Source of the DNA: Candidatus Gastranaerophilales bacterium
GTDB lineage: Bacteria > Cyanobacteriota > Vampirovibrionia > Gastranaerophilales > Gastranaerophilaceae
Assembly (NCBI GenBank): GCA_944324905.1
Contig: CALUYB010000002.1
Location: 17,834 to 81,833, forward strand
Reading direction: 5' to 3'
Length of the DNA stretch: 64,000 nucleotides
The position numbers were made by a program, and so were the translations under genes. Shown here in pieces: positions 1 to 64,000 of this stretch (position 1 is the stretch's first letter; every line of letters begins with the position of its first letter). The notes below the pieces were generated by a model. It searched no databases. It saw only the letters and a list, made by a program, of their open reading frames with translations, and was not told the DNA's origin.

Positions 1-314
1 AATAATTGCAGGTTAAGGATAACTGTTTTTCTTGATTTTAGTGCTTCAACAATATTGATTGATTCGTTAAAAGCTCTTGGTTCAAATACCATTACTTCAT
101 ATCCGCGGTTTTGACCATGCAGAACTCTTAAATTGTTGCGCTCTCTTGTTTCCATGGGACTTTGTGTTTCAAAATTTCTTTTTAAAACGTTTGAGCCATC
201 TGTTTCATATTCATTTTCATACTCATCGTTTAATTCACCGAATTCATTATCATCCGGATTATCAAAACCGAATAAATTGTATAAAAACTTGAATTTTTCA
301 CCTATGCCTGCCAA
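1..314 (-). CDS. sepF: Cell division protein SepF, N-terminal ~104 codons (3' end runs off the left window edge)
   Basis: Absent from the ORF track because it is truncated. Reverse-strand translation from TTG at 314 (GGAGG 8 nt upstream) gives ...GYEVMVFEPRAFNESINIVEALKSRKTVILNLQL, the conserved SepF core. It lies directly downstream of yggS, as in the common ylmE-sepF arrangement. Confidence 0.8.
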   Translation of the reverse strand, partial: MAGIGEKFKFLYNLFGFDNPDDNEFGELNDEYENEYETDGSNVLKRNFETQSPMETRERNNLRVLHGQNRGYEVMVFEPRAFNESINIVEALKSRKTVILNLQL

Positions 315-328
315 TTTTTTTTCCTCCT

Positions 329-985
329 TTATGAATTTTCAAATAGCGTTCTTCCTAATCTAATGATGGTTGCGCCTTCTTCAAGCGCTATTTTATAGTC
401 ATTACTCATTCCCATTGAGAGTTCTTTTAAGTTGTATCTTTCTTTTAAAGTTCTCATTTGAGAAAAGTACTTTCTAAGCTCTTTTTCATCGTCTACAAGT
501 GGTGCTATGTTCATAAGCCCTTCTAATTTTAGTGAATCAAGCTTTGAAATTTCTTTAATTAAATCATCTGTTTGTAAAGGTGCAATTCCGAATTTTGATT
601 TTTCATCAGCTACATTTACCTGAATTAAAATCTTTTGGACAATTCCTTTTTCTGCCGCGCATTTTGCTATCTCTTTTGCTACTTTCAGCGAGTCTACACT
701 GTGGATATAGTCAAAAAATCCAACTACATGCTTTACTTTGTTCGTTTGTAAATGTCCAATAAAATGATAAGTCGATTTTAGTCGTATTTCATCGTCTAAT
801 TTGCTGATTTTTTCGACAGATTCAAGCGCTCTGCTTTCTCCAAAATCCCTTAAACCTGCCCTGTAAGCGTTTATTATTGCATTTTCATCGTAATACTTTG
901 TTACTGCTACTATCCTTACATTTTTTCTATCAACAATTTTCAAAATACGATTGTAGTTTTTTTGAATCGTGTCATATGTACACAC
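329..985 (-). CDS. yggS: YggS-family pyridoxal-phosphate homeostasis protein (alanine racemase N-terminal fold)
   Basis: 218 aa. The VAVTKY (PLP lysine) ... RDFGESR pattern, overall length and position upstream of sepF are all typical of YggS/YlmE. Confidence 0.88.
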   Translation of the reverse strand: MCTYDTIQKNYNRILKIVDRKNVRIVAVTKYYDENAIINAYRAGLRDFGESRALESVEKISKLDDEIRLKSTYHFIGHLQTNKVKHVVGFFDYIHSVDSLKVAKEIAKCAAEKGIVQKILIQVNVADEKSKFGIAPLQTDDLIKEISKLDSLKLEGLMNIAPLVDDEKELRKYFSQMRTLKERYNLKELSMGMSNDYKIALEEGATIIRLGRTLFENS

Positions 986-1293
986 TTATCATTTCCCCTG
1001 TTCTTGCTGATTTTTGCAAGACCTTTTTATTATATTCCAGTAATTTTCATCTGACAACAATTTGTTGAGTAAACATATTGTTGTTTATACACTTTTTGCC
1101 AAAACATGCATGGGGACATGATTTGCCATGTTTACCCCGAATTAACATTTCTTAATATTCAATGATTATACACTTAACAATGCGTTACAAGTTTAAAATC
1201 GTACATATGTATGAACTTTATTTTAAAATTAACAGCAAAAAAAATAATCAGGGTTTTTGTAGTCTTGTAGTTGTAAATTTGAAAGGATAGGTA

Positions 1294-1824
1294 ATGAATA
1301 TTGGCAAATTATCAAGTGCACAATCTTTTTGCGGCACTGTAAGAATGGACAAAGAAAAAATTGCAAAAGAAATCGCAAAAATCTGCAAAAACGACTCTCA
1401 AGAGCAGCTTGATAGTGTTATTGGAAATATTAATACATTAAAAGACAGGCTCGAAAAACAAACCCCCGCTTCTTCTGATTTTACACTTGATTTATCTGTT
1501 AAACAAGAGTATGCAAGGTTCCATAATGATGTAACAGATTATGACATTGCTATGGGTTGCCGAGAGTACAGTTATGAAGAACATGCAACCAAGCTTTCTG
1601 TATCTGTAAAAAGTAATAACTCTAATAAGATGTATTGGTCAAATGTTAGCCTCGGCTATTGTCTTAATGAAACCCATGGACTTCAAAATAAGACTAGCGG
1701 AGAGGAAATATGGAAACAAGGCTTTAAGCGCATCACAGAAGATATCTTGAGAGATGAAAATATGAGCCATGAAGAAAAGGTATTAAATAAAGACGAGCTT
1801 TCTGTTTTTAACAGACTTGCTTAA
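1294..1824 (+). CDS. Hypothetical protein, 176 aa, no signal peptide or TM segment
   Basis: Clean ORF with AAAGGATAGG upstream of the ATG. No recognisable motif. Its N-terminus MNIGKLSSA resembles that of the FtsH-like protein at 52468. Its stop codon overlaps the stop of convergent pdxJ. Confidence 0.5.
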   Translation: MNIGKLSSAQSFCGTVRMDKEKIAKEIAKICKNDSQEQLDSVIGNINTLKDRLEKQTPASSDFTLDLSVKQEYARFHNDVTDYDIAMGCREYSYEEHATKLSVSVKSNNSNKMYWSNVSLGYCLNETHGLQNKTSGEEIWKQGFKRITEDILRDENMSHEEKVLNKDELSVFNRLA

Positions 1825-2531
1825 ATAATAAGTTCGCGCATTTCTTCAATTGCGCGCTCTAATCCAACAAAAACAGCACGAGAAATAATGCTGTGACCAA
1901 TATTCAGTTCAATAAGTCCATCGATCTGGTGCATACGATGGACATTTTCATAATTAAGCCCATGGCCTGCATTAACCTTTAAACCTAAATTTTGCGCTAG
2001 TGCTGCTGCGGTTTTTAGTTTTTCAAATTCTTCTTTTTCGCGCTCGCTTCCAAAAGCGTTTGCAAAAGCACCTGTGTGTAGTTCAATAAAATCCGCACCG
2101 CAATTGTGAGCAGAGAAAATTTGTTTTTCATCAGGATCTATAAAAAGGCTCACAATAATACCGTTAGCATGCAGCGGTTTTATAAAATCCCTTATATAAT
2201 TTTCTTGCGAGTAAACATCTAAACCGCCCTCGGTTGTAACTTCCTGTCTTTTTTCTGGTACAATGCAGCAGGAGAAAGGTTTATTTTTTACTGCTATTTG
2301 CTGCATTTCAATTGTTGCAGCCATTTCAAGGTTTATATTTGTTTTAATATTTTTTTTGATTTCATCTAAGTCGGAATCTTTAATATGACGCCTGTCTTCC
2401 CTTAGATGAATTGTAATAGCGCTTGCACCTGCTCTTTGAGCTATTATTGCAGCATCAAGTACGCTTGGTTCAACTCCACCGCGAGCGTTTCTGAGTGTTG
2501 CAACGTGATCTATGTTTACTCCTAATTCCAT
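1821..2531 (-). CDS. pdxJ: Pyridoxine 5'-phosphate synthase
   Basis: 236 aa. N-terminus MELGVNIDHVATLRNARGG..EPSVL and the HLREDRRHI motif are classic PdxJ. Confidence 0.95.
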   Translation of the reverse strand: MELGVNIDHVATLRNARGGVEPSVLDAAIIAQRAGASAITIHLREDRRHIKDSDLDEIKKNIKTNINLEMAATIEMQQIAVKNKPFSCCIVPEKRQEVTTEGGLDVYSQENYIRDFIKPLHANGIIVSLFIDPDEKQIFSAHNCGADFIELHTGAFANAFGSEREKEEFEKLKTAAALAQNLGLKVNAGHGLNYENVHRMHQIDGLIELNIGHSIISRAVFVGLERAIEEMRELII

Positions 2532-2664
2532 AGTTCAAATAATATCACATTTTTATTTTTTTTAAAACTGGTACAAATTGACTATTTTACATGGGTTTTG
2601 TGGACTAAATCAAAATTTCATATATAATAATTGTAAAATATTGTTAATTTTATGAGAACATGTC

Positions 2665-5600
2665 GTGATTTGTCCAAAGTGCAAAACTGAAGTAAGCTCT
2701 CAAGATACCATATGCCCCGGATGCGGTCTGAGGCTCAAGTTTAAATGCCCAAGATGCGGAAATTATACAAGAATCGGTTCCTCATCATGCTCTGTGTGCG
2801 GTTTTGCCTTTGTAAAATTCTGTCCTAAATGCGGTAGTGCAAATTACGCATCAAGCCCCGAGTGCAGAAAATGCTCTTATGTTTTTGATAACCCCAAAAA
2901 AGAGCAAGAACATAAAGAAAAAAAACGTGTTGAGCTGAAAAATGAGCAGCCTCAAAAGAAAGTTGAGCAAGTTACAAAAAAAGAGCAAACACCACCGCCC
3001 CAGCAAAAACTGGTTGTTTTTATTGATTTTATAAACCTTGAAACTATTTTTAATAAATATAAAGACGAAGAATTCAGGCAAAAAGTTGTTTTAAATATAA
3101 AAACCTCAATTAAACTTGGTTTTAACGTTTCTTGCGAGTTTATAAATCCGCACACTGTTGTTTTTAAAATACCTCATACAAAGAATTTTAAGTTTCTCGA
3201 TAAGGTAAAATTATTTTCTGATGAATTTGAAAAATTTAACAATATTTTAAATGAAACTTTAGGCGCAGGAATTACCTATAAATATGCGGTTTTAAAGGAA
3301 GATGAGTATAAAGAAGCACTCTCACCAAAACAGCTTGAATCCGGTATAGAAAAAGACATTATAACGTCAGAAGGTGCATATGAACTTCTGTCTTCAGAAA
3401 TTCCATTAATAAAAATATCCCCTGTGTCTTATAAAATGGTCTTTTTAGATCAAAAACCGGTTTTTTCTCAAAGTGAATGCCAAAGAGAAGATGTTGCACT
3501 TGAGATGGTTTTAGATGCAATAAATGATTCAAATAGCGAAATTAAAGCTATCTCAATCAATGCACCGCGCGGTTGCGGAAAGACATATTTGTTGGATTCG
3601 CTATATAAAAGGCTGGATGGTGCTCAGCATATACTTTTAAAGGGGCATTGTTGCGCTCTTACTCAGGTTACTCCTTTGGGGTTAATTCAAGACATTTGTT
3701 TGTCTTTATTTGACTTGTCTTTTGCACCCAGTAGATATGAAAAAAGGGTTCAAGAGCTTAAAAACGCGCTTGGTGAAAATTTATCGGGACATGTTCCTCA
3801 GGAAAAAATTGACACACTTATAAACATTGCATACCCTCTTAAAGAGGCTTATTACGAGTATATTTTAGAAAATAAGAAAAAAACTTTTGAAGATTTAAAA
3901 GATATTTTAGTTTACTTGAAATCTAAAAATCAATTAACCCTTGTAATTGATGATTTTGATTTAATTGATGAAACGTCTTTTGATTTTATAAAATACCTTA
4001 TTGAGTGTGATTACTTTAAATCGGGCGCAAAAATGCTTTTAACTTATCGTAATCAACATGCGATTGCAATGTATATAAATAGTGAAAAATTGCCCAAAAA
4101 TGCTTGTTTAAATATTAATCTTGCACGCAAAGAAGCAAATGACGTGAGGGAATTTATAAAATCACAAATCGGAGATTATAATATTATTCCGCAAGGTGTG
4201 CTAAATCAAATTACGCTCAATGCTCAAGGTAATTTTGCCTATGTAGAACAGGTTTTGTACAGTTTAAAAGAAACAAAAATACTTGCCTTGCAAAATAAAA
4301 CTTTTGCATTTGACCCGTCTCAAAGTGAAATGTACATTACAAATTCGCTAAAAGAGCTTTTAGACGAGCGTTTTACATTTTTAAAAGAAAACCATCGTTT
4401 TGAATATGAATTTTTAATGATTTCATCAATGCTTGGCGGTAAATTTACAAAGTCTTTAATGGAAAAAGTTTTTGCACTTGAGCTTGCAAATTTTGAAAAA
4501 GTTGCTGCATTTTTAGAGAAAAATGGTTATGTAAAAAGGATAACTGAAAATATTTTTGAATTTAAAAACTCTCTTGTTTGGAGTTATGTTTACGCTTGCG
4601 CTAAGGATGACAAGGATATTCTTGAGGCGCAGAAGAAATTACTTAACGAAATTTGTAAAAGAACGGTATCTTCCCCTGCTATACCTGCACTTTTGGCGCA
4701 GGTTACAGGTGAAAAAGACCTTGCATTTAGTTTATGGACAATGAGTTTAAAACTTGCCTCTTATATTGGCGATGTCAGCTTCTACACGCTTTGTCAAAAG
4801 CAAAGTTTAATTTTACTTGAAGATGTAAAACTTGCAAACTTTGAATACATTAAAAACAATATATGCGAGCGTTTGGGTAAGTTGACTTATAATAAAAACC
4901 CAAAAGAGGCTATGGAATACCTTTCTAATGCCATTGTGAGCGCGCAAAAGTCGCAAAATGAAAACAAAGTTGTTGAGTTGAGCGGTTATTTAATTCAAAG
5001 TTGTAAAATTGCTCAAAATTACCCTGCAATAGTAGAAACAGTAGACGCCGTTCTTGCAATTTACTCCAAACCTAAACAGGAGTTGCAAAGAGCGCTCATT
5101 AAAACAAGAAAACTTGAAGCACTTTTGCACCTTGGCAATTGGTCTGAAATAGCAAGCATTGTAAACAACGAAGTAAATCCTGTATTGCAAGATTTTCTAA
5201 GACACCCTAAGAAAAACGAGTTTGCAAGCATAAGAGAAGTTTATGAAGCATGGATTATGGCAAATATTGTACTTGCCGAGTCTTTTGCGCAACAGGGAAG
5301 TCCGCTTGCTTTTGAATTAATTGAAGAAATTCAAAAAGAATTAAATAAAGACAAATCTCATCATTCAACAAGACTTAAGCTGCACCTTGCCCTAGCTCAT
5401 GCTTGCGCGCAAACATCGCGCGGTTTTGTGAAGGATTCAGATGAGATTTTGCAGTCTATTTTAAAAGAGTTTTCATACGCAGTTAATGATTTAAAACTTG
5501 TTTCAAAATGGAATTTAATTGATGTCTTTAATAAAATCTTTGGCGGTAATTTTGAAAACATAAAAGAAGATTTATTTGAAGCGGTTACTTTTGCTAATAA

Positions 5601-6201
5601 CTGTGGGGATGATTATACAAAAAATATCCTAAAAACAATGCTGGCTTATATTCTTTTAAAAGAAAATAACGCCCTGCGCGCGCTTGAGATATGTGCCGAG
5701 CAAATGACGTATTTTTCAGATAAAAAAATAGCCTTTGGTGCGCTTTTAGCTTGGTATATAAGTGCAAAAGCAACACTGTCCTCATCCGGAGCTGACAGGT
5801 GTATAGAAATATGCGAAAAAGCGGTCACAATTTGCGAAAGTGCAAAAATAAGCAGTATAAACTTTAAAATTCTTTTTCAAGAATTGCTTTCAAGAGCTTA
5901 TTTGCAAAAAAATGACTTTGATAACGCAAAAATGTACTGTGAACTTGCTCTGCAGGATGCTAGTGCTAATGAACTTTTGTTCTTGCAAATGAGATTATAT
6001 CGCCTAAGGGCAAATATAATGCAGGATTCAATTGCCCATGTGGAAGATGAGAAAAAACTTGCACTTGCCCAAAATACTGTTAGAATATATGAAAAAGCGC
6101 TTTATTTAGCAGGCCGTTTAGCCCTTGAAAAGCACCAATATACAATTCAAAAGGAGCTAACAGCCTTTAGAGCGTACTGTCAATTAAAACGTATAAGCTA
6201 A
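2665..6201 (+). CDS. Multidomain signalling protein: triple zinc ribbon, degenerate class-III cyclase-like domain, STAND/AAA_16 P-loop NTPase and TPR-like helical repeats
   Basis: GTG start. Residues 1-75 carry six CxxC pairs (CPKC..CPGC..CPRC..CSVC..CPKC..CRKC). A K/E/P-rich linker follows, then VVFIDFINLET (cyclase-like first metal-site strand). Walker A is APRGCGKTYLL (~3562-3585) and Walker B is LTLVIDDFDLIDE. The C-terminal ~650 aa are helical repeats. Confidence 0.7.
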   Translation: MICPKCKTEVSSQDTICPGCGLRLKFKCPRCGNYTRIGSSSCSVCGFAFVKFCPKCGSANYASSPECRKCSYVFDNPKKEQEHKEKKRVELKNEQPQKKVEQVTKKEQTPPPQQKLVVFIDFINLETIFNKYKDEEFRQKVVLNIKTSIKLGFNVSCEFINPHTVVFKIPHTKNFKFLDKVKLFSDEFEKFNNILNETLGAGITYKYAVLKEDEYKEALSPKQLESGIEKDIITSEGAYELLSSEIPLIKISPVSYKMVFLDQKPVFSQSECQREDVALEMVLDAINDSNSEIKAISINAPRGCGKTYLLDSLYKRLDGAQHILLKGHCCALTQVTPLGLIQDICLSLFDLSFAPSRYEKRVQELKNALGENLSGHVPQEKIDTLINIAYPLKEAYYEYILENKKKTFEDLKDILVYLKSKNQLTLVIDDFDLIDETSFDFIKYLIECDYFKSGAKMLLTYRNQHAIAMYINSEKLPKNACLNINLARKEANDVREFIKSQIGDYNIIPQGVLNQITLNAQGNFAYVEQVLYSLKETKILALQNKTFAFDPSQSEMYITNSLKELLDERFTFLKENHRFEYEFLMISSMLGGKFTKSLMEKVFALELANFEKVAAFLEKNGYVKRITENIFEFKNSLVWSYVYACAKDDKDILEAQKKLLNEICKRTVSSPAIPALLAQVTGEKDLAFSLWTMSLKLASYIGDVSFYTLCQKQSLILLEDVKLANFEYIKNNICERLGKLTYNKNPKEAMEYLSNAIVSAQKSQNENKVVELSGYLIQSCKIAQNYPAIVETVDAVLAIYSKPKQELQRALIKTRKLEALLHLGNWSEIASIVNNEVNPVLQDFLRHPKKNEFASIREVYEAWIMANIVLAESFAQQGSPLAFELIEEIQKELNKDKSHHSTRLKLHLALAHACAQTSRGFVKDSDEILQSILKEFSYAVNDLKLVSKWNLIDVFNKIFGGNFENIKEDLFEAVTFANNCGDDYTKNILKTMLAYILLKENNALRALEICAEQMTYFSDKKIAFGALLAWYISAKATLSSSGADRCIEICEKAVTICESAKISSINFKILFQELLSRAYLQKNDFDNAKMYCELALQDASANELLFLQMRLYRLRANIMQDSIAHVEDEKKLALAQNTVRIYEKALYLAGRLALEKHQYTIQKELTAFRAYCQLKRIS

Positions 6202-7089
6202 TTGACACATAAGAAAAAATTAACTAAAATTAATGGCATGAGCTTAGATACACCACAACATATGTACAGCGCGGTTCCCCCAACAAAGTTAAGAAACCGC
6301 GAAGAAAAATTCAGGGAAGCAAAAAACGTTCCTTTCTGGCATTTTATAGGTGATATAGTTTTCCCAAAAATGCTTGAGACACGTTTTTATTCGCTTATGT
6401 ATAAAAATCTCGACAAGCTTGAAAATCGCGACAAAACAAAGGCTACAATCTTTTATGCACCGCATAATAATTGGTGGGACGGTGTTTTGGCTTACAATAT
6501 TGTATATAGAATTGTTAAGAAAGTTATCAAAAAACCGCGTTTTAGATTTATGATTGAGGAAATGAACAGATTTCCTTTGTTCCAATATGTCGGTTGTTTT
6601 CCAATAAATAAAAAATCGCCTCAAGCGTCAATGAAATTTTTGCAATACGCGGTTACAACTCTGAAAGACCCCGATATTGCTTTTTGGATTTTTCCGCAGG
6701 GTATAATTAGACCACCAATGTATCGTCCGGAGGTTTTTCAGTCAGGGCTTGCTTACATTGTAAAAGAAGCTGTTAAAAAATATGGCGGTGTTAATCTTGT
6801 TCCCGTTGCTGTGAATTATACTTTTTTAAGGCAGGACAGGCCAGAAATACTTGTAGAATTTGGCGAACCCAGAGTTATGAATGAGCCGAATTTCAACAGA
6901 AAAGACTTAACATGCACTCTGGAGCGTGAATTTGAGCAATTTTTAGATAAACAACAGGCTGATATTTCAAGTGCAAATTTTGAAGGTTATCATTATTTAT
7001 ATAAGAAAAAACTTAAATGGTGGCGCTACATTGAGCAAAAACTAAAATCAAAAGGTTTAAAGAATAAGCAAATAATAGATTTAAAATAG
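6202..7089 (+). CDS. PlsC-family lysophospholipid/glycerolipid acyltransferase
   Basis: HX4D acyltransferase motif APHNNWWDG and the downstream FPQG block are present. The start is uncertain: TTG at 6202 immediately after the upstream stop, or ATG at 6238. Confidence 0.7.
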   Translation: MTHKKKLTKINGMSLDTPQHMYSAVPPTKLRNREEKFREAKNVPFWHFIGDIVFPKMLETRFYSLMYKNLDKLENRDKTKATIFYAPHNNWWDGVLAYNIVYRIVKKVIKKPRFRFMIEEMNRFPLFQYVGCFPINKKSPQASMKFLQYAVTTLKDPDIAFWIFPQGIIRPPMYRPEVFQSGLAYIVKEAVKKYGGVNLVPVAVNYTFLRQDRPEILVEFGEPRVMNEPNFNRKDLTCTLEREFEQFLDKQQADISSANFEGYHYLYKKKLKWWRYIEQKLKSKGLKNKQIIDLK

Positions 7090-7096
7090 GAAAATT

Positions 7097-8053
7097 ATGA
7101 AAAAATATTCTATCGGAGTGGATTTAGGCGGAACAAAAATACTTGCAGGAATTGTTGAAAAACAAACAGGTAAGGTTGTTTTTGAAGTTAAAAACAAAAC
7201 TAAAAAAGAAAAAGGTAATAAAAAAATTACTGCAAAAATTATTGAAACAATTGAAGAACTTTTGAACAATTCTAATATTTCAAAAGAAGAAATTTCATCA
7301 ATCGGTTTAGGGCTTGCAGGTCAAGTAGATAGAGAAAAAGGCATCCTTATAAATGCGGTTAATTTAGACTGCAAGGATTTAAATATTAAAGAAATTCTTG
7401 AGCAAACGTTTTCAATCCCAGTAAATATAGGAAATGATGTTGAAGTTGCAACTTTTGGCGAGTTGAAATTTGGTGCAGGCAAGGGTTATAAAGATATTGT
7501 TTGTATTTTTGTCGGTACAGGTGTGGGTTCAAGTATTGTAAAAGACGGCAAAATTCACCTTGGCGCAAGTCAAAGCGCAGGGGAAATAGGTCATATTATA
7601 GTAGATTTAAACGGCAGAGCTTGTGCTTGCGGTGGTAACGGTTGTCTTGAGGCTTACGCGTCAAGAACTGCAATTGAAACAAGGATTTTGGGTGCTGTTA
7701 AAAAAGGCAGAAAGTCGGTTATTACTGAACTTACAGATGGCAAAAGCATAAGTTCAAAACACATTAAAAAATCATTAGAAGCACACGATGAGGTTGTAAC
7801 TCAGTATGTAAATGAGGCAATAGACTATCTTTCAGGCGGTATAGCAAGTGTTATAAATTTTTATAATCCTGAGCTTATAATCCTTGGCGGTGGCTTAATT
7901 CAAAGTGTTGAAGATTTTTATCTGCAAACAATTAAAAAAGCTCGTGCAAAATCCTTGCCAACGCCTGCAGCTAAAATAGAATTTAAAAAAGCGGCTCTTG
8001 GCGATTATTCAGGTGTTATCGGTGCAGCGCTATTGGAAGAAAGAGTGCTTTAA
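7097..8053 (+). CDS. glk: ROK-family glucokinase
   Basis: N-terminal IGVDLGGTKILAGIV ATP-binding motif and the ROK zinc signature CACGGNGCLEAYAS. Confidence 0.85.
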   Translation: MKKYSIGVDLGGTKILAGIVEKQTGKVVFEVKNKTKKEKGNKKITAKIIETIEELLNNSNISKEEISSIGLGLAGQVDREKGILINAVNLDCKDLNIKEILEQTFSIPVNIGNDVEVATFGELKFGAGKGYKDIVCIFVGTGVGSSIVKDGKIHLGASQSAGEIGHIIVDLNGRACACGGNGCLEAYASRTAIETRILGAVKKGRKSVITELTDGKSISSKHIKKSLEAHDEVVTQYVNEAIDYLSGGIASVINFYNPELIILGGGLIQSVEDFYLQTIKKARAKSLPTPAAKIEFKKAALGDYSGVIGAALLEERVL

Positions 8054-8062
8054 AAGTATTTT

Positions 8063-11000
8063 ATGCGTGCAGAATTACAAAAAATTAAAATACCCGCCTT
8101 GAAGCGTTTTTTAGGGTTAGAAGGGGTTTATAAACTCTCTCTGACCTCTTTAAACAATCCTTTAAAATTGCTTATTTTCAAGACAATTCTTGATTATGGC
8201 AAAAAAGTTCTCTATATTACCCCAAACGAGCAAAGCGCACTTAAATTTCAAAAAGATTTAGAAAATTTTTGCGAGATTGAAGCAAAAATTTTTCCTTTTC
8301 AAGATATAAATTTTTACGATGATGTAGAAAAAAATTACTATATTTATCAAGAGCAAATCAATGTCCTTTTAGGTGGATATGACATTGTTGCAGCTCCTAT
8401 AAAATCACTGTTTGAAAAATTTCCGACACGAAATTTTTATGAAAAAAATTCCTTTAAAATAAAATTAAATGAAGATGTTGATTATCAAAACCTTATAAAA
8501 TCTCTTTCAAAATTGGGCTATAAGCGTGTTGTAAGTGTTGTGGATGTTGGTGAATTTTGTGTCAGGGGGGATATTTTAGATATTTATACTTTGGATAAAA
8601 ATCCTGTAAGGATAGAGTTTTTTGGTGACACTGTTGAAGATATAAGATTTTTTGACCCAAAAACACAACGCAGTGTTGAAAAAATAAAAGAAATTACAAT
8701 TTATCCTTTATATAAATTTTTGCCCGAAGAAAGCGCGGTAAAAAATTTTAAAAATTCGCTTTTAAACGTTGTGAAAAGCACAAATAATGAGCTTGCAGAG
8801 GATATTTACAATCAAATTTGTGAAAAAATAAATGAGAGCGGATATTTTGACGGTATTGAATATTACCAAAATTATCTGACAAACGCCCTTTGCTCGCCTT
8901 TAGAGTATTTTAGGGATTATGTAATTGTACTGGATGAAACATCGCAAATTTTTGCAAAGTATGAAAATCTTGATAAAGACTTTTGCGAACAGTATCAAAA
9001 AGAAGTTGCATCAAATTTAAAATTACCTCTTTGTGATTTAAATCATATTAAATATGAAGAATTTTCTCGGGATATTAAAAAGTTTAAAACAATAGGTTTT
9101 GATAATTTTTTAGATGATGATTTTGATAAGATGATTGAATTTCAAACATCGCTTACTCCGATTTTTTCTTCTGATGTGGATGAAATAGTGCAATATATTT
9201 CAAATAATTTGAAAAAAAATGCAAAAATTTCAATTTGTACAAATTACCCTAAAAGAATGGAAGAAATTTTAAAAGAAAAAGAAATTTTTTCAAACAGTAT
9301 TGAAATTTCTCCTCCATTAAGCTCAGGCGGCGGTGTTATTGACTTTGACGATAATTTTGAAACACCAAAGGGTAGGTATATATTTTTATCGGACAAGGAG
9401 CTTTTTAATAAACGCTCAAAAGATGTTACGGTTAGAAAATATTCTAAAAACAAACAATCGCAGGATTATATCGATTCAATAAATGACATAAAAGAAGGCG
9501 AATATGTCGTCCATTCTATCCATGGGGTTGGAATTTACAAGGGTCTTACAAAGCAAGAAATCGACGGAGCTAAAAAAGATTATCTTGAAATAGAATTTGC
9601 AAATACAGATAAACTTTTTATGCCTGCAGAACAAATTAATTTATTATATCGTTATCGAGGCTCGGGCTCTGTAAAACCAAAACTTTCAAAAATGGGTGGA
9701 AGTGCTTGGGAGGCTACAAAATCAAAGGCAAAAGCAGAAGTTGAAATAATAGCTCAAGATTTACTTGAACTTTATGCAAAAAGGCAGATGTCGCAAGGTA
9801 TTGCCTTTGAGCCTGATACTACTTGGCAGTTTGAGATGGAAGATGCTTTTGAATTTACCGAAACTCCTGATCAAATGAAGGCAATAGTAGATACAAAAGC
9901 TGATATGGAAGCACCTCGCCCAATGGATAGGCTAATTTGCGCTGATGTTGGTTTTGGTAAAACAGAAATCGCAATAAGAGCAATTTTTAAAGCCGTTATG
10001 TCAGGTAAACAAGCAGCGCTCATTGCGCCTACAACAATTCTTGCACTGCAACATTATCAGACAATTTTCGAACGCTTTAAACCCTTTAGTGTTCGTGTTG
10101 AATTGCTCTCCCGTTTTCGAAGCGCAAAAGAGCAAAAACAAGTTGTAAAAGAAATAAATGAAGGCAGTGTTGATGTTGTAATAGGTACTCACAGACTTTT
10201 AGGTGATGATATTCAATTTAAAAACTTAGGACTTTTAGTAATAGATGAAGAACACAAATTTGGTGTAAGACATAAGGAAAAACTTAAAAAATTCCGTGAA
10301 AATATTGACATACTTGCAATGTCTGCAACTCCTATTCCAAGAACTCTTAATATGGCATTATCAGGTATAAAGGATTTATCTGTTATAAACACTCCTCCAA
10401 AAAACCGCTTAAGCGTTAAAACTTATGTGGGTGAGTTTAATGAAGCTTATTTAAAAAATGCTATAAACCATGAAATTCAGCGCGATGGGCAGGTTTTCTA
10501 CCTTTATAATCGTGTAGAAACTATTTATCAGTTTAGAGATTACCTATCCTCTATTGTGCCAAATGTAAGAATAGCTGTTGCCCATGGACAAATGAAAGAG
10601 GGCGAGCTTGAGCGTATAATGTATGAATTTGCAAACAAAGAATACGACCTTTTGCTATGTACAACAATTATTGAATCAGGACTTGATATTTCAAATGCAA
10701 ATACTATTTTTATCCATGATTCAGATAGATTTGGACTAGCGCAACTCTATCAGCTGAGAGGACGAGTAGGACGTTCTGATAGGCAAGCATATTGCTACTG
10801 TTTTTATAAAAAATCAAAAGAACTCACACCTGATGCTTATAAACGTTTAAATGCCATAAAAGATTTTGAAAGTCTTGGCAGCGGCTATCATATAGCGCTC
10901 AGGGATATTGAAATACGCGGTGTAGGTAATATTCTGGGTTCAAAACAACACGGCCATATGGTAAATGTTGGTTTTGATACATACTGCAATCTTTTAGAAG

Positions 11001-11557
11001 AATGTGTTAACGAACTAAAAGCAAATAAATCTAAGGACCCTTATGCTAAAGAAAAAATTAAAAAACCTCAAAACGCTGTTGTTGATATTAATGTAACAGC
11101 TTATATACCTGATGAGTGGGTAGGCGGTTACGAGCAAAAAATGCTTGAATATAAACGCTTGAGCGATGTTAAAAATGCAGCTGAGCTTGATAATGTTGTA
11201 ATAGGTTTTAAAGACAGGTTTTCAAAATTGCCAGACAGTGTTGAAAATTTAATAAAACTAATACGACTAAGGTTAATTGCAGAGCAAAACGGAATTTCCA
11301 TGATTAGAGAAACTCCTGATAGTATCAGAATATACACCCCTTACAATGAAAGGGAATGGATGTATTTAAGGCGAAAAATTGACTTTTCCTTAACAAAATA
11401 TTTTAAGTTTACAAACCCTCCAAAGTCAGTAACTAACGCTTGCGGCATTTTGCTTATGAATAAAAATAATCTTAATTTTGATGAAGTATTTAACATATTA
11501 ACAGATTTGTTTTATTATATATCTAAAGTAGTATCTGAATTTAAAATTCAAAATTAA
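8063..11557 (+). CDS. mfd: Transcription-repair coupling factor
   Basis: 1164 aa. Carries an RNAP-interaction (CarD-like) block EGEYVVHSIHGVGIY, helicase motif I ADVGFGKTE, motif II DEEHKFGV and QLRGRVGRS. Confidence 0.95.
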   Translation: MRAELQKIKIPALKRFLGLEGVYKLSLTSLNNPLKLLIFKTILDYGKKVLYITPNEQSALKFQKDLENFCEIEAKIFPFQDINFYDDVEKNYYIYQEQINVLLGGYDIVAAPIKSLFEKFPTRNFYEKNSFKIKLNEDVDYQNLIKSLSKLGYKRVVSVVDVGEFCVRGDILDIYTLDKNPVRIEFFGDTVEDIRFFDPKTQRSVEKIKEITIYPLYKFLPEESAVKNFKNSLLNVVKSTNNELAEDIYNQICEKINESGYFDGIEYYQNYLTNALCSPLEYFRDYVIVLDETSQIFAKYENLDKDFCEQYQKEVASNLKLPLCDLNHIKYEEFSRDIKKFKTIGFDNFLDDDFDKMIEFQTSLTPIFSSDVDEIVQYISNNLKKNAKISICTNYPKRMEEILKEKEIFSNSIEISPPLSSGGGVIDFDDNFETPKGRYIFLSDKELFNKRSKDVTVRKYSKNKQSQDYIDSINDIKEGEYVVHSIHGVGIYKGLTKQEIDGAKKDYLEIEFANTDKLFMPAEQINLLYRYRGSGSVKPKLSKMGGSAWEATKSKAKAEVEIIAQDLLELYAKRQMSQGIAFEPDTTWQFEMEDAFEFTETPDQMKAIVDTKADMEAPRPMDRLICADVGFGKTEIAIRAIFKAVMSGKQAALIAPTTILALQHYQTIFERFKPFSVRVELLSRFRSAKEQKQVVKEINEGSVDVVIGTHRLLGDDIQFKNLGLLVIDEEHKFGVRHKEKLKKFRENIDILAMSATPIPRTLNMALSGIKDLSVINTPPKNRLSVKTYVGEFNEAYLKNAINHEIQRDGQVFYLYNRVETIYQFRDYLSSIVPNVRIAVAHGQMKEGELERIMYEFANKEYDLLLCTTIIESGLDISNANTIFIHDSDRFGLAQLYQLRGRVGRSDRQAYCYCFYKKSKELTPDAYKRLNAIKDFESLGSGYHIALRDIEIRGVGNILGSKQHGHMVNVGFDTYCNLLEECVNELKANKSKDPYAKEKIKKPQNAVVDINVTAYIPDEWVGGYEQKMLEYKRLSDVKNAAELDNVVIGFKDRFSKLPDSVENLIKLIRLRLIAEQNGISMIRETPDSIRIYTPYNEREWMYLRRKIDFSLTKYFKFTNPPKSVTNACGILLMNKNNLNFDEVFNILTDLFYYISKVVSEFKIQN

Positions 11558-11575
11558 ATATAAGGAGTAAAATTT

Positions 11576-12700
11576 ATGAAGTTTACAAAAGTATGTTTAA
11601 GTGCATTGTGTTCACTTTTATTGTTTGCAGGCTGCACTTCAAATAATAAAGCTATAATCACTGTAAATGGTGAAGCAATTACAAGAGGTGAATATAATGA
11701 GATGATTAACCTTATTAAAAATAATCCTCAGTTTAAAAATGCACCTGCGGCCGAAAAAGTTGAAACAAGCCCTGTAATGCTAATGACAAAAGAAAGAGTT
11801 GTGCAAGATTTAATTGTTAAAAAACTGCTTAATCAAGAGTATAAAAAGCGTAATATAACAGCAAGTAATGCTGAGATTGAAGCTAAGAAACAAGAAATTA
11901 TTAAGCAACTTGGTTCTGAAGAAAAATTTAATGAAATCTTAAAACAAAACAATGTTTCTCAAAAGAGAATTAAAGAAGATTTAGCTAACGAAGTAAAAAT
12001 TCACAAATTAGTTGAAGCTACATCAGATGTTAAAGTTAGCGATAAAGAAGTAAAAGATTTCTACAACCAAAACAAAGAACGCTTTAATTACCCTGAAAGA
12101 GTAAAAGCATCTCATATTTTAATCGAGGCTAATCCTGAACTTATTAAAAAATCAATAATCGACGCTGATAAAGACGGCAAATTAAGCGCGGCTGATATTG
12201 ATAAAAAAGTAAAAGAAGAAATGGATAAGAAAATGGCTCTTGCTCAAGATGTTAGAGCGCAAGCACTTAAAGATCCAAAGAAATTTGCAGATTTGGCAAA
12301 AAAATATTCTGATGACAAAGGAACCGCTCAAAAAGGAGGAGATTTAGGTTATTTCCCCCGCGAAGCAATGGTTAAAGAATTTTCTGATGTTGCATTCTCA
12401 ATTAAACCTGATACTATTTCAGAAATTGTTGTTACAAGATTTGGAAATCATATAATACTTGTGACAGATAGATCTGCAGCAGGTCTTGCACCTTTTGAAC
12501 AAGTTCAAGGTGAAATTAAAGCTTACATGGAACAAGACAAGAAAATCTCAGCATTGCAAAAGTTGTTTGACGGTTTAAAATCAAATGCAAAAATTGAATT
12601 TAACGATCCGTCATTTAACCCTGAAAATATTCAAAAACAACTAAGAGCTGCAGCGCAAGCAAGTGCTGAAAGCCAAAAAATGATGACACCTGCAAAATAG
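11576..12700 (+). CDS. Parvulin-type peptidyl-prolyl isomerase lipoprotein (PrsA/SurA-like)
   Basis: Lipobox LLFAGC. The rotamase domain runs ASHILIE...GGDLGYF...FGNHIIL. There is a strong GGAG upstream. Confidence 0.85.
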   Translation: MKFTKVCLSALCSLLLFAGCTSNNKAIITVNGEAITRGEYNEMINLIKNNPQFKNAPAAEKVETSPVMLMTKERVVQDLIVKKLLNQEYKKRNITASNAEIEAKKQEIIKQLGSEEKFNEILKQNNVSQKRIKEDLANEVKIHKLVEATSDVKVSDKEVKDFYNQNKERFNYPERVKASHILIEANPELIKKSIIDADKDGKLSAADIDKKVKEEMDKKMALAQDVRAQALKDPKKFADLAKKYSDDKGTAQKGGDLGYFPREAMVKEFSDVAFSIKPDTISEIVVTRFGNHIILVTDRSAAGLAPFEQVQGEIKAYMEQDKKISALQKLFDGLKSNAKIEFNDPSFNPENIQKQLRAAAQASAESQKMMTPAK

Positions 12701-12716
12701 GTAAAGTATAAAAAAA

Positions 12717-12766
12717 TAAAACAGCCGTCGACAACAAAAAAAGTTATTGACGGTTGTTTTATATTT
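12717..12766 (+). terminator. Hairpin terminator downstream of the PPIase gene
   Basis: AAACAGCCGTC ... GACGGTTGTTT stem (one G.U pair, long loop) followed by a T-rich run. It overlaps the 5' extension of ORF 12747, which argues for the later start at 12777. Confidence 0.45.
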
Positions 12767-12776
12767 AAGGAGAAAA

Positions 12777-13241
12777 ATGGGAAAAGTTATTGAAAGAGAT
12801 AAACTTGAAGATCTTTTAAAAGTTTTAAGGTCGCAAAAAAAGATGATTGTTGCAACAAACGGCTGTTTTGACATACTCCACGCCGGGCATGTCCGATACC
12901 TTAAGAAAAGTAAGGCGTTTGGCGATGTTTTAATAGTTGGTTTAAATTCAGACAAATCTGTACGCTCAATTAAAGGTCCAACGCGCCCTATTAACAATGA
13001 AAATGATAGAGCAGAAGTTTTATGTGCGCTGGAGAGTGTAGATTATGTTGTGCTTTTTGATGAGGATTCACCTAAAGATTTGCTTGAAATAATTAAACCC
13101 AATATTTACACAAAAGGGGCTGATTATACCCTAAAAACCTTGCCAGAAGCCGATGTTGTACTTAAAAATAACGGTTGGGTCGAATTTATTGAGCTTGTCG
13201 AAGGAAAATCTACAACAAAAATAATCGACAAAATTAAATAA
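12777..13241 (+). CDS. D-glycero-beta-D-manno-heptose-1-phosphate adenylyltransferase (stand-alone RfaE/HldE domain II, cytidylyltransferase fold)
   Basis: NGCFDILHAGHVRYL (HxGH nucleotidyltransferase motif). The ATG at 12777 is preceded by AAGGAGAAAA. The track's 12747 start lies inside the upstream terminator. Confidence 0.85.
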   Translation: MGKVIERDKLEDLLKVLRSQKKMIVATNGCFDILHAGHVRYLKKSKAFGDVLIVGLNSDKSVRSIKGPTRPINNENDRAEVLCALESVDYVVLFDEDSPKDLLEIIKPNIYTKGADYTLKTLPEADVVLKNNGWVEFIELVEGKSTTKIIDKIK

Positions 13242-13288
13242 TTGTACTAAAATAGACATATTCTAATAGCATTTGAGGAGCAAAAAAG

Positions 13289-14398
13289 GTGAGTAAAAAA
13301 AGTTTTTCGCAAAAAGAAATTTCCGAAATTTTAGGCGGCATTTTAACAGTTGTAAAAGATGGCACAATAGATAAAGTTGCACCGCCTTTGCTTGCTGATG
13401 AAACTACACTGGCACTTGCTTTGGGTGAAGATGAAATAGCTAACCTTGCGCAGACAAAAGCACATGCTGCACTTGTTCCTTTGGGTGTAAACCTTGAAAA
13501 TATTACAACAATTGAGGTTGAACGCCCTAGACTTGCTATGATGAAACTTTTAAATTTATTTTACGAAGGGCCTGACACACCTGTTGGAATTCACCCTTCT
13601 GCTGTTATTCACCCTGAAGCAAAATTAGGTAAAAATGTTTCAATCGGCCCTAATGTAGTAATTTCAAGAGGGGCTGAAATTGGCGACAATACTGCACTTT
13701 TGCCAAATGTATATGTTGGTAAATTTGCAAAAGTAGGTTCAAATTGTCTATTCCACCCGGGGGTAAATGTGGGTGATAGAGTTCAAATTGGCGACAGATG
13801 TATAATTCACCATGGCGCAAGCCTTGGCGCAGATGGTTTCAGCTTTGTAACAGAAACTCCTGATAACATTGAGAGCGCAAGAAAAGAAGGCGAAATTAAA
13901 GGCGGTAAGGAAAACCAAAAAGTATTTAAAATACCTTCACTAGGTTCTGTCGTTATTGGAAATGATGTTGAAATAGGCGCAAATGCTACAATTGACAGAG
14001 GTACAATTGAAAATACTACTGTTGGCGATCAAACAAAAATTGATAACCTTGTTATGATTGGTCACAACTGCAAAATTGGTCGCGCTTGTATGATAGTTTC
14101 TCAAGTAGGTATTGCAGGCTCTTGCGAAATTGGCGACAGGGTTGTAATAGCTGGACAAGCTGGTCTTGCAGATCATATTTCAATTGGTGATGATTCTATT
14201 ATCCTTGCTCAATCAGGTGTAACTAAATCTCACCCTGCAAAAACAGTTCTTATGGGCGCACCTGCAGTACCCAGAAAAGACTTCCTAAAACGTATGAAAT
14301 ACCTAAACGAAGCGGAAGTTATGGTGCAAAAATACAAAAAATATCAACACTTACTAGAAGATTATGAGAAATTTTTAAATGAAGACGGTAAAATCTAA
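13289..14398 (+). CDS. lpxD: UDP-3-O-acylglucosamine N-acyltransferase
   Basis: GTG start after GAGGAG. Long left-handed beta-helix hexapeptide repeats (IGDNT, VGSNC, IGDRC, IGAN...). First gene of the lpxD-lpxC-fabZ-lpxA run. Confidence 0.9.
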
Positions 14399-15209
14399 AA
14401 TTAATGCAAAAGGCAACGGTTTAATGACAAATCTTGAGGCTGAACTTGAGATTTGTCCAAATACATCACAAGAAAAACAAGGTATACGCTTTTTTATAAA
14501 CGACAAAATGATAGAGGCAAAAACCTCAAATGTTGTTTCTTTTGAGCATTTTGTTGTTCTTGCAAACGTTCAGGACGGTGCAGATGCTAAAATTGCTCTT
14601 GTTGAGCATTTTATGGCGGCATGTGCTATTTGCGGAATTGATAATCTTGATGTGCATTTTAAATCACAAGGCTATGAAATCCCCATTATGGATGGCAGTG
14701 CAAAAGTCTGGGTTGATTTATTTAATGAGGCAGGATTTCAGGGCGAACAAGCGCCTGTTAAGCCTATCAACAATCATTTTGTGTTTTCTCATAACAACTC
14801 TATGATTGTGCTTATGCCCAACTCAGGCAAAACAACAATTACCTATGCGGTTAATTATAACCACCCTGATTTAAAAAATCGCTGGGTCAATTTAAATCAA
14901 GATGTAAATATGAACGAAATTATTGAAGCCCGCACTTTTGGATATTTAAAAGACCTTGAAACATTCCAAAAAATGGGTATTTCAAAAGGTGTAACCATTG
15001 AAAACACCGTTGGTATGACAGATGAGGGCGGCTATACAACTAAACTCAGAAGCGAATTTGAACCAGCAAAACACAAAATTCTCGATATTATTGGGGATTT
15101 ATATTTAACAGGAGTAAACCCTCTTGGTTTAAATGCAAATATTCTGGTGAAAGAAGCAGGCCATGGTTTGCATGTTCAATTTGCAAAGAATATTGAAAAA
15201 AGTTTATAA
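14379..15209 (+). CDS. lpxC: UDP-3-O-acyl-N-acetylglucosamine deacetylase
   Basis: VEHFMAA (zinc His), [13 protein letters not shown] and EAGHGLH motifs. Overlaps lpxD by 20 nt. Confidence 0.9.
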
Positions 15210-15227
15210 TTTTATAAAGGAGAAAAG

Positions 15228-15677
15228 ATGGATACAACTACAGATAAGCCTCTTTCCATGGATGTTTTAGAAATAATGGAAATGATTCCGCACAGATACC
15301 CTTTTTTGCTTGTGGATAGAATTACAGAATATGTCCCAGGGAAATATTCAAAAGGCTATAAAAATTTAACAGCAAATGAAATGTTTTTTAACGGACATTT
15401 TCCAAATAATCCTGTAATGCCTGGGGTATTGCAAATTGAGGCTATGGCGCAAACTGCAGCTCCTATACTTTTGTCAATGGAGCAATATAAAGGAAAATTA
15501 GCCCTTTTTGCTGCAGTTGACAAAGTAAGATTTAAAAACATTGTGCGCCCCGGCGACAGGCTTGAGATGGAAACATACATGATAAAAGTTAAAGGGCCTA
15601 TTGCAAAATGCGAAGGACGAGCATATGTTGATGGAAAACTTTGCGTAGAAGCCGAACTTACAATAGCATTAAAATAG
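15228..15677 (+). CDS. fabZ: 3-hydroxyacyl-ACP dehydratase
   Basis: HFPNNPVMPGVLQIEAMAQ active-site block; 149 aa; AAGGAGAAAAG ribosome-binding site. Confidence 0.95.
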   Translation: MDTTTDKPLSMDVLEIMEMIPHRYPFLLVDRITEYVPGKYSKGYKNLTANEMFFNGHFPNNPVMPGVLQIEAMAQTAAPILLSMEQYKGKLALFAAVDKVRFKNIVRPGDRLEMETYMIKVKGPIAKCEGRAYVDGKLCVEAELTIALK

Positions 15678-15690
15678 AAAGTGTGAAAAA

Positions 15691-16506
15691 ATGACAATCC
15701 ATAAGAGTGCAGTTATTTGTGATAGTGCACAAATAGCAAACGATGTTGAAATAGGGCCTAATGTCGTAATTGGCGAAGGAGTAATAATTGAAGCAGGGGT
15801 TAAAATTGGCGCCGGCGCGAATATAGAATTTGCAACAATTGGCGAAGGAACTAAAATTTCCCCTATGGCATCAATCGGTGGCGAACCTCAGGATTTAGGC
15901 TATAAAGGTGAAAAAACAGGTGTTATAATTGGCAAAAACTGTTGGATTAGAGAGTTTGCAACAATTAATAGGGCATCTGGCGAAGGCAATGTTACAAAAA
16001 TCGGTAATAAATGTTTGCTTATGGCATATTCTCATGTTGCTCACAACTGTGAACTTGGCGACGAAGTTATTTTTGCAAATGCCGCAACAATTGGCGGGCA
16101 CGTTAAGGTTGGTTTTGGTGCTTTTTTAGGCGGTCAATCAGTATTCCACCAAAATATTAGAATTGGCGAAATGGCAATAATCTCTGGTGCATCGGCTGCA
16201 AGATTGGATATAATCCCATATTGCAAAGCAGAGGGCATACCAGCACTGCCAATTGGTTTAAATGCCATTGGTTTAAGGCGCAGAGGAGTAGATAAAGCCT
16301 CTCGTGATGCCGTTCATAAAGCCATAAGAATTTTAAGAAGCCCCGAGTATAATACCACACAGGCTCTTGAAGTTATTGAAGAAACAGTTGATAAAAATGA
16401 ATATGTAAATAAACTCGTTGATTTTGTAAAAACCTCAAAACGCGGTGTTACTCTGCGTTTTAAAGATGCTTATTACAAAAACATGGAGGAAGGCGATGAA
16501 CAATAA
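15691..16506 (+). CDS. lpxA: Acyl-ACP--UDP-N-acetylglucosamine O-acyltransferase
   Basis: N-terminal hexapeptide-repeat beta-helix, a helical C-terminal domain, and a position after fabZ. Confidence 0.9.
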   Translation: MTIHKSAVICDSAQIANDVEIGPNVVIGEGVIIEAGVKIGAGANIEFATIGEGTKISPMASIGGEPQDLGYKGEKTGVIIGKNCWIREFATINRASGEGNVTKIGNKCLLMAYSHVAHNCELGDEVIFANAATIGGHVKVGFGAFLGGQSVFHQNIRIGEMAIISGASAARLDIIPYCKAEGIPALPIGLNAIGLRRRGVDKASRDAVHKAIRILRSPEYNTTQALEVIEETVDKNEYVNKLVDFVKTSKRGVTLRFKDAYYKNMEEGDEQ

Positions 16507-17605
16507 AACTATTTTAGAAAAATACGCTCAAATTCTGGTTGATTATTCAACAAAAGTGCAAAAGGGTGACTTAGTGCTAATAAGGGCTGAAAGCTACCAA
16601 TGTCAGCCGCTTGTAAAAGAAATATACAAACGTGTACTTGAATGCGGCGCTAATCCTATTGTAAGGTGCTCAATGGAAGGGCTTGCAGTTGATTTTATTA
16701 AGTATGCAAATGATGAGCAGCTTGCTTATGTTGATCCTATTACAAAACTTGAATATGAAAAAGTTGACAAATACATCTCAATAGGTGCGCCATTTAACGT
16801 AAAATGTATGGCAAAGGCTGATTCTAAAAAAATGGCAAAACGTTCGGCTGCAACTCGTGAACTTTCAACACTTATGCTGAATCGTGCAGCTAAAGGTGAG
16901 CTAAGTTGGGTCATTGCGGACTACCCAACTCAAGCACTTGCGCAAGAAGCTAAAATGTCATTAGATGATTATACAGACTTTATTATTAATTCTTGCTATT
17001 TAGACTTAGATAACCCTATTGAAAAATGGCAACAAATAGGCAAGGAGCAAGATAGGCTCGTCAATCTTATGAATGGCGGTAAAAAACTCCATATAATTGG
17101 CGAAAAAACTGATATTACATTTAGCGTTGAAGGAAGAAAATGGGTAAGTTGCTCAGGACTTAACAATTTCCCTGATGGCGAAATTTTTACATCTCCCGTT
17201 GAAGATAGCGCAAATGGCGAAATTTATTTTGATTTCCCGGCAATCTATCGTGGTAACGAATCCCATAAAATTTGGTTAAAACTTGAAAACGGTAAGGTGG
17301 TTGACGCTAAAGCGGAAAAAGGCGAAGATTTTCTTATCTCAATGCTTGATATGGACGCCGGCAGCCGCTTTGTAGGCGAAATTGCAATTGGCACAAATGA
17401 CAGAGTTCAAGATGTAACAGGAAATATTTTATTTGATGAAAAAATCGGCGGCTCGATTCATATGGCTCTTGGCGCAAGTTACCCTGAAACAGGCGGCAAG
17501 AATGAATCCGGTTTACACTGGGATATTATTAAAAACATGAAAGAAAATTCAAAAATATTCCTTGACGACAAATTAATTTATGAAAACGGAAAATTTGTAA
17601 TTTAA
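16496..17605 (+). CDS. M29-family (AmpS/PepS-type) aminopeptidase
   Basis: MNNKTILEKYAQILVDYSTKVQKGDLVLI is a typical M29 N-terminus. The ATG at 16496 follows GGAGGAAGG. The track's 16445 start would overlap lpxA by 62 nt. Confidence 0.85.
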   Translation: MNNKTILEKYAQILVDYSTKVQKGDLVLIRAESYQCQPLVKEIYKRVLECGANPIVRCSMEGLAVDFIKYANDEQLAYVDPITKLEYEKVDKYISIGAPFNVKCMAKADSKKMAKRSAATRELSTLMLNRAAKGELSWVIADYPTQALAQEAKMSLDDYTDFIINSCYLDLDNPIEKWQQIGKEQDRLVNLMNGGKKLHIIGEKTDITFSVEGRKWVSCSGLNNFPDGEIFTSPVEDSANGEIYFDFPAIYRGNESHKIWLKLENGKVVDAKAEKGEDFLISMLDMDAGSRFVGEIAIGTNDRVQDVTGNILFDEKIGGSIHMALGASYPETGGKNESGLHWDIIKNMKENSKIFLDDKLIYENGKFVI

Positions 17606-17609
17606 TAAA

Positions 17610-18494
17610 ATGAAGCCCAATGACACACTAAATCCTTATATATTGTACCTAGAGGATAATTTAAAATCCATTGTTAAAAAAAACTCTAACGAATTAAAGG
17701 ATGATGTTATTGGGTTTCTTTTTGCAAAATCTAAACGTATTCGCCCGATTTTTACTTATCTTTGCACTCTTTTGCTTGATGAAGAAATCGATAAAGATAT
17801 CCAAAATATCGCACTTTGTATTGAACTTTTGCACAGTGCAACGCTTGTGCATGATGATGTGATTGATGAAAGCACAAAAAGGCGCGAAAATGATAGCTTT
17901 TATTCAAAATTTGGCTCAAAAAAGTCAATAATAATAGGAGATTACCTGCTCTCACTTTGTCTTTTGGTGTTGTCAAAAATTCAAAATACGAAAATATCAG
18001 AAATATTCTCACAAAATATTTTAAAAACGATAAATGGCGAAATTAATCAGTTTGACGCGCGTTTTAAAATTCAGGGCGAGAAAGAATATTTGCAAAAAAC
18101 TGCTGCAAAAACTGCAAATCTTTTTGTCTGTGCTGCTCAATCAGTATGCGAGATTAAAAAAGCAAAACCTGAAATCAAAAATGCTCTTGAACAATTTGCA
18201 TATAACTTTGGTACAGTTTTTCAAATTAATAATGATATTAAAAACTTTTTATCATCTCAAGATGACATAAATAACGGCATTTATACACTGCCTTATATTT
18301 ATTTTAAGCAGGAAAATCCAACTTGTGATATAATTAAGCTTAATAAAAATCAAATTTTCAAATATGCCCAAATGGCACAAAGTAAATCAAAAGAAATAAT
18401 TGAAAATGCCTTTTTGGAGCTTGATTTCAGCAAAAACATAAACGCAAAAGATACCATAAAAAGTATATGTGATGACCTTTTGAGGATTCAATGA
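17610..18494 (+). CDS. trans-Polyprenyl diphosphate synthase family protein with an atypical second Asp-rich motif
   Basis: The first Asp-rich motif LVHDDVIDES is intact (17853-17867). The second-motif position reads FQINNDIKN instead of FQxxDDxxD (18228-18245). Confidence 0.8.
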   Translation: MKPNDTLNPYILYLEDNLKSIVKKNSNELKDDVIGFLFAKSKRIRPIFTYLCTLLLDEEIDKDIQNIALCIELLHSATLVHDDVIDESTKRRENDSFYSKFGSKKSIIIGDYLLSLCLLVLSKIQNTKISEIFSQNILKTINGEINQFDARFKIQGEKEYLQKTAAKTANLFVCAAQSVCEIKKAKPEIKNALEQFAYNFGTVFQINNDIKNFLSSQDDINNGIYTLPYIYFKQENPTCDIIKLNKNQIFKYAQMAQSKSKEIIENAFLELDFSKNINAKDTIKSICDDLLRIQ

Positions 18495-19126
18495 AAAGAG
18501 AAGAATTTTTTAAAGCTGCAAAAGATTTTATAAAAGAAACGGTTGAAACCCTTGTTTTTGTTATAGTTGCGGTAATTTTAATAAGGTTTTTTATAGGAGA
18601 ATTGCGCTGGATTCCATCAGGTTCAATGCATCCTACGTTAATTGAAAAAGACAGGCTTTTTGTTGAAAAAGTATCAAAAGTTGTACGCCCCCTAAAAAGA
18701 GGTGATATAGTAGTATTTTATCCTCCTGATGAAACTCTTAAAAAGGATATATTTTCTGTATTTTCACGTCTAACAGGCATATTTTGTAAGGATATTGCTT
18801 ACATTAAAAGAATAGTTGGCATGGAAGGCGACAAGTTTGAAATCAAACAAGATAAAGATGGCGATTGGTATGTCTATATAAATGATATTCCGCTTGATGA
18901 GCCTTATATCTTGTCAAAAACAGATTGGACACCATGTAGGGATGATATGTACTGCGGGCCTTTTGTAATTCCAGAGGGGCAGTATTTCATGATGGGCGAC
19001 AACAGGGGTAACTCGCAAGACAGCCGTTTTTGGGGATTTTTGCCAAAAGAAAGAGTGATTGGGCGTGCTTATTTTGTATTTTGGCCGCTAAATCGCATCG
19101 AAATGCTCAATAAATATGCAAAATAG
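18491..19126 (+). CDS. lepB: Signal peptidase I
   Basis: SGSMHPTL (catalytic Ser), YIKRIVGMEGD (catalytic Lys box), GDNRGNSQDSR, and an N-terminal TM segment. Confidence 0.9.
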   Translation: MKREEFFKAAKDFIKETVETLVFVIVAVILIRFFIGELRWIPSGSMHPTLIEKDRLFVEKVSKVVRPLKRGDIVVFYPPDETLKKDIFSVFSRLTGIFCKDIAYIKRIVGMEGDKFEIKQDKDGDWYVYINDIPLDEPYILSKTDWTPCRDDMYCGPFVIPEGQYFMMGDNRGNSQDSRFWGFLPKERVIGRAYFVFWPLNRIEMLNKYAK

Positions 19127-19227
19127 CCCTGCTCTAAAGTGTTTGGAGTAATATTTATTCATAATTTGACATAGTAGTGTATTTTGTTGTCTAATTATAG
19201 TAACAGACTTGTCTTTGGAAGTTTTGA

Positions 19228-22200
19228 ATGCGTATTAAACAGTTAGAAATAGATAACTTTAAATCCTTTGCAAACCAATATACGATTCCGTTTTTGGATG
19301 GTTTTACTGTTGTTTCGGGGCCTAACGGCTCAGGCAAAAGTAATATTATTGACAGTATTTTGTTTGCACTTGGCTTGTCAAGCGCGCGTGCGCTGCGCTC
19401 AGAACAGGGTGTCGGGGATTTAATTACTACGCATAACAAAAGAAATGAAGCGTCTGTCAGGGTAACTTTTGCTCTTGATGATGAAGATGAACTTATAATT
19501 ACAAGAAAAATCAAGAGAACTTCTCAAGGTGTGCAGAGTATTTATTATATGAATGATAAACAATGCACACTGACGCAAATCCATACTGAGCTTGAAAAGT
19601 ACAATATTTCACCAAACAGCTACAATGTAATTATGCAAGGTGATGTTACAACAATTGCAAATTGCTCCCCAAAAGAAAGAAGGCAGTATTTAGATGAAAT
19701 AGCAGGTACTGCTGATTTTGACAGGAAAATTACAGCAGCGCAAAAAGAGCTCGAAACTGTTGAAGTTAGGGTGCAAAATTCCATGATTGTAAAAAATGAA
19801 AAAGACGCCAGACTGGAAGAACTCAAGGAAGAAAGAGAAACTGCACTAAAATATAAAGCTTTAAATGATGAAAAAACAGAACTTGAAGGCAAGGTTAATG
19901 TTATAAAATACTTTGATACAAAGCGTTCTTTAGATTTGGTTCATCAAAATATTTTAACTTCAACAAAAGAAATAAAAGTTCAAAATGTTCGCCTTGACGA
20001 AACTGTATCTAAAATTGAAGACAAGAAGGTTAAATACAAAGAAATTTGCGAGATGGTTCGCGCGCAAGGTGAAGACAAGCAGCTTGAGGTTAAAAAACTT
20101 TTAGAAGAAAAAAAGGGTGAGATAAGCCGAAAAGAAACCTCTATTGCGCACAGTGACAAACTTATTTTAGACAATAAAAAAACTGCTCAAAACGCTAAAA
20201 ACGGTATTGAAAATCTGACCCAAAAAAAAGAAGAAATTATAAAAGCAATTGAGGAAAAAGAGCAGCTTATAAAATCTAAAGAGGATGATTTAGAAAAGAA
20301 AAAAACAGAACTTTCTCAAATTCTTCTTGAAATGTCAGGGCTTAATAAAACAGCAGATGAACACATTGAGCGCAGAAACTTCTTAAGAAAAGAGCTGGAT
20401 GCCCTAAAAGATAAAGAAACAGAGCTTATAAAAACAAAACTTCCGCTTGAAAACGAGCTAAATAACCTTCAAAAAGAGCTAAACGAAACAAATAAAAAAA
20501 TAGAAGAACTTGAAGAAGGACAAAAAACCTTTGATAACAAGCGCGACAAACTTGAATTGCAAATTCAAACTTTGCAAAAAGAGCTTGAGGAGTGTAAAAC
20601 TGTTCAGAAAATAACTTTTGAAGATTTAGATAAAACACGCACTCAATTGCAGGACTTAGAGCATAATATTCAACTTTCGCACAGAAAAATAGCAACACTG
20701 GAGGCTAATAAGCAAGCTTATAAAACAGTTGCACTGGGTGCAGGTGTTGAAACAATCATGAATTCTCACCTTGAAGGAGTGCACGCACCTCTAATGCAGT
20801 TGGCAGAGGTTGATGGCGAGTTTAGTGACGCTATTGATGTTGCGATGGGTGGTCGTTCAAGATTTGTAGTAGTTGAAGATGAAAACGTTGCAGCACGTGC
20901 AATTCAAATATTAAAGTCACAAGGTCGCGACAGGGCAACGTTTTTACCGTTAAATAAAATCAAAAAAGCCCCCTCTCGCCTGTCTTTGCCAAAAGATGAA
21001 GGTGTTATTGATTTTGCAATAAATCTTATTGATTTTGATGACAAGTATATTGATGCTTTTTATTTTGCGCTGGGCGAGACGATTGTCGTTGAAAGCCTTG
21101 ACTGTGCCAAAAAATTAATGAGTAAATATAGAGTTGTTACACTCGAAGGGGATATTTTTGAAAAAACAGGTGCTATAACAGGTGGTGCAAGGAAAAGAGC
21201 AACTTCAACATTTGGAAAAGCAGAAGATAAGGAGCTTGAAACATTTAAAAAACGCTTAAGAGCTTTTGAAATTGAATACAAAGAGCTTGAGCAAAAAAGA
21301 AACACTTTAGACAAACGTCTGGAGCAGGTAAGAGCTGATTTTTCAAATGCGTCAAATGTTTATAACAGTGCAAAGTATGAGTTGCAAAATTTAATTAAAG
21401 TTAATTCAGGCGCAAAAGAGGCAATTGAAAAAGGCTTTGCAAGGATTAATGAAATAACCCCAAAAATCAAGGAAAATGAAAAGAAACTTGACTCTATGGA
21501 AGCGCAACACGTTGATATGCTTGATAAAATAACTCAAGTGCAAAGTGAAATAGATGAAGTTGAAAAGCTTATTGATGAAGGGGAGCTAAAAGAGTTAAAA
21601 GAAAAAACTCAAGGTGTTGAAAATCAAATACGTGATTTAGAGCGTGAAATTTTAAATATTCAAAACGACATTGAAAAAGAAAAAAATAATATAAAATTTC
21701 ACGATATGAGTATTAAACAAAGGCAAGATGATATTGTTCGCACAAGCGAAGAAAACGAAAAACTCGAAGAAGACAAGAAAAAATACGCAAAAGAAATTGA
21801 AGAACTTACAGTAGTATTAAAAGAATATGAAGAAAAAATTGAAGAACTTGGTAAAAACCTTGTTCAATTCCAAAAACAACGCGATGAGGCTCAAAATGAG
21901 CTTTTAGAGCTTGAGAAAACAAAAAATAATATTGAAGCTGAACTTGAGAGAATTAACGAACAAATTGAAAGCTCAAAAGCGCGCAGACGCGAGCTTGAAC
22001 CTTTGCTTGAGCAGACTGCAAGGGAATTAGAAGAAGCAGGGGTTAATGTAAAAGAAGTTGAGCCGACAGAAATTTCACTTGATGAAATTAATTCAAAAAT
22101 TCAAAAATTGCAAAAGAAAATGGAAGCGTTGGGTCTTGTAAATATGCGCGCAATCAATGACTATGACAATGTTGCAAGCGCGCTAAATGAATTGACCCAA

Positions 22201-22749
22201 AGAATTGAAACTCTTGAAAAAGAGCGTCTTGAAATTTTTGAGCGCATGAAGGGTTATGAGGTAAATAAAAAAGAAGAATTTTTGAAAACGTTTAATGCGG
22301 TAAATCAAAACTTTAAAGATGTTTTCCCACTGCTTTCAGAAGGTGAAGGGGAACTTGTTCTTGAAAATCCAAGTGATCCTTTCTCGGGTGGTTTGGTCTT
22401 TAAGGCAAGTATTCGCGATAAGAAAAATCAAAAACTTGCATCTATGTCAGGTGGTGAAAAAACCTTGACTGCGCTTGCTTTTGTGTTTGCAATTCAAAGG
22501 TATATGCCAGCACCATTTTACGCGTTTGACGAGGTAGATATGCACCTTGATGGCCCTAATGTTGAAAAATTAGCAAAAATGATTAACATTCAAGCAAAAC
22601 AGACGCAATTTGTGGTTGTAAGTTTAAGAAAACCAATGATTGATTCAGCAGACAGAATGATTGGTGTTACTCAGCGCGGCAAGGGTGTTACAAAAATTTC
22701 AGGTGTAGGTTTAAAAGAGGAAGTAGCTCAAGAAGTAGGAATAGCTTAG
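19228..22749 (+). CDS. smc: Chromosome segregation ATPase SMC
   Basis: 1173 aa. Walker A GPNGSGKSN, long coiled coils, a hinge (GVHAPLMQLAEV...), signature MSGGEKTLTALAF and Walker B FYAFDEVDMHLD. Confidence 0.95.
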   Translation: MRIKQLEIDNFKSFANQYTIPFLDGFTVVSGPNGSGKSNIIDSILFALGLSSARALRSEQGVGDLITTHNKRNEASVRVTFALDDEDELIITRKIKRTSQGVQSIYYMNDKQCTLTQIHTELEKYNISPNSYNVIMQGDVTTIANCSPKERRQYLDEIAGTADFDRKITAAQKELETVEVRVQNSMIVKNEKDARLEELKEERETALKYKALNDEKTELEGKVNVIKYFDTKRSLDLVHQNILTSTKEIKVQNVRLDETVSKIEDKKVKYKEICEMVRAQGEDKQLEVKKLLEEKKGEISRKETSIAHSDKLILDNKKTAQNAKNGIENLTQKKEEIIKAIEEKEQLIKSKEDDLEKKKTELSQILLEMSGLNKTADEHIERRNFLRKELDALKDKETELIKTKLPLENELNNLQKELNETNKKIEELEEGQKTFDNKRDKLELQIQTLQKELEECKTVQKITFEDLDKTRTQLQDLEHNIQLSHRKIATLEANKQAYKTVALGAGVETIMNSHLEGVHAPLMQLAEVDGEFSDAIDVAMGGRSRFVVVEDENVAARAIQILKSQGRDRATFLPLNKIKKAPSRLSLPKDEGVIDFAINLIDFDDKYIDAFYFALGETIVVESLDCAKKLMSKYRVVTLEGDIFEKTGAITGGARKRATSTFGKAEDKELETFKKRLRAFEIEYKELEQKRNTLDKRLEQVRADFSNASNVYNSAKYELQNLIKVNSGAKEAIEKGFARINEITPKIKENEKKLDSMEAQHVDMLDKITQVQSEIDEVEKLIDEGELKELKEKTQGVENQIRDLEREILNIQNDIEKEKNNIKFHDMSIKQRQDDIVRTSEENEKLEEDKKKYAKEIEELTVVLKEYEEKIEELGKNLVQFQKQRDEAQNELLELEKTKNNIEAELERINEQIESSKARRRELEPLLEQTARELEEAGVNVKEVEPTEISLDEINSKIQKLQKKMEALGLVNMRAINDYDNVASALNELTQRIETLEKERLEIFERMKGYEVNKKEEFLKTFNAVNQNFKDVFPLLSEGEGELVLENPSDPFSGGLVFKASIRDKKNQKLASMSGGEKTLTALAFVFAIQRYMPAPFYAFDEVDMHLDGPNVEKLAKMINIQAKQTQFVVVSLRKPMIDSADRMIGVTQRGKGVTKISGVGLKEEVAQEVGIA

Positions 22750-22750
22750 T

Positions 22751-23632
22751 ATGAACAACAGTGTGGAAAGTTTTTACAATAAAAATGATGAAGTTTTAAA
22801 AAATGTCGTAGAGCTTGACTCTACAGTAAATTTTGGTGAGAACTTTGAATTTATTTCAAAAAACGGTATCCAAAAAGACACTAACGTTGATGCTATTGAA
22901 ATCCTTGTAGATTTAGCTCGAAGCGGTAAAATTGACCCTTGGAATATTGATATTGTTGATTTGTATGACAAATATATGCAGCGCTTGAGCGAACTTAATA
23001 TTAAAGATTTAAAATCTGTAGGTAGAGCGCTTTTGTTTACCTCAATTCTTTTAAGATTAAAATCTAATATAATTGAAGGTATTACTTTAGATGACCTTGA
23101 AACAGGCGAAGATGAGTTTTTTGATGATGACGGTTTTGAAGCTGATTACGAGCCTGAGCAGTTGCAGTTGCCCTCGTCAAACGTAATTTCTTTCGATGAA
23201 GTTCTGCAAAGGCGCACAAGCGTTAGGTTAAACCGCAACAGAAACGTTACTTTAAAAGACTTAATCCGTCATTTGGAATTTTACGAGCAGTTAGAGAAAA
23301 AACAAAGCCTGAAAAATACTCTTGAGCGTCAAAAAAGACGTGTTCGCGATTATTCAAAACTAAAGGCAAAAGATATTTTAAATCTTGCGCATGACGAGTA
23401 CATTGAAACAATTGTTGAAAAAATGCGCCAAAATTTAGAGCAAATTTTTAAAAAAGAAGAAAAGATAGAGCTTCGAGAGTTGACACTTTTAGGTTTTGAC
23501 AAAAGCAGTGCTTATATTGCGGTTTTGTTTTTAATGGTAAAAGAAGATATAGATATTATTCAAGAAGATTTTTATGGCAAATTATACGTAACACGCGCTC
23601 AAAAATCATTGGAGGAAGAAGTTGCAAACTGA
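22751..23632 (+). CDS. scpA: Segregation and condensation protein A (kleisin)
   Basis: GKIDPWNIDIVDLYDKYMQRL motif; position between smc and scpB. Confidence 0.9.
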   Translation: MNNSVESFYNKNDEVLKNVVELDSTVNFGENFEFISKNGIQKDTNVDAIEILVDLARSGKIDPWNIDIVDLYDKYMQRLSELNIKDLKSVGRALLFTSILLRLKSNIIEGITLDDLETGEDEFFDDDGFEADYEPEQLQLPSSNVISFDEVLQRRTSVRLNRNRNVTLKDLIRHLEFYEQLEKKQSLKNTLERQKRRVRDYSKLKAKDILNLAHDEYIETIVEKMRQNLEQIFKKEEKIELRELTLLGFDKSSAYIAVLFLMVKEDIDIIQEDFYGKLYVTRAQKSLEEEVAN

Positions 23633-24152
23633 AGAAACAAATGAAATAAATAATCTAAAAGCAAAAGTTGAGGCAGTTTTGTTTGTAACTGCTCGTGCTA
23701 TGCAGCCTCTTGAAATAGCTGAACTTCTTGGTGTTCGTGAGGATGAAGTTGAAAGTGCGCTTTTAGATTTAATGTTTGACTATTCTTCTCGTGAAGGCGC
23801 TCTTGAGATTGATGATGAAGATGGTTATATTATACAAGTAAGAGCTGAACACCTTGATATTGTTGAAAAACTTTGCCCTGTAGATTTAAAACCTGCAGTA
23901 CTAAAAACTTTAACAGTAATTGCACTTAAGGAACCAATCAGACAGTCTGCGCTAAAAGAATTGCGCTCAAATGCCTATGAGCATGTGGCTGAACTTGTTG
24001 AAAAAGGACTTATTTCAAGAACAAAAGACAGGAACGGTCGTTCTTATAATTTAAAAACTACCCCAAAATTTGCAGAATATTTTAAACTTAAGGGGGATGC
24101 AAAAACTTTAGCCAAAATGCTGGACTCAAACAAAGAGCTAAAAGAATTGTAA
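23622..24152 (+). CDS. scpB: Segregation and condensation protein B
   Basis: TTG start overlapping scpA. VEAVLFVTARAMQPLEIAELLGV is a ScpB winged-helix N-terminus. Confidence 0.88.
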   Translation: MQTEETNEINNLKAKVEAVLFVTARAMQPLEIAELLGVREDEVESALLDLMFDYSSREGALEIDDEDGYIIQVRAEHLDIVEKLCPVDLKPAVLKTLTVIALKEPIRQSALKELRSNAYEHVAELVEKGLISRTKDRNGRSYNLKTTPKFAEYFKLKGDAKTLAKMLDSNKELKEL

Positions 24153-24238
24153 TTTTGCCTGTTGCATTTTGTTGGATATTTTTAGTATAATTTTAATGTC
24201 TTAATTGACATTGATATTAAAATTTTAAGGAGAACAAA

Positions 24239-24418
24239 ATGAAAGTTAAAATCGAAGAAGGCTGCATTGCTTGCGGCGCATGCGAATCATTCTGCCCTGA
24301 TGTTTTCAAAGTAGAAGATGTTGCCACAGTTAATGAAGCTGGTGTTGCAGGTAACGAAGACTGCGTTAAAGAAGCAGCTGACGCTTGCCCTGTAAGTGTT
24401 ATTTCTGTTGAAGAATAA
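24239..24418 (+). CDS. Small single-cluster [4Fe-4S] ferredoxin (59 aa)
   Basis: Below the ORF-track size cut-off. Translation is MKVKIEEGCIACGACESFCPDVFKV...DCVKEAADACPVSVISVEE, with a CxxCxxC...CP pattern. AAGGAGAACAAA lies upstream and a terminator hairpin follows directly. Confidence 0.8.
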   Translation: MKVKIEEGCIACGACESFCPDVFKVEDVATVNEAGVAGNEDCVKEAADACPVSVISVEE

Positions 24419-24434
24419 TAGCTTTTAAAAAGTT

Positions 24435-24472
24435 AATTGCGCCCAGAGTTTAGGCTTTGGGCGCAATTTTTT
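24435..24472. terminator. Bidirectional rho-independent terminator between the ferredoxin gene and the convergent membrane-protein gene
   Basis: AATTGCGCCCA (24435-24445) pairs with TGGGCGCAATT (24458-24468), followed by TTTTTT. The stop codon of the minus-strand gene lies in the loop. Confidence 0.75.
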
Positions 24473-25823
24473 CTCTAAAATTGTCAAAAGTAATATCAAG
24501 AGTAGGAATTTCTAAGTCTTGATTTTTAACGTTATGACGTTTTTGATATTCTTTATTTATTGCCTTGCCTATTGTGTTTGCAATAAATGTTGCAACCGCA
24601 CCAAAAGCAATTGCTTTCATGCCTGTATACATTTTCATTGTTGCAAAAGTTGTAGATAACATACCAAGCCCAAGTGGGACGCCGGTTGTAAGGGCTGCTT
24701 CAACTCTTTGGTTTTTATCTTCTGCCTGAGCCAAGTAAACGCCCAGCATGCCTGTTGTGCCTATCAAGCCTAAAATATCGTTTGGTGCGCTGCCTATTTT
24801 TACATCTCGAATTTTGTCGAATAAATCGTTACCTTCTGTTCTAATTGCATTGTTTAGTGACTTTTGTGCATTTGTTTTTGCATTAATTAGGTTGTTAAGC
24901 GTTTTTTCATCAACCGAGCTTCTTAATAAATCGATAATCTCATCATCATTTTTAAGTATCAAGTCGCGGTTTTCTCTTAGTTTATTAATGTAGGTTGCTT
25001 TTTGTGTTTTTACCATATCTTCTGCAACAAACTCACCAAAACCGCTTATGTCGTGTTCTTTAAACATTTTTTTAATAAGTGAAGTAAATTTATCTCTAAC
25101 TTCAACAGCAATTCCTCTATCGCCAATGTTGTCCATAATGTTTTCAATTTCTTTTGCTCTTGTTGAAACATTTTCGGCCATAAAGTTTTCTGCAATAATT
25201 TTATTTCTTTGAGCAATTTTAGCTTTTACGCTGTCGTCTGTTACATCTTTTAAAAGCTCCGCCAGTTTATTGTCAAAAATTTTGTAAGCGTTGTTTGCGC
25301 GCCTGTAAGCTGATTGCGTCATACTGACGCCTGTATTTGTGTACATTTGAGAAGTTTTCTGCGCAAAACCTCTTAAAATCGGGAATTTATTTAAAAATGG
25401 CAACAAATAGCAGTCTTTAATGTTTGCTGTGTTGTTTAAAAAGTTGCTGATTTTTAATATTTTACCTTCTCTTTTACTTAACGTAACATTTTCTTTTAAC
25501 TTTGTCATATTTAAAATATGATCACCGTTTTTGTTTATTTTTTCGCCAAGTATTTCTTTTACTTTTTTGTTAAAACCGCGCGCCCTTGTTAAAACGCTAA
25601 GTAGTGCAATTGCACCTGCTGCACCAATTGATATTTTTGCAATTAATGAGCGTTTTGACTTTGGCTTTTCTTCTTTTGTATCAGTTTTTTTATTGGTATT
25701 TTCAGCAGGAATTTCAACCACATCTTCTTTAACTTCTAAAGTTGGTTTTTTCTCATAAGTTAAATACTTCGGGTTAATTTGTGAATAGTCTGTATTGTTT
25801 TGTATTGGTGCGTTATTAATCAT
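24450..25823 (-). CDS. Hypothetical membrane protein: one N-proximal TM, long K/E/N-rich helical region, three C-terminal Gly/Ala-rich TM segments
   Basis: 457 aa. TM candidates are LIAKISIGAAGAIALLSVL, ILGLIGTTGMLGVYLA, TTGVPLGLGMLSTTFATM and AIAFGAVATFIANTIG. No family motif recognised. Confidence 0.6.
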   Translation of the reverse strand: MINNAPIQNNTDYSQINPKYLTYEKKPTLEVKEDVVEIPAENTNKKTDTKEEKPKSKRSLIAKISIGAAGAIALLSVLTRARGFNKKVKEILGEKINKNGDHILNMTKLKENVTLSKREGKILKISNFLNNTANIKDCYLLPFLNKFPILRGFAQKTSQMYTNTGVSMTQSAYRRANNAYKIFDNKLAELLKDVTDDSVKAKIAQRNKIIAENFMAENVSTRAKEIENIMDNIGDRGIAVEVRDKFTSLIKKMFKEHDISGFGEFVAEDMVKTQKATYINKLRENRDLILKNDDEIIDLLRSSVDEKTLNNLINAKTNAQKSLNNAIRTEGNDLFDKIRDVKIGSAPNDILGLIGTTGMLGVYLAQAEDKNQRVEAALTTGVPLGLGMLSTTFATMKMYTGMKAIAFGAVATFIANTIGKAINKEYQKRHNVKNQDLEIPTLDITFDNFREKIAPKA

Positions 25824-25885
25824 TACCTAATAAATATAGTTATATATTATATAAAAACTTGTGACTTGTAAAAATTGCCATAAGG

Positions 25886-26992
25886 TTATTTGTTGCGTCT
25901 TTTCTTTTTCTTTTTGTCTGCAAGTTTTTCTTCAAGGTCTGATTTTGCATTGTCTATTGAATATTTTGCAAGAGGTTTTTTTGTTCTTTTGTCATAAAAA
26001 ACAAGCCAGTGATGTTTTTTTCTGTCATTTACACAAAAAGACAATTTGCCCACCACTCTATCCCCCGGGCCTATATTTTTAAACCATAGGGATGTATCTC
26101 CAAAAGGGGATGGGAAAAAGGTTGATTTTGTATCATTTACAAGTGCTATATCAAAGGCTGAAAAGGTATTTTGTGTGTAGTTGTCAATTCCTAATGAAAG
26201 TGTTATTGTGTTATCTTCTCCAAATGGGTCTTTTTCATACACTACACTGTTTATTCTTACATTTAATCCATCAAGCCTTAGTTCTTCTTGCCTAAAAGCA
26301 TCTTTTGAAAAAACAGGCAAATCAACATCAGACATTACTTTTATTTTTAGTTCGTCCCCGGGTTGGATAAGCACCCCGTCGCCTTTTCTTAGTATTGCAA
26401 CAGTAAGCCCTGCAACCCCCCCTATTGCAGCACCACCTGCAAGAGTGTAACCGTTAGATGCAATTGCAGCCTCAATTCCAAGCATATTGAGTGCTACAAA
26501 GCCGCCAATTACGCCACCTGCAAGAGTATAACCCACATGTTCCCCTATAGCTTTTGCTGTACCTTTTGCAAGGTTTTCTCTTGTTGAAACAGACGCTTTA
26601 ATTGGAATTTGCCTGCCATCAGGAGTTACAAGGTAGTCAAAATCCATTACAATATAGCCATCTCGACCCATGTTTTTTGCCTCTTGCATGTACTGTACTT
26701 TACCATGAGCAATTGAGCCTTTTGGAATAATAATACCTTTGTCGCTTGTAACATCTTCCGATACTTCAGCAAAAAACTCGTCCCCTTCTTGCGTATAGCC
26801 TGAGCTTAAAACTTGCGACACAGTCATTTTTATAATGTCTTTTTGCTCAAGTTTTTCTACTTCGCCTGTAAATAATTTTTTATCAAGCTCCTCTTTTTTT
26901 GTGTCAGTATGCTCAATGTGACCCTCAATTGCAGCATGACACAAGGGTGTAAACATAAACATTATTAAAAGTAAGCAAATAAACCTTTTCAA
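25886..26992 (-). CDS. Hypothetical secreted protein with a central glycine-zipper segment and a beta-rich C-terminal domain
   Basis: Signal peptide MKRFICLLLIMFMFTPLCHA. Duplicated GYTLAGG(V/A)IGG glycine-zipper. Lys-rich tail KKKKKRRNK. Confidence 0.6.
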   Translation of the reverse strand: MKRFICLLLIMFMFTPLCHAAIEGHIEHTDTKKEELDKKLFTGEVEKLEQKDIIKMTVSQVLSSGYTQEGDEFFAEVSEDVTSDKGIIIPKGSIAHGKVQYMQEAKNMGRDGYIVMDFDYLVTPDGRQIPIKASVSTRENLAKGTAKAIGEHVGYTLAGGVIGGFVALNMLGIEAAIASNGYTLAGGAAIGGVAGLTVAILRKGDGVLIQPGDELKIKVMSDVDLPVFSKDAFRQEELRLDGLNVRINSVVYEKDPFGEDNTITLSLGIDNYTQNTFSAFDIALVNDTKSTFFPSPFGDTSLWFKNIGPGDRVVGKLSFCVNDRKKHHWLVFYDKRTKKPLAKYSIDNAKSDLEEKLADKKKKKRRNK

Positions 26993-27122
26993 AAACTCTC
27001 CCTAAATCCTTGTAATAACAATTATAATACAATAAAGCAGCTAAAACTACATAAAACTTAAAAAAATAGTTTAAAAGTATCAAATTATGCTAAAATACCC
27101 ATGAAATTTAGGAGGAGCAAGT

Positions 27123-27458
27123 ATGAGCGATAATTGTATTTTTTGTAAAATCGCAAATGGTCAAATACCAACAGACTTTGTATATGAAAGCAAAAATGTT
27201 GTTGTATTTAAGGATATAAATCCGCAAGCACCTGTACATTTGCTTGTTGTGCCTAAGGTTCATATTGAAACTTTAAATGATTTAAACGACAAAGAGCTAA
27301 GTGCTGAGCTTTTTTGCGCAATAAAAGAAGCAACAAAAAAGCTTGAAATAAGTGAGTATAGAACAGTAATAAATACAGGAAAAACCGCGGGGCAAGAAGT
27401 TTTTCACTTGCATATTCATGTTATGGCAGGCAGGGATTTTTCTTGGCCTGCAGGCTAA
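27123..27458 (+). CDS. HIT-family (histidine triad) nucleotide hydrolase
   Basis: 111 aa. CIFCKI N-terminus and HLHIHVMAG histidine triad. GGAGGAG ribosome-binding site. Confidence 0.9.
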   Translation: MSDNCIFCKIANGQIPTDFVYESKNVVVFKDINPQAPVHLLVVPKVHIETLNDLNDKELSAELFCAIKEATKKLEISEYRTVINTGKTAGQEVFHLHIHVMAGRDFSWPAG

Positions 27459-27542
27459 AAAAGTTAATTTTTGTAAAATGATTTTGATTTAGCGCAATAA
27501 CAACAAAAAAAATGCCTTATTTAAAATATAAGGAGGAAGTTT

Positions 27543-27698
27543 ATGTATAGTGAAAATTTTATGCGATATTTAATTGCATATCAAAATGAAGATTTAAAGC
27601 TGAGCGAACCTGAATTTAAAAAAGAAAAAAGACCTCTTATGATTGATTTAACAGGTGTAAAGTATGCTAGTGTTCCCATCAGAAATAGGGCAAAATAA
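27543..27698 (+). CDS. Candidate small protein (51 aa), unknown function
   Basis: ATG preceded by AAGGAGGAAG at ideal spacing. Translation is MYSENFMRYLIAYQNEDLKLSEPEFKKEKRPLMIDLTGVKYASVPIRNRAK. It overlaps the start of the next gene by 35 nt in another frame. Confidence 0.35.
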   Translation: MYSENFMRYLIAYQNEDLKLSEPEFKKEKRPLMIDLTGVKYASVPIRNRAK

Positions 27699-28227
27699 AA
27701 AATTAATCAGGCAATTTTGTAAAGAAAAAAGGCAAGAGCTTTTTTTAAGTGGTGAGCTGGATAAGATTTCAAAGTTAATTACAAATAATATTTTAAACTC
27801 TGAAATATTTAAAAATTCAAAACATATTATGCTGTTTTATCCCTTAAAAGATGAAATAAATCTTTTAGGGCTTTTAAAATGTCAGGATAAAATTTTTTAT
27901 TTTCCAAAGTGCGAAGGAAAAAATTTGCTTGTTTGCCCAAATTGTAATGAATTTAAAAATAATAAATATTCAATACCTGAGCCGATTTCAGAGCCTATTA
28001 AAAATCTGGAGATTTTAGACATTGTTTTTACACCAGCACTGTGTGTGGATGAAAATCTTTACAGATTAGGCTATGGCGGCGGTTATTATGACAGATTTTT
28101 TGCACAAAGAGATTTAAGGGCTAAAAAAATTGTGCCAATAAGCGAGAAATTTATTTGTAAAAATTTAGTGCATGAAAAATTTGACCTGCCTTGTGATGGA
28201 ATTGTTAGTGAATTTAAATTTCTATAA
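27664..28227 (+). CDS. 5-formyltetrahydrofolate cyclo-ligase
   Basis: KKLIRQFCKEKRQEL N-terminus and the family signature GYGGGYYDRF. Confidence 0.85.
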   Translation: MLVFPSEIGQNKKLIRQFCKEKRQELFLSGELDKISKLITNNILNSEIFKNSKHIMLFYPLKDEINLLGLLKCQDKIFYFPKCEGKNLLVCPNCNEFKNNKYSIPEPISEPIKNLEILDIVFTPALCVDENLYRLGYGGGYYDRFFAQRDLRAKKIVPISEKFICKNLVHEKFDLPCDGIVSEFKFL

Positions 28228-28311
28228 TATTAGCAATCATCAAGTCTTTGTGGCTAATTAAAATATTTAAATATCTGTTTTATTTTTGTCATGAAAAAAA
28301 AGGAGAAAATC

Positions 28312-28899
28312 ATGACAGCAAGGGAAATTGAAGGTACAAAAACTGAGCAAAATTTAATGAAAGCATTCATTGGCGAGTCAATGGCAAGAAACAGATACAC
28401 TTACTTTGCAAAAGTTGCAAAAGATGAGGGATATGAGCAAATAGCAGGTATTTTTCTTGAAACAGCAGACAACGAAAAAGAACATGCAAAAAGATTTTTT
28501 AAATTTTTTGGCAAAGATAACATACCAATTGAAATATCAGATATCATTTGCCCTACAGGCTTGAGTGACACAGTTGTAAATCTTGAAAATGCAATTAAGG
28601 GTGAACATGAGGAAAACACAAAACTTTACCCTGAATTTGCACGTATTGCAAGAGAAGAAGGGTTCGACTCAATTGCCGCTTGTTTTGAGGCAATTGTTTA
28701 CGCTGAGCGCGCCCATGAGAAAAGATATTTAGCTTTTTTAAATAACTTAAGAAACGACACAGTCTTTAAAAGAGATTATCCAATAACTTGGAAATGCAGA
28801 AATTGCGGCTATGCTGCAGAATCAGCTCAAGCACCGCAGGTTTGTCCTGCTTGTTTGCATCCTATGTCTTATTTTGAAGCTTACTGCGATAATTACTAA
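28312..28899 (+). CDS. rbr: Rubrerythrin
   Basis: GTKTEQNLMKAFIGESMARNRY diiron four-helix-bundle start, EHAKRF / E..H pairs, and a C-terminal rubredoxin-like CRNCGY...CPAC. The ATG at 28312 follows AAGGAGAAAATC. Confidence 0.9.
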   Translation: MTAREIEGTKTEQNLMKAFIGESMARNRYTYFAKVAKDEGYEQIAGIFLETADNEKEHAKRFFKFFGKDNIPIEISDIICPTGLSDTVVNLENAIKGEHEENTKLYPEFARIAREEGFDSIAACFEAIVYAERAHEKRYLAFLNNLRNDTVFKRDYPITWKCRNCGYAAESAQAPQVCPACLHPMSYFEAYCDNY

Positions 28900-28904
28900 A
28901 ATTG

Positions 28905-28948
28905 TAAAGCACTTAGAACAGATTGTTTTAAGTGCTTTATTTTGTTTT
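28905..28948 (+). terminator. Rho-independent terminator after rubrerythrin
   Basis: Perfect 11-bp stem TAAAGCACTTA / TAAGTGCTTTA (28905-28915 / 28929-28939) followed by TTTTGTTTT. Confidence 0.7.
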
Positions 28949-28971
28949 ATGTTTGTAATAACATTTGCAGT

Positions 28972-29979
28972 ATGAAAGTATATTTAGGTATAGATGTCGG
29001 TTCGGTTACAACAAAACTGGCAGTAATAGATGAAAACGGTAAATACATTGATTCTTACATGTTAAGAACATCGGGTCAGCCTGTAAAAGCTGTGCAAAAC
29101 GGGCTTAGTGAGTTGTTAAAAAAATCACTATGTGATTATGAAGTATGCTCGGTAGGTACAACAGGTAGCGGCAGAAACCTTGCAGGGGCTTTAGTTGGTG
29201 CCGATGTTATAAAAAATGAAATAACGGCACATGCTGTTGCGGCGTCTGTTATTGTCCCAGGGGTTCAGACTATCCTTGAAATTGGCGGACAAGACAGTAA
29301 AATAATTATTTTGCGCGACGGCATTGTAACGGATTTTGCAATGAACACTGTTTGTGCTGCAGGAACGGGGAGTTTTCTTGACCAACAAGCAGGCAGGCTA
29401 AATGTTAAAATCGAAGACTTTGGAACAATTGCACTGCAGTCTACTTCTCCTGCCAGAATTGCAGGTCGTTGCGGCGTTTTTGCAGAGTCTGATTTAATCC
29501 ATAAACAGCAATTGGGCTATCCTGTTGAAGATTTGCTATATGGACTTTGTCAGGCGCTTGTTAGAAATTATTTATCAAATCTTGCTTTAGGTAAGGAACT
29601 TTTGCCAATAGTAACATTCCAAGGCGGTGTCGCAACAAATAAAGGCATGGTCAAAGCCTTTGAAGAAGCTTTAGGTTGCGAGATTGTAGTTCCTCCAAAT
29701 CATCAAACAATGGGTGCAATAGGTGCAGCATTGCTTGCTATGGAGCAACATCAGTTTACAAACGAGCAAACAAAATTCAAGGGTTGGCAAACAAAAGACA
29801 TGCATTTTAACTCTGTAACATGCACTTGTGAAGGTTGTTCAAATAATTGCGAAGTAATCTCAATTGTCGAAGGTGACATTGAACCGCTAAAACCAGGGGA
29901 AGCTCATAAAATTACTGATGTAAAAGGTAATTTAATTGCTCGTTGGGGTGGAACTTGCGGAAGATGGGATATAGGATAA
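28972..29979 (+). CDS. BadF/BadG/BcrA/BcrD-type ATPase (2-hydroxyacyl-CoA dehydratase activase-like) with a Cys-rich C-terminal extension
   Basis: MKVYLGIDVGSVTTKLAVID, ITAHA, EIGGQDSK, the cluster-bridging CAAGTGSF and GRCGVFAESD. The C-terminus carries CTCEGCSNNCE...GGTCGRWD. Confidence 0.8.
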   Translation: MKVYLGIDVGSVTTKLAVIDENGKYIDSYMLRTSGQPVKAVQNGLSELLKKSLCDYEVCSVGTTGSGRNLAGALVGADVIKNEITAHAVAASVIVPGVQTILEIGGQDSKIIILRDGIVTDFAMNTVCAAGTGSFLDQQAGRLNVKIEDFGTIALQSTSPARIAGRCGVFAESDLIHKQQLGYPVEDLLYGLCQALVRNYLSNLALGKELLPIVTFQGGVATNKGMVKAFEEALGCEIVVPPNHQTMGAIGAALLAMEQHQFTNEQTKFKGWQTKDMHFNSVTCTCEGCSNNCEVISIVEGDIEPLKPGEAHKITDVKGNLIARWGGTCGRWDIG

Positions 29980-29987
29980 TTTGATAC

Positions 29988-30020
29988 AAAAAAACCGCCC
30001 TTTTGGGCGGTTTTAAATTT
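29988..30020. terminator. Bidirectional rho-independent terminator
   Basis: AAAACCGCCC TTTT GGGCGGTTTT (29991-30014), flanked by A-runs and T-runs, between convergent genes. Confidence 0.8.
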
Positions 30021-30021
30021 T

Positions 30022-31146
30022 CTAAGCACTTACTTTGCTTTTTGCTTTTTCTACACACTCGATAAGGGTTTTTGCAACTGTTCTTTGTTCTTCTTCTGTA
30101 ATTTCAGCAAACATTGGTAAAGATAGAACAAGTTTTGTATTTTTTTCAGTGTTAGGCAGCAAGCCTTCTTTTAAACCAAGGTGAGCGTGTACTTTTTGCA
30201 AGTGCAGTGGTACAGGGTAGTATATCATAGCGCCGATACCATTTTCCTGTAAAAGTTTATGAACTTCATCGCGGTTTGGAACTTTAACGGTATATTGGTG
30301 ATAAACGCAGTATGTGTTGTCAAGCTCTTTTGGTGTTTCTATGTCTTTTGCGTCTTTAAATAATTCATTATAATAAGCAGCATGTTCGCGTCTTTTCTTG
30401 TTCCATTCGTCAATGTAGTTTAATTTTACTCTTAAAATTGCTGCTTGAATTTCATCTAATCTTGAATTTACACCGATTTCATCGTGGTAATATCTGATAG
30501 CACCACCATGGTTTCTAAGTGCTATCATGCGATTTTTAAGGAATTCGCTATTTGTTACTGCAAGACCGCCATCGCCCATTGTACCAAGATTTTTAGTAGG
30601 ATAAAAACTAAAGCAGCCAATATCACCAAAAGTACCGACTTTTTTACCTTTGTATTCTGCGCCAATTGCTTGACAAGCATCTTCTATTACAAATAAATCA
30701 TGTCTTTTTGCGATATCCATAATTACATCCATATTGCAAGGTTGTCCGTACAAGTGAACAGGCAAAATTGCTTTTGTTCTAGGCGTAATTTTTGATTCTA
30801 TTTCATTAACGTCAATGTTAAATGTATCAGGATCGATATCTACAAATACCGGTTTTGCGCCAACAATACCGATTGCTTCTGTTGTTGCAACAAAAGTAAA
30901 TGCTACTGTTATAACTTCGTCGCCCGCGCCAATGTCTAAAGCTCTTAGTGCAAGATGCAAAGCATCTGTACCACTGTTTAGTGTTACTGCATTTTTTACA
31001 TCCAAAAATTTTGCAATTTCTTCTTCAAAGGCTTTACAGTTTTTGCCCAAAATGTATGAGCCGCTTCTTAAAACTTCTACAACTTCTTTTTCAACTTCTG
31101 CCCCAACTGTTGCATACTGTCTTTTTGAATCAATAATAGGTATCAT
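30022..31146 (-). CDS. DegT/DnrJ/EryC1/StrS-family PLP-dependent sugar aminotransferase
   Basis: 374 aa. GDEVITVAFTFVAT, DACQAIGA and the SFYPTKNLG PLP-lysine block. GGGAGAG ribosome-binding site. Confidence 0.9.
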   Translation of the reverse strand: MIPIIDSKRQYATVGAEVEKEVVEVLRSGSYILGKNCKAFEEEIAKFLDVKNAVTLNSGTDALHLALRALDIGAGDEVITVAFTFVATTEAIGIVGAKPVFVDIDPDTFNIDVNEIESKITPRTKAILPVHLYGQPCNMDVIMDIAKRHDLFVIEDACQAIGAEYKGKKVGTFGDIGCFSFYPTKNLGTMGDGGLAVTNSEFLKNRMIALRNHGGAIRYYHDEIGVNSRLDEIQAAILRVKLNYIDEWNKKRREHAAYYNELFKDAKDIETPKELDNTYCVYHQYTVKVPNRDEVHKLLQENGIGAMIYYPVPLHLQKVHAHLGLKEGLLPNTEKNTKLVLSLPMFAEITEEEQRTVAKTLIECVEKAKSKVSA

Positions 31147-31216
31147 ATTTTACTCTCCCGATACTAACTTAATTATATGTTAGCACAAAATTAAAAGCTC
31201 TTAACATAATCTTTAT

Positions 31217-31264
31217 GAACAAAAAAGCGCATCAAATACCCTATAAAGTGTATAAAATGCGCTT
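31217..31264 (-). terminator. Putative terminator downstream of the flagellin gene
   Basis: 9-bp stem AAAGCGCAT / ATGCGCTTT (31223-31231 / 31256-31264) with a large 24-nt loop. The minus strand reads a T-run after the stem. Confidence 0.4.
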
Positions 31265-31304
31265 TAATGTGTGCTTTATGGAGAGAAATTTGGGTTAATT
31301 TCTG

Positions 31305-32231
31305 CTATATTAGGCTTAATGCCAATGAAGGTAATTGGTTAGCTTGTGTTAACATTGAACCTGAAACTTGTTCAAGTATTTGTTGTTTTATCATTTCAGA
31401 GCTTGCTTCTGCAACGTCTGTATCTGTAATTCTTGATTTAGCAGTTGTTATATTTTCAACAGTAATTGTTAAATTATCATATGTTGATGTCATTCTGTTC
31501 AAATAACCGCCTAAAAGACCCCTTGCTTCGGTTACATTTGTAATTGCTGCTTGAATTGTATCCATATATGCCCTAAAATTATCGCCTGTGGGGTCAAAAT
31601 CTCCACTGGTTGGGTCTAATTCAGGTGGTAAAATAATACCATCTACTGTTCCTGAGTCTGTTGTTGTCCCAATACCCAGTGTTGACAGGTGGCAGTCCGT
31701 AAATGCTCCTGAAATATCAAGAGTATTTAAAGGATTATCTGCGTTTTGAGTATCAGAGTAAGGGCCGATTTGAACGATGAATCTTTTGTCTGGATCATTT
31801 GGGTCAAATGTTCCATCTAACATTGTTCTTCCGTTAAATTGTGTTGATTGTGCGACAACATTAATGTCTTCCAATCTTTGCTGAACTTCCACAAGAATTG
31901 CTTTTCTTGATTCGACACTGTTTGTGTCGTTTGCACCTTGGATTAAAAGTTCGTTAATTCTTTGCAAGTGATCACCGATTGTAATCATCCCGCCCTCTGC
32001 TACTGCTGCAAAGTTTTGTGCGTCTTGCACGTTGTCCATTGCTCTGTTTGAGCCATTAATTTGGACTCTCATGTTTTCTGAAATCACAAGCCCTGCTGCA
32101 TCGTCACCGGCGTTGTTAATTCTTTTACCGGTTGTTAGTTGCTGCATAGCCTTTTGTAAAGCACTGAGTGACTTGTTAAGGCTGTTTTGGGCAATTAGTG
32201 ATGGTACGTTAGTGTTTACTGAAATTGCCAT
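31305..32231 (-). CDS. fliC: Flagellin
   Basis: N-terminus MAISVNTNVPSLIAQNSLNKS...RINNAGDDAAGL and C-terminus ...EASSEMIKQQILEQVSGSMLTQANQLPSLALSLI are canonical D0/D1 flagellin ends. The variable region is short and T/D/G-rich. Confidence 0.92.
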   Translation of the reverse strand: MAISVNTNVPSLIAQNSLNKSLSALQKAMQQLTTGKRINNAGDDAAGLVISENMRVQINGSNRAMDNVQDAQNFAAVAEGGMITIGDHLQRINELLIQGANDTNSVESRKAILVEVQQRLEDINVVAQSTQFNGRTMLDGTFDPNDPDKRFIVQIGPYSDTQNADNPLNTLDISGAFTDCHLSTLGIGTTTDSGTVDGIILPPELDPTSGDFDPTGDNFRAYMDTIQAAITNVTEARGLLGGYLNRMTSTYDNLTITVENITTAKSRITDTDVAEASSEMIKQQILEQVSGSMLTQANQLPSLALSLI

Positions 32232-32261
32232 TTTTCTCTCCTAAGTTTTTCCACAAAAAAG

Positions 32262-32288
32262 TTGTCGAACAAATTTTCTTATACTTTA
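32262..32288 (-). promoter_or_regulatory. Putative sigma-28 (FliA)-type promoter of the flagellin gene
   Basis: The minus strand reads TAAAGTAT-N11-TTCGACAA, compared with the consensus TAAAGTTT-N11-GCCGATAA. It lies ~30 nt upstream of the ribosome-binding site. Confidence 0.5.
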
Positions 32289-32426
32289 GTTTGTCTTTCT
32301 TATACTAAAGTTGCACATTTTTCCTAAAATGCTTTAATAACGTGCATTTTGCCCCTTTAAGGGCATTATTTAAATATCCTCCATATAATGTAGAAAAAAC
32401 TTATTTTGTGTTAAAATAAGCTTGCT

Positions 32427-33146
32427 ATGCCTCATTTTTTTATAAATTCTAATAACATTTCAAACAAAATAATAACAATTAATGATAAGGAAACCTTAAA
32501 ACATTTATCTGAGTCGTTAAGGCTTAGCTGTGGTGAGGATTTAAAGCTGATTGATGAGAATGAAATTCAATACGAAACTGTTGTTTTTGAAATTACAAAA
32601 AAAACAATAAGGACAAAAATTAAAAAATATTACCCGTCAACGCGTAAATTAAATTATGATTTACATCTTGTTCAAAGCGTTCTAAAGCCTGACGCACAGG
32701 GTCTTTTAATCTCAAATGCTACTCAATGTGGTGTTAGCAAGATTATTCCCATTTTGAGTGACAACTGTGCTGTTTCAAAAAAAATGCTTATAGAAAAAAC
32801 GCAAAAATGGCAAAAAATTTCAAATGAAGCAGCAAAACAGTGTGAAAGGGCTAATTTGGCTCAAGTTGAGTGTATTGGTGATTTAAGTGTTTTAAAAGAG
32901 TATAAAAATAACAATATTCTTGTTTTTGCTGAAAAATATGCCAATATTACATTACAGGAGTCTTTGACTGATGTTGATAAAACCTGCCCTATTGCAGTAG
33001 TAATCGGACCTGAGGGCGGTTTTAGCGAGAGAGAATTTGAATTTTTTAAAGAAAATAATTATAAGTTAATAAGTTTGGGAGAGTTAATATTCAAAGCTCC
33101 AAACGCAGTTGTGGCGGGAATTTCTAATATTGTAACGAGGCTTTAA
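32427..33146 (+). CDS. rsmE: 16S rRNA (uracil1498-N3)-methyltransferase
   Basis: 239 aa; SPOUT-type C-terminal block VVIGPEGGFSEREFEF. Confidence 0.85.
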   Translation: MPHFFINSNNISNKIITINDKETLKHLSESLRLSCGEDLKLIDENEIQYETVVFEITKKTIRTKIKKYYPSTRKLNYDLHLVQSVLKPDAQGLLISNATQCGVSKIIPILSDNCAVSKKMLIEKTQKWQKISNEAAKQCERANLAQVECIGDLSVLKEYKNNNILVFAEKYANITLQESLTDVDKTCPIAVVIGPEGGFSEREFEFFKENNYKLISLGELIFKAPNAVVAGISNIVTRL

Positions 33147-33147
33147 A

Positions 33148-34509
33148 ATGAATAGCGTCCATGATGTTGAAAATATTATAAAATCAGATATTCAAATAAA
33201 TAAAATTAAAGATATTCTTGAAAAATACAACTGTTTTCTTGTTGGTGGTTGTATTCGCGATTATTTTTTGTCTAAAACTACTCCTGATAGAGATATTGTT
33301 ACACTGGGCAGTTCTTGTGATTTAGCCCTTGATATTGCGCAAAAAACCGGCGGAACTTTTATTGAATTGGACAGTGAAAATCAAATTTATAGAGTTGTAT
33401 TGCAGGACAAAATTGCATACTTTGATATTTCACATGCTCTTGAGGATGATATTTTAAAAGACGCTAAAAGGCGTGATTTTACGCTAAATTCTATATTTTA
33501 CGATTTTAAAGAACAAAAAATTTTTGACCCATGTGATGGTGTTGATTCGCTTTTAAAAAATGTATTAAAAACCCACAGTTTAAAAAACTTTGATGATGAT
33601 CCGTTAAGAATGCTAAGGGTTTTCAGGTTTATTGCGCAGTATAATTTTAATTTGGATGATGAAATTTTAAATTATATAGAGCAAGAAAAGAAAAATATAG
33701 AAAAATGTGCTAAAGAACGAGTTAATCAAGAACTTGTTAAGCTTTTTGGGGGCAAATACGCGCCTGAGGCATTATTGTTGGCTGATGATTGCAAATTTTT
33801 AAGTGAGATTTTTCCTTTTGTGGATGAAATTAAGAAAATTCCACCAAATACTCACCATCATTTGGATTTATTTCATCATTGTATCGAAACCATGCGCACT
33901 GTTCACACAAATAATCCTATGCTTAAACTTGCTGCTTTTTGTCATGACATAGGCAAGCCTAAAACTCACACTATTGAACCATCCGGCAGACATCGCTTTA
34001 TAGGGCATGATAAAGTTGGCGCAGAACTTATTAAGCCTATTCTTGCAAATCTTAAGTTTTCAAAAAAACAAATTGAGTATATAAGTTTAATGGTTGCAAA
34101 TCATATATATCCTTCAGCCCTTATGAGTGGTGAGGATGTGCAAGAAAAAGCAATGATAAGATTTATAAGAAAGTTAAATCCATATATTGAAGATATTATT
34201 GAGCTGGCGCGTGCTGATAGACTATGCGCCAGAGGTCCTTTGGTTAGCGATGAAATGGTAGAGAATAATTTAAATAATCTTGATAAGCTTTATAATTTTT
34301 ATTTAAAAATAAAGCCAAGGCTTGAGGCATTGCCAAAGTTGCTTGATGGCAGGGAAATTATGGAAAATTTAAACATTAAACCTTCACCTGTTTTAGGGAA
34401 AATTATAAATGCGCTGGAAGAAGAACAAATTGAAGGAAGGATAAAAACAAAAGAGGAAGCGGAAAAGTTTGTGAATGAGTGGTTTGCGCAGAATTGTAAA
34501 GATATGTAA
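33148..34509 (+). CDS. cca: CCA-adding tRNA nucleotidyltransferase with an HD domain
   Basis: GGCIRDYFL..DRDIV nucleotidyltransferase head, RRDFTLNS motif, and HD region HHHLDLFHH...CHDIGKP. Confidence 0.85.
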   Translation: MNSVHDVENIIKSDIQINKIKDILEKYNCFLVGGCIRDYFLSKTTPDRDIVTLGSSCDLALDIAQKTGGTFIELDSENQIYRVVLQDKIAYFDISHALEDDILKDAKRRDFTLNSIFYDFKEQKIFDPCDGVDSLLKNVLKTHSLKNFDDDPLRMLRVFRFIAQYNFNLDDEILNYIEQEKKNIEKCAKERVNQELVKLFGGKYAPEALLLADDCKFLSEIFPFVDEIKKIPPNTHHHLDLFHHCIETMRTVHTNNPMLKLAAFCHDIGKPKTHTIEPSGRHRFIGHDKVGAELIKPILANLKFSKKQIEYISLMVANHIYPSALMSGEDVQEKAMIRFIRKLNPYIEDIIELARADRLCARGPLVSDEMVENNLNNLDKLYNFYLKIKPRLEALPKLLDGREIMENLNIKPSPVLGKIINALEEEQIEGRIKTKEEAEKFVNEWFAQNCKDM

Positions 34510-34654
34510 CAAAAATAAATAATTCTGCAATTTTATACTTTTTATATACTTTATATATATGTAAGAGATAAATAAAATAAAAAGAAAAATAAGCAACCCT
34601 TAGATATATAATTCACACTAACTTCCTAACCTTCCCTTCCTATAAAAAAGTATT

Positions 34655-34678
34655 ACTCCCCTAAAGGGAGTTTTTTTT
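34655..34678. terminator. Hairpin plus T8 terminator about 145 nt downstream of cca
   Basis: ACTCCC CTAAA GGGAGT followed by TTTTTTTT. There is also a T-run on the opposite strand. Confidence 0.6.
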
Positions 34679-34917
34679 ATACTAAATTGGGACTTGACCG
34701 AAAGTTTTGTTCGGTGTAGATTTATATTGTTGTTTTTACAAAGGCGAGTGGTGCTATCCGAGTGAAACGAGGATATGAGGAATCTCAAAAAACCAATTTC
34801 GCCTGATGAATTGAAAATTGAATAGCAGATTTTGCGAGGCGTGGCAGCGAAGCGAACGCCGTATGCGAGCAAGCCTGTTGAAGGTTGCGAGCCCGCAATA
34901 ATCCAAGAGTAGATTTT

Positions 34918-35002
34918 GGGCGAGTGGCGAAATTGGTAGACGCGCTAGATTTAGGATCTTGTGCAGCAATGCGTGGGGGTTCGATTCCCTTCTCGCCCAC
35001 CA
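34918..35002 (+). tRNA. tRNA-Leu (anticodon TAG), long variable arm, CCA encoded
   Basis: Acceptor GGGCGAG/CTCGCCC. D arm GCGAAATTGGTAGACGC. Anticodon loop TTTAGGA. T loop GTTCGATTCC. 3' end is ACCA. Confidence 0.9.
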
Positions 35003-35007
35003 TACAA

Positions 35008-35031
35008 AGAGGGTCAAAGACCCTCTTTTTT
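35008..35031 (+). terminator. Rho-independent terminator of tRNA-Leu
   Basis: AGAGGGTC AAA GACCCTCT followed by TTTTTT. Confidence 0.8.
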
Positions 35032-35737
35032 AATGCTTAAATTAAATAAACGCGTCATCCTGAACTTGTTTCAGGATCTTATTAGTAATTGTCTAGAGCA
35101 TAAAGTGGATAAGACCCTGAAATAAATTCAGGATGACAGGTTGAGTGTTCAGGGTGACAGGTTGAGTGTTCAGGGTGACAGGTTGGCAATTCAGGGTGAC
35201 CTATTTACTCGAAAACCCCCTCTTTTTTAATGCTTAAATTAAATAAACGCGTCATCCTGAACTTGTTTCAGGATCTTATTAGTAATTGTCTAGAGCATAA
35301 AGTGGATAAGACCCTGAAATAAATTCAGGGTGATAAGTTGGGTGTTCATGGTGACAGGTTGATAATTCAGGGTGACAGGTTGGGTGTTCAGGGCGTCAGG
35401 TTGTAATTCAGGGTGACCTATTTACTCGAAAACCCCTCTTTTTTAATGCTTAAATTACATAAACGCGTCATCCTGAACTTGTTTCAGGATCTTATTAGTA
35501 ATTGTCTAGAGCATAAAGTGGATAAGACCCTGAAATAAATTCAGGGTGACAGGTTGGGTGTTCAGTGTTACAGGTTGGCAATTCAGGGTGACAAGTTGGT
35601 AATTCAGGGTGACAGGTTGGGTGTTCAGTGTTACAGGTTGGCAATTCAGGGTGACAGGTTGGGTGTTCAGTGTTACAGGTTGGCAATTCAGGGTGACATA
35701 TTTACTTAAAAACCCCTCTTTTCTAATGCTTGAATTC
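35021..35737. repeat. Nested tandem-repeat array: three units (197, 216 and 280 bp), each with two palindromes and a run of 21-bp direct repeats
   Basis: Unit boundaries CCCTCTTTTTTAATGCTTAAATTA occur at 35021, 35218 and 35434, plus a degenerate fourth boundary at 35714. There are 17 phased copies of TTCAGGGTGACAGGTTGNNNN, starting at 35127, 35324 and 35540. Palindromes are ATCCTGAA-N5-TTCAGGAT and ACCCTGAA-N5-TTCAGGGT. Confidence 0.95.
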
Positions 35738-35789
35738 TATTCCCCACTTATGTAATTTATTTTTTACCCCTTTATCTTATTATCTGATA

Positions 35790-37052
35790 ATGCAAAGAAT
35801 TATCAGAAACACTCTTTTAAATTATCTGCCCAAAGATTTGATAACCGAGCAAAATGTTAATCCGTTGCGAATTTATGAGCTAAATAATGCTGATATTAAA
35901 AATGGTAAAATAATTTACCTCATGCAAAGAGAAATCCGCCCTTTTGACAATTTCGCACTTCAATTTTGTCAGGAAATGGCTGCTAAATTGGGCATGCCAT
36001 ATAAAATTATTTGTCCGAAATTTTCTTGCGATTATATGCCAAAAGAAAATTTTATAAACAATCAAATTGAGCATGTTAAAGGTGAATTTTTAAAAAAGAA
36101 TATCGACTTTAGTCTTTTTATTGGCAACAGTTCTGAGCTTTTTAAATATTTGCAAAACGAACAAATTGCAATGTTGATTGTTGATTTTAGTCCTATTTTA
36201 AATCGAGATAAGCTAAAAAAATTTCCATTTAAAGTATATGAGGTTGACTCGCATAATATAATTCCTGCACGCTTTTTGTCAGATAAACAAGAGTATGGCG
36301 CATCTACAATCAGAAGAAAAATCTATAAAAATATTTACCCGTTTTTTACAAAATATAAAGAAAAATCACCTATATCACCCTACTTGCAGGATTTTATAGA
36401 AAATAAACTGCCATATTATGCAAAATACCGAAATGACCCGACAAAAAATGTTCAGTCAGGATTATCAAAATATTTAAATCTGGGCTTTATTTCCTCTCAA
36501 AGAGTTGCTCTTGAAGTTTTTAGTGCAGATGTAAGTGATGAAAACAAGGAGGCTTTTTTTGAAGAATTAATTGTACAAATGAGTCTTGCAGACAACTTTT
36601 GTCTTTATTGCAGTGATTTTAAAAGCTTAAAATGTATACAAAATTGGGCAAAAAATACAATTTTAGAACATAAAAATGATATTAGGGAGTATATTTACTC
36701 AACTAACGCCCTTGAGGAGGCTAAAACTCACGACAAGCTTTGGAATGCAACGCAAAAACAACTTGTGTGCGATGGTGTAATCCATGGGTATTTAAGAATG
36801 TATTGGGCAAAGCAAATTGCAAAGTGGACAAAAACCGCTCAAGATGCACTTGATGTTGCAATTTATTTGAATGATAAATATGCATACGACTCACCCTCAT
36901 CAAACGGTTATGCAGGAATTTTGTGGTCGATTGGTGCTTTGCATGATAGAGCTTTTGTAAATCGCTATTTGACAGGCAAAATCAGAACCATGACATATAA
37001 ATCTATAAGCAAGAAATTTGATATAAATAAATACATTGATAAATACCAATAA
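35790..37052 (+). CDS. phr: Class II deoxyribodipyrimidine (CPD) photolyase
   Basis: IYLMQREIRPFDNFALQF matches the class II YWMxRDxRxxDNWAL block. The C-terminus has LWNATQ...HGYLRMYWAKQIAKWT. The ATG at 35790 is preferred over the TTG at 35730, which lies in the repeat boundary. Confidence 0.85.
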   Translation: MQRIIRNTLLNYLPKDLITEQNVNPLRIYELNNADIKNGKIIYLMQREIRPFDNFALQFCQEMAAKLGMPYKIICPKFSCDYMPKENFINNQIEHVKGEFLKKNIDFSLFIGNSSELFKYLQNEQIAMLIVDFSPILNRDKLKKFPFKVYEVDSHNIIPARFLSDKQEYGASTIRRKIYKNIYPFFTKYKEKSPISPYLQDFIENKLPYYAKYRNDPTKNVQSGLSKYLNLGFISSQRVALEVFSADVSDENKEAFFEELIVQMSLADNFCLYCSDFKSLKCIQNWAKNTILEHKNDIREYIYSTNALEEAKTHDKLWNATQKQLVCDGVIHGYLRMYWAKQIAKWTKTAQDALDVAIYLNDKYAYDSPSSNGYAGILWSIGALHDRAFVNRYLTGKIRTMTYKSISKKFDINKYIDKYQ

Positions 37053-37143
37053 TATGCTCAAAAAGCATAATTAAGTATTTATTATAAGTATTTGCTATTT
37101 TTTAAAAAAGCCTCATAATAAGAATAACAAATAAGGAGGATTT

Positions 37144-37680
37144 ATGAAAAAAGTTCTTATTCTGGCAACCAGCCCAAGGAAAAATGGTAATTCAACCTTG
37201 CTTGCGCAAGAATTTCAAAAGGGCGTGCAAGAAGCTGGAAATTCTGCAGAAATTATTTATCTTTGCGAAAAAAATATAAACTTCTGTAAGGGTTGCCTAA
37301 GTTGTATAAGGACTAAAAAATGCATTATTGACGATGATATGGGAGAAATTTTAGAAAAAATTAAAACTTCTGATGTTATTGTTTTTGCGACTCCAATTTA
37401 TTATTATGAAATGTCAGGGCAAATGAAAACCCTTATAGATAGGACAAATCCATTGTTTGAGTCAGATTACCCCTTTAGAGATATTTATCTTTTAGCAACT
37501 GCCGCCGATAGTGGCGAATACTGCGCAGATGGGGCAATTAAAGGACTTGAAGGTTGGATAGCATGTTTTAGTAAAACAAATTTAAAAGGTGTCATAAAAG
37601 GCTTTGGTGTAACTTCAGCAGGGGACATAAAGGGTCATAAAGCCCTTATTGAAGCATACAATGCAGGAAAAAATGTTTAA
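37144..37680 (+). CDS. Flavodoxin-fold FMN reductase / iron-sulfur flavoprotein-like protein
   Basis: MKKVLILATSPRKNGNS N-terminus, Cys cluster CEKNINFCKGCLSC, and PIYYYEMSGQMKTLIDR. AAGGAGGA ribosome-binding site. Confidence 0.8.
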   Translation: MKKVLILATSPRKNGNSTLLAQEFQKGVQEAGNSAEIIYLCEKNINFCKGCLSCIRTKKCIIDDDMGEILEKIKTSDVIVFATPIYYYEMSGQMKTLIDRTNPLFESDYPFRDIYLLATAADSGEYCADGAIKGLEGWIACFSKTNLKGVIKGFGVTSAGDIKGHKALIEAYNAGKNV

Positions 37681-38354
37681 AACATATTTTTAAGATTTTC
37701 ACTAATTTTAAAACTTGCCTCAGTTGTAGCTTTAATATCCTCAATTGTAAAATAAGGGTTAATTTCTGTCATTAAAAGGCCCTGTTTTGTAACCTCAAAT
37801 ACGCATTTTTCAGTAATTATCATATCGACTTCAGCTGAGGCTGTTAATGGCAAGTCGCACCTTTTAACAATTTTTATTTGACCTTTTGAGGTGTGCTCCA
37901 TAACCACAATAACCCTTTTAGAACCTACAACAAGATCCATAGAGCCGCCCATCCCGGGGACAAGTTTATTAGGTATCATCCAGCTTGCAAGGTTTCCTTC
38001 TTCATCTACTTGTAATGCGCCTAAAACCGTTGCGTCGATATGTCCGCCGCGCATAATAGTAAAAGCCATCTGTGTATCATAAAAGCAGCAGCCTTTAATG
38101 GGCTCTACAAAAGCACCGCCGGCGTTAATTACTCGAGGATCGGGACTTTCGCCCTGATGAAGTCTGCCTGCACCTAAAAGTCCGTTTTCCGATTGAAAAA
38201 TAACACCCATCTCATCAGGCACATAGTTTGCAATCTCTGTTGGCAAGCCTATACCAAGAGTAACGACATCACCTCTTTTAAACTCCTGAGCCGCTCTTTT
38301 TGCAATAATTTCTCTGATTTTTTCTTTTGTTAGTTCAACTTGTGCAACAGGCAT
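37677..38354 (-). CDS. 3-oxoacid / acetate CoA-transferase, subunit B
   Basis: Catalytic-glutamate motif FQSENGLLG and GMGGSMDLV; abuts subunit A. Confidence 0.9.
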   Translation of the reverse strand: MPVAQVELTKEKIREIIAKRAAQEFKRGDVVTLGIGLPTEIANYVPDEMGVIFQSENGLLGAGRLHQGESPDPRVINAGGAFVEPIKGCCFYDTQMAFTIMRGGHIDATVLGALQVDEEGNLASWMIPNKLVPGMGGSMDLVVGSKRVIVVMEHTSKGQIKIVKRCDLPLTASAEVDMIITEKCVFEVTKQGLLMTEINPYFTIEDIKATTEASFKISENLKNMF

Positions 38355-39005
38355 TTATTTTTCCTCCCGTTTTACAATGTAATCGACAAAAAGCCCCGGA
38401 ATTACAACCTCATTAGGCTCAAGGCAGTCAACTATTTCATCAGCTTGCACAATAACGGTATCTGCTGCTGTTGCCATAACTGTGTTGAAATTTCTTGTTG
38501 TTCCATAAAATGAAACGTTGCCGAATTTATCAACTTTTGTACCGTAAATTAATGCAAAATCAGCCCCAAGCGGTTTTTCAAATATAAACTTTTTTCCGTC
38601 AACCTCTAGTGTTTTTTTATTTTCTTCAAGTATTGTTCCAATTCCCGTTTGAGTAAGTACTCCGCCTAAACCTGCGCCTTTTGCTCGAATTTTTTCAACC
38701 AAAGTACCCATAGGAATTAACTCTACATCAATTTCGCCATCATGCATTTGCTTGCCTGTTTCAGGGTTTGTGCCAATGTGAGCTGCTATTACTCTTTTAA
38801 CCATTTTGTTTGTAATAATCTTGCCCTTATCAACATTTGGATAAGATGTATCATTACAAATCATTGTAAGATTTTTTTTGCCCTGCAAAACAAGTTCATC
38901 TATTAATTTATCAGGCGCACCACAACTTAAAAAGCCCCCAACCATAATAGTTGCACCGTCTTTAATTAAACTTATTGCTTCCTTTGCACTCGTTATCTTT
39001 TTCAT
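38355..39005 (-). CDS. 3-oxoacid / acetate CoA-transferase, subunit A
   Basis: IKDGATIMVGGFLSCGAPDKLIDEL N-terminus typical of AtoD/ScoA/CtfA. Confidence 0.9.
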   Translation of the reverse strand: MKKITSAKEAISLIKDGATIMVGGFLSCGAPDKLIDELVLQGKKNLTMICNDTSYPNVDKGKIITNKMVKRVIAAHIGTNPETGKQMHDGEIDVELIPMGTLVEKIRAKGAGLGGVLTQTGIGTILEENKKTLEVDGKKFIFEKPLGADFALIYGTKVDKFGNVSFYGTTRNFNTVMATAADTVIVQADEIVDCLEPNEVVIPGLFVDYIVKREEK

Positions 39006-39038
39006 AGCGTTTCTTGAAAAAATATACCATAAATTTTT

Positions 39039-40241
39039 TTATAACACAATTTGCGTACCAACAATTAACTTATGTGAATCAGGTTTTGCGTCATTTTGGC
39101 AATAAACATAATTAAAAATTAATTTTAAAGCCTGTCCTTTTAAATAGTAATTTACGCCTGCACTATATTCTCTTTGGTTGTTGTCGCGTTTTGTTTTATC
39201 GGGATTAAACTGGTCGTAACGTGCAAGGAGTTCTATTTTTTTGGTTAGATGATAACCAAGTGTTGCATAAAAACCTTCTGTACCCTTGTTTGTTGGTCCG
39301 CTGCCACCGTTAGAGCCGTCAGAGTTTGCATATTCTGCTCTTGCCCAGAATTTTTTATATTCATAGCTAAGTGCAGCTCCCGTCATAAAGTAATCAATAG
39401 AGTGTCTTCTGCCTGCTACAATACCGCCCCCTGCAACGATTTTACCCCATTTGCCATCTGTTTTACCCAACGGTTTAATATTTACCCAGCCGTCAAATTC
39501 TAGCCCTGGGAAGAATTCTTGAAAGAAAGTATCTGAGCTGTAACCGCCAAAATCGTAATCTACAAGGGAGTAATCACCCCTGACTCTCAGACCAAATTTT
39601 CTTACATTAGCGAGATTTCTTGAAATTTGCGAACGTGCTACAAAAGGTAATGTATATGGAGATTGCGCACCTTCATAACCAACTCCGGGGCGAGAGTTAC
39701 CTATTAAAATATTGTGATGAGGTATTCTGTTTGTTTCAAAATAAGCATCCTGTATTAACTGTTGAAAAAAGCCATGGGCGTGGGTCGGAGTCGGGTCTAG
39801 CATTAAACGAAAACCTTCTTTTCTGCCTCTGAATTTTCCGTCAAATATGATGTTTATGAGTGCCATATTAAACTTTGTGTCAGTATCTGCGTTTTCGCTC
39901 ATTTGTGTTGTAATGTTACCTTGCAGAGCAACCCAAGTATGAAAACTCTCTAGCGGTCCCTTATCAAAAGTCATAGTAAGTTGTTTTTTAAGCAACTGCG
40001 AAGGGACATCCGTACGCTCAATTTGCAATTCCCACACATCTTTTGGAGCGCTCATTAAATTTGACAAAAAAGTATCTTTTTCTTTTTGGATATCTTGTTC
40101 AAATTCTTCTTTTGTCTGTCCTGTTATATTTTCTATAAAATCGCCATCAGGATTTTCTTCAAGCTTAATTTCTTCCTCAATGGCAAAAACTTGAGGAACA
40201 AATATAAAAAGAAAAATAATGCTCAATAAAATCTTTTTCAT
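39039..40241 (-). CDS. Outer-membrane beta-barrel porin (OprO/P-like)
   Basis: Signal peptide MKKILLSIIFLFIFVPQVFA. The C-terminal half shows alternating aromatic/hydrophilic beta-strand patterns (YSAGVNYYLKGQALKLIFNYVY). No Shine-Dalgarno sequence is evident. Confidence 0.6.
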   Translation of the reverse strand: MKKILLSIIFLFIFVPQVFAIEEEIKLEENPDGDFIENITGQTKEEFEQDIQKEKDTFLSNLMSAPKDVWELQIERTDVPSQLLKKQLTMTFDKGPLESFHTWVALQGNITTQMSENADTDTKFNMALINIIFDGKFRGRKEGFRLMLDPTPTHAHGFFQQLIQDAYFETNRIPHHNILIGNSRPGVGYEGAQSPYTLPFVARSQISRNLANVRKFGLRVRGDYSLVDYDFGGYSSDTFFQEFFPGLEFDGWVNIKPLGKTDGKWGKIVAGGGIVAGRRHSIDYFMTGAALSYEYKKFWARAEYANSDGSNGGSGPTNKGTEGFYATLGYHLTKKIELLARYDQFNPDKTKRDNNQREYSAGVNYYLKGQALKLIFNYVYCQNDAKPDSHKLIVGTQIVL

Positions 40242-40245
40242 AGCT

Positions 40246-40277
40246 GCAAAAAATAGGGCACTAATTAAGTGCCCTAT
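40246..40277 (-). terminator. Rho-independent terminator after the FNT channel gene
   Basis: 10-bp stem ATAGGGCACT / AGTGCCCTAT (40253-40277). The minus strand continues with TTTTTTG. Confidence 0.8.
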
Positions 40278-40282
40278 AAACT

Positions 40283-41155
40283 TTATTTCATGTCCTTGCC
40301 GTGGTCATCTCTTAAATATGCAGTCCAGAATAGTAAAACCACAAACACAAAAGCACCAACCATATTACCTAAAGTAACAGGCAACAAGTTGCCTAAAAGG
40401 AATGATTTAATGTTTAAAGTTGCAAGTTGATCAGGAGTTAAGCCTGAAGCAAGCGCAACAGCAGGAGTTGCTTTTAAGAATAAGCCATTAGAGATAAAGT
40501 ACATATTTGCAATACTGTGCTCGTAACCTGAAGCAACGAATGTTGTAATTGGGAAGAAAATTGCAAATATTTTACCTATAACGTGGCGAGAGGATGAAGC
40601 CATCCAAATAGCAAGACATACAAGCCAGTTACATAAAATACCTCTTGTAAATGCTTCAACAAATGTTAAGTTTACTTTTGTATAAGCAGTTGTTAAACCT
40701 AAAACACCTAATGCTTCATGGGAGTTATGTGAGCAGCCTGTAAAGTATATAATTGTAGCTAAAAGTACCGAGCCGACAAAGTTACCAATATAAACAATCG
40801 TCCAGTTTCTAAGTAATTTTGCAAGGCTTGTTTTCTTTTCAATTACTGAAAAAGTCATCATAACGTTACCTGTAAAAAGTTCTGCACCTGTCAGGACAAC
40901 CATCATAAGACCTGTAGCAAATGTCATCGCTCCGATTAACTTTGCAAAACCCCAGCTAACAGCTTCCGTTCCTGTCATAACATTAAGGGAAACTTGTGCA
41001 CCAAAGGCAATTAGAGCGCCTGCTGCTATTGCAAGTACAAAAGTTTTTGATTTTCTAAAGTTTGCTTTTGCAGGCATGACTTTGTCTGCAATTTCATGCG
41101 CCACATGATTTGGCGAGATACAGTCTTTTGTATCTAAATTTTGTTGTGTTTCCAT
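40283..41155 (-). CDS. Formate/nitrite transporter (FNT) family channel, FocA-like
   Basis: 290 aa with six TM segments. N-terminal KSKTFVLAIAAGALIAFGA and the FNT block ASGYEHSIANMYF. Confidence 0.85.
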   Translation of the reverse strand: METQQNLDTKDCISPNHVAHEIADKVMPAKANFRKSKTFVLAIAAGALIAFGAQVSLNVMTGTEAVSWGFAKLIGAMTFATGLMMVVLTGAELFTGNVMMTFSVIEKKTSLAKLLRNWTIVYIGNFVGSVLLATIIYFTGCSHNSHEALGVLGLTTAYTKVNLTFVEAFTRGILCNWLVCLAIWMASSSRHVIGKIFAIFFPITTFVASGYEHSIANMYFISNGLFLKATPAVALASGLTPDQLATLNIKSFLLGNLLPVTLGNMVGAFVFVVLLFWTAYLRDDHGKDMK

Positions 41156-41347
41156 TTTTTTCTCCTGTTCACTCTTTATTTAGCATTAACAATTCCGCAA
41201 AAGACATCTTTTGCGATTATACGGTGCATATAGTCCCTATACGGCTCTGTATAAAATTCTTAAGTTGTTAATGACCAAAGTCGCAACAAAAATTTTATAT
41301 CGAAAAATTTTATTTTCAAGCAAAAAATTTTGTAATAAAAAACAAGC

Positions 41348-41376
41348 TTGACATTAGCTTTTGTTAGTTTTATAAC
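41348..41376 (+). promoter_or_regulatory. Sigma-70-type promoter for the hydrogenase-like operon
   Basis: TTGACA (41348-41353), a 17-nt spacer, then TATAAC (41371-41376). Confidence 0.6.
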
Positions 41377-41388
41377 ACCATTTGTTAT

Positions 41389-43395
41389 ATGTACAGCCGA
41401 ATTTTTGGGATGGAAGTAATGAATAATTTTTTTATAGGAATTTTATTTTTTATACTGAGCGGGTTTATTGCAAGTATTTTTCGAAAAGAAAATAAAATTA
41501 AAATACTGAGCATTTTGTGTTTTATAGGTTCTTTATTCTGTTTAACTCCGGCAGTAAGTGTGCTTTTTAGCGGTCAAAATTTAATCACAGAGTGCAATTT
41601 TAATCCCATTTTTGGGACAATAAACTTTACACTTGATCCACTAAGTGCTTTTTTTGTAGTTGTAATAAGTGTAATGAGCCTTATGGGGGTAATTTATTCA
41701 AAGGGTTATTTAAAACCATATCTTGATAAAGTAAAAAATATTAATTCTCATTTAATATTTTTACCTTTACTTATAGCTTCAATGTTACTTGTGGTAAGTT
41801 GTCAAAATGCTTTTGCATTTTTAATTTTTTGGGAAATAATGTCCTTAAGCTCATTTTTCCTTGTTATATTTGAATCAGACAAAAAGGACGTCTTGAAAGC
41901 CGGAATAAAATACCTTGTTTTCATGCACATTTCTGTAATTTTTATAATAATTGCTTTTGCGCTTTGTGCAATAAATGCAGGCGGATATGACTTTAGTTTA
42001 TTTTCTCAAGTTTTAAGAGAAAATTCACATTTGGCAAATCTAGTTTTTGCTTTTGCATTCATTGGTTTTGGCACAAAGGCAGGTTTTGTACCTTTTCACA
42101 ACTGGTTGCCAGATGCACACCCTGCAGCACCAAGCCATGTCAGCGCAATTATGTCAGGAGTTATGATAAAAACAGGTATTTATGGAATTTTAAGAGTTCT
42201 ATCTTTTTATGCAACACCATCTAAAGCACTTGCATTTGCTGTTCTTATAATTTCCGTTATATCGGCACTTTATGGGGTTTTATATGCCATAACCCAGCAT
42301 GACCTAAAAAGACTTTTGGCTTACCACTCTATTGAAAATATAGGTATAATAGGGATTGGCACAGGAGTAGGTATGTTAGGTCTTGCATACGGACAAATAC
42401 AAATTGCTCTTATTGGTTTTGCAGGTGCAATTTTACACATATTAAACCACTCAATATTCAAAGAACTTTTATTCTTGAGCGCAGGCAGCGTTTATATTAA
42501 AACACATACTCGTGATATTGAAATCTTAGGCGGGTTAATAAAATCAATGCCATTTAGTGCGGTGTTATTTCTAATAGGCTCTGTCGCAATTTGTGGTCTA
42601 CCTCCATTTAACGGCTTTATCAGTGAATTTTTAATATACTTTTCAATGTTAAAATGTCTGGCAGTTAAAGATTTCTTTGTGCTTATTGCACTGTTATTTT
42701 CCATTGCAGGATTGGCATTGGTTGGTACAATGGCTGTCTTGTGCTTTACAAAAGCATTCAGCATAATATTTTTAGGAATGCCAAGAAGTGAAAATGCAAA
42801 AGCACCGACATCGGATTGCGAAAAGTCAATGCTTATGCCTATGGGATTTTTAGCAATTTTAACGCTGTTAATAGGCATTTTCCCTCAGTATGTATTTGAT
42901 GTTGTGCTAAAACCGGCTGCAACTGTTGCAAATACAAGCATAATGCCAATCGGAACCTGTGCAGATTTAATGCAGACAATTTCACTGTGCGCATTTGGCT
43001 TTATTGCTTTTGTAATTATACTTTTACTGTTTAAACTTAAATTTTCAGGTAAAGTTCAAATGCACGACACCTGGGGTTGCGGTTATGATAGAGCAAATAA
43101 TCGCATGCAATACAGTGCATCCTCCTATGCAAGCCCGTTTTTATCGATGTTAAGACCTTTATTTAAAAAGATTTTCGACATTGAAAAACCAAAACAACTT
43201 TTCCCGAAATCTGCACACTTTAGCTTGCATATAGATGATATTGAAGAAGCTTATGTTATTAATCCGCTTGTTAAATTTGACGAATGGTTCTTGTCAAAAT
43301 TTGAAGCTATACAAAGTGGTAATATTCAAAGTTACATAAAATACGGGCTAATATTTTTAGTTTTAATAATAATCGGAAGTTTGTTTATAGGATAA
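41389..43395 (+). CDS. Antiporter-like membrane subunit (HyfB/HycC/NuoL family) of a group-4 hydrogenase-related complex
   Basis: 668 aa, polytopic. Carries the WLPDAHPAAPSHVSA and LAYHSIENIG blocks of the Mrp/NuoL family. The start is uncertain (41389, 41410 or 41419), because the predicted promoter would leave almost no leader for 41389. Confidence 0.85.
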   Translation: MYSRIFGMEVMNNFFIGILFFILSGFIASIFRKENKIKILSILCFIGSLFCLTPAVSVLFSGQNLITECNFNPIFGTINFTLDPLSAFFVVVISVMSLMGVIYSKGYLKPYLDKVKNINSHLIFLPLLIASMLLVVSCQNAFAFLIFWEIMSLSSFFLVIFESDKKDVLKAGIKYLVFMHISVIFIIIAFALCAINAGGYDFSLFSQVLRENSHLANLVFAFAFIGFGTKAGFVPFHNWLPDAHPAAPSHVSAIMSGVMIKTGIYGILRVLSFYATPSKALAFAVLIISVISALYGVLYAITQHDLKRLLAYHSIENIGIIGIGTGVGMLGLAYGQIQIALIGFAGAILHILNHSIFKELLFLSAGSVYIKTHTRDIEILGGLIKSMPFSAVLFLIGSVAICGLPPFNGFISEFLIYFSMLKCLAVKDFFVLIALLFSIAGLALVGTMAVLCFTKAFSIIFLGMPRSENAKAPTSDCEKSMLMPMGFLAILTLLIGIFPQYVFDVVLKPAATVANTSIMPIGTCADLMQTISLCAFGFIAFVIILLLFKLKFSGKVQMHDTWGCGYDRANNRMQYSASSYASPFLSMLRPLFKKIFDIEKPKQLFPKSAHFSLHIDDIEEAYVINPLVKFDEWFLSKFEAIQSGNIQSYIKYGLIFLVLIIIGSLFIG

Positions 43396-43401
43396 GATAA
43401 A

Positions 43402-44319
43402 ATGGCAATTAAAATTTTAAACATATTAATAGTTTTATTTGTTCCGTTTTTAATGCTTGGTGTTATTAAAAAAACAAAAGCATTTTGGGGCGGAAGATAC
43501 GGTGCATCAGTATTTCAGCCGTTGTATGATTTTATAAAGTTAATGAAAAAAGATTTTGTGATAAGTAAAACTACAAGCGGTGTCTTTAGAATTACGCCTG
43601 TTATAGTCATTGCAAGTGTGCTTTTTGCAGCTTTATTTGTACCTTTGGCTTCATCAAGCGCAATAATTAACATAGAGGCCGGTTTTATAGTTTTTGCTTA
43701 TATTTTAAGCTTTTCAAAATTTTTCTCACTAATTTCCGCTATGGATACAGGCAGCAGTTTTGAAGGTATGGGAGCATCCCGTGAAGCTTGTTTTACAACA
43801 ATTGTTGAACCTGCATTTTTTATGCTCTTAGCCTCTATTATGGCACTGAGCGGAAATTATACTTTTGATTCTCTTGGAAAAATCATTGAAAACGCAGGCG
43901 GATATGGAATTTTAATCTGTATTTTTGCAATACTTGTACTTTTTATAATGATTTTAACTGAAGGTTCAAGGGTTCCTGTTGATGACCCTGCAACACACCT
44001 TGAATTAACTATGATTCATGAAGTTATGATTTTAGATAACTCGGCATCTGATTTAGCTCTTATCAGTTGGGCAAACGGTATAAAAATGCTATTGTTATCA
44101 TCTTTAATTGCTGCAATTGTTATTCCTCAGGGTATTGGTACGGGACTTTCAATTTGTGCTTACCTTGGTTTAATGTTTTTAATTTCCGTTATAATCGGAA
44201 CTATTGAGTCCGCAACAGCAAGAATAAGGATGTCGCACGTTTTTGAATTTGTTTTTATAATGAGTTCATTTGCGCTTATTGTTCTGTCTTTGGTTGCTGC
44301 AAGGATGTTTGGAGGCTAA
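43402..44319 (+). CDS. NuoH/HyfC/HycD-like membrane subunit
   Basis: 305 aa, polytopic. EGSRVPVDDPATHLELTMIHE resembles the conserved HycD/NuoH loop. Confidence 0.8.
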   Translation: MAIKILNILIVLFVPFLMLGVIKKTKAFWGGRYGASVFQPLYDFIKLMKKDFVISKTTSGVFRITPVIVIASVLFAALFVPLASSSAIINIEAGFIVFAYILSFSKFFSLISAMDTGSSFEGMGASREACFTTIVEPAFFMLLASIMALSGNYTFDSLGKIIENAGGYGILICIFAILVLFIMILTEGSRVPVDDPATHLELTMIHEVMILDNSASDLALISWANGIKMLLLSSLIAAIVIPQGIGTGLSICAYLGLMFLISVIIGTIESATARIRMSHVFEFVFIMSSFALIVLSLVAARMFGG

Positions 44320-44322
44320 TTT

Positions 44323-44976
44323 ATGGAAAACGGTTTTATAATACTTTTTGGTCTTACAATGTTGTATTTGGCAGCAACAAGCAGGATTGTATCTCACGTT
44401 AGATTGCTTGTTTTGCAAGGAATTCTACTGTTCTTAATTTGCGCTTGCCACTTTGAACACCAAAGTGCGCTTAATATAACTTTTTTAACGGTTGAAACAT
44501 TAATTGTTAAAACAATTGTAATTCCCTGGTTTTTATTTAAAGTATTGAAAAAAACAAAAGCCAACAGGGATGTTGGTGCAAATATACCGCATTTTTACTG
44601 TCTTGTAAGCGCAAGTATAATTTTACTTTGCGGATTTTTGCTACCCAACCACTTTTTTAATTCAGATACGATGAAAATGATTTCTCCTTTGTATTTCGGG
44701 GTATCGCTTGCAACAATTATCATAAGCTTATGGCTGATTACAATTAAGCATAAAATTATCTCTAACGTAATTGAGTTTATTACAATGGAAAACGGTATTT
44801 TCTTACTGTCGTTATCTGTTGCAAAAGAAATGCCTGTCCTTGTAAATATGGGTGTTCTGCTAGATGTATTTATAGCAATTTATATTCTTGGATTATTTAT
44901 AAATGAAATTAACAGAGAATTTAAAGATTTAGAAGTTTCTAACCTGTCAGATTTAAAGGATTACAGCAATGATTAA
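44323..44976 (+). CDS. HyfE-like small membrane subunit (NuoK-related)
   Basis: 217 aa (HyfE-like size), multi-TM; position between the HyfC-like and HyfF-like genes. Confidence 0.7.
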   Translation: MENGFIILFGLTMLYLAATSRIVSHVRLLVLQGILLFLICACHFEHQSALNITFLTVETLIVKTIVIPWFLFKVLKKTKANRDVGANIPHFYCLVSASIILLCGFLLPNHFFNSDTMKMISPLYFGVSLATIIISLWLITIKHKIISNVIEFITMENGIFLLSLSVAKEMPVLVNMGVLLDVFIAIYILGLFINEINREFKDLEVSNLSDLKDYSND

Positions 44977-46399
44977 CGCAATATTAATATTTCCGATAGT
45001 TGCCTGCATTTTAATGGCAATAATTAAAAAAAGAGTATTTGACTGTGCAATGGTTAATTTATATGCCATTTTACACGTGGTTTCTACTGTGCTTTTGGCA
45101 ATGGGAATAGGCAAAGAGGGCAATATTCCGTATTTTACCGTTGATAATACAAATCTTATATTTTTAATAATTTTGTCCTTGGTATTTTTAATGGTGGCAA
45201 TATACAACAACGGATATGTAAAAACACTTGAATATCCCGATAAAAAAATAGGTCATTATTCTTTTATGATAATGGTTTTTGTTCTGGCAATGACAGGAAC
45301 TGTTTTATCAAGTAATTTAGGTATTGCGTGGATTTTTGTTGAAGCAACGACACTATCAAGTGCGTATTTAATTTATTTCAATAAAACCAAACACTCAATA
45401 GAAGCGGCTTGGAAATATGTTTTCATCTGCTCAATTGGTATTGCGCTTGCTTTTGTAGGTATAATATTTTTAAATATTGCTCAAGGTGATATAAATACTC
45501 TGGATTTTGCACAATTGTATAAACACGCAAATACATTTGACCCGTTCTGGCTCAAGATGTCTTTTGTATTTATGCTTTTTGGTTTTGGTACAAAAATGGG
45601 GCTTGCACCGGTTCACTTTTGGTTGCCGGACGCTCACTCTGAAGCACCATCACCAATATCAGCACTTTTGTCTGCTACTTTATTGAACTCAGCATTTTTG
45701 GTAATTGTAAGAGTATTTAAAGTTTTAGATATTGCGCAATGCGACCAGTGGGCAAGAATAATGCTTTTAATTTGCGGTTTTGTATCACTATTTGTAACTG
45801 CAGTTTTTGTATACCATATAAAAAATTACAAAAGAATGCTTGCTTATTCCTCAATTGAAAATATGGGAATTTTGGCAATAGGTACAGCTTTGGGTGGCGC
45901 TGCTTTATATGCGGTGATTTTACATTTAATCGGACACTCACTTGCAAAAGCATCATTCTTTTTAACATCAGGCAATGTGCTAGAGCTTTTTGGCACAAAA
46001 AGAATTAAATCAGTCAGCGGTATTATGGAGGCTGACAAGAAAACAGGTTGGCTATGGTTGTTTTCATTCCTTGCGATTTGCGCATTCCCAACATCTGTTT
46101 TATTTATAAGCGAGTTTTTAATGGTAAAAACCATGATATGTGATGGGCACTATATATTGTGCGCATTATTCGTGCTGCTATTAACAATAATACTTTGGGG
46201 TATTGCAAAAGTTACGCTAAAAATGACTTTTGGAAAATTAAGCGAGGATAAAGCGCAAGCTGTAATGGAAAACAAAACTAAAGTTACGTTTTGCAAGTTT
46301 GCACCGCAATTTATAATGCTTTTAATAGTATTTACATTAGGTATTTATGTTCCGCCGTTTTTAAATAATATTATAAACTGCGCTATGGCAGGATTTTAG
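44969..46399 (+). CDS. Antiporter-like membrane subunit (HyfF/NuoM-N family)
   Basis: 476 aa. WLPDAHSEAPSPISA and LAYSSIENMG blocks. Overlaps the upstream gene by 8 nt. Confidence 0.85.
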   Translation: MINAILIFPIVACILMAIIKKRVFDCAMVNLYAILHVVSTVLLAMGIGKEGNIPYFTVDNTNLIFLIILSLVFLMVAIYNNGYVKTLEYPDKKIGHYSFMIMVFVLAMTGTVLSSNLGIAWIFVEATTLSSAYLIYFNKTKHSIEAAWKYVFICSIGIALAFVGIIFLNIAQGDINTLDFAQLYKHANTFDPFWLKMSFVFMLFGFGTKMGLAPVHFWLPDAHSEAPSPISALLSATLLNSAFLVIVRVFKVLDIAQCDQWARIMLLICGFVSLFVTAVFVYHIKNYKRMLAYSSIENMGILAIGTALGGAALYAVILHLIGHSLAKASFFLTSGNVLELFGTKRIKSVSGIMEADKKTGWLWLFSFLAICAFPTSVLFISEFLMVKTMICDGHYILCALFVLLLTIILWGIAKVTLKMTFGKLSEDKAQAVMENKTKVTFCKFAPQFIMLLIVFTLGIYVPPFLNNIINCAMAGF

Positions 46400-46410
46400 G
46401 GGATAATAAA

Positions 46411-47874
46411 ATGAACTGGATTAAAACAAAAAATAATACAAAAATTAATCTTAATGAAATTCCTACTCTTAAAATTAATGAATTAAGAGAGGAGATAATA
46501 AGCCTAAATAAAAGACCAATCGGCTTTTTTGGAAAAGACTGGGGCTATGGCACAACAAGACTTTTTGTAGTTCTTGCAGATGATGAAAATGGTGACTTGT
46601 ATGTTTCATCGGCACTTTTTGGGCAAAATGAAAAAGAATATGAATCGTTAACTCAAGTTCTGCCTGCGTTTCATATATTTGAAAGAGAATTTTATGAGCA
46701 ATTTGGGATAAAACCACTTAATCACCCTTGGTTAAAACCATTAAGAAAAAACCAAAAAAATTATCAATTTTTTGAAATGGAAGGCGAAGAAGTCCACCAA
46801 GTTGCAGTTGGGCCAATTCACGCGGGTGTTATTGAACCTGGACACTTTAGGTTTATGTGCAATGGTGAAACGGTTTATCACCTTGAAATCATGCTTGGTT
46901 ATCAAAATAGGGGTGTTGAAGATTTGATGGTTAAACATCCTACAAATCAGCTTGCAGAGTCTGTTTGTGGTGATAGTGTAATTGCGCACAACCTTGCATA
47001 TTCAAAGGTTATGGAGGTATTGAAAGATATTAAGGTTTCAAAAAGAGCGCAATTAATAAGAACTCTTGCGCTTGAAATGGAACGAGCTGCAATACATATT
47101 GGTGACTTAGGCGCAATAGCAGGTGATATCGCCTATCTTATGGGTGCATCAGTCTTTGGTGCAACAAGGACTCTTGTAATAAACACTATGCTTGAGTTTT
47201 CGGGAAGTCGTTTTGGTAGAGGACTTGTAACTGTTGGCGGTGTTAATTTTGATATAGATAATGAAAAAATCGAACGTGCTGTAAAAACACTTACAAAAGT
47301 TGAAAAAGATGTTGAACGTATGGTTAAAACTATGCTTAAAAATACATCTGTTATGTCAAGGTTAGAAAAAACAGGCGTTGTAAGCCAAGAAAAAGCTCGT
47401 GAAATAGGACTTGTCGGCATGGCAGCACGTGCTTGCGGAATTATTTTAGATTCTCGTTTTGACTTTGCTGATGAATGTTTTAAAAATCTTGCCCTACCAA
47501 GAAAAATATTTAAAGGCAAAGGCGATGTTAACGCAAGATTTCAACTGAGATATCAGGAAACAATGGAATCCTTATCCATTGCAAAAAGGATACTTGAAAT
47601 GCTTAAAAACGGCTACAGGGAGGAAGTTTTAACAAAGAACGAAAATTTACTTTGTGCTGATTCAATGGCAATTTCAATAACAGAGGGCTGGAGAGGCGAA
47701 GTAGTTCATATTGCATTAACGGATATGAACGGTACGCTTTCAAGATATAAAATTAAAGACCCGTCGTTTAACAACTGGTATGGTCTGGCACTTGCCGTCA
47801 GAAACAACGGAGTGTCGGATTTTCCATTGTGCAACAAGAGTTTTAACCTATCATACTGCGGGAATGATTTATAA
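46411..47874 (+). CDS. NuoC-NuoD / HycE-HyfG-like 'large subunit' lacking both canonical NiFe-binding CxxC motifs
   Basis: VGPIHAGVIEPGHFRF is the hallmark of group-4 large subunits and NuoD. The N-terminal motif position reads SVCGDSVIAH and the C-terminus reads FPLCNKSFNLSYCGNDL-stop. There is no CxxC anywhere in the 487 aa. Confidence 0.85.
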   Translation: MNWIKTKNNTKINLNEIPTLKINELREEIISLNKRPIGFFGKDWGYGTTRLFVVLADDENGDLYVSSALFGQNEKEYESLTQVLPAFHIFEREFYEQFGIKPLNHPWLKPLRKNQKNYQFFEMEGEEVHQVAVGPIHAGVIEPGHFRFMCNGETVYHLEIMLGYQNRGVEDLMVKHPTNQLAESVCGDSVIAHNLAYSKVMEVLKDIKVSKRAQLIRTLALEMERAAIHIGDLGAIAGDIAYLMGASVFGATRTLVINTMLEFSGSRFGRGLVTVGGVNFDIDNEKIERAVKTLTKVEKDVERMVKTMLKNTSVMSRLEKTGVVSQEKAREIGLVGMAARACGIILDSRFDFADECFKNLALPRKIFKGKGDVNARFQLRYQETMESLSIAKRILEMLKNGYREEVLTKNENLLCADSMAISITEGWRGEVVHIALTDMNGTLSRYKIKDPSFNNWYGLALAVRNNGVSDFPLCNKSFNLSYCGNDL

Positions 47875-47885
47875 GGAAGAAAATT

Positions 47886-48641
47886 ATGTTTGATACACTA
47901 AAATCAAGAATTTACCAAGGGAATCAATTTATAAAAGATATTCAAAATGCGCCTATACGCTCTCAGTTCAGAGGCTTGCCAAAGTTATGCAATTCTGATT
48001 GTAACAACTGCAGTGCATGTCTTAATATTTGTCCGACAGGCGCACTAAAATTAAATCCACTATCAATTGATATGGGAAAATGCACTTTTTGCGGTGCTTG
48101 TAAAAACGTATGCAAAACAGGCGCAATTGATTTTTCAAATTTTTACAAACTTTCTGCAACAAGTAGAGATAAGCTTGTTATAACAGAAAATATGACAGAA
48201 GAAGAATTTTCAAAAGTTGCAATTGAAGTTAAAAAAGAAATTAAAAAAGTTTTTGGCAGGTCTTTAAAGTTAAGACAAGTATCCGCTGCAGGGTGCAATG
48301 GTTGCGAAATGGAGCTTAACGCTTGTTCTAACGTAAACTTTGATATGGGCAGGTTTGGCATAGATTTTGTTGCCTCCCCTCGCCATGCGGATGGGCTTGT
48401 GATTACTGGGCCAATTTCAAAAAATATGGCATATGCACTTGAGGATTGTTATAAATCAACGCCAGACCCTAAAGTTGTTATTCTCTGCGGTGCTTGTGCA
48501 ATTTCAGGTGGAGTTTTTCAAGATAGCAGCGAACTTAACAGGGAATTTCTGGAAAAATATCCTATAGATTTGTATATTGCGGGTTGTCCGGTACATCCGC
48601 TGACTTTCATAAACGGTGTTTTAGGTTTAATTGGAAGATAA
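47886..48641 (+). CDS. Fusion of a 2x[4Fe-4S] ferredoxin-like domain (HycF/HyfH/NuoI-like) to a NuoB/HycG/HyfI-like small subunit
   Basis: The N-terminal domain carries CNNCSACLNICP and CTFCGACKNVC. The C-terminal domain carries GCNGCEME, LCGACAISGG and GCPVHP, the four ligands of the proximal cluster. Confidence 0.85.
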   Translation: MFDTLKSRIYQGNQFIKDIQNAPIRSQFRGLPKLCNSDCNNCSACLNICPTGALKLNPLSIDMGKCTFCGACKNVCKTGAIDFSNFYKLSATSRDKLVITENMTEEEFSKVAIEVKKEIKKVFGRSLKLRQVSAAGCNGCEMELNACSNVNFDMGRFGIDFVASPRHADGLVITGPISKNMAYALEDCYKSTPDPKVVILCGACAISGGVFQDSSELNREFLEKYPIDLYIAGCPVHPLTFINGVLGLIGR

Positions 48642-48645
48642 TTAA

Positions 48646-48678
48646 AATCCCGCTTAATTAGCGGGATTTAATTTTTAT
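48646..48678. terminator. Bidirectional terminator between the hydrogenase-like operon and metY
   Basis: AAATCCCGCT TAATT AGCGGGATTT (48646-48670) followed by a T-rich run. Confidence 0.75.
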
Positions 48679-49940
48679 ATTGCATTTAGCGCATCGTCGA
48701 TGTCTTTTAAAATATCCTCAACATTTTCAAGACCAACCGAAAGTCTTACGAGCCCCGGGTTTATGCCGCAAGCTACAAGTTGTTCATCGCTTAATTGCCT
48801 GTGAGTCGCTGAAGCAGGATGAAGTACGCAAGTTCTAATGTCTGCCACATGAACCTCATTTGAAGCCATTTTGAGGCTGTCCATAAACTTGATTCCATTT
48901 GCTTTTCCGCCTTTTATGTTAACTGCCATTACTCCACTTTGTCCGTTTGGCAAGTATTTTTGTGCTAAAGAGTAATATTTATTACCCTCTAACCCAGGAT
49001 AATTAACACTTTCTACTTTTGGATGATTAGACAAGTATTTTGCAACGGTTATTGCATTTTTACAGTATCTTTCCATTCTCACTGCAAGTGTTTCAAGACC
49101 CAAGTTCAGCAAAAATCCGCTATGACCGGAAGGATATGCGCCAAAATCACGCATTAATTGCATTCTTGCCTTAATAATATAAGGTGCAAAAGCGTAATCA
49201 CGAGTATAAATTGTTCCATGGTAGGATTCATCAGGCTCGCAAAACTCGCTAAATTTGCCGTTTGTATAGTCAAATTTGCCACCATCTACAATTACACCGC
49301 CAACTTGCAGCGCATGCCCGTCCATATATTTTGATGTTGAATGTATTACAACATCTGCACCAAAGTCAATTGGTTTGCATAAAATCGGCGTTGCAAAAGT
49401 GTTATCCACAATAAGCGGCAAGCCGTTTTTGTGTGCAACATGTGCAAATTTTTCAATGTCAAAAATCTGCAACGACGGATTTGTAAGGGTTTCACCAAAA
49501 ATCGCTTTTGTATTCGGTTTAATTTTTGCTTGAATTTCATCCTCATTAGCGTCAACATCAACAAAAATGCACTCAATTCCAAGCTTTTTTAAAGTATAGG
49601 CAAAAAGATTTACTGTACCGCCATAAATTGCACTTGCACTTACAAAACTGTCCCCTGCTTGGCATAGGTTTAAAATCGACATTAATGATGCCATTTGTCC
49701 GGAAGATGTGCACATTGCAGCTACGCCATGCTCTAAATCGGCGATTTTTTTCTCAACAGCGTCAACTGTTGGGTTTGTAAAGCGCGAATAAATGTGTGCT
49801 TTAGTAGGATCATCAAAAACAGCCGCTATTTCATCTGTTGAATTAAATCTAAAAGTTGTACTTTGATAAATCGGCATTACTCTTGGACCGCCATTTTCGG
49901 GAGTGTAGCCGGAGTGTAGACATTTTGTTTCATCTCTCAT
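48675..49940 (-). CDS. metY: O-acetylhomoserine sulfhydrylase / aminocarboxypropyltransferase
   Basis: 421 aa Cys/Met-metabolism PLP enzyme. Carries HSTSKYMDGH (PLP Lys), RFTNPT and RLSVGLE blocks. Confidence 0.88.
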   Translation of the reverse strand: MRDETKCLHSGYTPENGGPRVMPIYQSTTFRFNSTDEIAAVFDDPTKAHIYSRFTNPTVDAVEKKIADLEHGVAAMCTSSGQMASLMSILNLCQAGDSFVSASAIYGGTVNLFAYTLKKLGIECIFVDVDANEDEIQAKIKPNTKAIFGETLTNPSLQIFDIEKFAHVAHKNGLPLIVDNTFATPILCKPIDFGADVVIHSTSKYMDGHALQVGGVIVDGGKFDYTNGKFSEFCEPDESYHGTIYTRDYAFAPYIIKARMQLMRDFGAYPSGHSGFLLNLGLETLAVRMERYCKNAITVAKYLSNHPKVESVNYPGLEGNKYYSLAQKYLPNGQSGVMAVNIKGGKANGIKFMDSLKMASNEVHVADIRTCVLHPASATHRQLSDEQLVACGINPGLVRLSVGLENVEDILKDIDDALNAI

Positions 49941-50028
49941 AATAAATTACCTCAGCTTTATTTTAAAATAATACCATGTCCATATTTTTTGTGTTATTAA
50001 ATAAATACACATATTGAAAGGATGCAAG

Positions 50029-50649
50029 ATGAAAGTATTACTGATTAATTCAAGTGCACATGAAAAAGGCTGTACATACAGGGCTTTAAGCGAGGTTGCA
50101 AAATCGCTCAACAAAGAAGGCATTGAAACAGAAATTGTGCAGTTAAAAGACCCTATTAATGACTGTATCGGCTGTGGTGCCTGCAAAAAAACAGGCGAGT
50201 GTGTAATTAAAAATGATATGGTTAATGATTTTGTAAAAAAGGCAAAAGACTTTGATGGCTTTGTTTTTGGCTCACCTGTGTACTACGCCCACCCGTCAGG
50301 CAGACTTTTATCTTTTATGGATAGAATTTTTTACTCCGGCTCAAGTGCTTTTGCGTATAAACCCGCAGCAGCAGTCGTAAGCGCAAGGCGTGGAGGCACA
50401 ACAGCGTCATTAGATGTTATTATGAAACATTTTATGATTAACAAAATGCCTGTAATTTCTTCAAGTTATTGGAATATGGTGCATGGAAATAAGCCGGAGC
50501 AAGTGGAAGAAGATTTAGAAGGTTTACAAACAATGCGTATGTTAGGGCAAAATATGGCTTGGATTTTAAAATGCATTGAAGCGGGTAAAAACAATGGAAT
50601 TAGTGTACCTGTACCTGAAGAAAAAATTTGGACAAATTTTATTAGATAG
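50029..50649 (+). CDS. Flavodoxin-fold NAD(P)H-dependent FMN reductase / iron-sulfur flavoprotein-like protein
   Basis: MKVLLINSSAHEKGCT, the CIGCGACKKTGEC cysteine cluster, and GSPVYYAHPSG. The ATG at 50029 follows AAAGGA. Confidence 0.8.
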   Translation: MKVLLINSSAHEKGCTYRALSEVAKSLNKEGIETEIVQLKDPINDCIGCGACKKTGECVIKNDMVNDFVKKAKDFDGFVFGSPVYYAHPSGRLLSFMDRIFYSGSSAFAYKPAAAVVSARRGGTTASLDVIMKHFMINKMPVISSSYWNMVHGNKPEQVEEDLEGLQTMRMLGQNMAWILKCIEAGKNNGISVPVPEEKIWTNFIR

Positions 50650-51519
50650 TTAGATAAAATACAGAATAATGCCCGATAAGGCGCTTATTAAAAATAGTGA
50701 TAAAACAAGGACAATAGAATCTTTTATGTCCTTGTTTTTAGTTATTACAACCCATATTCCAAGCCCTGCGTTTGCACAAAGCCCTGCTATGACAGAATAA
50801 AAAGCAATTACGCCTTTTGCATAAAGCATTACAAGTGCAACTGATATTGCACAATTTGGTATTAAACCAAAAAGCGCTGCTATTACAGGCTGCATAGGCG
50901 AGTTAGACATCAGATATTCGCCAAGTGCCTCTGCAGAACCACATTTAGTTATGACCACATTTATTGCAAAAGTGATTAAAAATATAAATAAACCTATGCT
51001 TATGGTGTGTACAATAGGGTGTAAAATTAAATCCTTGCTTACTTTGCTTTCAAGGGTGTGACTGCAACAGCCTTTTTGCGAAAGTTCATCAATTTTTTGT
51101 TCTAAAATATTTTTTTGTGGGAAAAAGTAATCAAAAGCGTAACCTGCAACTATGCCGATGGTGATTTTTATTGCAATTATTGGTAATACAAGTTTATACT
51201 GTTCAGGCATGGAAAGTAGTACGGGTATTGCTTCATCTGATGTTGACAGGTAAACCGCAAGTAAAGTACCACGAGAAATTAAGCCCTTGATGTAGAGCAC
51301 ACTTGCAATAATGGAAAAACCGCACTGCGGAAAAGATGCAACAACAGAACCTATTAGTGGTGCAAGTTTTCCTGATTTTTTAACAAAAGCTAAAACTTTA
51401 TCAAAATAAAAATACTCAATAAATTCTATAACAACAAAAGTTATAAATAATATTGGTATAATTGAAATTAAATCCGCTAAAGCTTTGATTAAAGAATTGT
51501 TTAAAATAATGCCTGACAT
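50650..51519 (-). CDS. Polytopic membrane protein, probably ArsP_2/DUF2899-type putative metal(loid) exporter
   Basis: 289 aa with about 10 hydrophobic segments. Paired motifs FPQCGFS and LIPNCAIS and a central GCCSH loop. The family assignment is from memory only. Confidence 0.5.
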   Translation of the reverse strand: MSGIILNNSLIKALADLISIIPILFITFVVIEFIEYFYFDKVLAFVKKSGKLAPLIGSVVASFPQCGFSIIASVLYIKGLISRGTLLAVYLSTSDEAIPVLLSMPEQYKLVLPIIAIKITIGIVAGYAFDYFFPQKNILEQKIDELSQKGCCSHTLESKVSKDLILHPIVHTISIGLFIFLITFAINVVITKCGSAEALGEYLMSNSPMQPVIAALFGLIPNCAISVALVMLYAKGVIAFYSVIAGLCANAGLGIWVVITKNKDIKDSIVLVLSLFLISALSGIILYFI

Positions 51520-51572
51520 AACAAGGATTTTATTACGTCAGGACAATATTTTCATCAACCGTTTTTGGGATT

Positions 51573-52310
51573 TTAAAAGTTTTTTAATTTCTCATCTATT
51601 TCTTTTTTAGAAAGTGATTTTTTGCACAAATACCAATCATAACATGTTATATTTTGCGCACGTTTTTCTTCATCGCTCATTTGATAAGCTTTTTTGTCAG
51701 GTGGCACAATAACATCATCTCCTTCTTGCCAATTGGCAGGCGTTGCAACCTCAAAAGCTTTTGTCACTTGCAGTGCACTAACCAGTCTTAAAATTTCATC
51801 TAAATTTCTACCAATTGTTTGCGGATAGTAAATAATGGCGTGAATATTGCCTCTCGGGCAAATGACAAAAACGGCACGTACTGTTTTTGTATCGTTTTGC
51901 AACATTCCGTATTTGCGCGCGATTTCGCCATTTTTATCATCAATTAAGGGAAAGGTAATTTGTGTACCCATTTTCTCACTCATTGATAAAATCCAACTTT
52001 TGTGAGATTCAAGGTTATCAACAGATAAGCCTATTAATTCTGTATTAATTTCTTTAAATTTATCGTAGTATCTTTGAAATGCCATAAGCTCAGTTGTACA
52101 AACAGGCGTAAAATCTGCAGGATGAGAAAATAAAATAACCCATTTACCATCATAATCGCAAGGAAAATTTACTGTCCCATTTGTTGTGTCTGCGCTAAAA
52201 AATGGCGCTCTATCACCAATTAGGGGCATTCTGTACATATTTTTAGCAGCCTTAACCCCAAGGACAGTTGCTCCTATTGCTCCTGCTGCAAGTAATATTT
52301 TTTTAAACAT
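51573..52310 (-). CDS. 1-Cys peroxiredoxin (Prx6-like) with an N-terminal signal/anchor sequence
   Basis: FSHPADFTPVCTTE peroxidatic-Cys motif, preceded by MFKKILLAAGAIGATVLGVKAAKN. Confidence 0.85.
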   Translation of the reverse strand: MFKKILLAAGAIGATVLGVKAAKNMYRMPLIGDRAPFFSADTTNGTVNFPCDYDGKWVILFSHPADFTPVCTTELMAFQRYYDKFKEINTELIGLSVDNLESHKSWILSMSEKMGTQITFPLIDDKNGEIARKYGMLQNDTKTVRAVFVICPRGNIHAIIYYPQTIGRNLDEILRLVSALQVTKAFEVATPANWQEGDDVIVPPDKKAYQMSDEEKRAQNITCYDWYLCKKSLSKKEIDEKLKNF

Positions 52311-52467
52311 TTTTACCTCTTTCTTTTTTTGAATTTATAAATCTTATTGGTAAAAATAACATCCCCCTAAAGGAGAGATATTAAAATTTGTAAAAAATGC
52401 TAAGAATTTTTATTTTTTTAGCAAAAAATATTTTTCAAGGAATTTGTACAAGAAAACGAGGATAAAA

Positions 52468-55400
52468 ATGAGAATAGATAAAATTTCAAGTGCATACGGA
52501 CAAAATTATTTAAACAAATTAAACAAAAAAAGCGGGTACAAATTTCAAACCTACCCAGTGATTAATGATTTACCTAATGCAAATAGTGCTTATTTTAATA
52601 TAAATTTTTCAGGGTCTTACGAAAAAGCAAACCTTAAAAAGTTTTCAGATAATCAGGAAAAATTTACTTTAATTGCAAATAAAACATGGAATAAAACCAG
52701 ATACATAGCAAAAAAATTTAATCATTCTCAAATAACTTCAGAGCACTTATATGTTGTGGTTTTGAACGATTTAATTAAATATATTGATAAATTAAATTCC
52801 GGTGTAAGACATGAAGAAGAAAAACAATATTCCGCACCTGTTACTTTAGAGGCATTTTTTGGTAGGCGAGAAATTTTTGAGGATAAAGAAGCAAGAACAA
52901 AATTAAAGGAAATATTGGAAAAATATCTGAAAGAAGGATTGAGGGATTTAAAAAATAATGACAGAATTCCAAAAGCAGGCATATTCGAGCCAAGACTTTC
53001 ACCAAGATTGGCGGCTGATTTAAACAAGGGCTTTGAAGTGAAAGAATCTACTTATGAGACAGGCTTATTTAGTGATGATGTTTTCTTGCTTGCTTTGCTT
53101 GCAGGTAGTGACAATAAAATTGTAAAAAAATTCCGCGAAATGGATTTTGAAGTACAAAAGGCAACAATGGTGGAAGATAATTCAGTAAACCAAAAAAATC
53201 ACTTGCCATTTTATGACAATCTTGCAGATAAACTTTGGAAAAACATTGACCTTGGAAATGATATGTATATTACATATGAGGGTGAAAATAAAGAGTCTTC
53301 AAAACATTTGATTTCGAGTTTTACAAATTTAATTAATAAACCAAATCAAAAATACAATAATTTAAATGCTCAAAATACAAAAATTGTGGTGTTTAACCAA
53401 TATGGGATATATTCTGCAATTGAAAATTATGTTGAAGAAGCAAAAAAACATCCCGAAACAACATACGTGTTAATGTATGACTTTGCAGATGTTGCAAAGA
53501 GTAATGCTTTGGCGGAGGAAAGAGCTGAAATTGGGTTAAATGAAAATGAGTTAAAACTTTTGGAAAATTCACAAGTCCCAAATGTTAGAATGGTGATGAT
53601 TTCAAACAAAGATGCCTATTATGCAAACGCTCAGCAAAGTCCAATTATTAAAAAGAGCTTAGCTCATTATGGTGTGCTTTCAATTCCTATGATTAACTCA
53701 AGCGATGCAAAAGAAATACTGGCAAGCGAAAATGGTAAAAAATACATAGAAAAAAGAATAAATAAAGAAATCGATTTGCAAGCGATAAGTCAAGTTATCG
53801 ATTTTACGAATAAAACAGAGGGTTATTATCCTGAAAAAGCGCTAAGTTATGTCGATAAAATGGCATCTTATTATATCGACAAAAAACAACTAACGTTTGA
53901 AGACGTTCAAAGTTATGAAAAAGAGATTGGAGACATTCAACAAAAAAGCGACAGTTCTCAGAGTGATTTTAAAATAACTTTTAATACAGGCAAAAATCTT
54001 GATGATATTATTGGCAATCCTATGACAAAAGCAGAGGCTAAAAGTATCGTAAACCAGATTTTAATGAAAAGAAAGGGTGGAACAAAAGGGTTTATAACAT
54101 TTTTAAATAATGGGAGTTCATACGGTGGCGGCAGAAGGCACACTGCACAATGTATCGCAGGGGAAGCTCAAATACCTATGATTACAGTAAATGCACGTGA
54201 TTTCGCCCTAAAAGATATTGATGCGCTTAGCATGAATGCTAATTTGTCGGAAATAAAAATCAAGAAGCTTTTTGATATGGCAAAGGCTCAAGCAAGTGTT
54301 AATAAAAATAAAACAGCAATGATATTTATTGAAAACTTTGATAACTTTGCATCTAATCCACTGTATGGGGTTTCATCAATATATGAACAAAAAGCATTTT
54401 CGCAACTGCTTGAAGAAATGGATAAATTAAGAGATCAAGACGATGTAAACATTGTGGTTATAGGTTCTCTTAACTATCCGAATTTGCTTGATGAAAATGT
54501 TATGAAACCATATAAATTTTTAGATCAAATAATTGTTTATTCTCCACAGGATAATCGCGATAGAGAAGATGTCCTAAGATATTATGCAAATAAAAACGGT
54601 TTAAAAATAGGTGAAACGCCTGAAGAAAAAGATAAAATATTAAAAAATGCCTCAGAAACAACTATGGGCTTTAGTGTGGTAGATATAATATATTTGCTTG
54701 AAAAAGCTGAACAAGTTTCAAAAGAAAGAGGCAAGGAATTTATCGATAAAGCTGATATTACAGAGGCCTTTTTGCAAACAACAACGGGCAGACCATCTTC
54801 AAGAGAATATTCTTCACACAGAAATGCTATTGTTGCAAAACATGAATGCGGACATGCCCTAACTCTTCAAGTTATGCATGATATAGCAAAAAAAGAAAAT
54901 AAACCTTGGCATTTGCCTGATAAGATTAATTTTATTACTCTTGATCCAAGAGGAAATTATGGTGGTGCAATGTATCCAAAGGATTCTGAAAATGAAGAAT
55001 ATAGTTTTGAAAAAGTGTTTTCAGAAATGGTTTGCGACTTTGGTGGTTATTCGTCCGAAAAACGTTTTTACAATATGCAGGGTAGCTGGGGTATAACTCA
55101 AGATATGTCAATGGCAACCGAAGTTGCAAGGCTTGCAGTTGAGAAAATGGGCATGGGTGCTAAAACCGGAAGAATTTCAATCGATTCAAATCCGTATATG
55201 CAAACATTTATTTCAGACAGCATGAAAGATAAAATCAATTCAGATATTGAAGTGATGCTTAAAAATGCAGAGTATGTTTCTAATGAAATTGTAAGCACTT
55301 ATGCTGATTTTATTGAGCAATTTGGCGAAAAATATCAAGACAAAGTAGGAACAGGCGAGTGCATAATTATGTCTGATGAATTTCAAGAACAGCTTGAGAA

Positions 55401-55509
55401 CTGGAAAAATTCTTTAAGTTGGGATAAAAAACAAAAACTTTTAGAGTTGGAAAATAAAATTTTAGATGTAATTGAAAAAACTAAAAAAGGTGAGCTTGTA
55501 AAACAATAA
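52468..55509 (+). CDS. Soluble FtsH-like protein: Clp_N-like repeats, degenerate AAA+ module and M41-type HExxH peptidase domain
   Basis: ATG at 52468 after GAGGA. ITSEHLYVVVLND and DDVFLLALLAG are Clp_N-like. The Walker A position reads NNGSSYGGGRRHT and Walker B reads MIFIENFDNF. HECGH lies at 54841-54855, followed by LDPRGNYGG and GITQDMSMATEVA, which parallel FtsH IPRGxALG and GASNDIxxAT. Confidence 0.75.
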   Translation: MRIDKISSAYGQNYLNKLNKKSGYKFQTYPVINDLPNANSAYFNINFSGSYEKANLKKFSDNQEKFTLIANKTWNKTRYIAKKFNHSQITSEHLYVVVLNDLIKYIDKLNSGVRHEEEKQYSAPVTLEAFFGRREIFEDKEARTKLKEILEKYLKEGLRDLKNNDRIPKAGIFEPRLSPRLAADLNKGFEVKESTYETGLFSDDVFLLALLAGSDNKIVKKFREMDFEVQKATMVEDNSVNQKNHLPFYDNLADKLWKNIDLGNDMYITYEGENKESSKHLISSFTNLINKPNQKYNNLNAQNTKIVVFNQYGIYSAIENYVEEAKKHPETTYVLMYDFADVAKSNALAEERAEIGLNENELKLLENSQVPNVRMVMISNKDAYYANAQQSPIIKKSLAHYGVLSIPMINSSDAKEILASENGKKYIEKRINKEIDLQAISQVIDFTNKTEGYYPEKALSYVDKMASYYIDKKQLTFEDVQSYEKEIGDIQQKSDSSQSDFKITFNTGKNLDDIIGNPMTKAEAKSIVNQILMKRKGGTKGFITFLNNGSSYGGGRRHTAQCIAGEAQIPMITVNARDFALKDIDALSMNANLSEIKIKKLFDMAKAQASVNKNKTAMIFIENFDNFASNPLYGVSSIYEQKAFSQLLEEMDKLRDQDDVNIVVIGSLNYPNLLDENVMKPYKFLDQIIVYSPQDNRDREDVLRYYANKNGLKIGETPEEKDKILKNASETTMGFSVVDIIYLLEKAEQVSKERGKEFIDKADITEAFLQTTTGRPSSREYSSHRNAIVAKHECGHALTLQVMHDIAKKENKPWHLPDKINFITLDPRGNYGGAMYPKDSENEEYSFEKVFSEMVCDFGGYSSEKRFYNMQGSWGITQDMSMATEVARLAVEKMGMGAKTGRISIDSNPYMQTFISDSMKDKINSDIEVMLKNAEYVSNEIVSTYADFIEQFGEKYQDKVGTGECIIMSDEFQEQLENWKNSLSWDKKQKLLELENKILDVIEKTKKGELVKQ

Positions 55510-55561
55510 CCTTGTGGGCTAATTTACCCTAATTAAAATGCGCACTATAATCTCAATAAAA

Positions 55562-56911
55562 ATGAGGATTATGGTGCGCAAATTTCTTATAATATTTTTG
55601 ATTTTTCTTATTTTGCCCGCTTTTGCAAAAAGTGAGCAAGCACTTGATTTTAATAAAAGAATATCCTACATTAACCTTAATTTTTGGCGAAAATTTAATG
55701 ACGAGTATTTAATTTACTACATTTTAGAGGCAACAAAAAACAATCATAAAGCAAAAAGCGCACTATACAAAAGCGAGCAATTCAGGCAAAATATAAAGCT
55801 TAGCTTTGCAAATCAACTACCATCGCTAAGTGTTGCGGCAAATTATTTAGGTTTAAAAGTTCCAATGCTTGATAATTTTGCAGTCAAGAAAAATGGATTT
55901 ATTTTGCCCTTTGAATTTAACTATGAGGCTGATTTGCTGCTTAAAAACAGAGATAAAACAAAATCTCAAGAAAAACTCTACAAGGCGCAGTTGTATGATG
56001 AAAAAACAGTTTATATAATGCTTGCGGCAGATGTTGCAACGACTTATATAAATATTTTAAAATTCGATAAAACGCTTGAGCTGCAAGAAAAAATTGTCCA
56101 AAACAAGGGGGAGATTTTAAAAAGAGTAGATAAAAAATACAAATGCGGGACTATTTCAAAAACAGAATTAAATGATGCAAAAAAAGATTTTGCAAGCGAA
56201 AATCAAGAGCTTGAAAATATAAAAAAACAAAGAACACTGCTTTTAGATAACCTTGCCTTGCTTTGCGCCAAAAGTGCTTATAATATTGATGAGTTTAAAA
56301 GGGGTGATTTTGATAATTTTGCACAAAACTTAGTTATGCCTGATGAAATTTCATCGGATTTAGTTTTTAATCGTCCAGATGTTTTGGCTGCTCTTGAGAA
56401 ATTAAAAAGTGCAAAAATAGATATTCTCGTTGCAAAAAAAGATTTTTTCCCAACCTTTAATATTCGAGGCATCTACGCTTTTAACACCTTTGGTCCTGGA
56501 AATTTTTTCTCTTGGGGTGCAACTTTAGCAACGCTTGTGGCCGGTGCTACTCAGGGAATTTTCGAAGGCGGCAGAAAAGTTGCAAATTTAAAATTTCAAA
56601 AAGCTTATTATAACGAGCTTTTTGAGAATTTTTTGCACAGTGATTTAAATGCAATTAAAGAGGTAAATGACGCGCTGTATCAGGCAAAATACGATTTAAA
56701 AATATTAAATGAAGCAACAGAAAAGTTTGCTGCCCAAAAAAGTAATTTTGAGCTAGAAAAATCGCGTTATAAAAACGGAGTAAGTGATTTTATTTCTTTG
56801 TTAAATGAAAGTTCTCAAGTGCTTTTAGAGGGGCAAAATTATATAGAGAAAAAAACACAAAAGTTTTTAGATATGGTTTCCCTTTATAAATCTGTAGGGG
56901 GCGCGCTGTGA
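55562..56911 (+). CDS. TolC-like outer-membrane efflux protein
   Basis: Signal peptide FLIIFLIFLILPAFA. Two helical OEP repeats with a typical NRPDVLAA...L..A block. The start is ambiguous (55538, 55562 or 55571). Confidence 0.8.
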   Translation: MRIMVRKFLIIFLIFLILPAFAKSEQALDFNKRISYINLNFWRKFNDEYLIYYILEATKNNHKAKSALYKSEQFRQNIKLSFANQLPSLSVAANYLGLKVPMLDNFAVKKNGFILPFEFNYEADLLLKNRDKTKSQEKLYKAQLYDEKTVYIMLAADVATTYINILKFDKTLELQEKIVQNKGEILKRVDKKYKCGTISKTELNDAKKDFASENQELENIKKQRTLLLDNLALLCAKSAYNIDEFKRGDFDNFAQNLVMPDEISSDLVFNRPDVLAALEKLKSAKIDILVAKKDFFPTFNIRGIYAFNTFGPGNFFSWGATLATLVAGATQGIFEGGRKVANLKFQKAYYNELFENFLHSDLNAIKEVNDALYQAKYDLKILNEATEKFAAQKSNFELEKSRYKNGVSDFISLLNESSQVLLEGQNYIEKKTQKFLDMVSLYKSVGGAL

Positions 56912-57783
56912 AACACAAAAAAATATTAATTGCATTAGCGGTTATCCTTTTAATTTTTTTGATTGTTTTTATTTATTTAAAATTAAACAAGAAAAACCCT
57001 GATATTTTAACTTTGTATGGAAATATTGAAATACGTCAGGTCGACTTAGGTTTTAGGGTTGAAGGACGCGTTAAAAAACTTTTAAAAGAAGAAGGGGATG
57101 AAGTTAAAAAAGGCGAATTGCTTGCAATTTTAGATGATGTTACCTACAGGGCAAAATATGAAAAATCCCTGCAAGATATAAATTTGTACAAAGCGCAAAG
57201 TGAAAATGCTGATTTAATTTATAAAAGAAATATAGAACTTTGCGCAGATGGCACAACCTCTAAGCAGGATTGTGACGGTTTTACAAGGAACAAAAAGGCG
57301 TCATACGCAAAGGTAGAATCAGAAAAGAAGCAAAATAGAATTTATAAAGATGATTGGGACAATACAAAAATTTACGCTCCAAATGATGGAATTGTAACAA
57401 CCAGAATAGTTGAAGAAGGCGCTGTTGTGAATATTTCGACACCTGTTTATACAATTTCATTAAACAAACCTGTTTGGATTAGGACATATGTCAGCGAAAG
57501 AGATTTAGGAAATATAAAATACAACATGAAAGCTCAGGTTTTAACTGACACAATCGACCCAAAAACAGGCAAAAAACGAGAATATCAGGGTAGAATAGGT
57601 TATATTTCACCTGTTGCGGAATTTACCCCGAAAACTGTGCAAACACAGGAGCTAAGGACAGATTTAGTATATCGCATTAGAGTTTATGTTGATGAAGGTG
57701 ACAAGTTTTTAAGACAAGGTATGCCAACAACTATACAAATTAACTTATTGCAGGATAACAATGACAGTAGCAATCGAAATTGA
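56908..57783 (+). CDS. HlyD-family periplasmic adaptor (YbhG-like)
   Basis: GTG start overlapping the upstream stop. N-terminal TM segment, then GNIEIRQVDLGFRVEGRV and LRQGMPTTIQI. Confidence 0.85.
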   Translation: MKHKKILIALAVILLIFLIVFIYLKLNKKNPDILTLYGNIEIRQVDLGFRVEGRVKKLLKEEGDEVKKGELLAILDDVTYRAKYEKSLQDINLYKAQSENADLIYKRNIELCADGTTSKQDCDGFTRNKKASYAKVESEKKQNRIYKDDWDNTKIYAPNDGIVTTRIVEEGAVVNISTPVYTISLNKPVWIRTYVSERDLGNIKYNMKAQVLTDTIDPKTGKKREYQGRIGYISPVAEFTPKTVQTQELRTDLVYRIRVYVDEGDKFLRQGMPTTIQINLLQDNNDSSNRN

Positions 57784-59272
57784 AAATCTGAATTATAAAT
57801 TTAAAAACAGTAAAACTTTTGCCCTTAAAGACATATGTGCAAAAATTAAAAAGGGTGTAATAACAGGTATAATAGGGCCTGACGGTTCAGGCAAAACAAC
57901 TCTTTTAAGGAGTATAACAGGGCTTTTATTGCCTCAAGGCGGTAGTATTAAAACTTTTGACTTTAGTCCTGTAGAACAGCAAGAAAAAATTAATAAAATT
58001 TTAGGTTATATGCCTCAGAAATTCGGGCTTTATGAGGACTTAAGCGTAGAAGAAAATCTGGAACTGTATGCACAACTAAAGGAGTTGCCGGAAGAAAACA
58101 GGGAACAAACTTTTGAAAAACTCTATCGTTTTACCAATCTTGACCCCTTTAAAAAAAGGCTTGCAGGCAAACTTTCAGGCGGAATGAAACAAAAGTTGGG
58201 TCTTGCTTGCGCGCTTTTAGGCAAGCCTGATTTACTTGTGCTTGATGAACCCTCGGTTGGAGTAGACCCTATTTCAAGGAAAGAACTGATGAATATGGTG
58301 CGCGAGCTTTCATCAGGCGATACGACAACAATATGGTCAACTGCATATATGGACGAGGCTCAAAGTTTTGATTTTTGCATTGTTTTAAATGGCGGCGAAA
58401 TTATATACAATGGAACACCCTCAGGGCTTGGCAGCGATACTAAAACTTTTGAAAACCGCGTTATTGAGCTTATGGGCGGATACAAGGAAAGAAAAACACC
58501 TCTTGCGGATGATTTTGTACTAAAAGAAACAGGAGTTGATTGCCCCGTTAGTGCCATTGGACTTGAGAAAAAATACGGTGATTTTTATGCTGTTAAAAAT
58601 AACACTTTTTGTATCCAAAAAGGTGAAATATTTGGACTACTAGGTCCAAATGGTGCAGGAAAATCCACCTCTTTTAAAATGATGTGCGGACTTATAACCC
58701 CGAGTGCAGGCAAGGCGGAGATTATGGGTGTCGATATAGTAAAAAATCCATCTAAAGCTCGCTCATTTATTGGCTATATGGCACAAAAGTTTTCTCTTTA
58801 CGGTAATTTAGATGTCTTAGGAAATCTTGACTTTTTTGCAAGTATATATGGACTTTCAGGCAAGAAAAAAGAAAAGGAAATAAAAAAAGTTATTGAAACT
58901 TTTGAACTTGAGCCTTTTTTAAAGCAAGACACAAAAGAATTGCCGCTTGGCTTCAAGCAGAGATTAGCTCTAGCATGCGCTATTATGCACAAACCGCCGG
59001 TTTTATTTTTGGATGAACCGACTTCAGGTGTTGATCCTATTGCGAGAAAAGAATTTTGGTCGCATATAAAAGCTCTTTCAAAAAAAGGTGTCACAACAAT
59101 GGTGACTACGCATTTTATGGATGAGGCGCGCTACTGTGACAGAATTAGCCTGTTTTATAACGGTGAAACAATAGCCATAGGGACTGTTGAGGAGCTAATA
59201 AAAAGTGCACAGGTAAATACTATGGAGGAGGCTTTTTGCGTTTTAATTGAGAGGTCTAAAATGAATGAGTAG
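57761..59272 (+). CDS. Tandem-domain ABC ATPase (YbhF-like)
   Basis: Two complete nucleotide-binding domains: GPDGSGKTT / LSGGMKQKL / LVLDEP and GPNGAGKST / LPLGFKQRL / LFLDEP. Confidence 0.9.
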   Translation: MTVAIEIENLNYKFKNSKTFALKDICAKIKKGVITGIIGPDGSGKTTLLRSITGLLLPQGGSIKTFDFSPVEQQEKINKILGYMPQKFGLYEDLSVEENLELYAQLKELPEENREQTFEKLYRFTNLDPFKKRLAGKLSGGMKQKLGLACALLGKPDLLVLDEPSVGVDPISRKELMNMVRELSSGDTTTIWSTAYMDEAQSFDFCIVLNGGEIIYNGTPSGLGSDTKTFENRVIELMGGYKERKTPLADDFVLKETGVDCPVSAIGLEKKYGDFYAVKNNTFCIQKGEIFGLLGPNGAGKSTSFKMMCGLITPSAGKAEIMGVDIVKNPSKARSFIGYMAQKFSLYGNLDVLGNLDFFASIYGLSGKKKEKEIKKVIETFELEPFLKQDTKELPLGFKQRLALACAIMHKPPVLFLDEPTSGVDPIARKEFWSHIKALSKKGVTTMVTTHFMDEARYCDRISLFYNGETIAIGTVEELIKSAQVNTMEEAFCVLIERSKMNE

Positions 59273-60371
59273 ACTTTTTGCGCTAATTAAAAAAGAATTT
59301 TTTCAAATTACAAGAGATCCCTCAAGTGTAATGATAGCTTTTATTATGCCCCTTATGCTGTTGATAATTTATATGTATGGGGTAAATCTTGATACATCAA
59401 GGGTAAAGCTAGGGTTAAAATTTGAGGATACAAGCCCTGAACTTTCTACCCTTATGGAGTCTTTTAGTAAAAGTAAATTTGTAAGGGCAAGAATATATCA
59501 AGACAGAAAGCTGATGTATAAGGATTTAATAAGTGGCAAGATTAACGGTTTTGTAATTATACCAAATGATTTTTTAAAAAATATCCAAAGAAAAAGAGCT
59601 GCTGATGTGCAAATTGTGACAGACGGTTCTGAGGTTAACCTTTCTAATTATGTAAAAAGTTACCCTATGAGCATTATTAGTCAGTGGGTAAGTGAGAGCT
59701 CTTATAAGTATAATTTTCAAAAACCAATTTTGCAGGCGCAAATTCGCTATTGGTATAATCAGGATATTAACAGTCACCATTTTATTCTCCCTGGGTCATT
59801 AGCGATTACCATGACTTTAATTGGGATGCTTTTAACCACTCTTGTTTTGGCTCGCGAGTGGGAAAGGGGTACAATGGAGGCACTTTTGTCTACCCATGTT
59901 AGAAGGTCAGACATATTTTTGAGCAAATATATTCCTTATTTTATACTTGGTATGCTTTCTATGTCTTTTAATGTTTTTGTGTGCGTTAAAATTTTTAAAA
60001 TCCCTTTTTATGGCAGTTATATTGTACTTTTTGGGGTGTGCGCATTGTTTTTGTTTTCTGCTTTAGGGATAGGGCTTTTAATATCCTCAAATTTTAAAGA
60101 CCAATTTTTAGCAAGTCAAACAGCTTTATCTATTGGTTTTTTGCCGGCATTAATGCTCTCAGGGCTTACTTTTCCAATAGATTCAATGCCTGAAATATTG
60201 CAGAATATAACTAAAATAATCCCCACAAGGTATTTTGTGGCTTTTATCCAAAGCGAGTTTTTAGCAGGCACCGTTTGGGAAATTGTGCTTATAAATTCAA
60301 TATTTTTAATATTTTTGGGCACTATTTGCGCATTTTTAGTTTATAAAAACATAAAAACAAGGGTTGAGTAA
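59265..60371 (+). CDS. ABC-2 type permease (YbhS/YbhR-like)
   Basis: N-terminal KKEFFQITRDPSS, a large extracytoplasmic loop and five further TM segments. Confidence 0.85.
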   Translation: MSRLFALIKKEFFQITRDPSSVMIAFIMPLMLLIIYMYGVNLDTSRVKLGLKFEDTSPELSTLMESFSKSKFVRARIYQDRKLMYKDLISGKINGFVIIPNDFLKNIQRKRAADVQIVTDGSEVNLSNYVKSYPMSIISQWVSESSYKYNFQKPILQAQIRYWYNQDINSHHFILPGSLAITMTLIGMLLTTLVLAREWERGTMEALLSTHVRRSDIFLSKYIPYFILGMLSMSFNVFVCVKIFKIPFYGSYIVLFGVCALFLFSALGIGLLISSNFKDQFLASQTALSIGFLPALMLSGLTFPIDSMPEILQNITKIIPTRYFVAFIQSEFLAGTVWEIVLINSIFLIFLGTICAFLVYKNIKTRVE

Positions 60372-61471
60372 TGTTTAAAAGAATTATTGCACTTGTAAAA
60401 AAAGAATTTATAATCATATGGCGCGACCCGAAAAGTCGTATGCTGATTATAATTCCGCCAATTTTACAACTTTTTATATTTGCTTATGCAATGACAATGG
60501 AGGTTAGAAACATTGACGTTGCTATATTAGACAGGGCAAATACTCTTGAATCCAGAGAACTTATTTCAAGATTTGAAAGTTCAAGATGGTTTAGGAATTT
60601 TGTATATGTAAAAAATGAAAATGAATTAAGAAAACAAATTGAAACTAAAAAATCTCATATGGCTCTTGAGATAAATAATGATTTTTCAAAAAATATAAAA
60701 AGCGGTAAGGGTGCAAATGTTCAGGTTATAACTGATGGCAGACAGACAAATACTGCTGCAATAGCAGGAGGATATGCAAATGAAATTATAAATAATTATT
60801 CTCAAGAGTTATCAAAAGGAAAAGCTGCGCAAATAAACTTTCAAACAAGGAGCTGGTATAATGAAAACCTTGAGTATATTTACTACACTTTAGCTTCGCT
60901 TGTTGTGCTGCTCGCAATGGTGATAACTCTTTTGTTGACTTCGCTTTCTATTGCGCGCGAAAGGGAGCTTGGAACTTTTGACCAGCTTATAGTTTCACCT
61001 TGCACCCCTTTTGAGATATTAGCAGGGAAAACAATTGCGCCAATGGGCATTGCGCTTAGTTTGAGTATTTTTATGGCGCTTGTTGCGGTTATTCATTTTA
61101 AAATGCCATTTAGGGGCTCAATTATTTTGTATTTAATAAGCACAGTGGTTGCAATTTTATCTATAACAGGTGTTGGGCTTTTTGTTTCAGCTCTTTCAAA
61201 AACTCAGCAGCAGGCAATTTTAGGCGCATTTACCTTTCAAACTCCAGCCTCACTGCTCTCGGGTTTTATCTCGCCGATTGAGGATATGCCTAAATTTTTT
61301 CAGTATTTAACTTATCTTGATCCGCTAAGGTTTTATATGGTAATAGGTAAGGGCATATTCTTTAAAAATATGCCCTTACATGATGTTTTAATAAATATCA
61401 TACCACTATGTGCTATTGCGCTTGTGACTCTAAGTGCTGCAATGTGGCTGTTTAACAAACAATTGGATTGA
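60371..61471 (+). CDS. ABC-2 type permease (YbhS/YbhR-like), paralogue of the upstream gene
   Basis: KKEFIIIWRDPKS N-terminus and the same topology. Start codon overlaps the upstream stop. Confidence 0.85.
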   Translation: MFKRIIALVKKEFIIIWRDPKSRMLIIIPPILQLFIFAYAMTMEVRNIDVAILDRANTLESRELISRFESSRWFRNFVYVKNENELRKQIETKKSHMALEINNDFSKNIKSGKGANVQVITDGRQTNTAAIAGGYANEIINNYSQELSKGKAAQINFQTRSWYNENLEYIYYTLASLVVLLAMVITLLLTSLSIARERELGTFDQLIVSPCTPFEILAGKTIAPMGIALSLSIFMALVAVIHFKMPFRGSIILYLISTVVAILSITGVGLFVSALSKTQQQAILGAFTFQTPASLLSGFISPIEDMPKFFQYLTYLDPLRFYMVIGKGIFFKNMPLHDVLINIIPLCAIALVTLSAAMWLFNKQLD

Positions 61472-61524
61472 CATATGTAAATTATTAATATAATATTTTA
61501 AAGGGATTGAGTAAGGATGTGAAT

Positions 61525-62208
61525 ATGAAAAAAATAATTATTTTACTTGCTATGTTTTTTATAGCAATACCATCGCAAGCACTTACCATTGATTATACAA
61601 AAGATGGTAGCGCACAAGCTTTGGTTAGTAAAATCGGGTTTAATATTTTGAATGCAAACAGAATACCTCAAAGAATGGTTTTTTATGTAAAGCCTGATAA
61701 GAAAGTCGTAAATGCTGTTACCTATTTTAGGGATAGGCAAATCGTTGTATATGGTGGCTTATTGACATATTCTGACAACGAAGATGAATTGGCGGCGGTG
61801 ATAGCACATGAAATATCGCATGCAATAGATTCTTATGACGGTGTGTTAAGGGGATTTTTCTCGCCTGTTACTTATTCTCTAAAACCAAAAAAATACGAAT
61901 ATAAGGCAGATAAAAGAGCCGTAGATTTTGTTGTTAAGGCAGGGTATAACCCACTTGCTTTTATTACAATAATGAACAAAATTGATTCTCAACCACGTTA
62001 TGAATTATTTAGTACACACCCGCTTTGCTCTAGAAGGCTTGCTGCAGTTTATGAGTATATCTATACAAAATACCCACAATATCTTGTGCAAAATGAATAT
62101 AAAGACAATATTTATTACCAGAATTTTTTACTTACATCCAGGGAAAATAGGTTAAAATTACAAGAAAAAGTTAAAAATAATTCCAAAAAAAGAATTAAAT
62201 ATTTGTAG
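61525..62208 (+). CDS. M48-family zinc metallopeptidase with a signal peptide
   Basis: MKKIIILLAMFFIAIPSQA signal peptide. HEISHAID HExxH motif with a downstream E/ADKRAV block. Confidence 0.75.
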   Translation: MKKIIILLAMFFIAIPSQALTIDYTKDGSAQALVSKIGFNILNANRIPQRMVFYVKPDKKVVNAVTYFRDRQIVVYGGLLTYSDNEDELAAVIAHEISHAIDSYDGVLRGFFSPVTYSLKPKKYEYKADKRAVDFVVKAGYNPLAFITIMNKIDSQPRYELFSTHPLCSRRLAAVYEYIYTKYPQYLVQNEYKDNIYYQNFLLTSRENRLKLQEKVKNNSKKRIKYL

Positions 62209-62217
62209 AAAGTTATT

Positions 62218-62919
62218 ATGAAAAGATTTTTTTCTTTAATTTTATGTTTGTGTTTTTGCTTGGATTGTACCATTGTATTTGCACAGCCTATAGTTGATGA
62301 GTTTGCAAACTCGTCATTAGATAAAAATTTACGTGTTATTCACAGTAAAGCAAGCCCTATTTATGATGATTTGGTGTTAAACACACTAAATCCCAATTTA
62401 AGGGTTAAAGAACAAAAGATAGCCCCAATAGTTGACGATTTTGCATTATCAACTCTTAGTCCCGATTTAAAAATTGAAAGAAGTAATTTAAACAAGTATG
62501 ATTTTGAAAATATAGAAAGAATGGTTGTAAAAATTTCTCCTGTAAATTATGTTACAACAAGGAGAAAATTATACGAAGGACAGCCTATTGATTTTATAGT
62601 TAAAGAAGACATATATTTTGGCGATGTCAAAATTTCAAAAGGAACTCCTGTAAAGGCAAGGGTTGAAACAATTTCTAAAAATGAAGCCTACGGAGTTCCT
62701 GCTGATTTAATTATAGACAATTTTGTTGTTAATAATATGCCACTTGAGGGGCAAATTAAAATTGTTGGTGCAAATCGTGCGCTATGGGTCTATCCTATAG
62801 GTTGGGTTTTGATGCCGTTTTGTTTTGCTGGTTTGCTTGTTTTTCCAATAAGAGGTGGGCATGCAAAACTTAGACCCTCAAATACTTTTGAAGTTTATTT
62901 TGAAAAATTAGCGCATTAA
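62218..62919 (+). CDS. Hypothetical secreted protein with three 23-residue N-terminal tandem repeats and a hydrophobic C-terminal segment
   Basis: Signal peptide ending VFAQ. Repeats fit PI(V/Y)D(E/D).....L...L(R/K)(V/I) at 62287-62493. WVLMPFCFAGLLVF lies near the C-terminus. Confidence 0.6.
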   Translation: MKRFFSLILCLCFCLDCTIVFAQPIVDEFANSSLDKNLRVIHSKASPIYDDLVLNTLNPNLRVKEQKIAPIVDDFALSTLSPDLKIERSNLNKYDFENIERMVVKISPVNYVTTRRKLYEGQPIDFIVKEDIYFGDVKISKGTPVKARVETISKNEAYGVPADLIIDNFVVNNMPLEGQIKIVGANRALWVYPIGWVLMPFCFAGLLVFPIRGGHAKLRPSNTFEVYFEKLAH

Positions 62920-62924
62920 AATAT

Positions 62925-63209
62925 CTAAATTCTATTGTGCCAAACGCCGCCATCTCTGTCTATTATAGCGTCATAGAATGACCAAAATCTAAAAATACCT
63001 GTCAAACCTAAAAGAGCGTGCGTTACAACTTTATCTTCATGCTGGTCGTTTACAATTTGACCCAATCCCGGCCAAATTAAAAGTGACAGTAAACTTGCGC
63101 CAACCGATCTTGCGCTGACATGACCATCAACCCCATGGGTTCCTGCAAAACAAGGGGTAGCAAGTGTTAACATGTAAAAAAGCATTAAAATTGATAAAAT
63201 CTTTTTCAT
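62925..63209 (-). CDS. Small hypothetical exported/membrane protein (PGLGQ motif)
   Basis: MKKILSILMLFYMLTLATPCFA signal peptide after GGAGGA. Motif LLIWPGLGQIVN. Confidence 0.55.
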   Translation of the reverse strand: MKKILSILMLFYMLTLATPCFAGTHGVDGHVSARSVGASLLSLLIWPGLGQIVNDQHEDKVVTHALLGLTGIFRFWSFYDAIIDRDGGVWHNRI

Positions 63210-63231
63210 AAATAATCCTCCAGACATTTTT

Positions 63232-63786
63232 CTACTTTATAAGTGCTTGTACCTCTTTAAAATACGGACATTTTGCTCCTTTTAACCATCCAAAAAGAAC
63301 AATTTCAAGAGAGCAGATTTTTGCGCCGTTTTGTCTTAAAAGTTCCATTGCGCATTTAAATTCAGATTTTTTTCTTGAAGCGCAAACGTCTTTTACAACA
63401 TACACTTCAAAACCTTCTTTAATAAGTGCCACAGCAGTTTGCAAAACACAAATGTGAGATTCTATACCGCAAATAACTATTTGTTTTTTGTTGTGACTTT
63501 TTATTGTGCTTAAAAATCCATCTTCTAAAAGCGCGTTGAAAGCGGTTTTTTCAACAGGCATGTATTTCTCACCAAGTGTATCTCTTATGCCTTGTATAGT
63601 TTGCCCCAAGCCCTTTGGATACTGTTCTGTTACAATTGTGTCTATTCCTAAGACCTTTGCAGCTGCAACAAGTTTTTGAGAGTTTTCGACCATCTGAGCG
63701 CAAACGTCATCGTCAAGCATTGTTGTAAGTTTGTCTTGAATATCAATAATTAAAACCAGCGAATCCAAAGTATTTAACATTTTCAT
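63232..63786 (-). CDS. Isochorismatase-family cysteine hydrolase
   Basis: LVLIIDIQDKL (catalytic Asp strand) and ICGIESHICVLQTA (catalytic Cys). Confidence 0.85.
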   Translation of the reverse strand: MKMLNTLDSLVLIIDIQDKLTTMLDDDVCAQMVENSQKLVAAAKVLGIDTIVTEQYPKGLGQTIQGIRDTLGEKYMPVEKTAFNALLEDGFLSTIKSHNKKQIVICGIESHICVLQTAVALIKEGFEVYVVKDVCASRKKSEFKCAMELLRQNGAKICSLEIVLFGWLKGAKCPYFKEVQALIK

Positions 63787-63843
63787 ACCTCACTTAATGA
63801 TTATATTCAGTATATCAAAAAATTTTATATACTTAAAGTAATT

Positions 63844-64000
63844 TTAGTAAGGTAACATAAAACCAAGTGTTGTATTGCCGTTTTGAGATGTTGCAAGCAC
63901 ATAACCGCAGTGCGCGTTTATTATTCTTTGTGCCAAATGCAGTCTTATTGCAGAGCCTATTTTATTAAATTTTGCTACGCCTTGCGGTGATTTATCAAAA
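63844..64000 (-). CDS. Sensor histidine kinase, C-terminal 51 codons (5' part lies beyond the right window edge)
   Basis: Reverse-strand translation gives ...FDKSPQGVAKFNKIGSAIRLHLAQRIINAHCGYVLATSQNGNTTLGFMLPY-stop. This has the shape of the G2-box/ATP-lid end of an HATPase_c domain. Confidence 0.6.
   Translation of the reverse strand, partial: FDKSPQGVAKFNKIGSAIRLHLAQRIINAHCGYVLATSQNGNTTLGFMLPY

Follow-up and report, generated by a model that had tools for sequence, protein, structure and literature searches.

Background

By definition, FtsH is a protease that is anchored in the membrane and depends on ATP, and to our knowledge its sole well-known degenerate forms are FtsHi and Ycf2 of plastids, in which the protease has been lost and the motor kept. 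Some other AAA rings are structural and do not hydrolyse ATP, e.g., the D2 ring of NSF and the D1 ring of Pex1/Pex6, and these usually keep the canonical P-loop lysine and bind ATP. In the Lon family, LonC of Meiothermus taiwanensis has no ATPase activity; its hexamer binds six nucleotides, and it needs no ATP to degrade unfolded substrates (PMC3391209; PMC13069640). Full-text searches of the literature turned up neither a soluble ATPase-dead FtsH nor a fusion of Clp with FtsH. Here we describe a protein from a Gastranaerophilales bacterium, a member of an uncultured and little-studied lineage of the human and animal gut related to the cyanobacteria, that represents the reverse of plastid evolution, i.e., all motor residues have been swapped for others that are now fixed and strongly conserved, and nothing has changed at the zinc site. 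A first-pass annotation of the locus had proposed a protease-competent FtsH-type pseudo-ATPase, the opposite of plastid FtsHi, and this proposal is supported by the sequence, by conservation across the family and by the predicted fold.

Gene and overall architecture

The window analyzed is a stretch of 64,000 nucleotides, to which all coordinates refer, and all features described lie on its forward strand. The gene (52468..55509) begins with an ATG at 52468, placed 6 nt downstream of a Shine-Dalgarno sequence (GAGGA), and ends with a stop codon at 55507-55509, encoding a soluble product of 1013 aa (designated class A, see below). An alternative in-frame start (TTG, 52444) is less likely, because the N-termini of homologues read MKIxxI, as does the ATG product. 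The 240 homologues are about 1000 aa in size and show full-length coverage even at 35% identity. The AF2 model has a pLDDT of 89.5, but as the full-length pTM is only 0.58 the predicted arrangement of the domains relative to each other is uncertain. Residues 1-48 are disordered and are followed by soluble helical domains, with no N-terminal transmembrane anchor; the maximum Kyte-Doolittle hydropathy over 19 residues reaches 0.93, as against 2.89 in the FtsH of the same genome, in agreement with the earlier claim that a transmembrane helix is missing. The sequence strings quoted by the first-pass annotation were all recovered where it had placed them, i.e., GSSYGGGRRHT (residues 549-559), IENFD (621-625), SLNYPNLLDENVMKPYKFLD (667-686) and HECGHAL (792-798), along with LDPRGNYGG, GITQDMSMATEVA, AGEAQIPMITVNARDF, GFSVVDIIYLLEKA, ITSEHLYVVVLND and DDVFLLALLAG. 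Membership in a defence system was considered and rejected, as PADLOC gave no match for the protein and only generic AAA models for its relatives.

The N-terminal half corresponds to an entire Clp N-domain plus D1 module, and the protein is therefore a Clp/FtsH chimera, a fusion of the N-terminal half of a Clp chaperone to an FtsH protease. The Clp/Hsp100-type N-domain consists of two helical repeats (residues 50-235; 52615..53172) and was recognized by family profile, PDB profile and Foldseek. Within the same genome, the family profile of this half retrieves the ClpB-like protein (hmm positions 59-238, E 4e-5), the ClpC-like protein (E 5e-7) and a protein with 4xClp_N (E 9e-12). Its matches to PDB profiles are weak, 13 of the 16 being Clp/Hsp104 N-domains; Pfam Clp_N scores above threshold in several class A members, and the top 50 structures retrieved by Foldseek with the model of this half are all ClpC, ClpB, Hsp104 or ClpA, spanning N-domain and D1. 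The D1-like pseudo-AAA that follows (53200..53961) has a large domain without P-loop (residues 245-405) and an AAA_lid_9-type lid (residues 410-498), for which the Pfam match is weak (0.019) and in which YPEKA corresponds to LPDKAIDL of Clp proteins. It aligns colinearly with the D1 of ClpC/ClpB from the Walker B strand through the lid, and superposes on the D1 of ClpC1, ClpA and ClpB over about 275 columns at 4-5 Å; only a 4-residue loop, with no glycine-rich stretch, separates strand 265-270 from helix 275-288, and the Walker B glutamate is missing. The fold thus confirms both the pair of Clp_N-like repeats and the further, degenerate nucleotide-binding region that had been suspected from the letters. 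The second AAA module is of FtsH type and not a Clp D2 (AAA_2, ClpB_D2-small), by Pfam, NCBIfam, PDB and fold alike. For this N-terminal half, phmmer run exhaustively on 1.84 billion representatives gave only 55 matches, of which the long ones have the class A size of about 1000 aa and align across the N-half, most others being fragments.

A replaced motor and an intact zinc site

The FtsH-type (classic clade) AAA module occupies 53980..54801, with a large domain at residues 505-695 and a lid at 696-778. The profile search recommended by the first-pass annotation returned significant matches to Peptidase_M41 (7e-17) and AAA (8e-11), both passing the curated cut-offs. Further support comes from phmmer against solved FtsH structures (1.5e-26), from the family profile against FtsH in the PDB (1.3e-41) and from Foldseek with the AF2 model, which superposes on FtsH, AFG3L2 and YME1 with TM 0.78-0.86 and an rmsd of about 3.6 Å over about 480 columns. 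Against the FtsH equivalog model TIGR01241 the protein scores 132.3 bits, below the cut-off of 600 bits.

Aligned by HMMER with three FtsH structures and with the family profile, the C-terminal part shows the block-by-block pairing first proposed for it, as well as the motor residues that have been replaced. At the P-loop (54112..54144), GxPGxGKT is paired with G(S)SYGGGRR, the lysine being replaced by arginine and the threonine by arginine or lysine, with one residue inserted; G553, G555 and R556 are invariant, the last being arginine in 116/116 full-length homologues, and position 557 is R or K. A functional P-loop hidden by misalignment can be dismissed, since all these alignments concur and the pattern GxxxxGK[ST] has zero matches in the 121 class A family members. 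At the former pore-1 loop (54205..54252, ALKDIDALSMNANLSE), LKDIDALS stands where FtsH has [FY]VG, so the aromatic-hydrophobic-glycine signature is absent; the charged residues K582, D583 and D585 are conserved there. The DGF motif is also lost. IDEID of Walker B is paired with IENFD (54322..54342, IFIENFD), in which the aspartate has become E622 (108/116) and the catalytic glutamate N623 (113/116), and RPGRFD with KPYKFL, so that both arginine fingers of the SRH (54502..54519, MKPYKF) are lysines, K680 in all 116 sequences and K683 in 97 of them (R in 17), while the sensor-1 residue Asn669 is retained. The replacement of Walker A, Walker B and the SRH arginine, noted earlier for this single protein, is thus found throughout the full-length homologues. 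Canonical FtsH, tandem-AAA FtsH and the soluble classes B, C and D all keep GxPGxGKT, [FY]VG, IDE, MDG, ATN and R..GR, and only in class A are all six motifs replaced together.

The peptidase M41 domain (residues 779-955; 54802..55332) carries a family-specific insert containing KPWHLP (residues 807-817). Its zinc site, H792-E793-x-x-H796 (54841-54855), is intact, as had been stated from the sequence, and the third ligand is D879 (55102-55104); these four residues and E864 are invariant in 116/116 full-length homologues. We regard the protein as a probable protease on these grounds, although intact zinc ligands are no proof of activity. A C-terminal extension (residues 956-1013; 55333..55506; KVGTGxCII..F..L..W) is shared with the soluble classes B, C and D and not with canonical FtsH, in agreement with the reach of the class A C-half profile, which extends to position about 505-511 in the former and ends at about 455 in the latter.

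The exchange of motor residues does not look like decay. In the AAA module, the columns without variation are clustered at the former nucleotide site, and comparison with a 98%-identical strain (19 synonymous and 3 non-synonymous differences) gives a dN/dS of 0.16 overall and of 0.04 in the AAA module, where purifying selection is the strongest within the protein. Given that the replacement residues are invariant and selection on them is this strong, the sequences indicate that the ATPase site has been remodelled into another strictly conserved set (R556, E622-N623, K680, K683), which may still bind a ligand, while ATPase activity itself has presumably been lost. The lysine-to-arginine swap in the P-loop and the arginine-to-lysine swaps at the fingers make a clean test case for the ligand of a remodelled nucleotide pocket.

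Origin and distribution

Class A is the ATPase-dead branch of a soluble FtsH-like clade of Vampirovibrionia, defined here as classes A-D, which is undescribed and unpublished as a family. The clade is marked by the absence of a transmembrane anchor, a leader of the MKIxxI type, a C-terminal extension past M41 and monophyly apart from canonical FtsH (SH-aLRT 100, branch 1.06), and class A shows all of these traits. Class A itself forms a monophyletic group (SH-aLRT 100) whose stem is 2.2 substitutions/site long and which lies beside the ATPase-intact class D, and the tree points to a single event of origin. Classes B and D are intact forms, while class C is the mirror image of class A, with an intact ATPase and a destroyed HExxH (AREAGK/H). 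A single lineage thus offers a comparison series of intact (B, D), protease-dead (C) and ATPase-dead (A) forms, raising the questions of what purpose AAA rings serve when they burn no ATP, and of how an M41 chamber is fed without a translocating pore loop.

The gene was found in 40 of 123 genomes of its family. With the N-half alone as query, it was recovered from 19 of the 73 genomes searched within the family, and the 177 genomes searched across 10 further families of the same class gave none. Five negative genomes, including a single-contig assembly, still yielded no class A gene when they were searched with a same-genus query and every candidate was scored. The gene is therefore confined, among the families searched, to one family of Vampirovibrionia, in about 26-33% of its genomes; it is dispensable, and a role in core proteostasis appears excluded by this patchiness. 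Its variable presence in a gut lineage suggests that it may mark a niche-specific trait.

Mode of action

On balance, and judging from sequence and models, we favor the view that class A is an ATP-hydrolysis-independent zinc metalloprotease, i.e., the FtsH counterpart of LonC, and consider it somewhat probable. It would be a cytoplasmic and probably ring-forming enzyme of four tiers in which ATP is no longer hydrolysed: a Clp-type N-domain that most likely takes in substrates or adaptors, a D1-like AAA shell without any nucleotide loop, an FtsH-type AAA shell with its catalytic residues swapped for other conserved ones and without the aromatic of the pore loop or the DGF motif for signalling between subunits, and an M41 protease with the HExxH...D zinc site intact. 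The two pseudo-AAA tiers would serve as a static scaffold and gate over the protease chamber, not as a motor, and the protease would need no energy input, as in LonC, its substrates being proteins that are unfolded, unstructured or docked in a specific manner. The persistence of the remodelled, positively charged pocket is probably explained either by continued binding of a nucleotide or another phosphate ligand or by inter-subunit contacts that hold the ring together. In FtsH, substrates get to the protease sites by being actively translocated along the AAA pore; the favored reading does not account for the way they would enter a motorless class A protein, which counts against it.

A second reading, which we rate as unlikely yet worth weighing, is that the protein gives only the proteolytic sites and a Clp-N receptor and relies on an AAA+ unfoldase that is active, be it the membrane FtsH in mixed rings (as in FtsHi/FtsH12 or m-AAA) or ClpC, ClpB or ClpX through coaxial stacking. 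The genome of origin (99.5% complete) would have such partners to offer, encoding one canonical FtsH, ClpC-like, ClpB-like and ClpX-like proteins and two ClpP. Hetero-hexamers are known among FtsH paralogues (review PMC9020784), and class C, which keeps the ATPase and has lost HExxH, indicates by its mirror-image state in a sister clade that division of labour does evolve in this superfamily. However, no partner gene is linked to class A in any of 15 orthologous loci: the flanks of 12 hold no ORF homologous to the window, three further contexts with Pfam labels are mutually unrelated, and the neighbouring peroxiredoxin is common only to the 98%-identical strain, so that a conserved operon partner was rejected. 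Class C was likewise rejected as a general partner, being found in only 1 of 126 family genomes, and the genome of origin has no class B, C or D paralogue. The lack of both a conserved neighbour and a sister-class partner leans towards autonomy. Furthermore, the inter-subunit elements that couple neighbours in mixed rings (arginine fingers, DGF) are altered, and the AAA+M41 module, already separated from its nearest relatives by its long stem, is still farther from canonical FtsH.

Quite unlikely, in our estimate, is an exported protease, a reading that starts from the disordered leader at residues 1-49 (MRIDKISS...NINFSG; 52468..52614; pLDDT <50 for residues 1-48). The leader has the form MKIxPI..., followed by polar residues and [IV]xFxG, and its profile, once iterated, settles on 15 ORFs of this genome (E 4e-15 to 4e-5), always at the extreme N-terminus; these otherwise unrelated proteins are mostly orphans, some with weak kinase, PARP/ART-like or RelA-SpoT-like matches, and sister classes B-D share the leader as well. 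It could be a sorting signal with which the protein leaves the cytoplasm, e.g., via a flagellar-type export apparatus, which is retained in this lineage also where flagella or flagellin are missing; the ATPase would have been lost because the protein works where ATP is absent, the rings and the zinc protease being kept. Class A would then be one of about 15 effector-like, leader-marked cargoes of a lineage-specific export route, a similarly doubtful notion that, if true, would make it an exported AAA+-derived protease. In keeping with export, one leader protein directly adjoins a second SLT-FliF-x-FliH-FlhA cluster, FlhA of that second-cluster type is retained in aflagellate genomes, and a preprint notes retained flhB/fliI/flgG with a postulated role in extracellular secretion (10.64898/2026.04.24.720558). 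Yet the leader profile does not support a flagellin-like export signal (E > 0.3 against the N-termini of five flagellins of the same genome), and presence of the class A gene is unrelated to that of FlhA or of flagellin, which occurs only in genera g16, g20 and g22 and the genus of origin, while the gene also occurs in the aflagellate genera g2, g5, g7, g11 and g13. Classes B and D, moreover, have the same leader and retain every ATPase motif, and the leader might equally be a degron, propeptide or localisation tag. It hints at sorting or export, and the favored ATP-independent protease makes no use of it.

The conserved glycine-rich loop, together with the arginine in it and the lysines at both fingers, could also mean a working non-canonical NTPase, in which Arg556, Glu622, Asp625 and Lys680/683 would bind and hydrolyse ATP or another NTP and so power an energy-dependent protease. 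The modelled strand-loop-helix geometry is retained (strand 540-546, helix 556-567), G553, G555, R556, K680 and the sensor-1 N669 are conserved, and the strongest purifying selection falls on this very module. Against this stands the joint alteration of six independent determinants (Walker lysine, Mg-binding threonine, Walker B aspartate and glutamate, both arginine fingers) and of the elements that turn hydrolysis into work, i.e., the pore-1 aromatic and DGF. Mutagenesis of AAA+ proteins has established that a Walker lysine-to-arginine change alone, or a Walker B change of glutamate to glutamine or asparagine alone, abolishes hydrolysis. We hold a working NTPase to be very improbable. A fully non-catalytic scaffold or regulator, with the protease site conserved for binding only, is hardly credible: pseudopeptidases are reported to be common in metallopeptidase families (PMC11266112) and the gene is dispensable in many genomes, but the zinc-site and catalytic residues are invariant and did change in the truly protease-dead class C.

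Comparison with known systems

Class A resembles FtsH (MEROPS M41; TIGR01241) in having a classic-clade AAA, lid and M41 in the same order and with closely similar folds, and in keeping the zinc site, E864 and the PRG substrate strand; it differs in the absence of the transmembrane anchor, in the replacement of Walker A/B, pore-1 loop, DGF and both arginine fingers, and in the addition of the Clp N-D1 half, the M41 insert and the C-terminal extension. With the class I Hsp100/Clp proteins (ClpA, ClpB, ClpC, Hsp104) it shares the two-repeat N-domain, the D1, the AAA_lid_9 lid with its PDKA helix and a second AAA thereafter, a two-tier layout resembling that of ClpA/ClpC. In contrast to them, its D1 has neither P-loop nor Walker B glutamate, the protein lacks an M-domain, an FtsH-type module makes up the second tier, and the protease is fused in cis instead of being a separate ClpP. 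The D2 of NSF and the D1 of Pex1/Pex6 are likewise AAA tiers kept for assembly and not for work, whereas in class A arginine stands in place of the lysine and other residues in place of the Mg ligands. The MoxR-vWA conflict systems also contain tandem FtsH-type AAA proteins (PMC7159879), but these are a different thing.

FtsHi and Ycf2 of the plastid import motor, structures of which (8xku, 8xqw) are also retrieved by Foldseek with the class A model, are FtsH paralogues that gave up one of two activities, as class A seems to have done. The activities are reversed, however, HExxH being lost and the ATPase kept, and FtsHi is membrane-bound, eukaryotic and part of hetero-hexamers; its prokaryotic mirror image within the superfamily is class C, not class A. 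LonC has a Ser-Lys Lon protease domain instead of M41 and no Clp half, and its properties are experimental while those of class A come from sequence and models. Nevertheless, LonC, which belongs to an AAA+ protease family but has lost the canonical AAA+ motifs and kept its protease, may well be the functional analogue of the enzyme proposed here.

A soluble FtsH relative with a replaced ATPase site

The class A gene is a single open reading frame of 1013 codons (window 52468-55509, + strand) with a GAGGA ribosome-binding site 6 nt 5' of its ATG (52468). An in-frame TTG at 52444 is an unlikely start, as the MKIxxI opening of the homologues is matched by the protein that starts at the ATG. The ten peptide strings quoted in the first-pass annotation were all found where it had placed them. 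Of the domains it had named, Peptidase_M41 (7e-17, residues 782-953) and AAA (8e-11, residues 555-685) scored above the Pfam gathering threshold and Clp_N fell below it, as did AAA_lid_9 (residues 424-500). Given that the protein reaches only 132 bits against the NCBIfam FtsH equivalog (cut-off 600), we consider it a relative of FtsH and not FtsH itself. No transmembrane segment was detected in a hydropathy scan (maximum 0.93 vs 2.89 in the FtsH of the same genome), in agreement with the earlier claim of a soluble protein. Residues 513-959 align with the solved FtsH structures of Aquifex, Thermus and Thermotoga (phmmer, 1.5e-26; 1.3e-41 with a class A family profile against solved FtsH structures), and the C-terminal half of an AF2 model built from 109 homologues (mean pLDDT 89.5) superposes on FtsH, AFG3L2 and YME1 (TM 0.78-0.86, rmsd ca. 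3.6 Å), which bears out the FtsH-like nature proposed for this half.

A homologue search recovered 240 proteins, nearly all of ca. 1000 aa and covered over their full length at identities as low as 35%; the few named ones are annotated as "AAA family ATPase" and come from Candidatus Gastranaerophilales MAGs. Motif states were counted in 116 full-length class A members. The replacements read by eye in the first pass recur in the alignments, i.e., GxPGxGKT of Walker A is matched by G-S-S-Y-G-G-G-R-R (one inserted P-loop residue, the Walker Lys replaced by Arg556 and the Mg-binding Thr by Arg557), IDEID of Walker B by IENFD, and RPGRFD of the arginine-finger region by KPYKFL, which has no Arg. 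The ATNRP stretch aligns with SLNYP, so the sensor-1 Asn is retained, the inter-subunit signalling motif MDGF reads MDKL, and the alignment holds no counterpart of the pore-1 loop [FY]VG. A functional P-loop hidden by misalignment, for which the first pass had allowed, was not seen, as canonical Walker A is absent from every member (0/116). All 116 carry Arg at position 556, whereas position 557 holds R (61) or K (49); E622 occurs in 108 members, N623 in 113 and K680 in every one, with K (97) or R (17) at position 683. The invariant AAA columns (G553, G555, R556, F624, F627, G666, S667, K680, F684) cluster at the former nucleotide site. Comparison with a 98%-identical strain gives a dN/dS of 0.16 for the whole gene and 0.04 for the AAA module, the latter from small counts (19 synonymous and 3 non-synonymous changes). 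Based on these conserved replacements and the low dN/dS, the ATPase site has been rebuilt as a different, conserved site and is not drifting; the earlier description of the ATPase motifs as dead thus holds for the canonical motifs, but the site itself is remodelled. The HExxH protease site is intact as described, with H792, E793, H796, the third zinc ligand D879 and E864 each invariant (116/116).

A Clp-like N-terminal half

The ORFs of the own genome were all screened with a residue 1-500 profile made from 109 homologues. The best non-self match was a 456-aa protein of four Clp_N repeats (9e-12), followed by ClpC-like (825 aa, 5e-7) and ClpB-like (878 aa, 4e-5) proteins. The 456-aa protein (G000:C21:13387-14754, - strand) has no AAA module and is possibly adaptor-like. 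The Clp matches are colinear, N-domain repeats lying on N-domain repeats, and residues 315-463 match Clp D1 from its Walker-B strand to the end of the lid (Clp LPDKAIDL vs YPEKA). Residues 1-500 were also modelled on their own with AF2 (pLDDT 90, pTM 0.86), and the 50 best Foldseek matches of this model were all ClpC, ClpB, Hsp104 or ClpA, spanning either the N-domain plus D1 (E to 9e-11) or D1 alone (ca. 275 columns, 4-5 Å). Both suspected N-terminal features, i.e., two Clp_N-like repeats and a second degenerate nucleotide-binding-like region, are hence confirmed by profile and by fold, the latter as a D1 fold devoid of a P-loop (strand 265-270 and helix 275-288 are joined by only four residues), of the Walker B Glu and of an M-domain. 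When this half was compared exhaustively with 1.84 billion representatives by phmmer, only 55 proteins came back, of which the long ones (ca. 1000 aa, as in the class A family) aligned over the whole half and the remainder were mostly fragments.

Sister classes and origin

Searching the phylum also returned a second, shorter kind of match, and class A proved to be one of at least four classes within a clade of soluble FtsH-like proteins, each class with an MKIxxI-type N-terminus and a C-terminal extension that FtsH lacks. While class A (ca. 1010 aa, Clp N-domain and D1-like region) has all ATPase motifs replaced and HExxH intact, class B (ca. 720-770 aa) keeps GPPGTGKT, [Y]VG, IDE, RxGR and HEAGH. 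Class D (ca. 850-912 aa) likewise keeps all ATPase motifs (RPGRFD) and HE[CG]GH, and has a D1-like region (1e-8 to 1e-17 against the class A N-half profile) with no Clp_N match. Class C (ca. 860-950 aa) has intact ATPase motifs, and in most members AREAG[KH] replaces HExxH, which makes it the mirror image of class A, a prokaryotic "FtsHi"-like pseudo-protease. Two class C genes were examined in extracted loci (L024 2809-5658; L023 3104-5950), the latter encoding a protein (P0182) that, unlike most of its class, retains HEFGH. Just upstream of both lies a divergent 62-aa RHH_1 gene (L024 2497-2685; L023 2703-2891). A class B example of 754 aa (L016 2038-4302, - strand; G275:C11) has GPPGTGKT, YVG, IDE, RKGRID and HEAGH intact, and its N-terminal region is unrelated; classes A and B co-occur in genus g16.

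In a maximum likelihood tree of the AAA+M41 module (52 sequences, LG+C20), classes A to D form one clade (SH-aLRT 100) separate from canonical and tandem FtsH, and class A groups with class D (support 83). Class A is monophyletic (100), its stem measuring 2.21 substitutions per site; ATPase loss and remodelling hence took place once, along a very fast branch, and the result was then conserved.

Distribution and genomic context

Among 123 further genomes of this GTDB family, 40 have a full-length class A orthologue. An N-half query, which does not cross-match FtsH, detected class A in 19/73 family genomes and in 0/177 genomes belonging to ten further Vampirovibrionia families, so the mapping proposed in the first pass places this architecture in part of a single family. 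Some genera have it in every genome sampled (g16 8/8, g11 3/3, g13 3/3); within g2, g5, g7, g8 and g22 it is polymorphic, and in g3, g6 and g12 it was not found. Five "negative" genomes (four g2 and one single-contig g3), searched again with a g2 orthologue as query and with all candidates scored, returned only FtsH. In one genome (G096) the gene lies in two adjacent open frames (C2:18044-19534 and 19543-20775; 593 and 424 aa), probably split by a frameshift or stop, which would mean either that the gene is being lost there or that the assembly is faulty.

Upstream of the class A gene is a divergent peroxiredoxin gene, and 28 nt 3' of its stop begins a transporter set (TolC-like outer-membrane protein, HlyD-like adaptor and double-NBD ABC ATPase; 55538-59272, + strand) with its own promoter-like site (10/12 match, 55523-55551). 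Only the 98%-identical strain has this neighbourhood too, and none of 15 other orthologous loci conserves it; PADLOC gave no match for the protein. The own genome (1.66 Mb, 99.5% complete) encodes one canonical FtsH with all motifs besides the class A gene, no class B, C or D, and also ClpX, ClpC, ClpB, two ClpP and further AAA proteins. Dependence of class A on an active AAA+ partner is, in our view, unlikely, as no linked or co-occurring candidate emerged.

The N-terminal leader and flagellar-type export genes

Residues 1-49 (window 52468-52614) are disordered in both AF2 models, and numerous further ORFs of the own genome encode similar N-termini. An iterated profile converged on 15 proteins (E 4e-15 to 4e-5), always matching at the extreme N-terminus (M[KR][IV]x[PNS][IV]..., 30-50 polar residues, then [IV]xFxG). 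They are mostly orphans, a few with weak protein-kinase, PARP/ART-like, RelA-SpoT-like or AAA matches, and, class A aside, are encoded at G000 C1:168305-169222 and 154996-156198; C2:137447-139189 and 5234-5713; C3:21103-22596, 58942-59970, 126926-128296 and 4272-4793; C4:63065-64576; C8:41735-42667 and 42695-43561; C18:6847-7719; C19:12237-12542; and C20:4434-6233. Classes B to D of the soluble clade start alike. The leader could serve as a sorting signal, as a propeptide or as a degron.

The same genome has two full FlhA, two FlhB paralogues, a truncated FHIPEP and two secretins. The truncated protein (G000:C1:163906-165351; L034 5907-7352; 481 aa) comprises only the cytoplasmic C-terminal FHIPEP/FlhA part (profile positions 321-656), and 5/5 other family genomes checked have a counterpart of ca. 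490-505 aa. A second flagellar-type export cluster (G000:C4:56350-64567; L033 6351-14568) encodes an SLT lytic transglycosylase, FliF/YscJ, an unknown protein, FliH and FlhA, and directly adjoins a leader-bearing 501-aa orphan. This adjacency, the retention of that FlhA type in five relatives without flagellin, and the proposal that such flagellar remnants may serve secretion (preprint 10.64898/2026.04.24.720558) would fit export of class A, via the shared leader, to an ATP-free place. However, the leader profile does not match the own-genome flagellin N-termini (one of the five flagellin genes lies in the window at 31806-32219, - strand; G000:C2:49639-50052), class A presence is unrelated to flagellin, itself found in only 3/13 family genera sampled, and the ATPase-intact classes B and D also bear the leader; we therefore hold export to be rather improbable.

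A possible ATP-hydrolysis-independent ring protease

As six hydrolysis determinants are replaced, the pore-1 aromatic and DGF, which convert hydrolysis into pulling, are both gone, and the zinc site is invariant, the simplest reading would be a ring protease working without ATP hydrolysis. We postulate that the two AAA tiers would serve as scaffold and gate of a ring-shaped zinc protease, that the Clp N-domain would dock substrates or adaptors, and that unfolded or specifically presented proteins would be cut without ATP hydrolysis; we lean, with modest confidence, towards this whole picture. Its parts differ in strength: judged from the sequence, class A very probably does not hydrolyse ATP like FtsH, and its protease site is quite likely functional, in line with the protease-competent pseudo-ATPase of the first pass. 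With the canonical motifs replaced throughout, a non-canonical working NTPase seems very unlikely, and with the zinc ligands invariant a wholly non-catalytic scaffold is the least credible reading. By analogy with LonC (see below), the pocket, conserved and positively charged (R556, R/K557, K680 and K683, with E622), may still bind a nucleotide or other phosphate compound, which could act as an assembly or allosteric cofactor; alternatively, these residues may pair across subunits.

Comparison with known systems

A full-text literature search found no description of such a soluble, ATPase-dead Clp-FtsH protein. The FtsH family is by definition membrane-anchored and ATP-dependent (review PMC9020784); class A has its fold and zinc site but lacks the membrane anchor, Walker A/B, pore loop and Arg fingers and falls short of the equivalog score. 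With Clp it has in common the N-domain and D1 fold, without D1 motifs or the Clp D2, and relative to FtsHi it presents the inverse pattern. The experimentally studied precedent is LonC, which is devoid of ATPase activity although its hexamer binds six nucleotides, and whose ATP-independent degradation is confined to unfolded substrates (PMC3391209); its apo state is phosphate-bound and ATPgammaS drives ring closure (PMC13069640). On the reading proposed here, class A would work like LonC.
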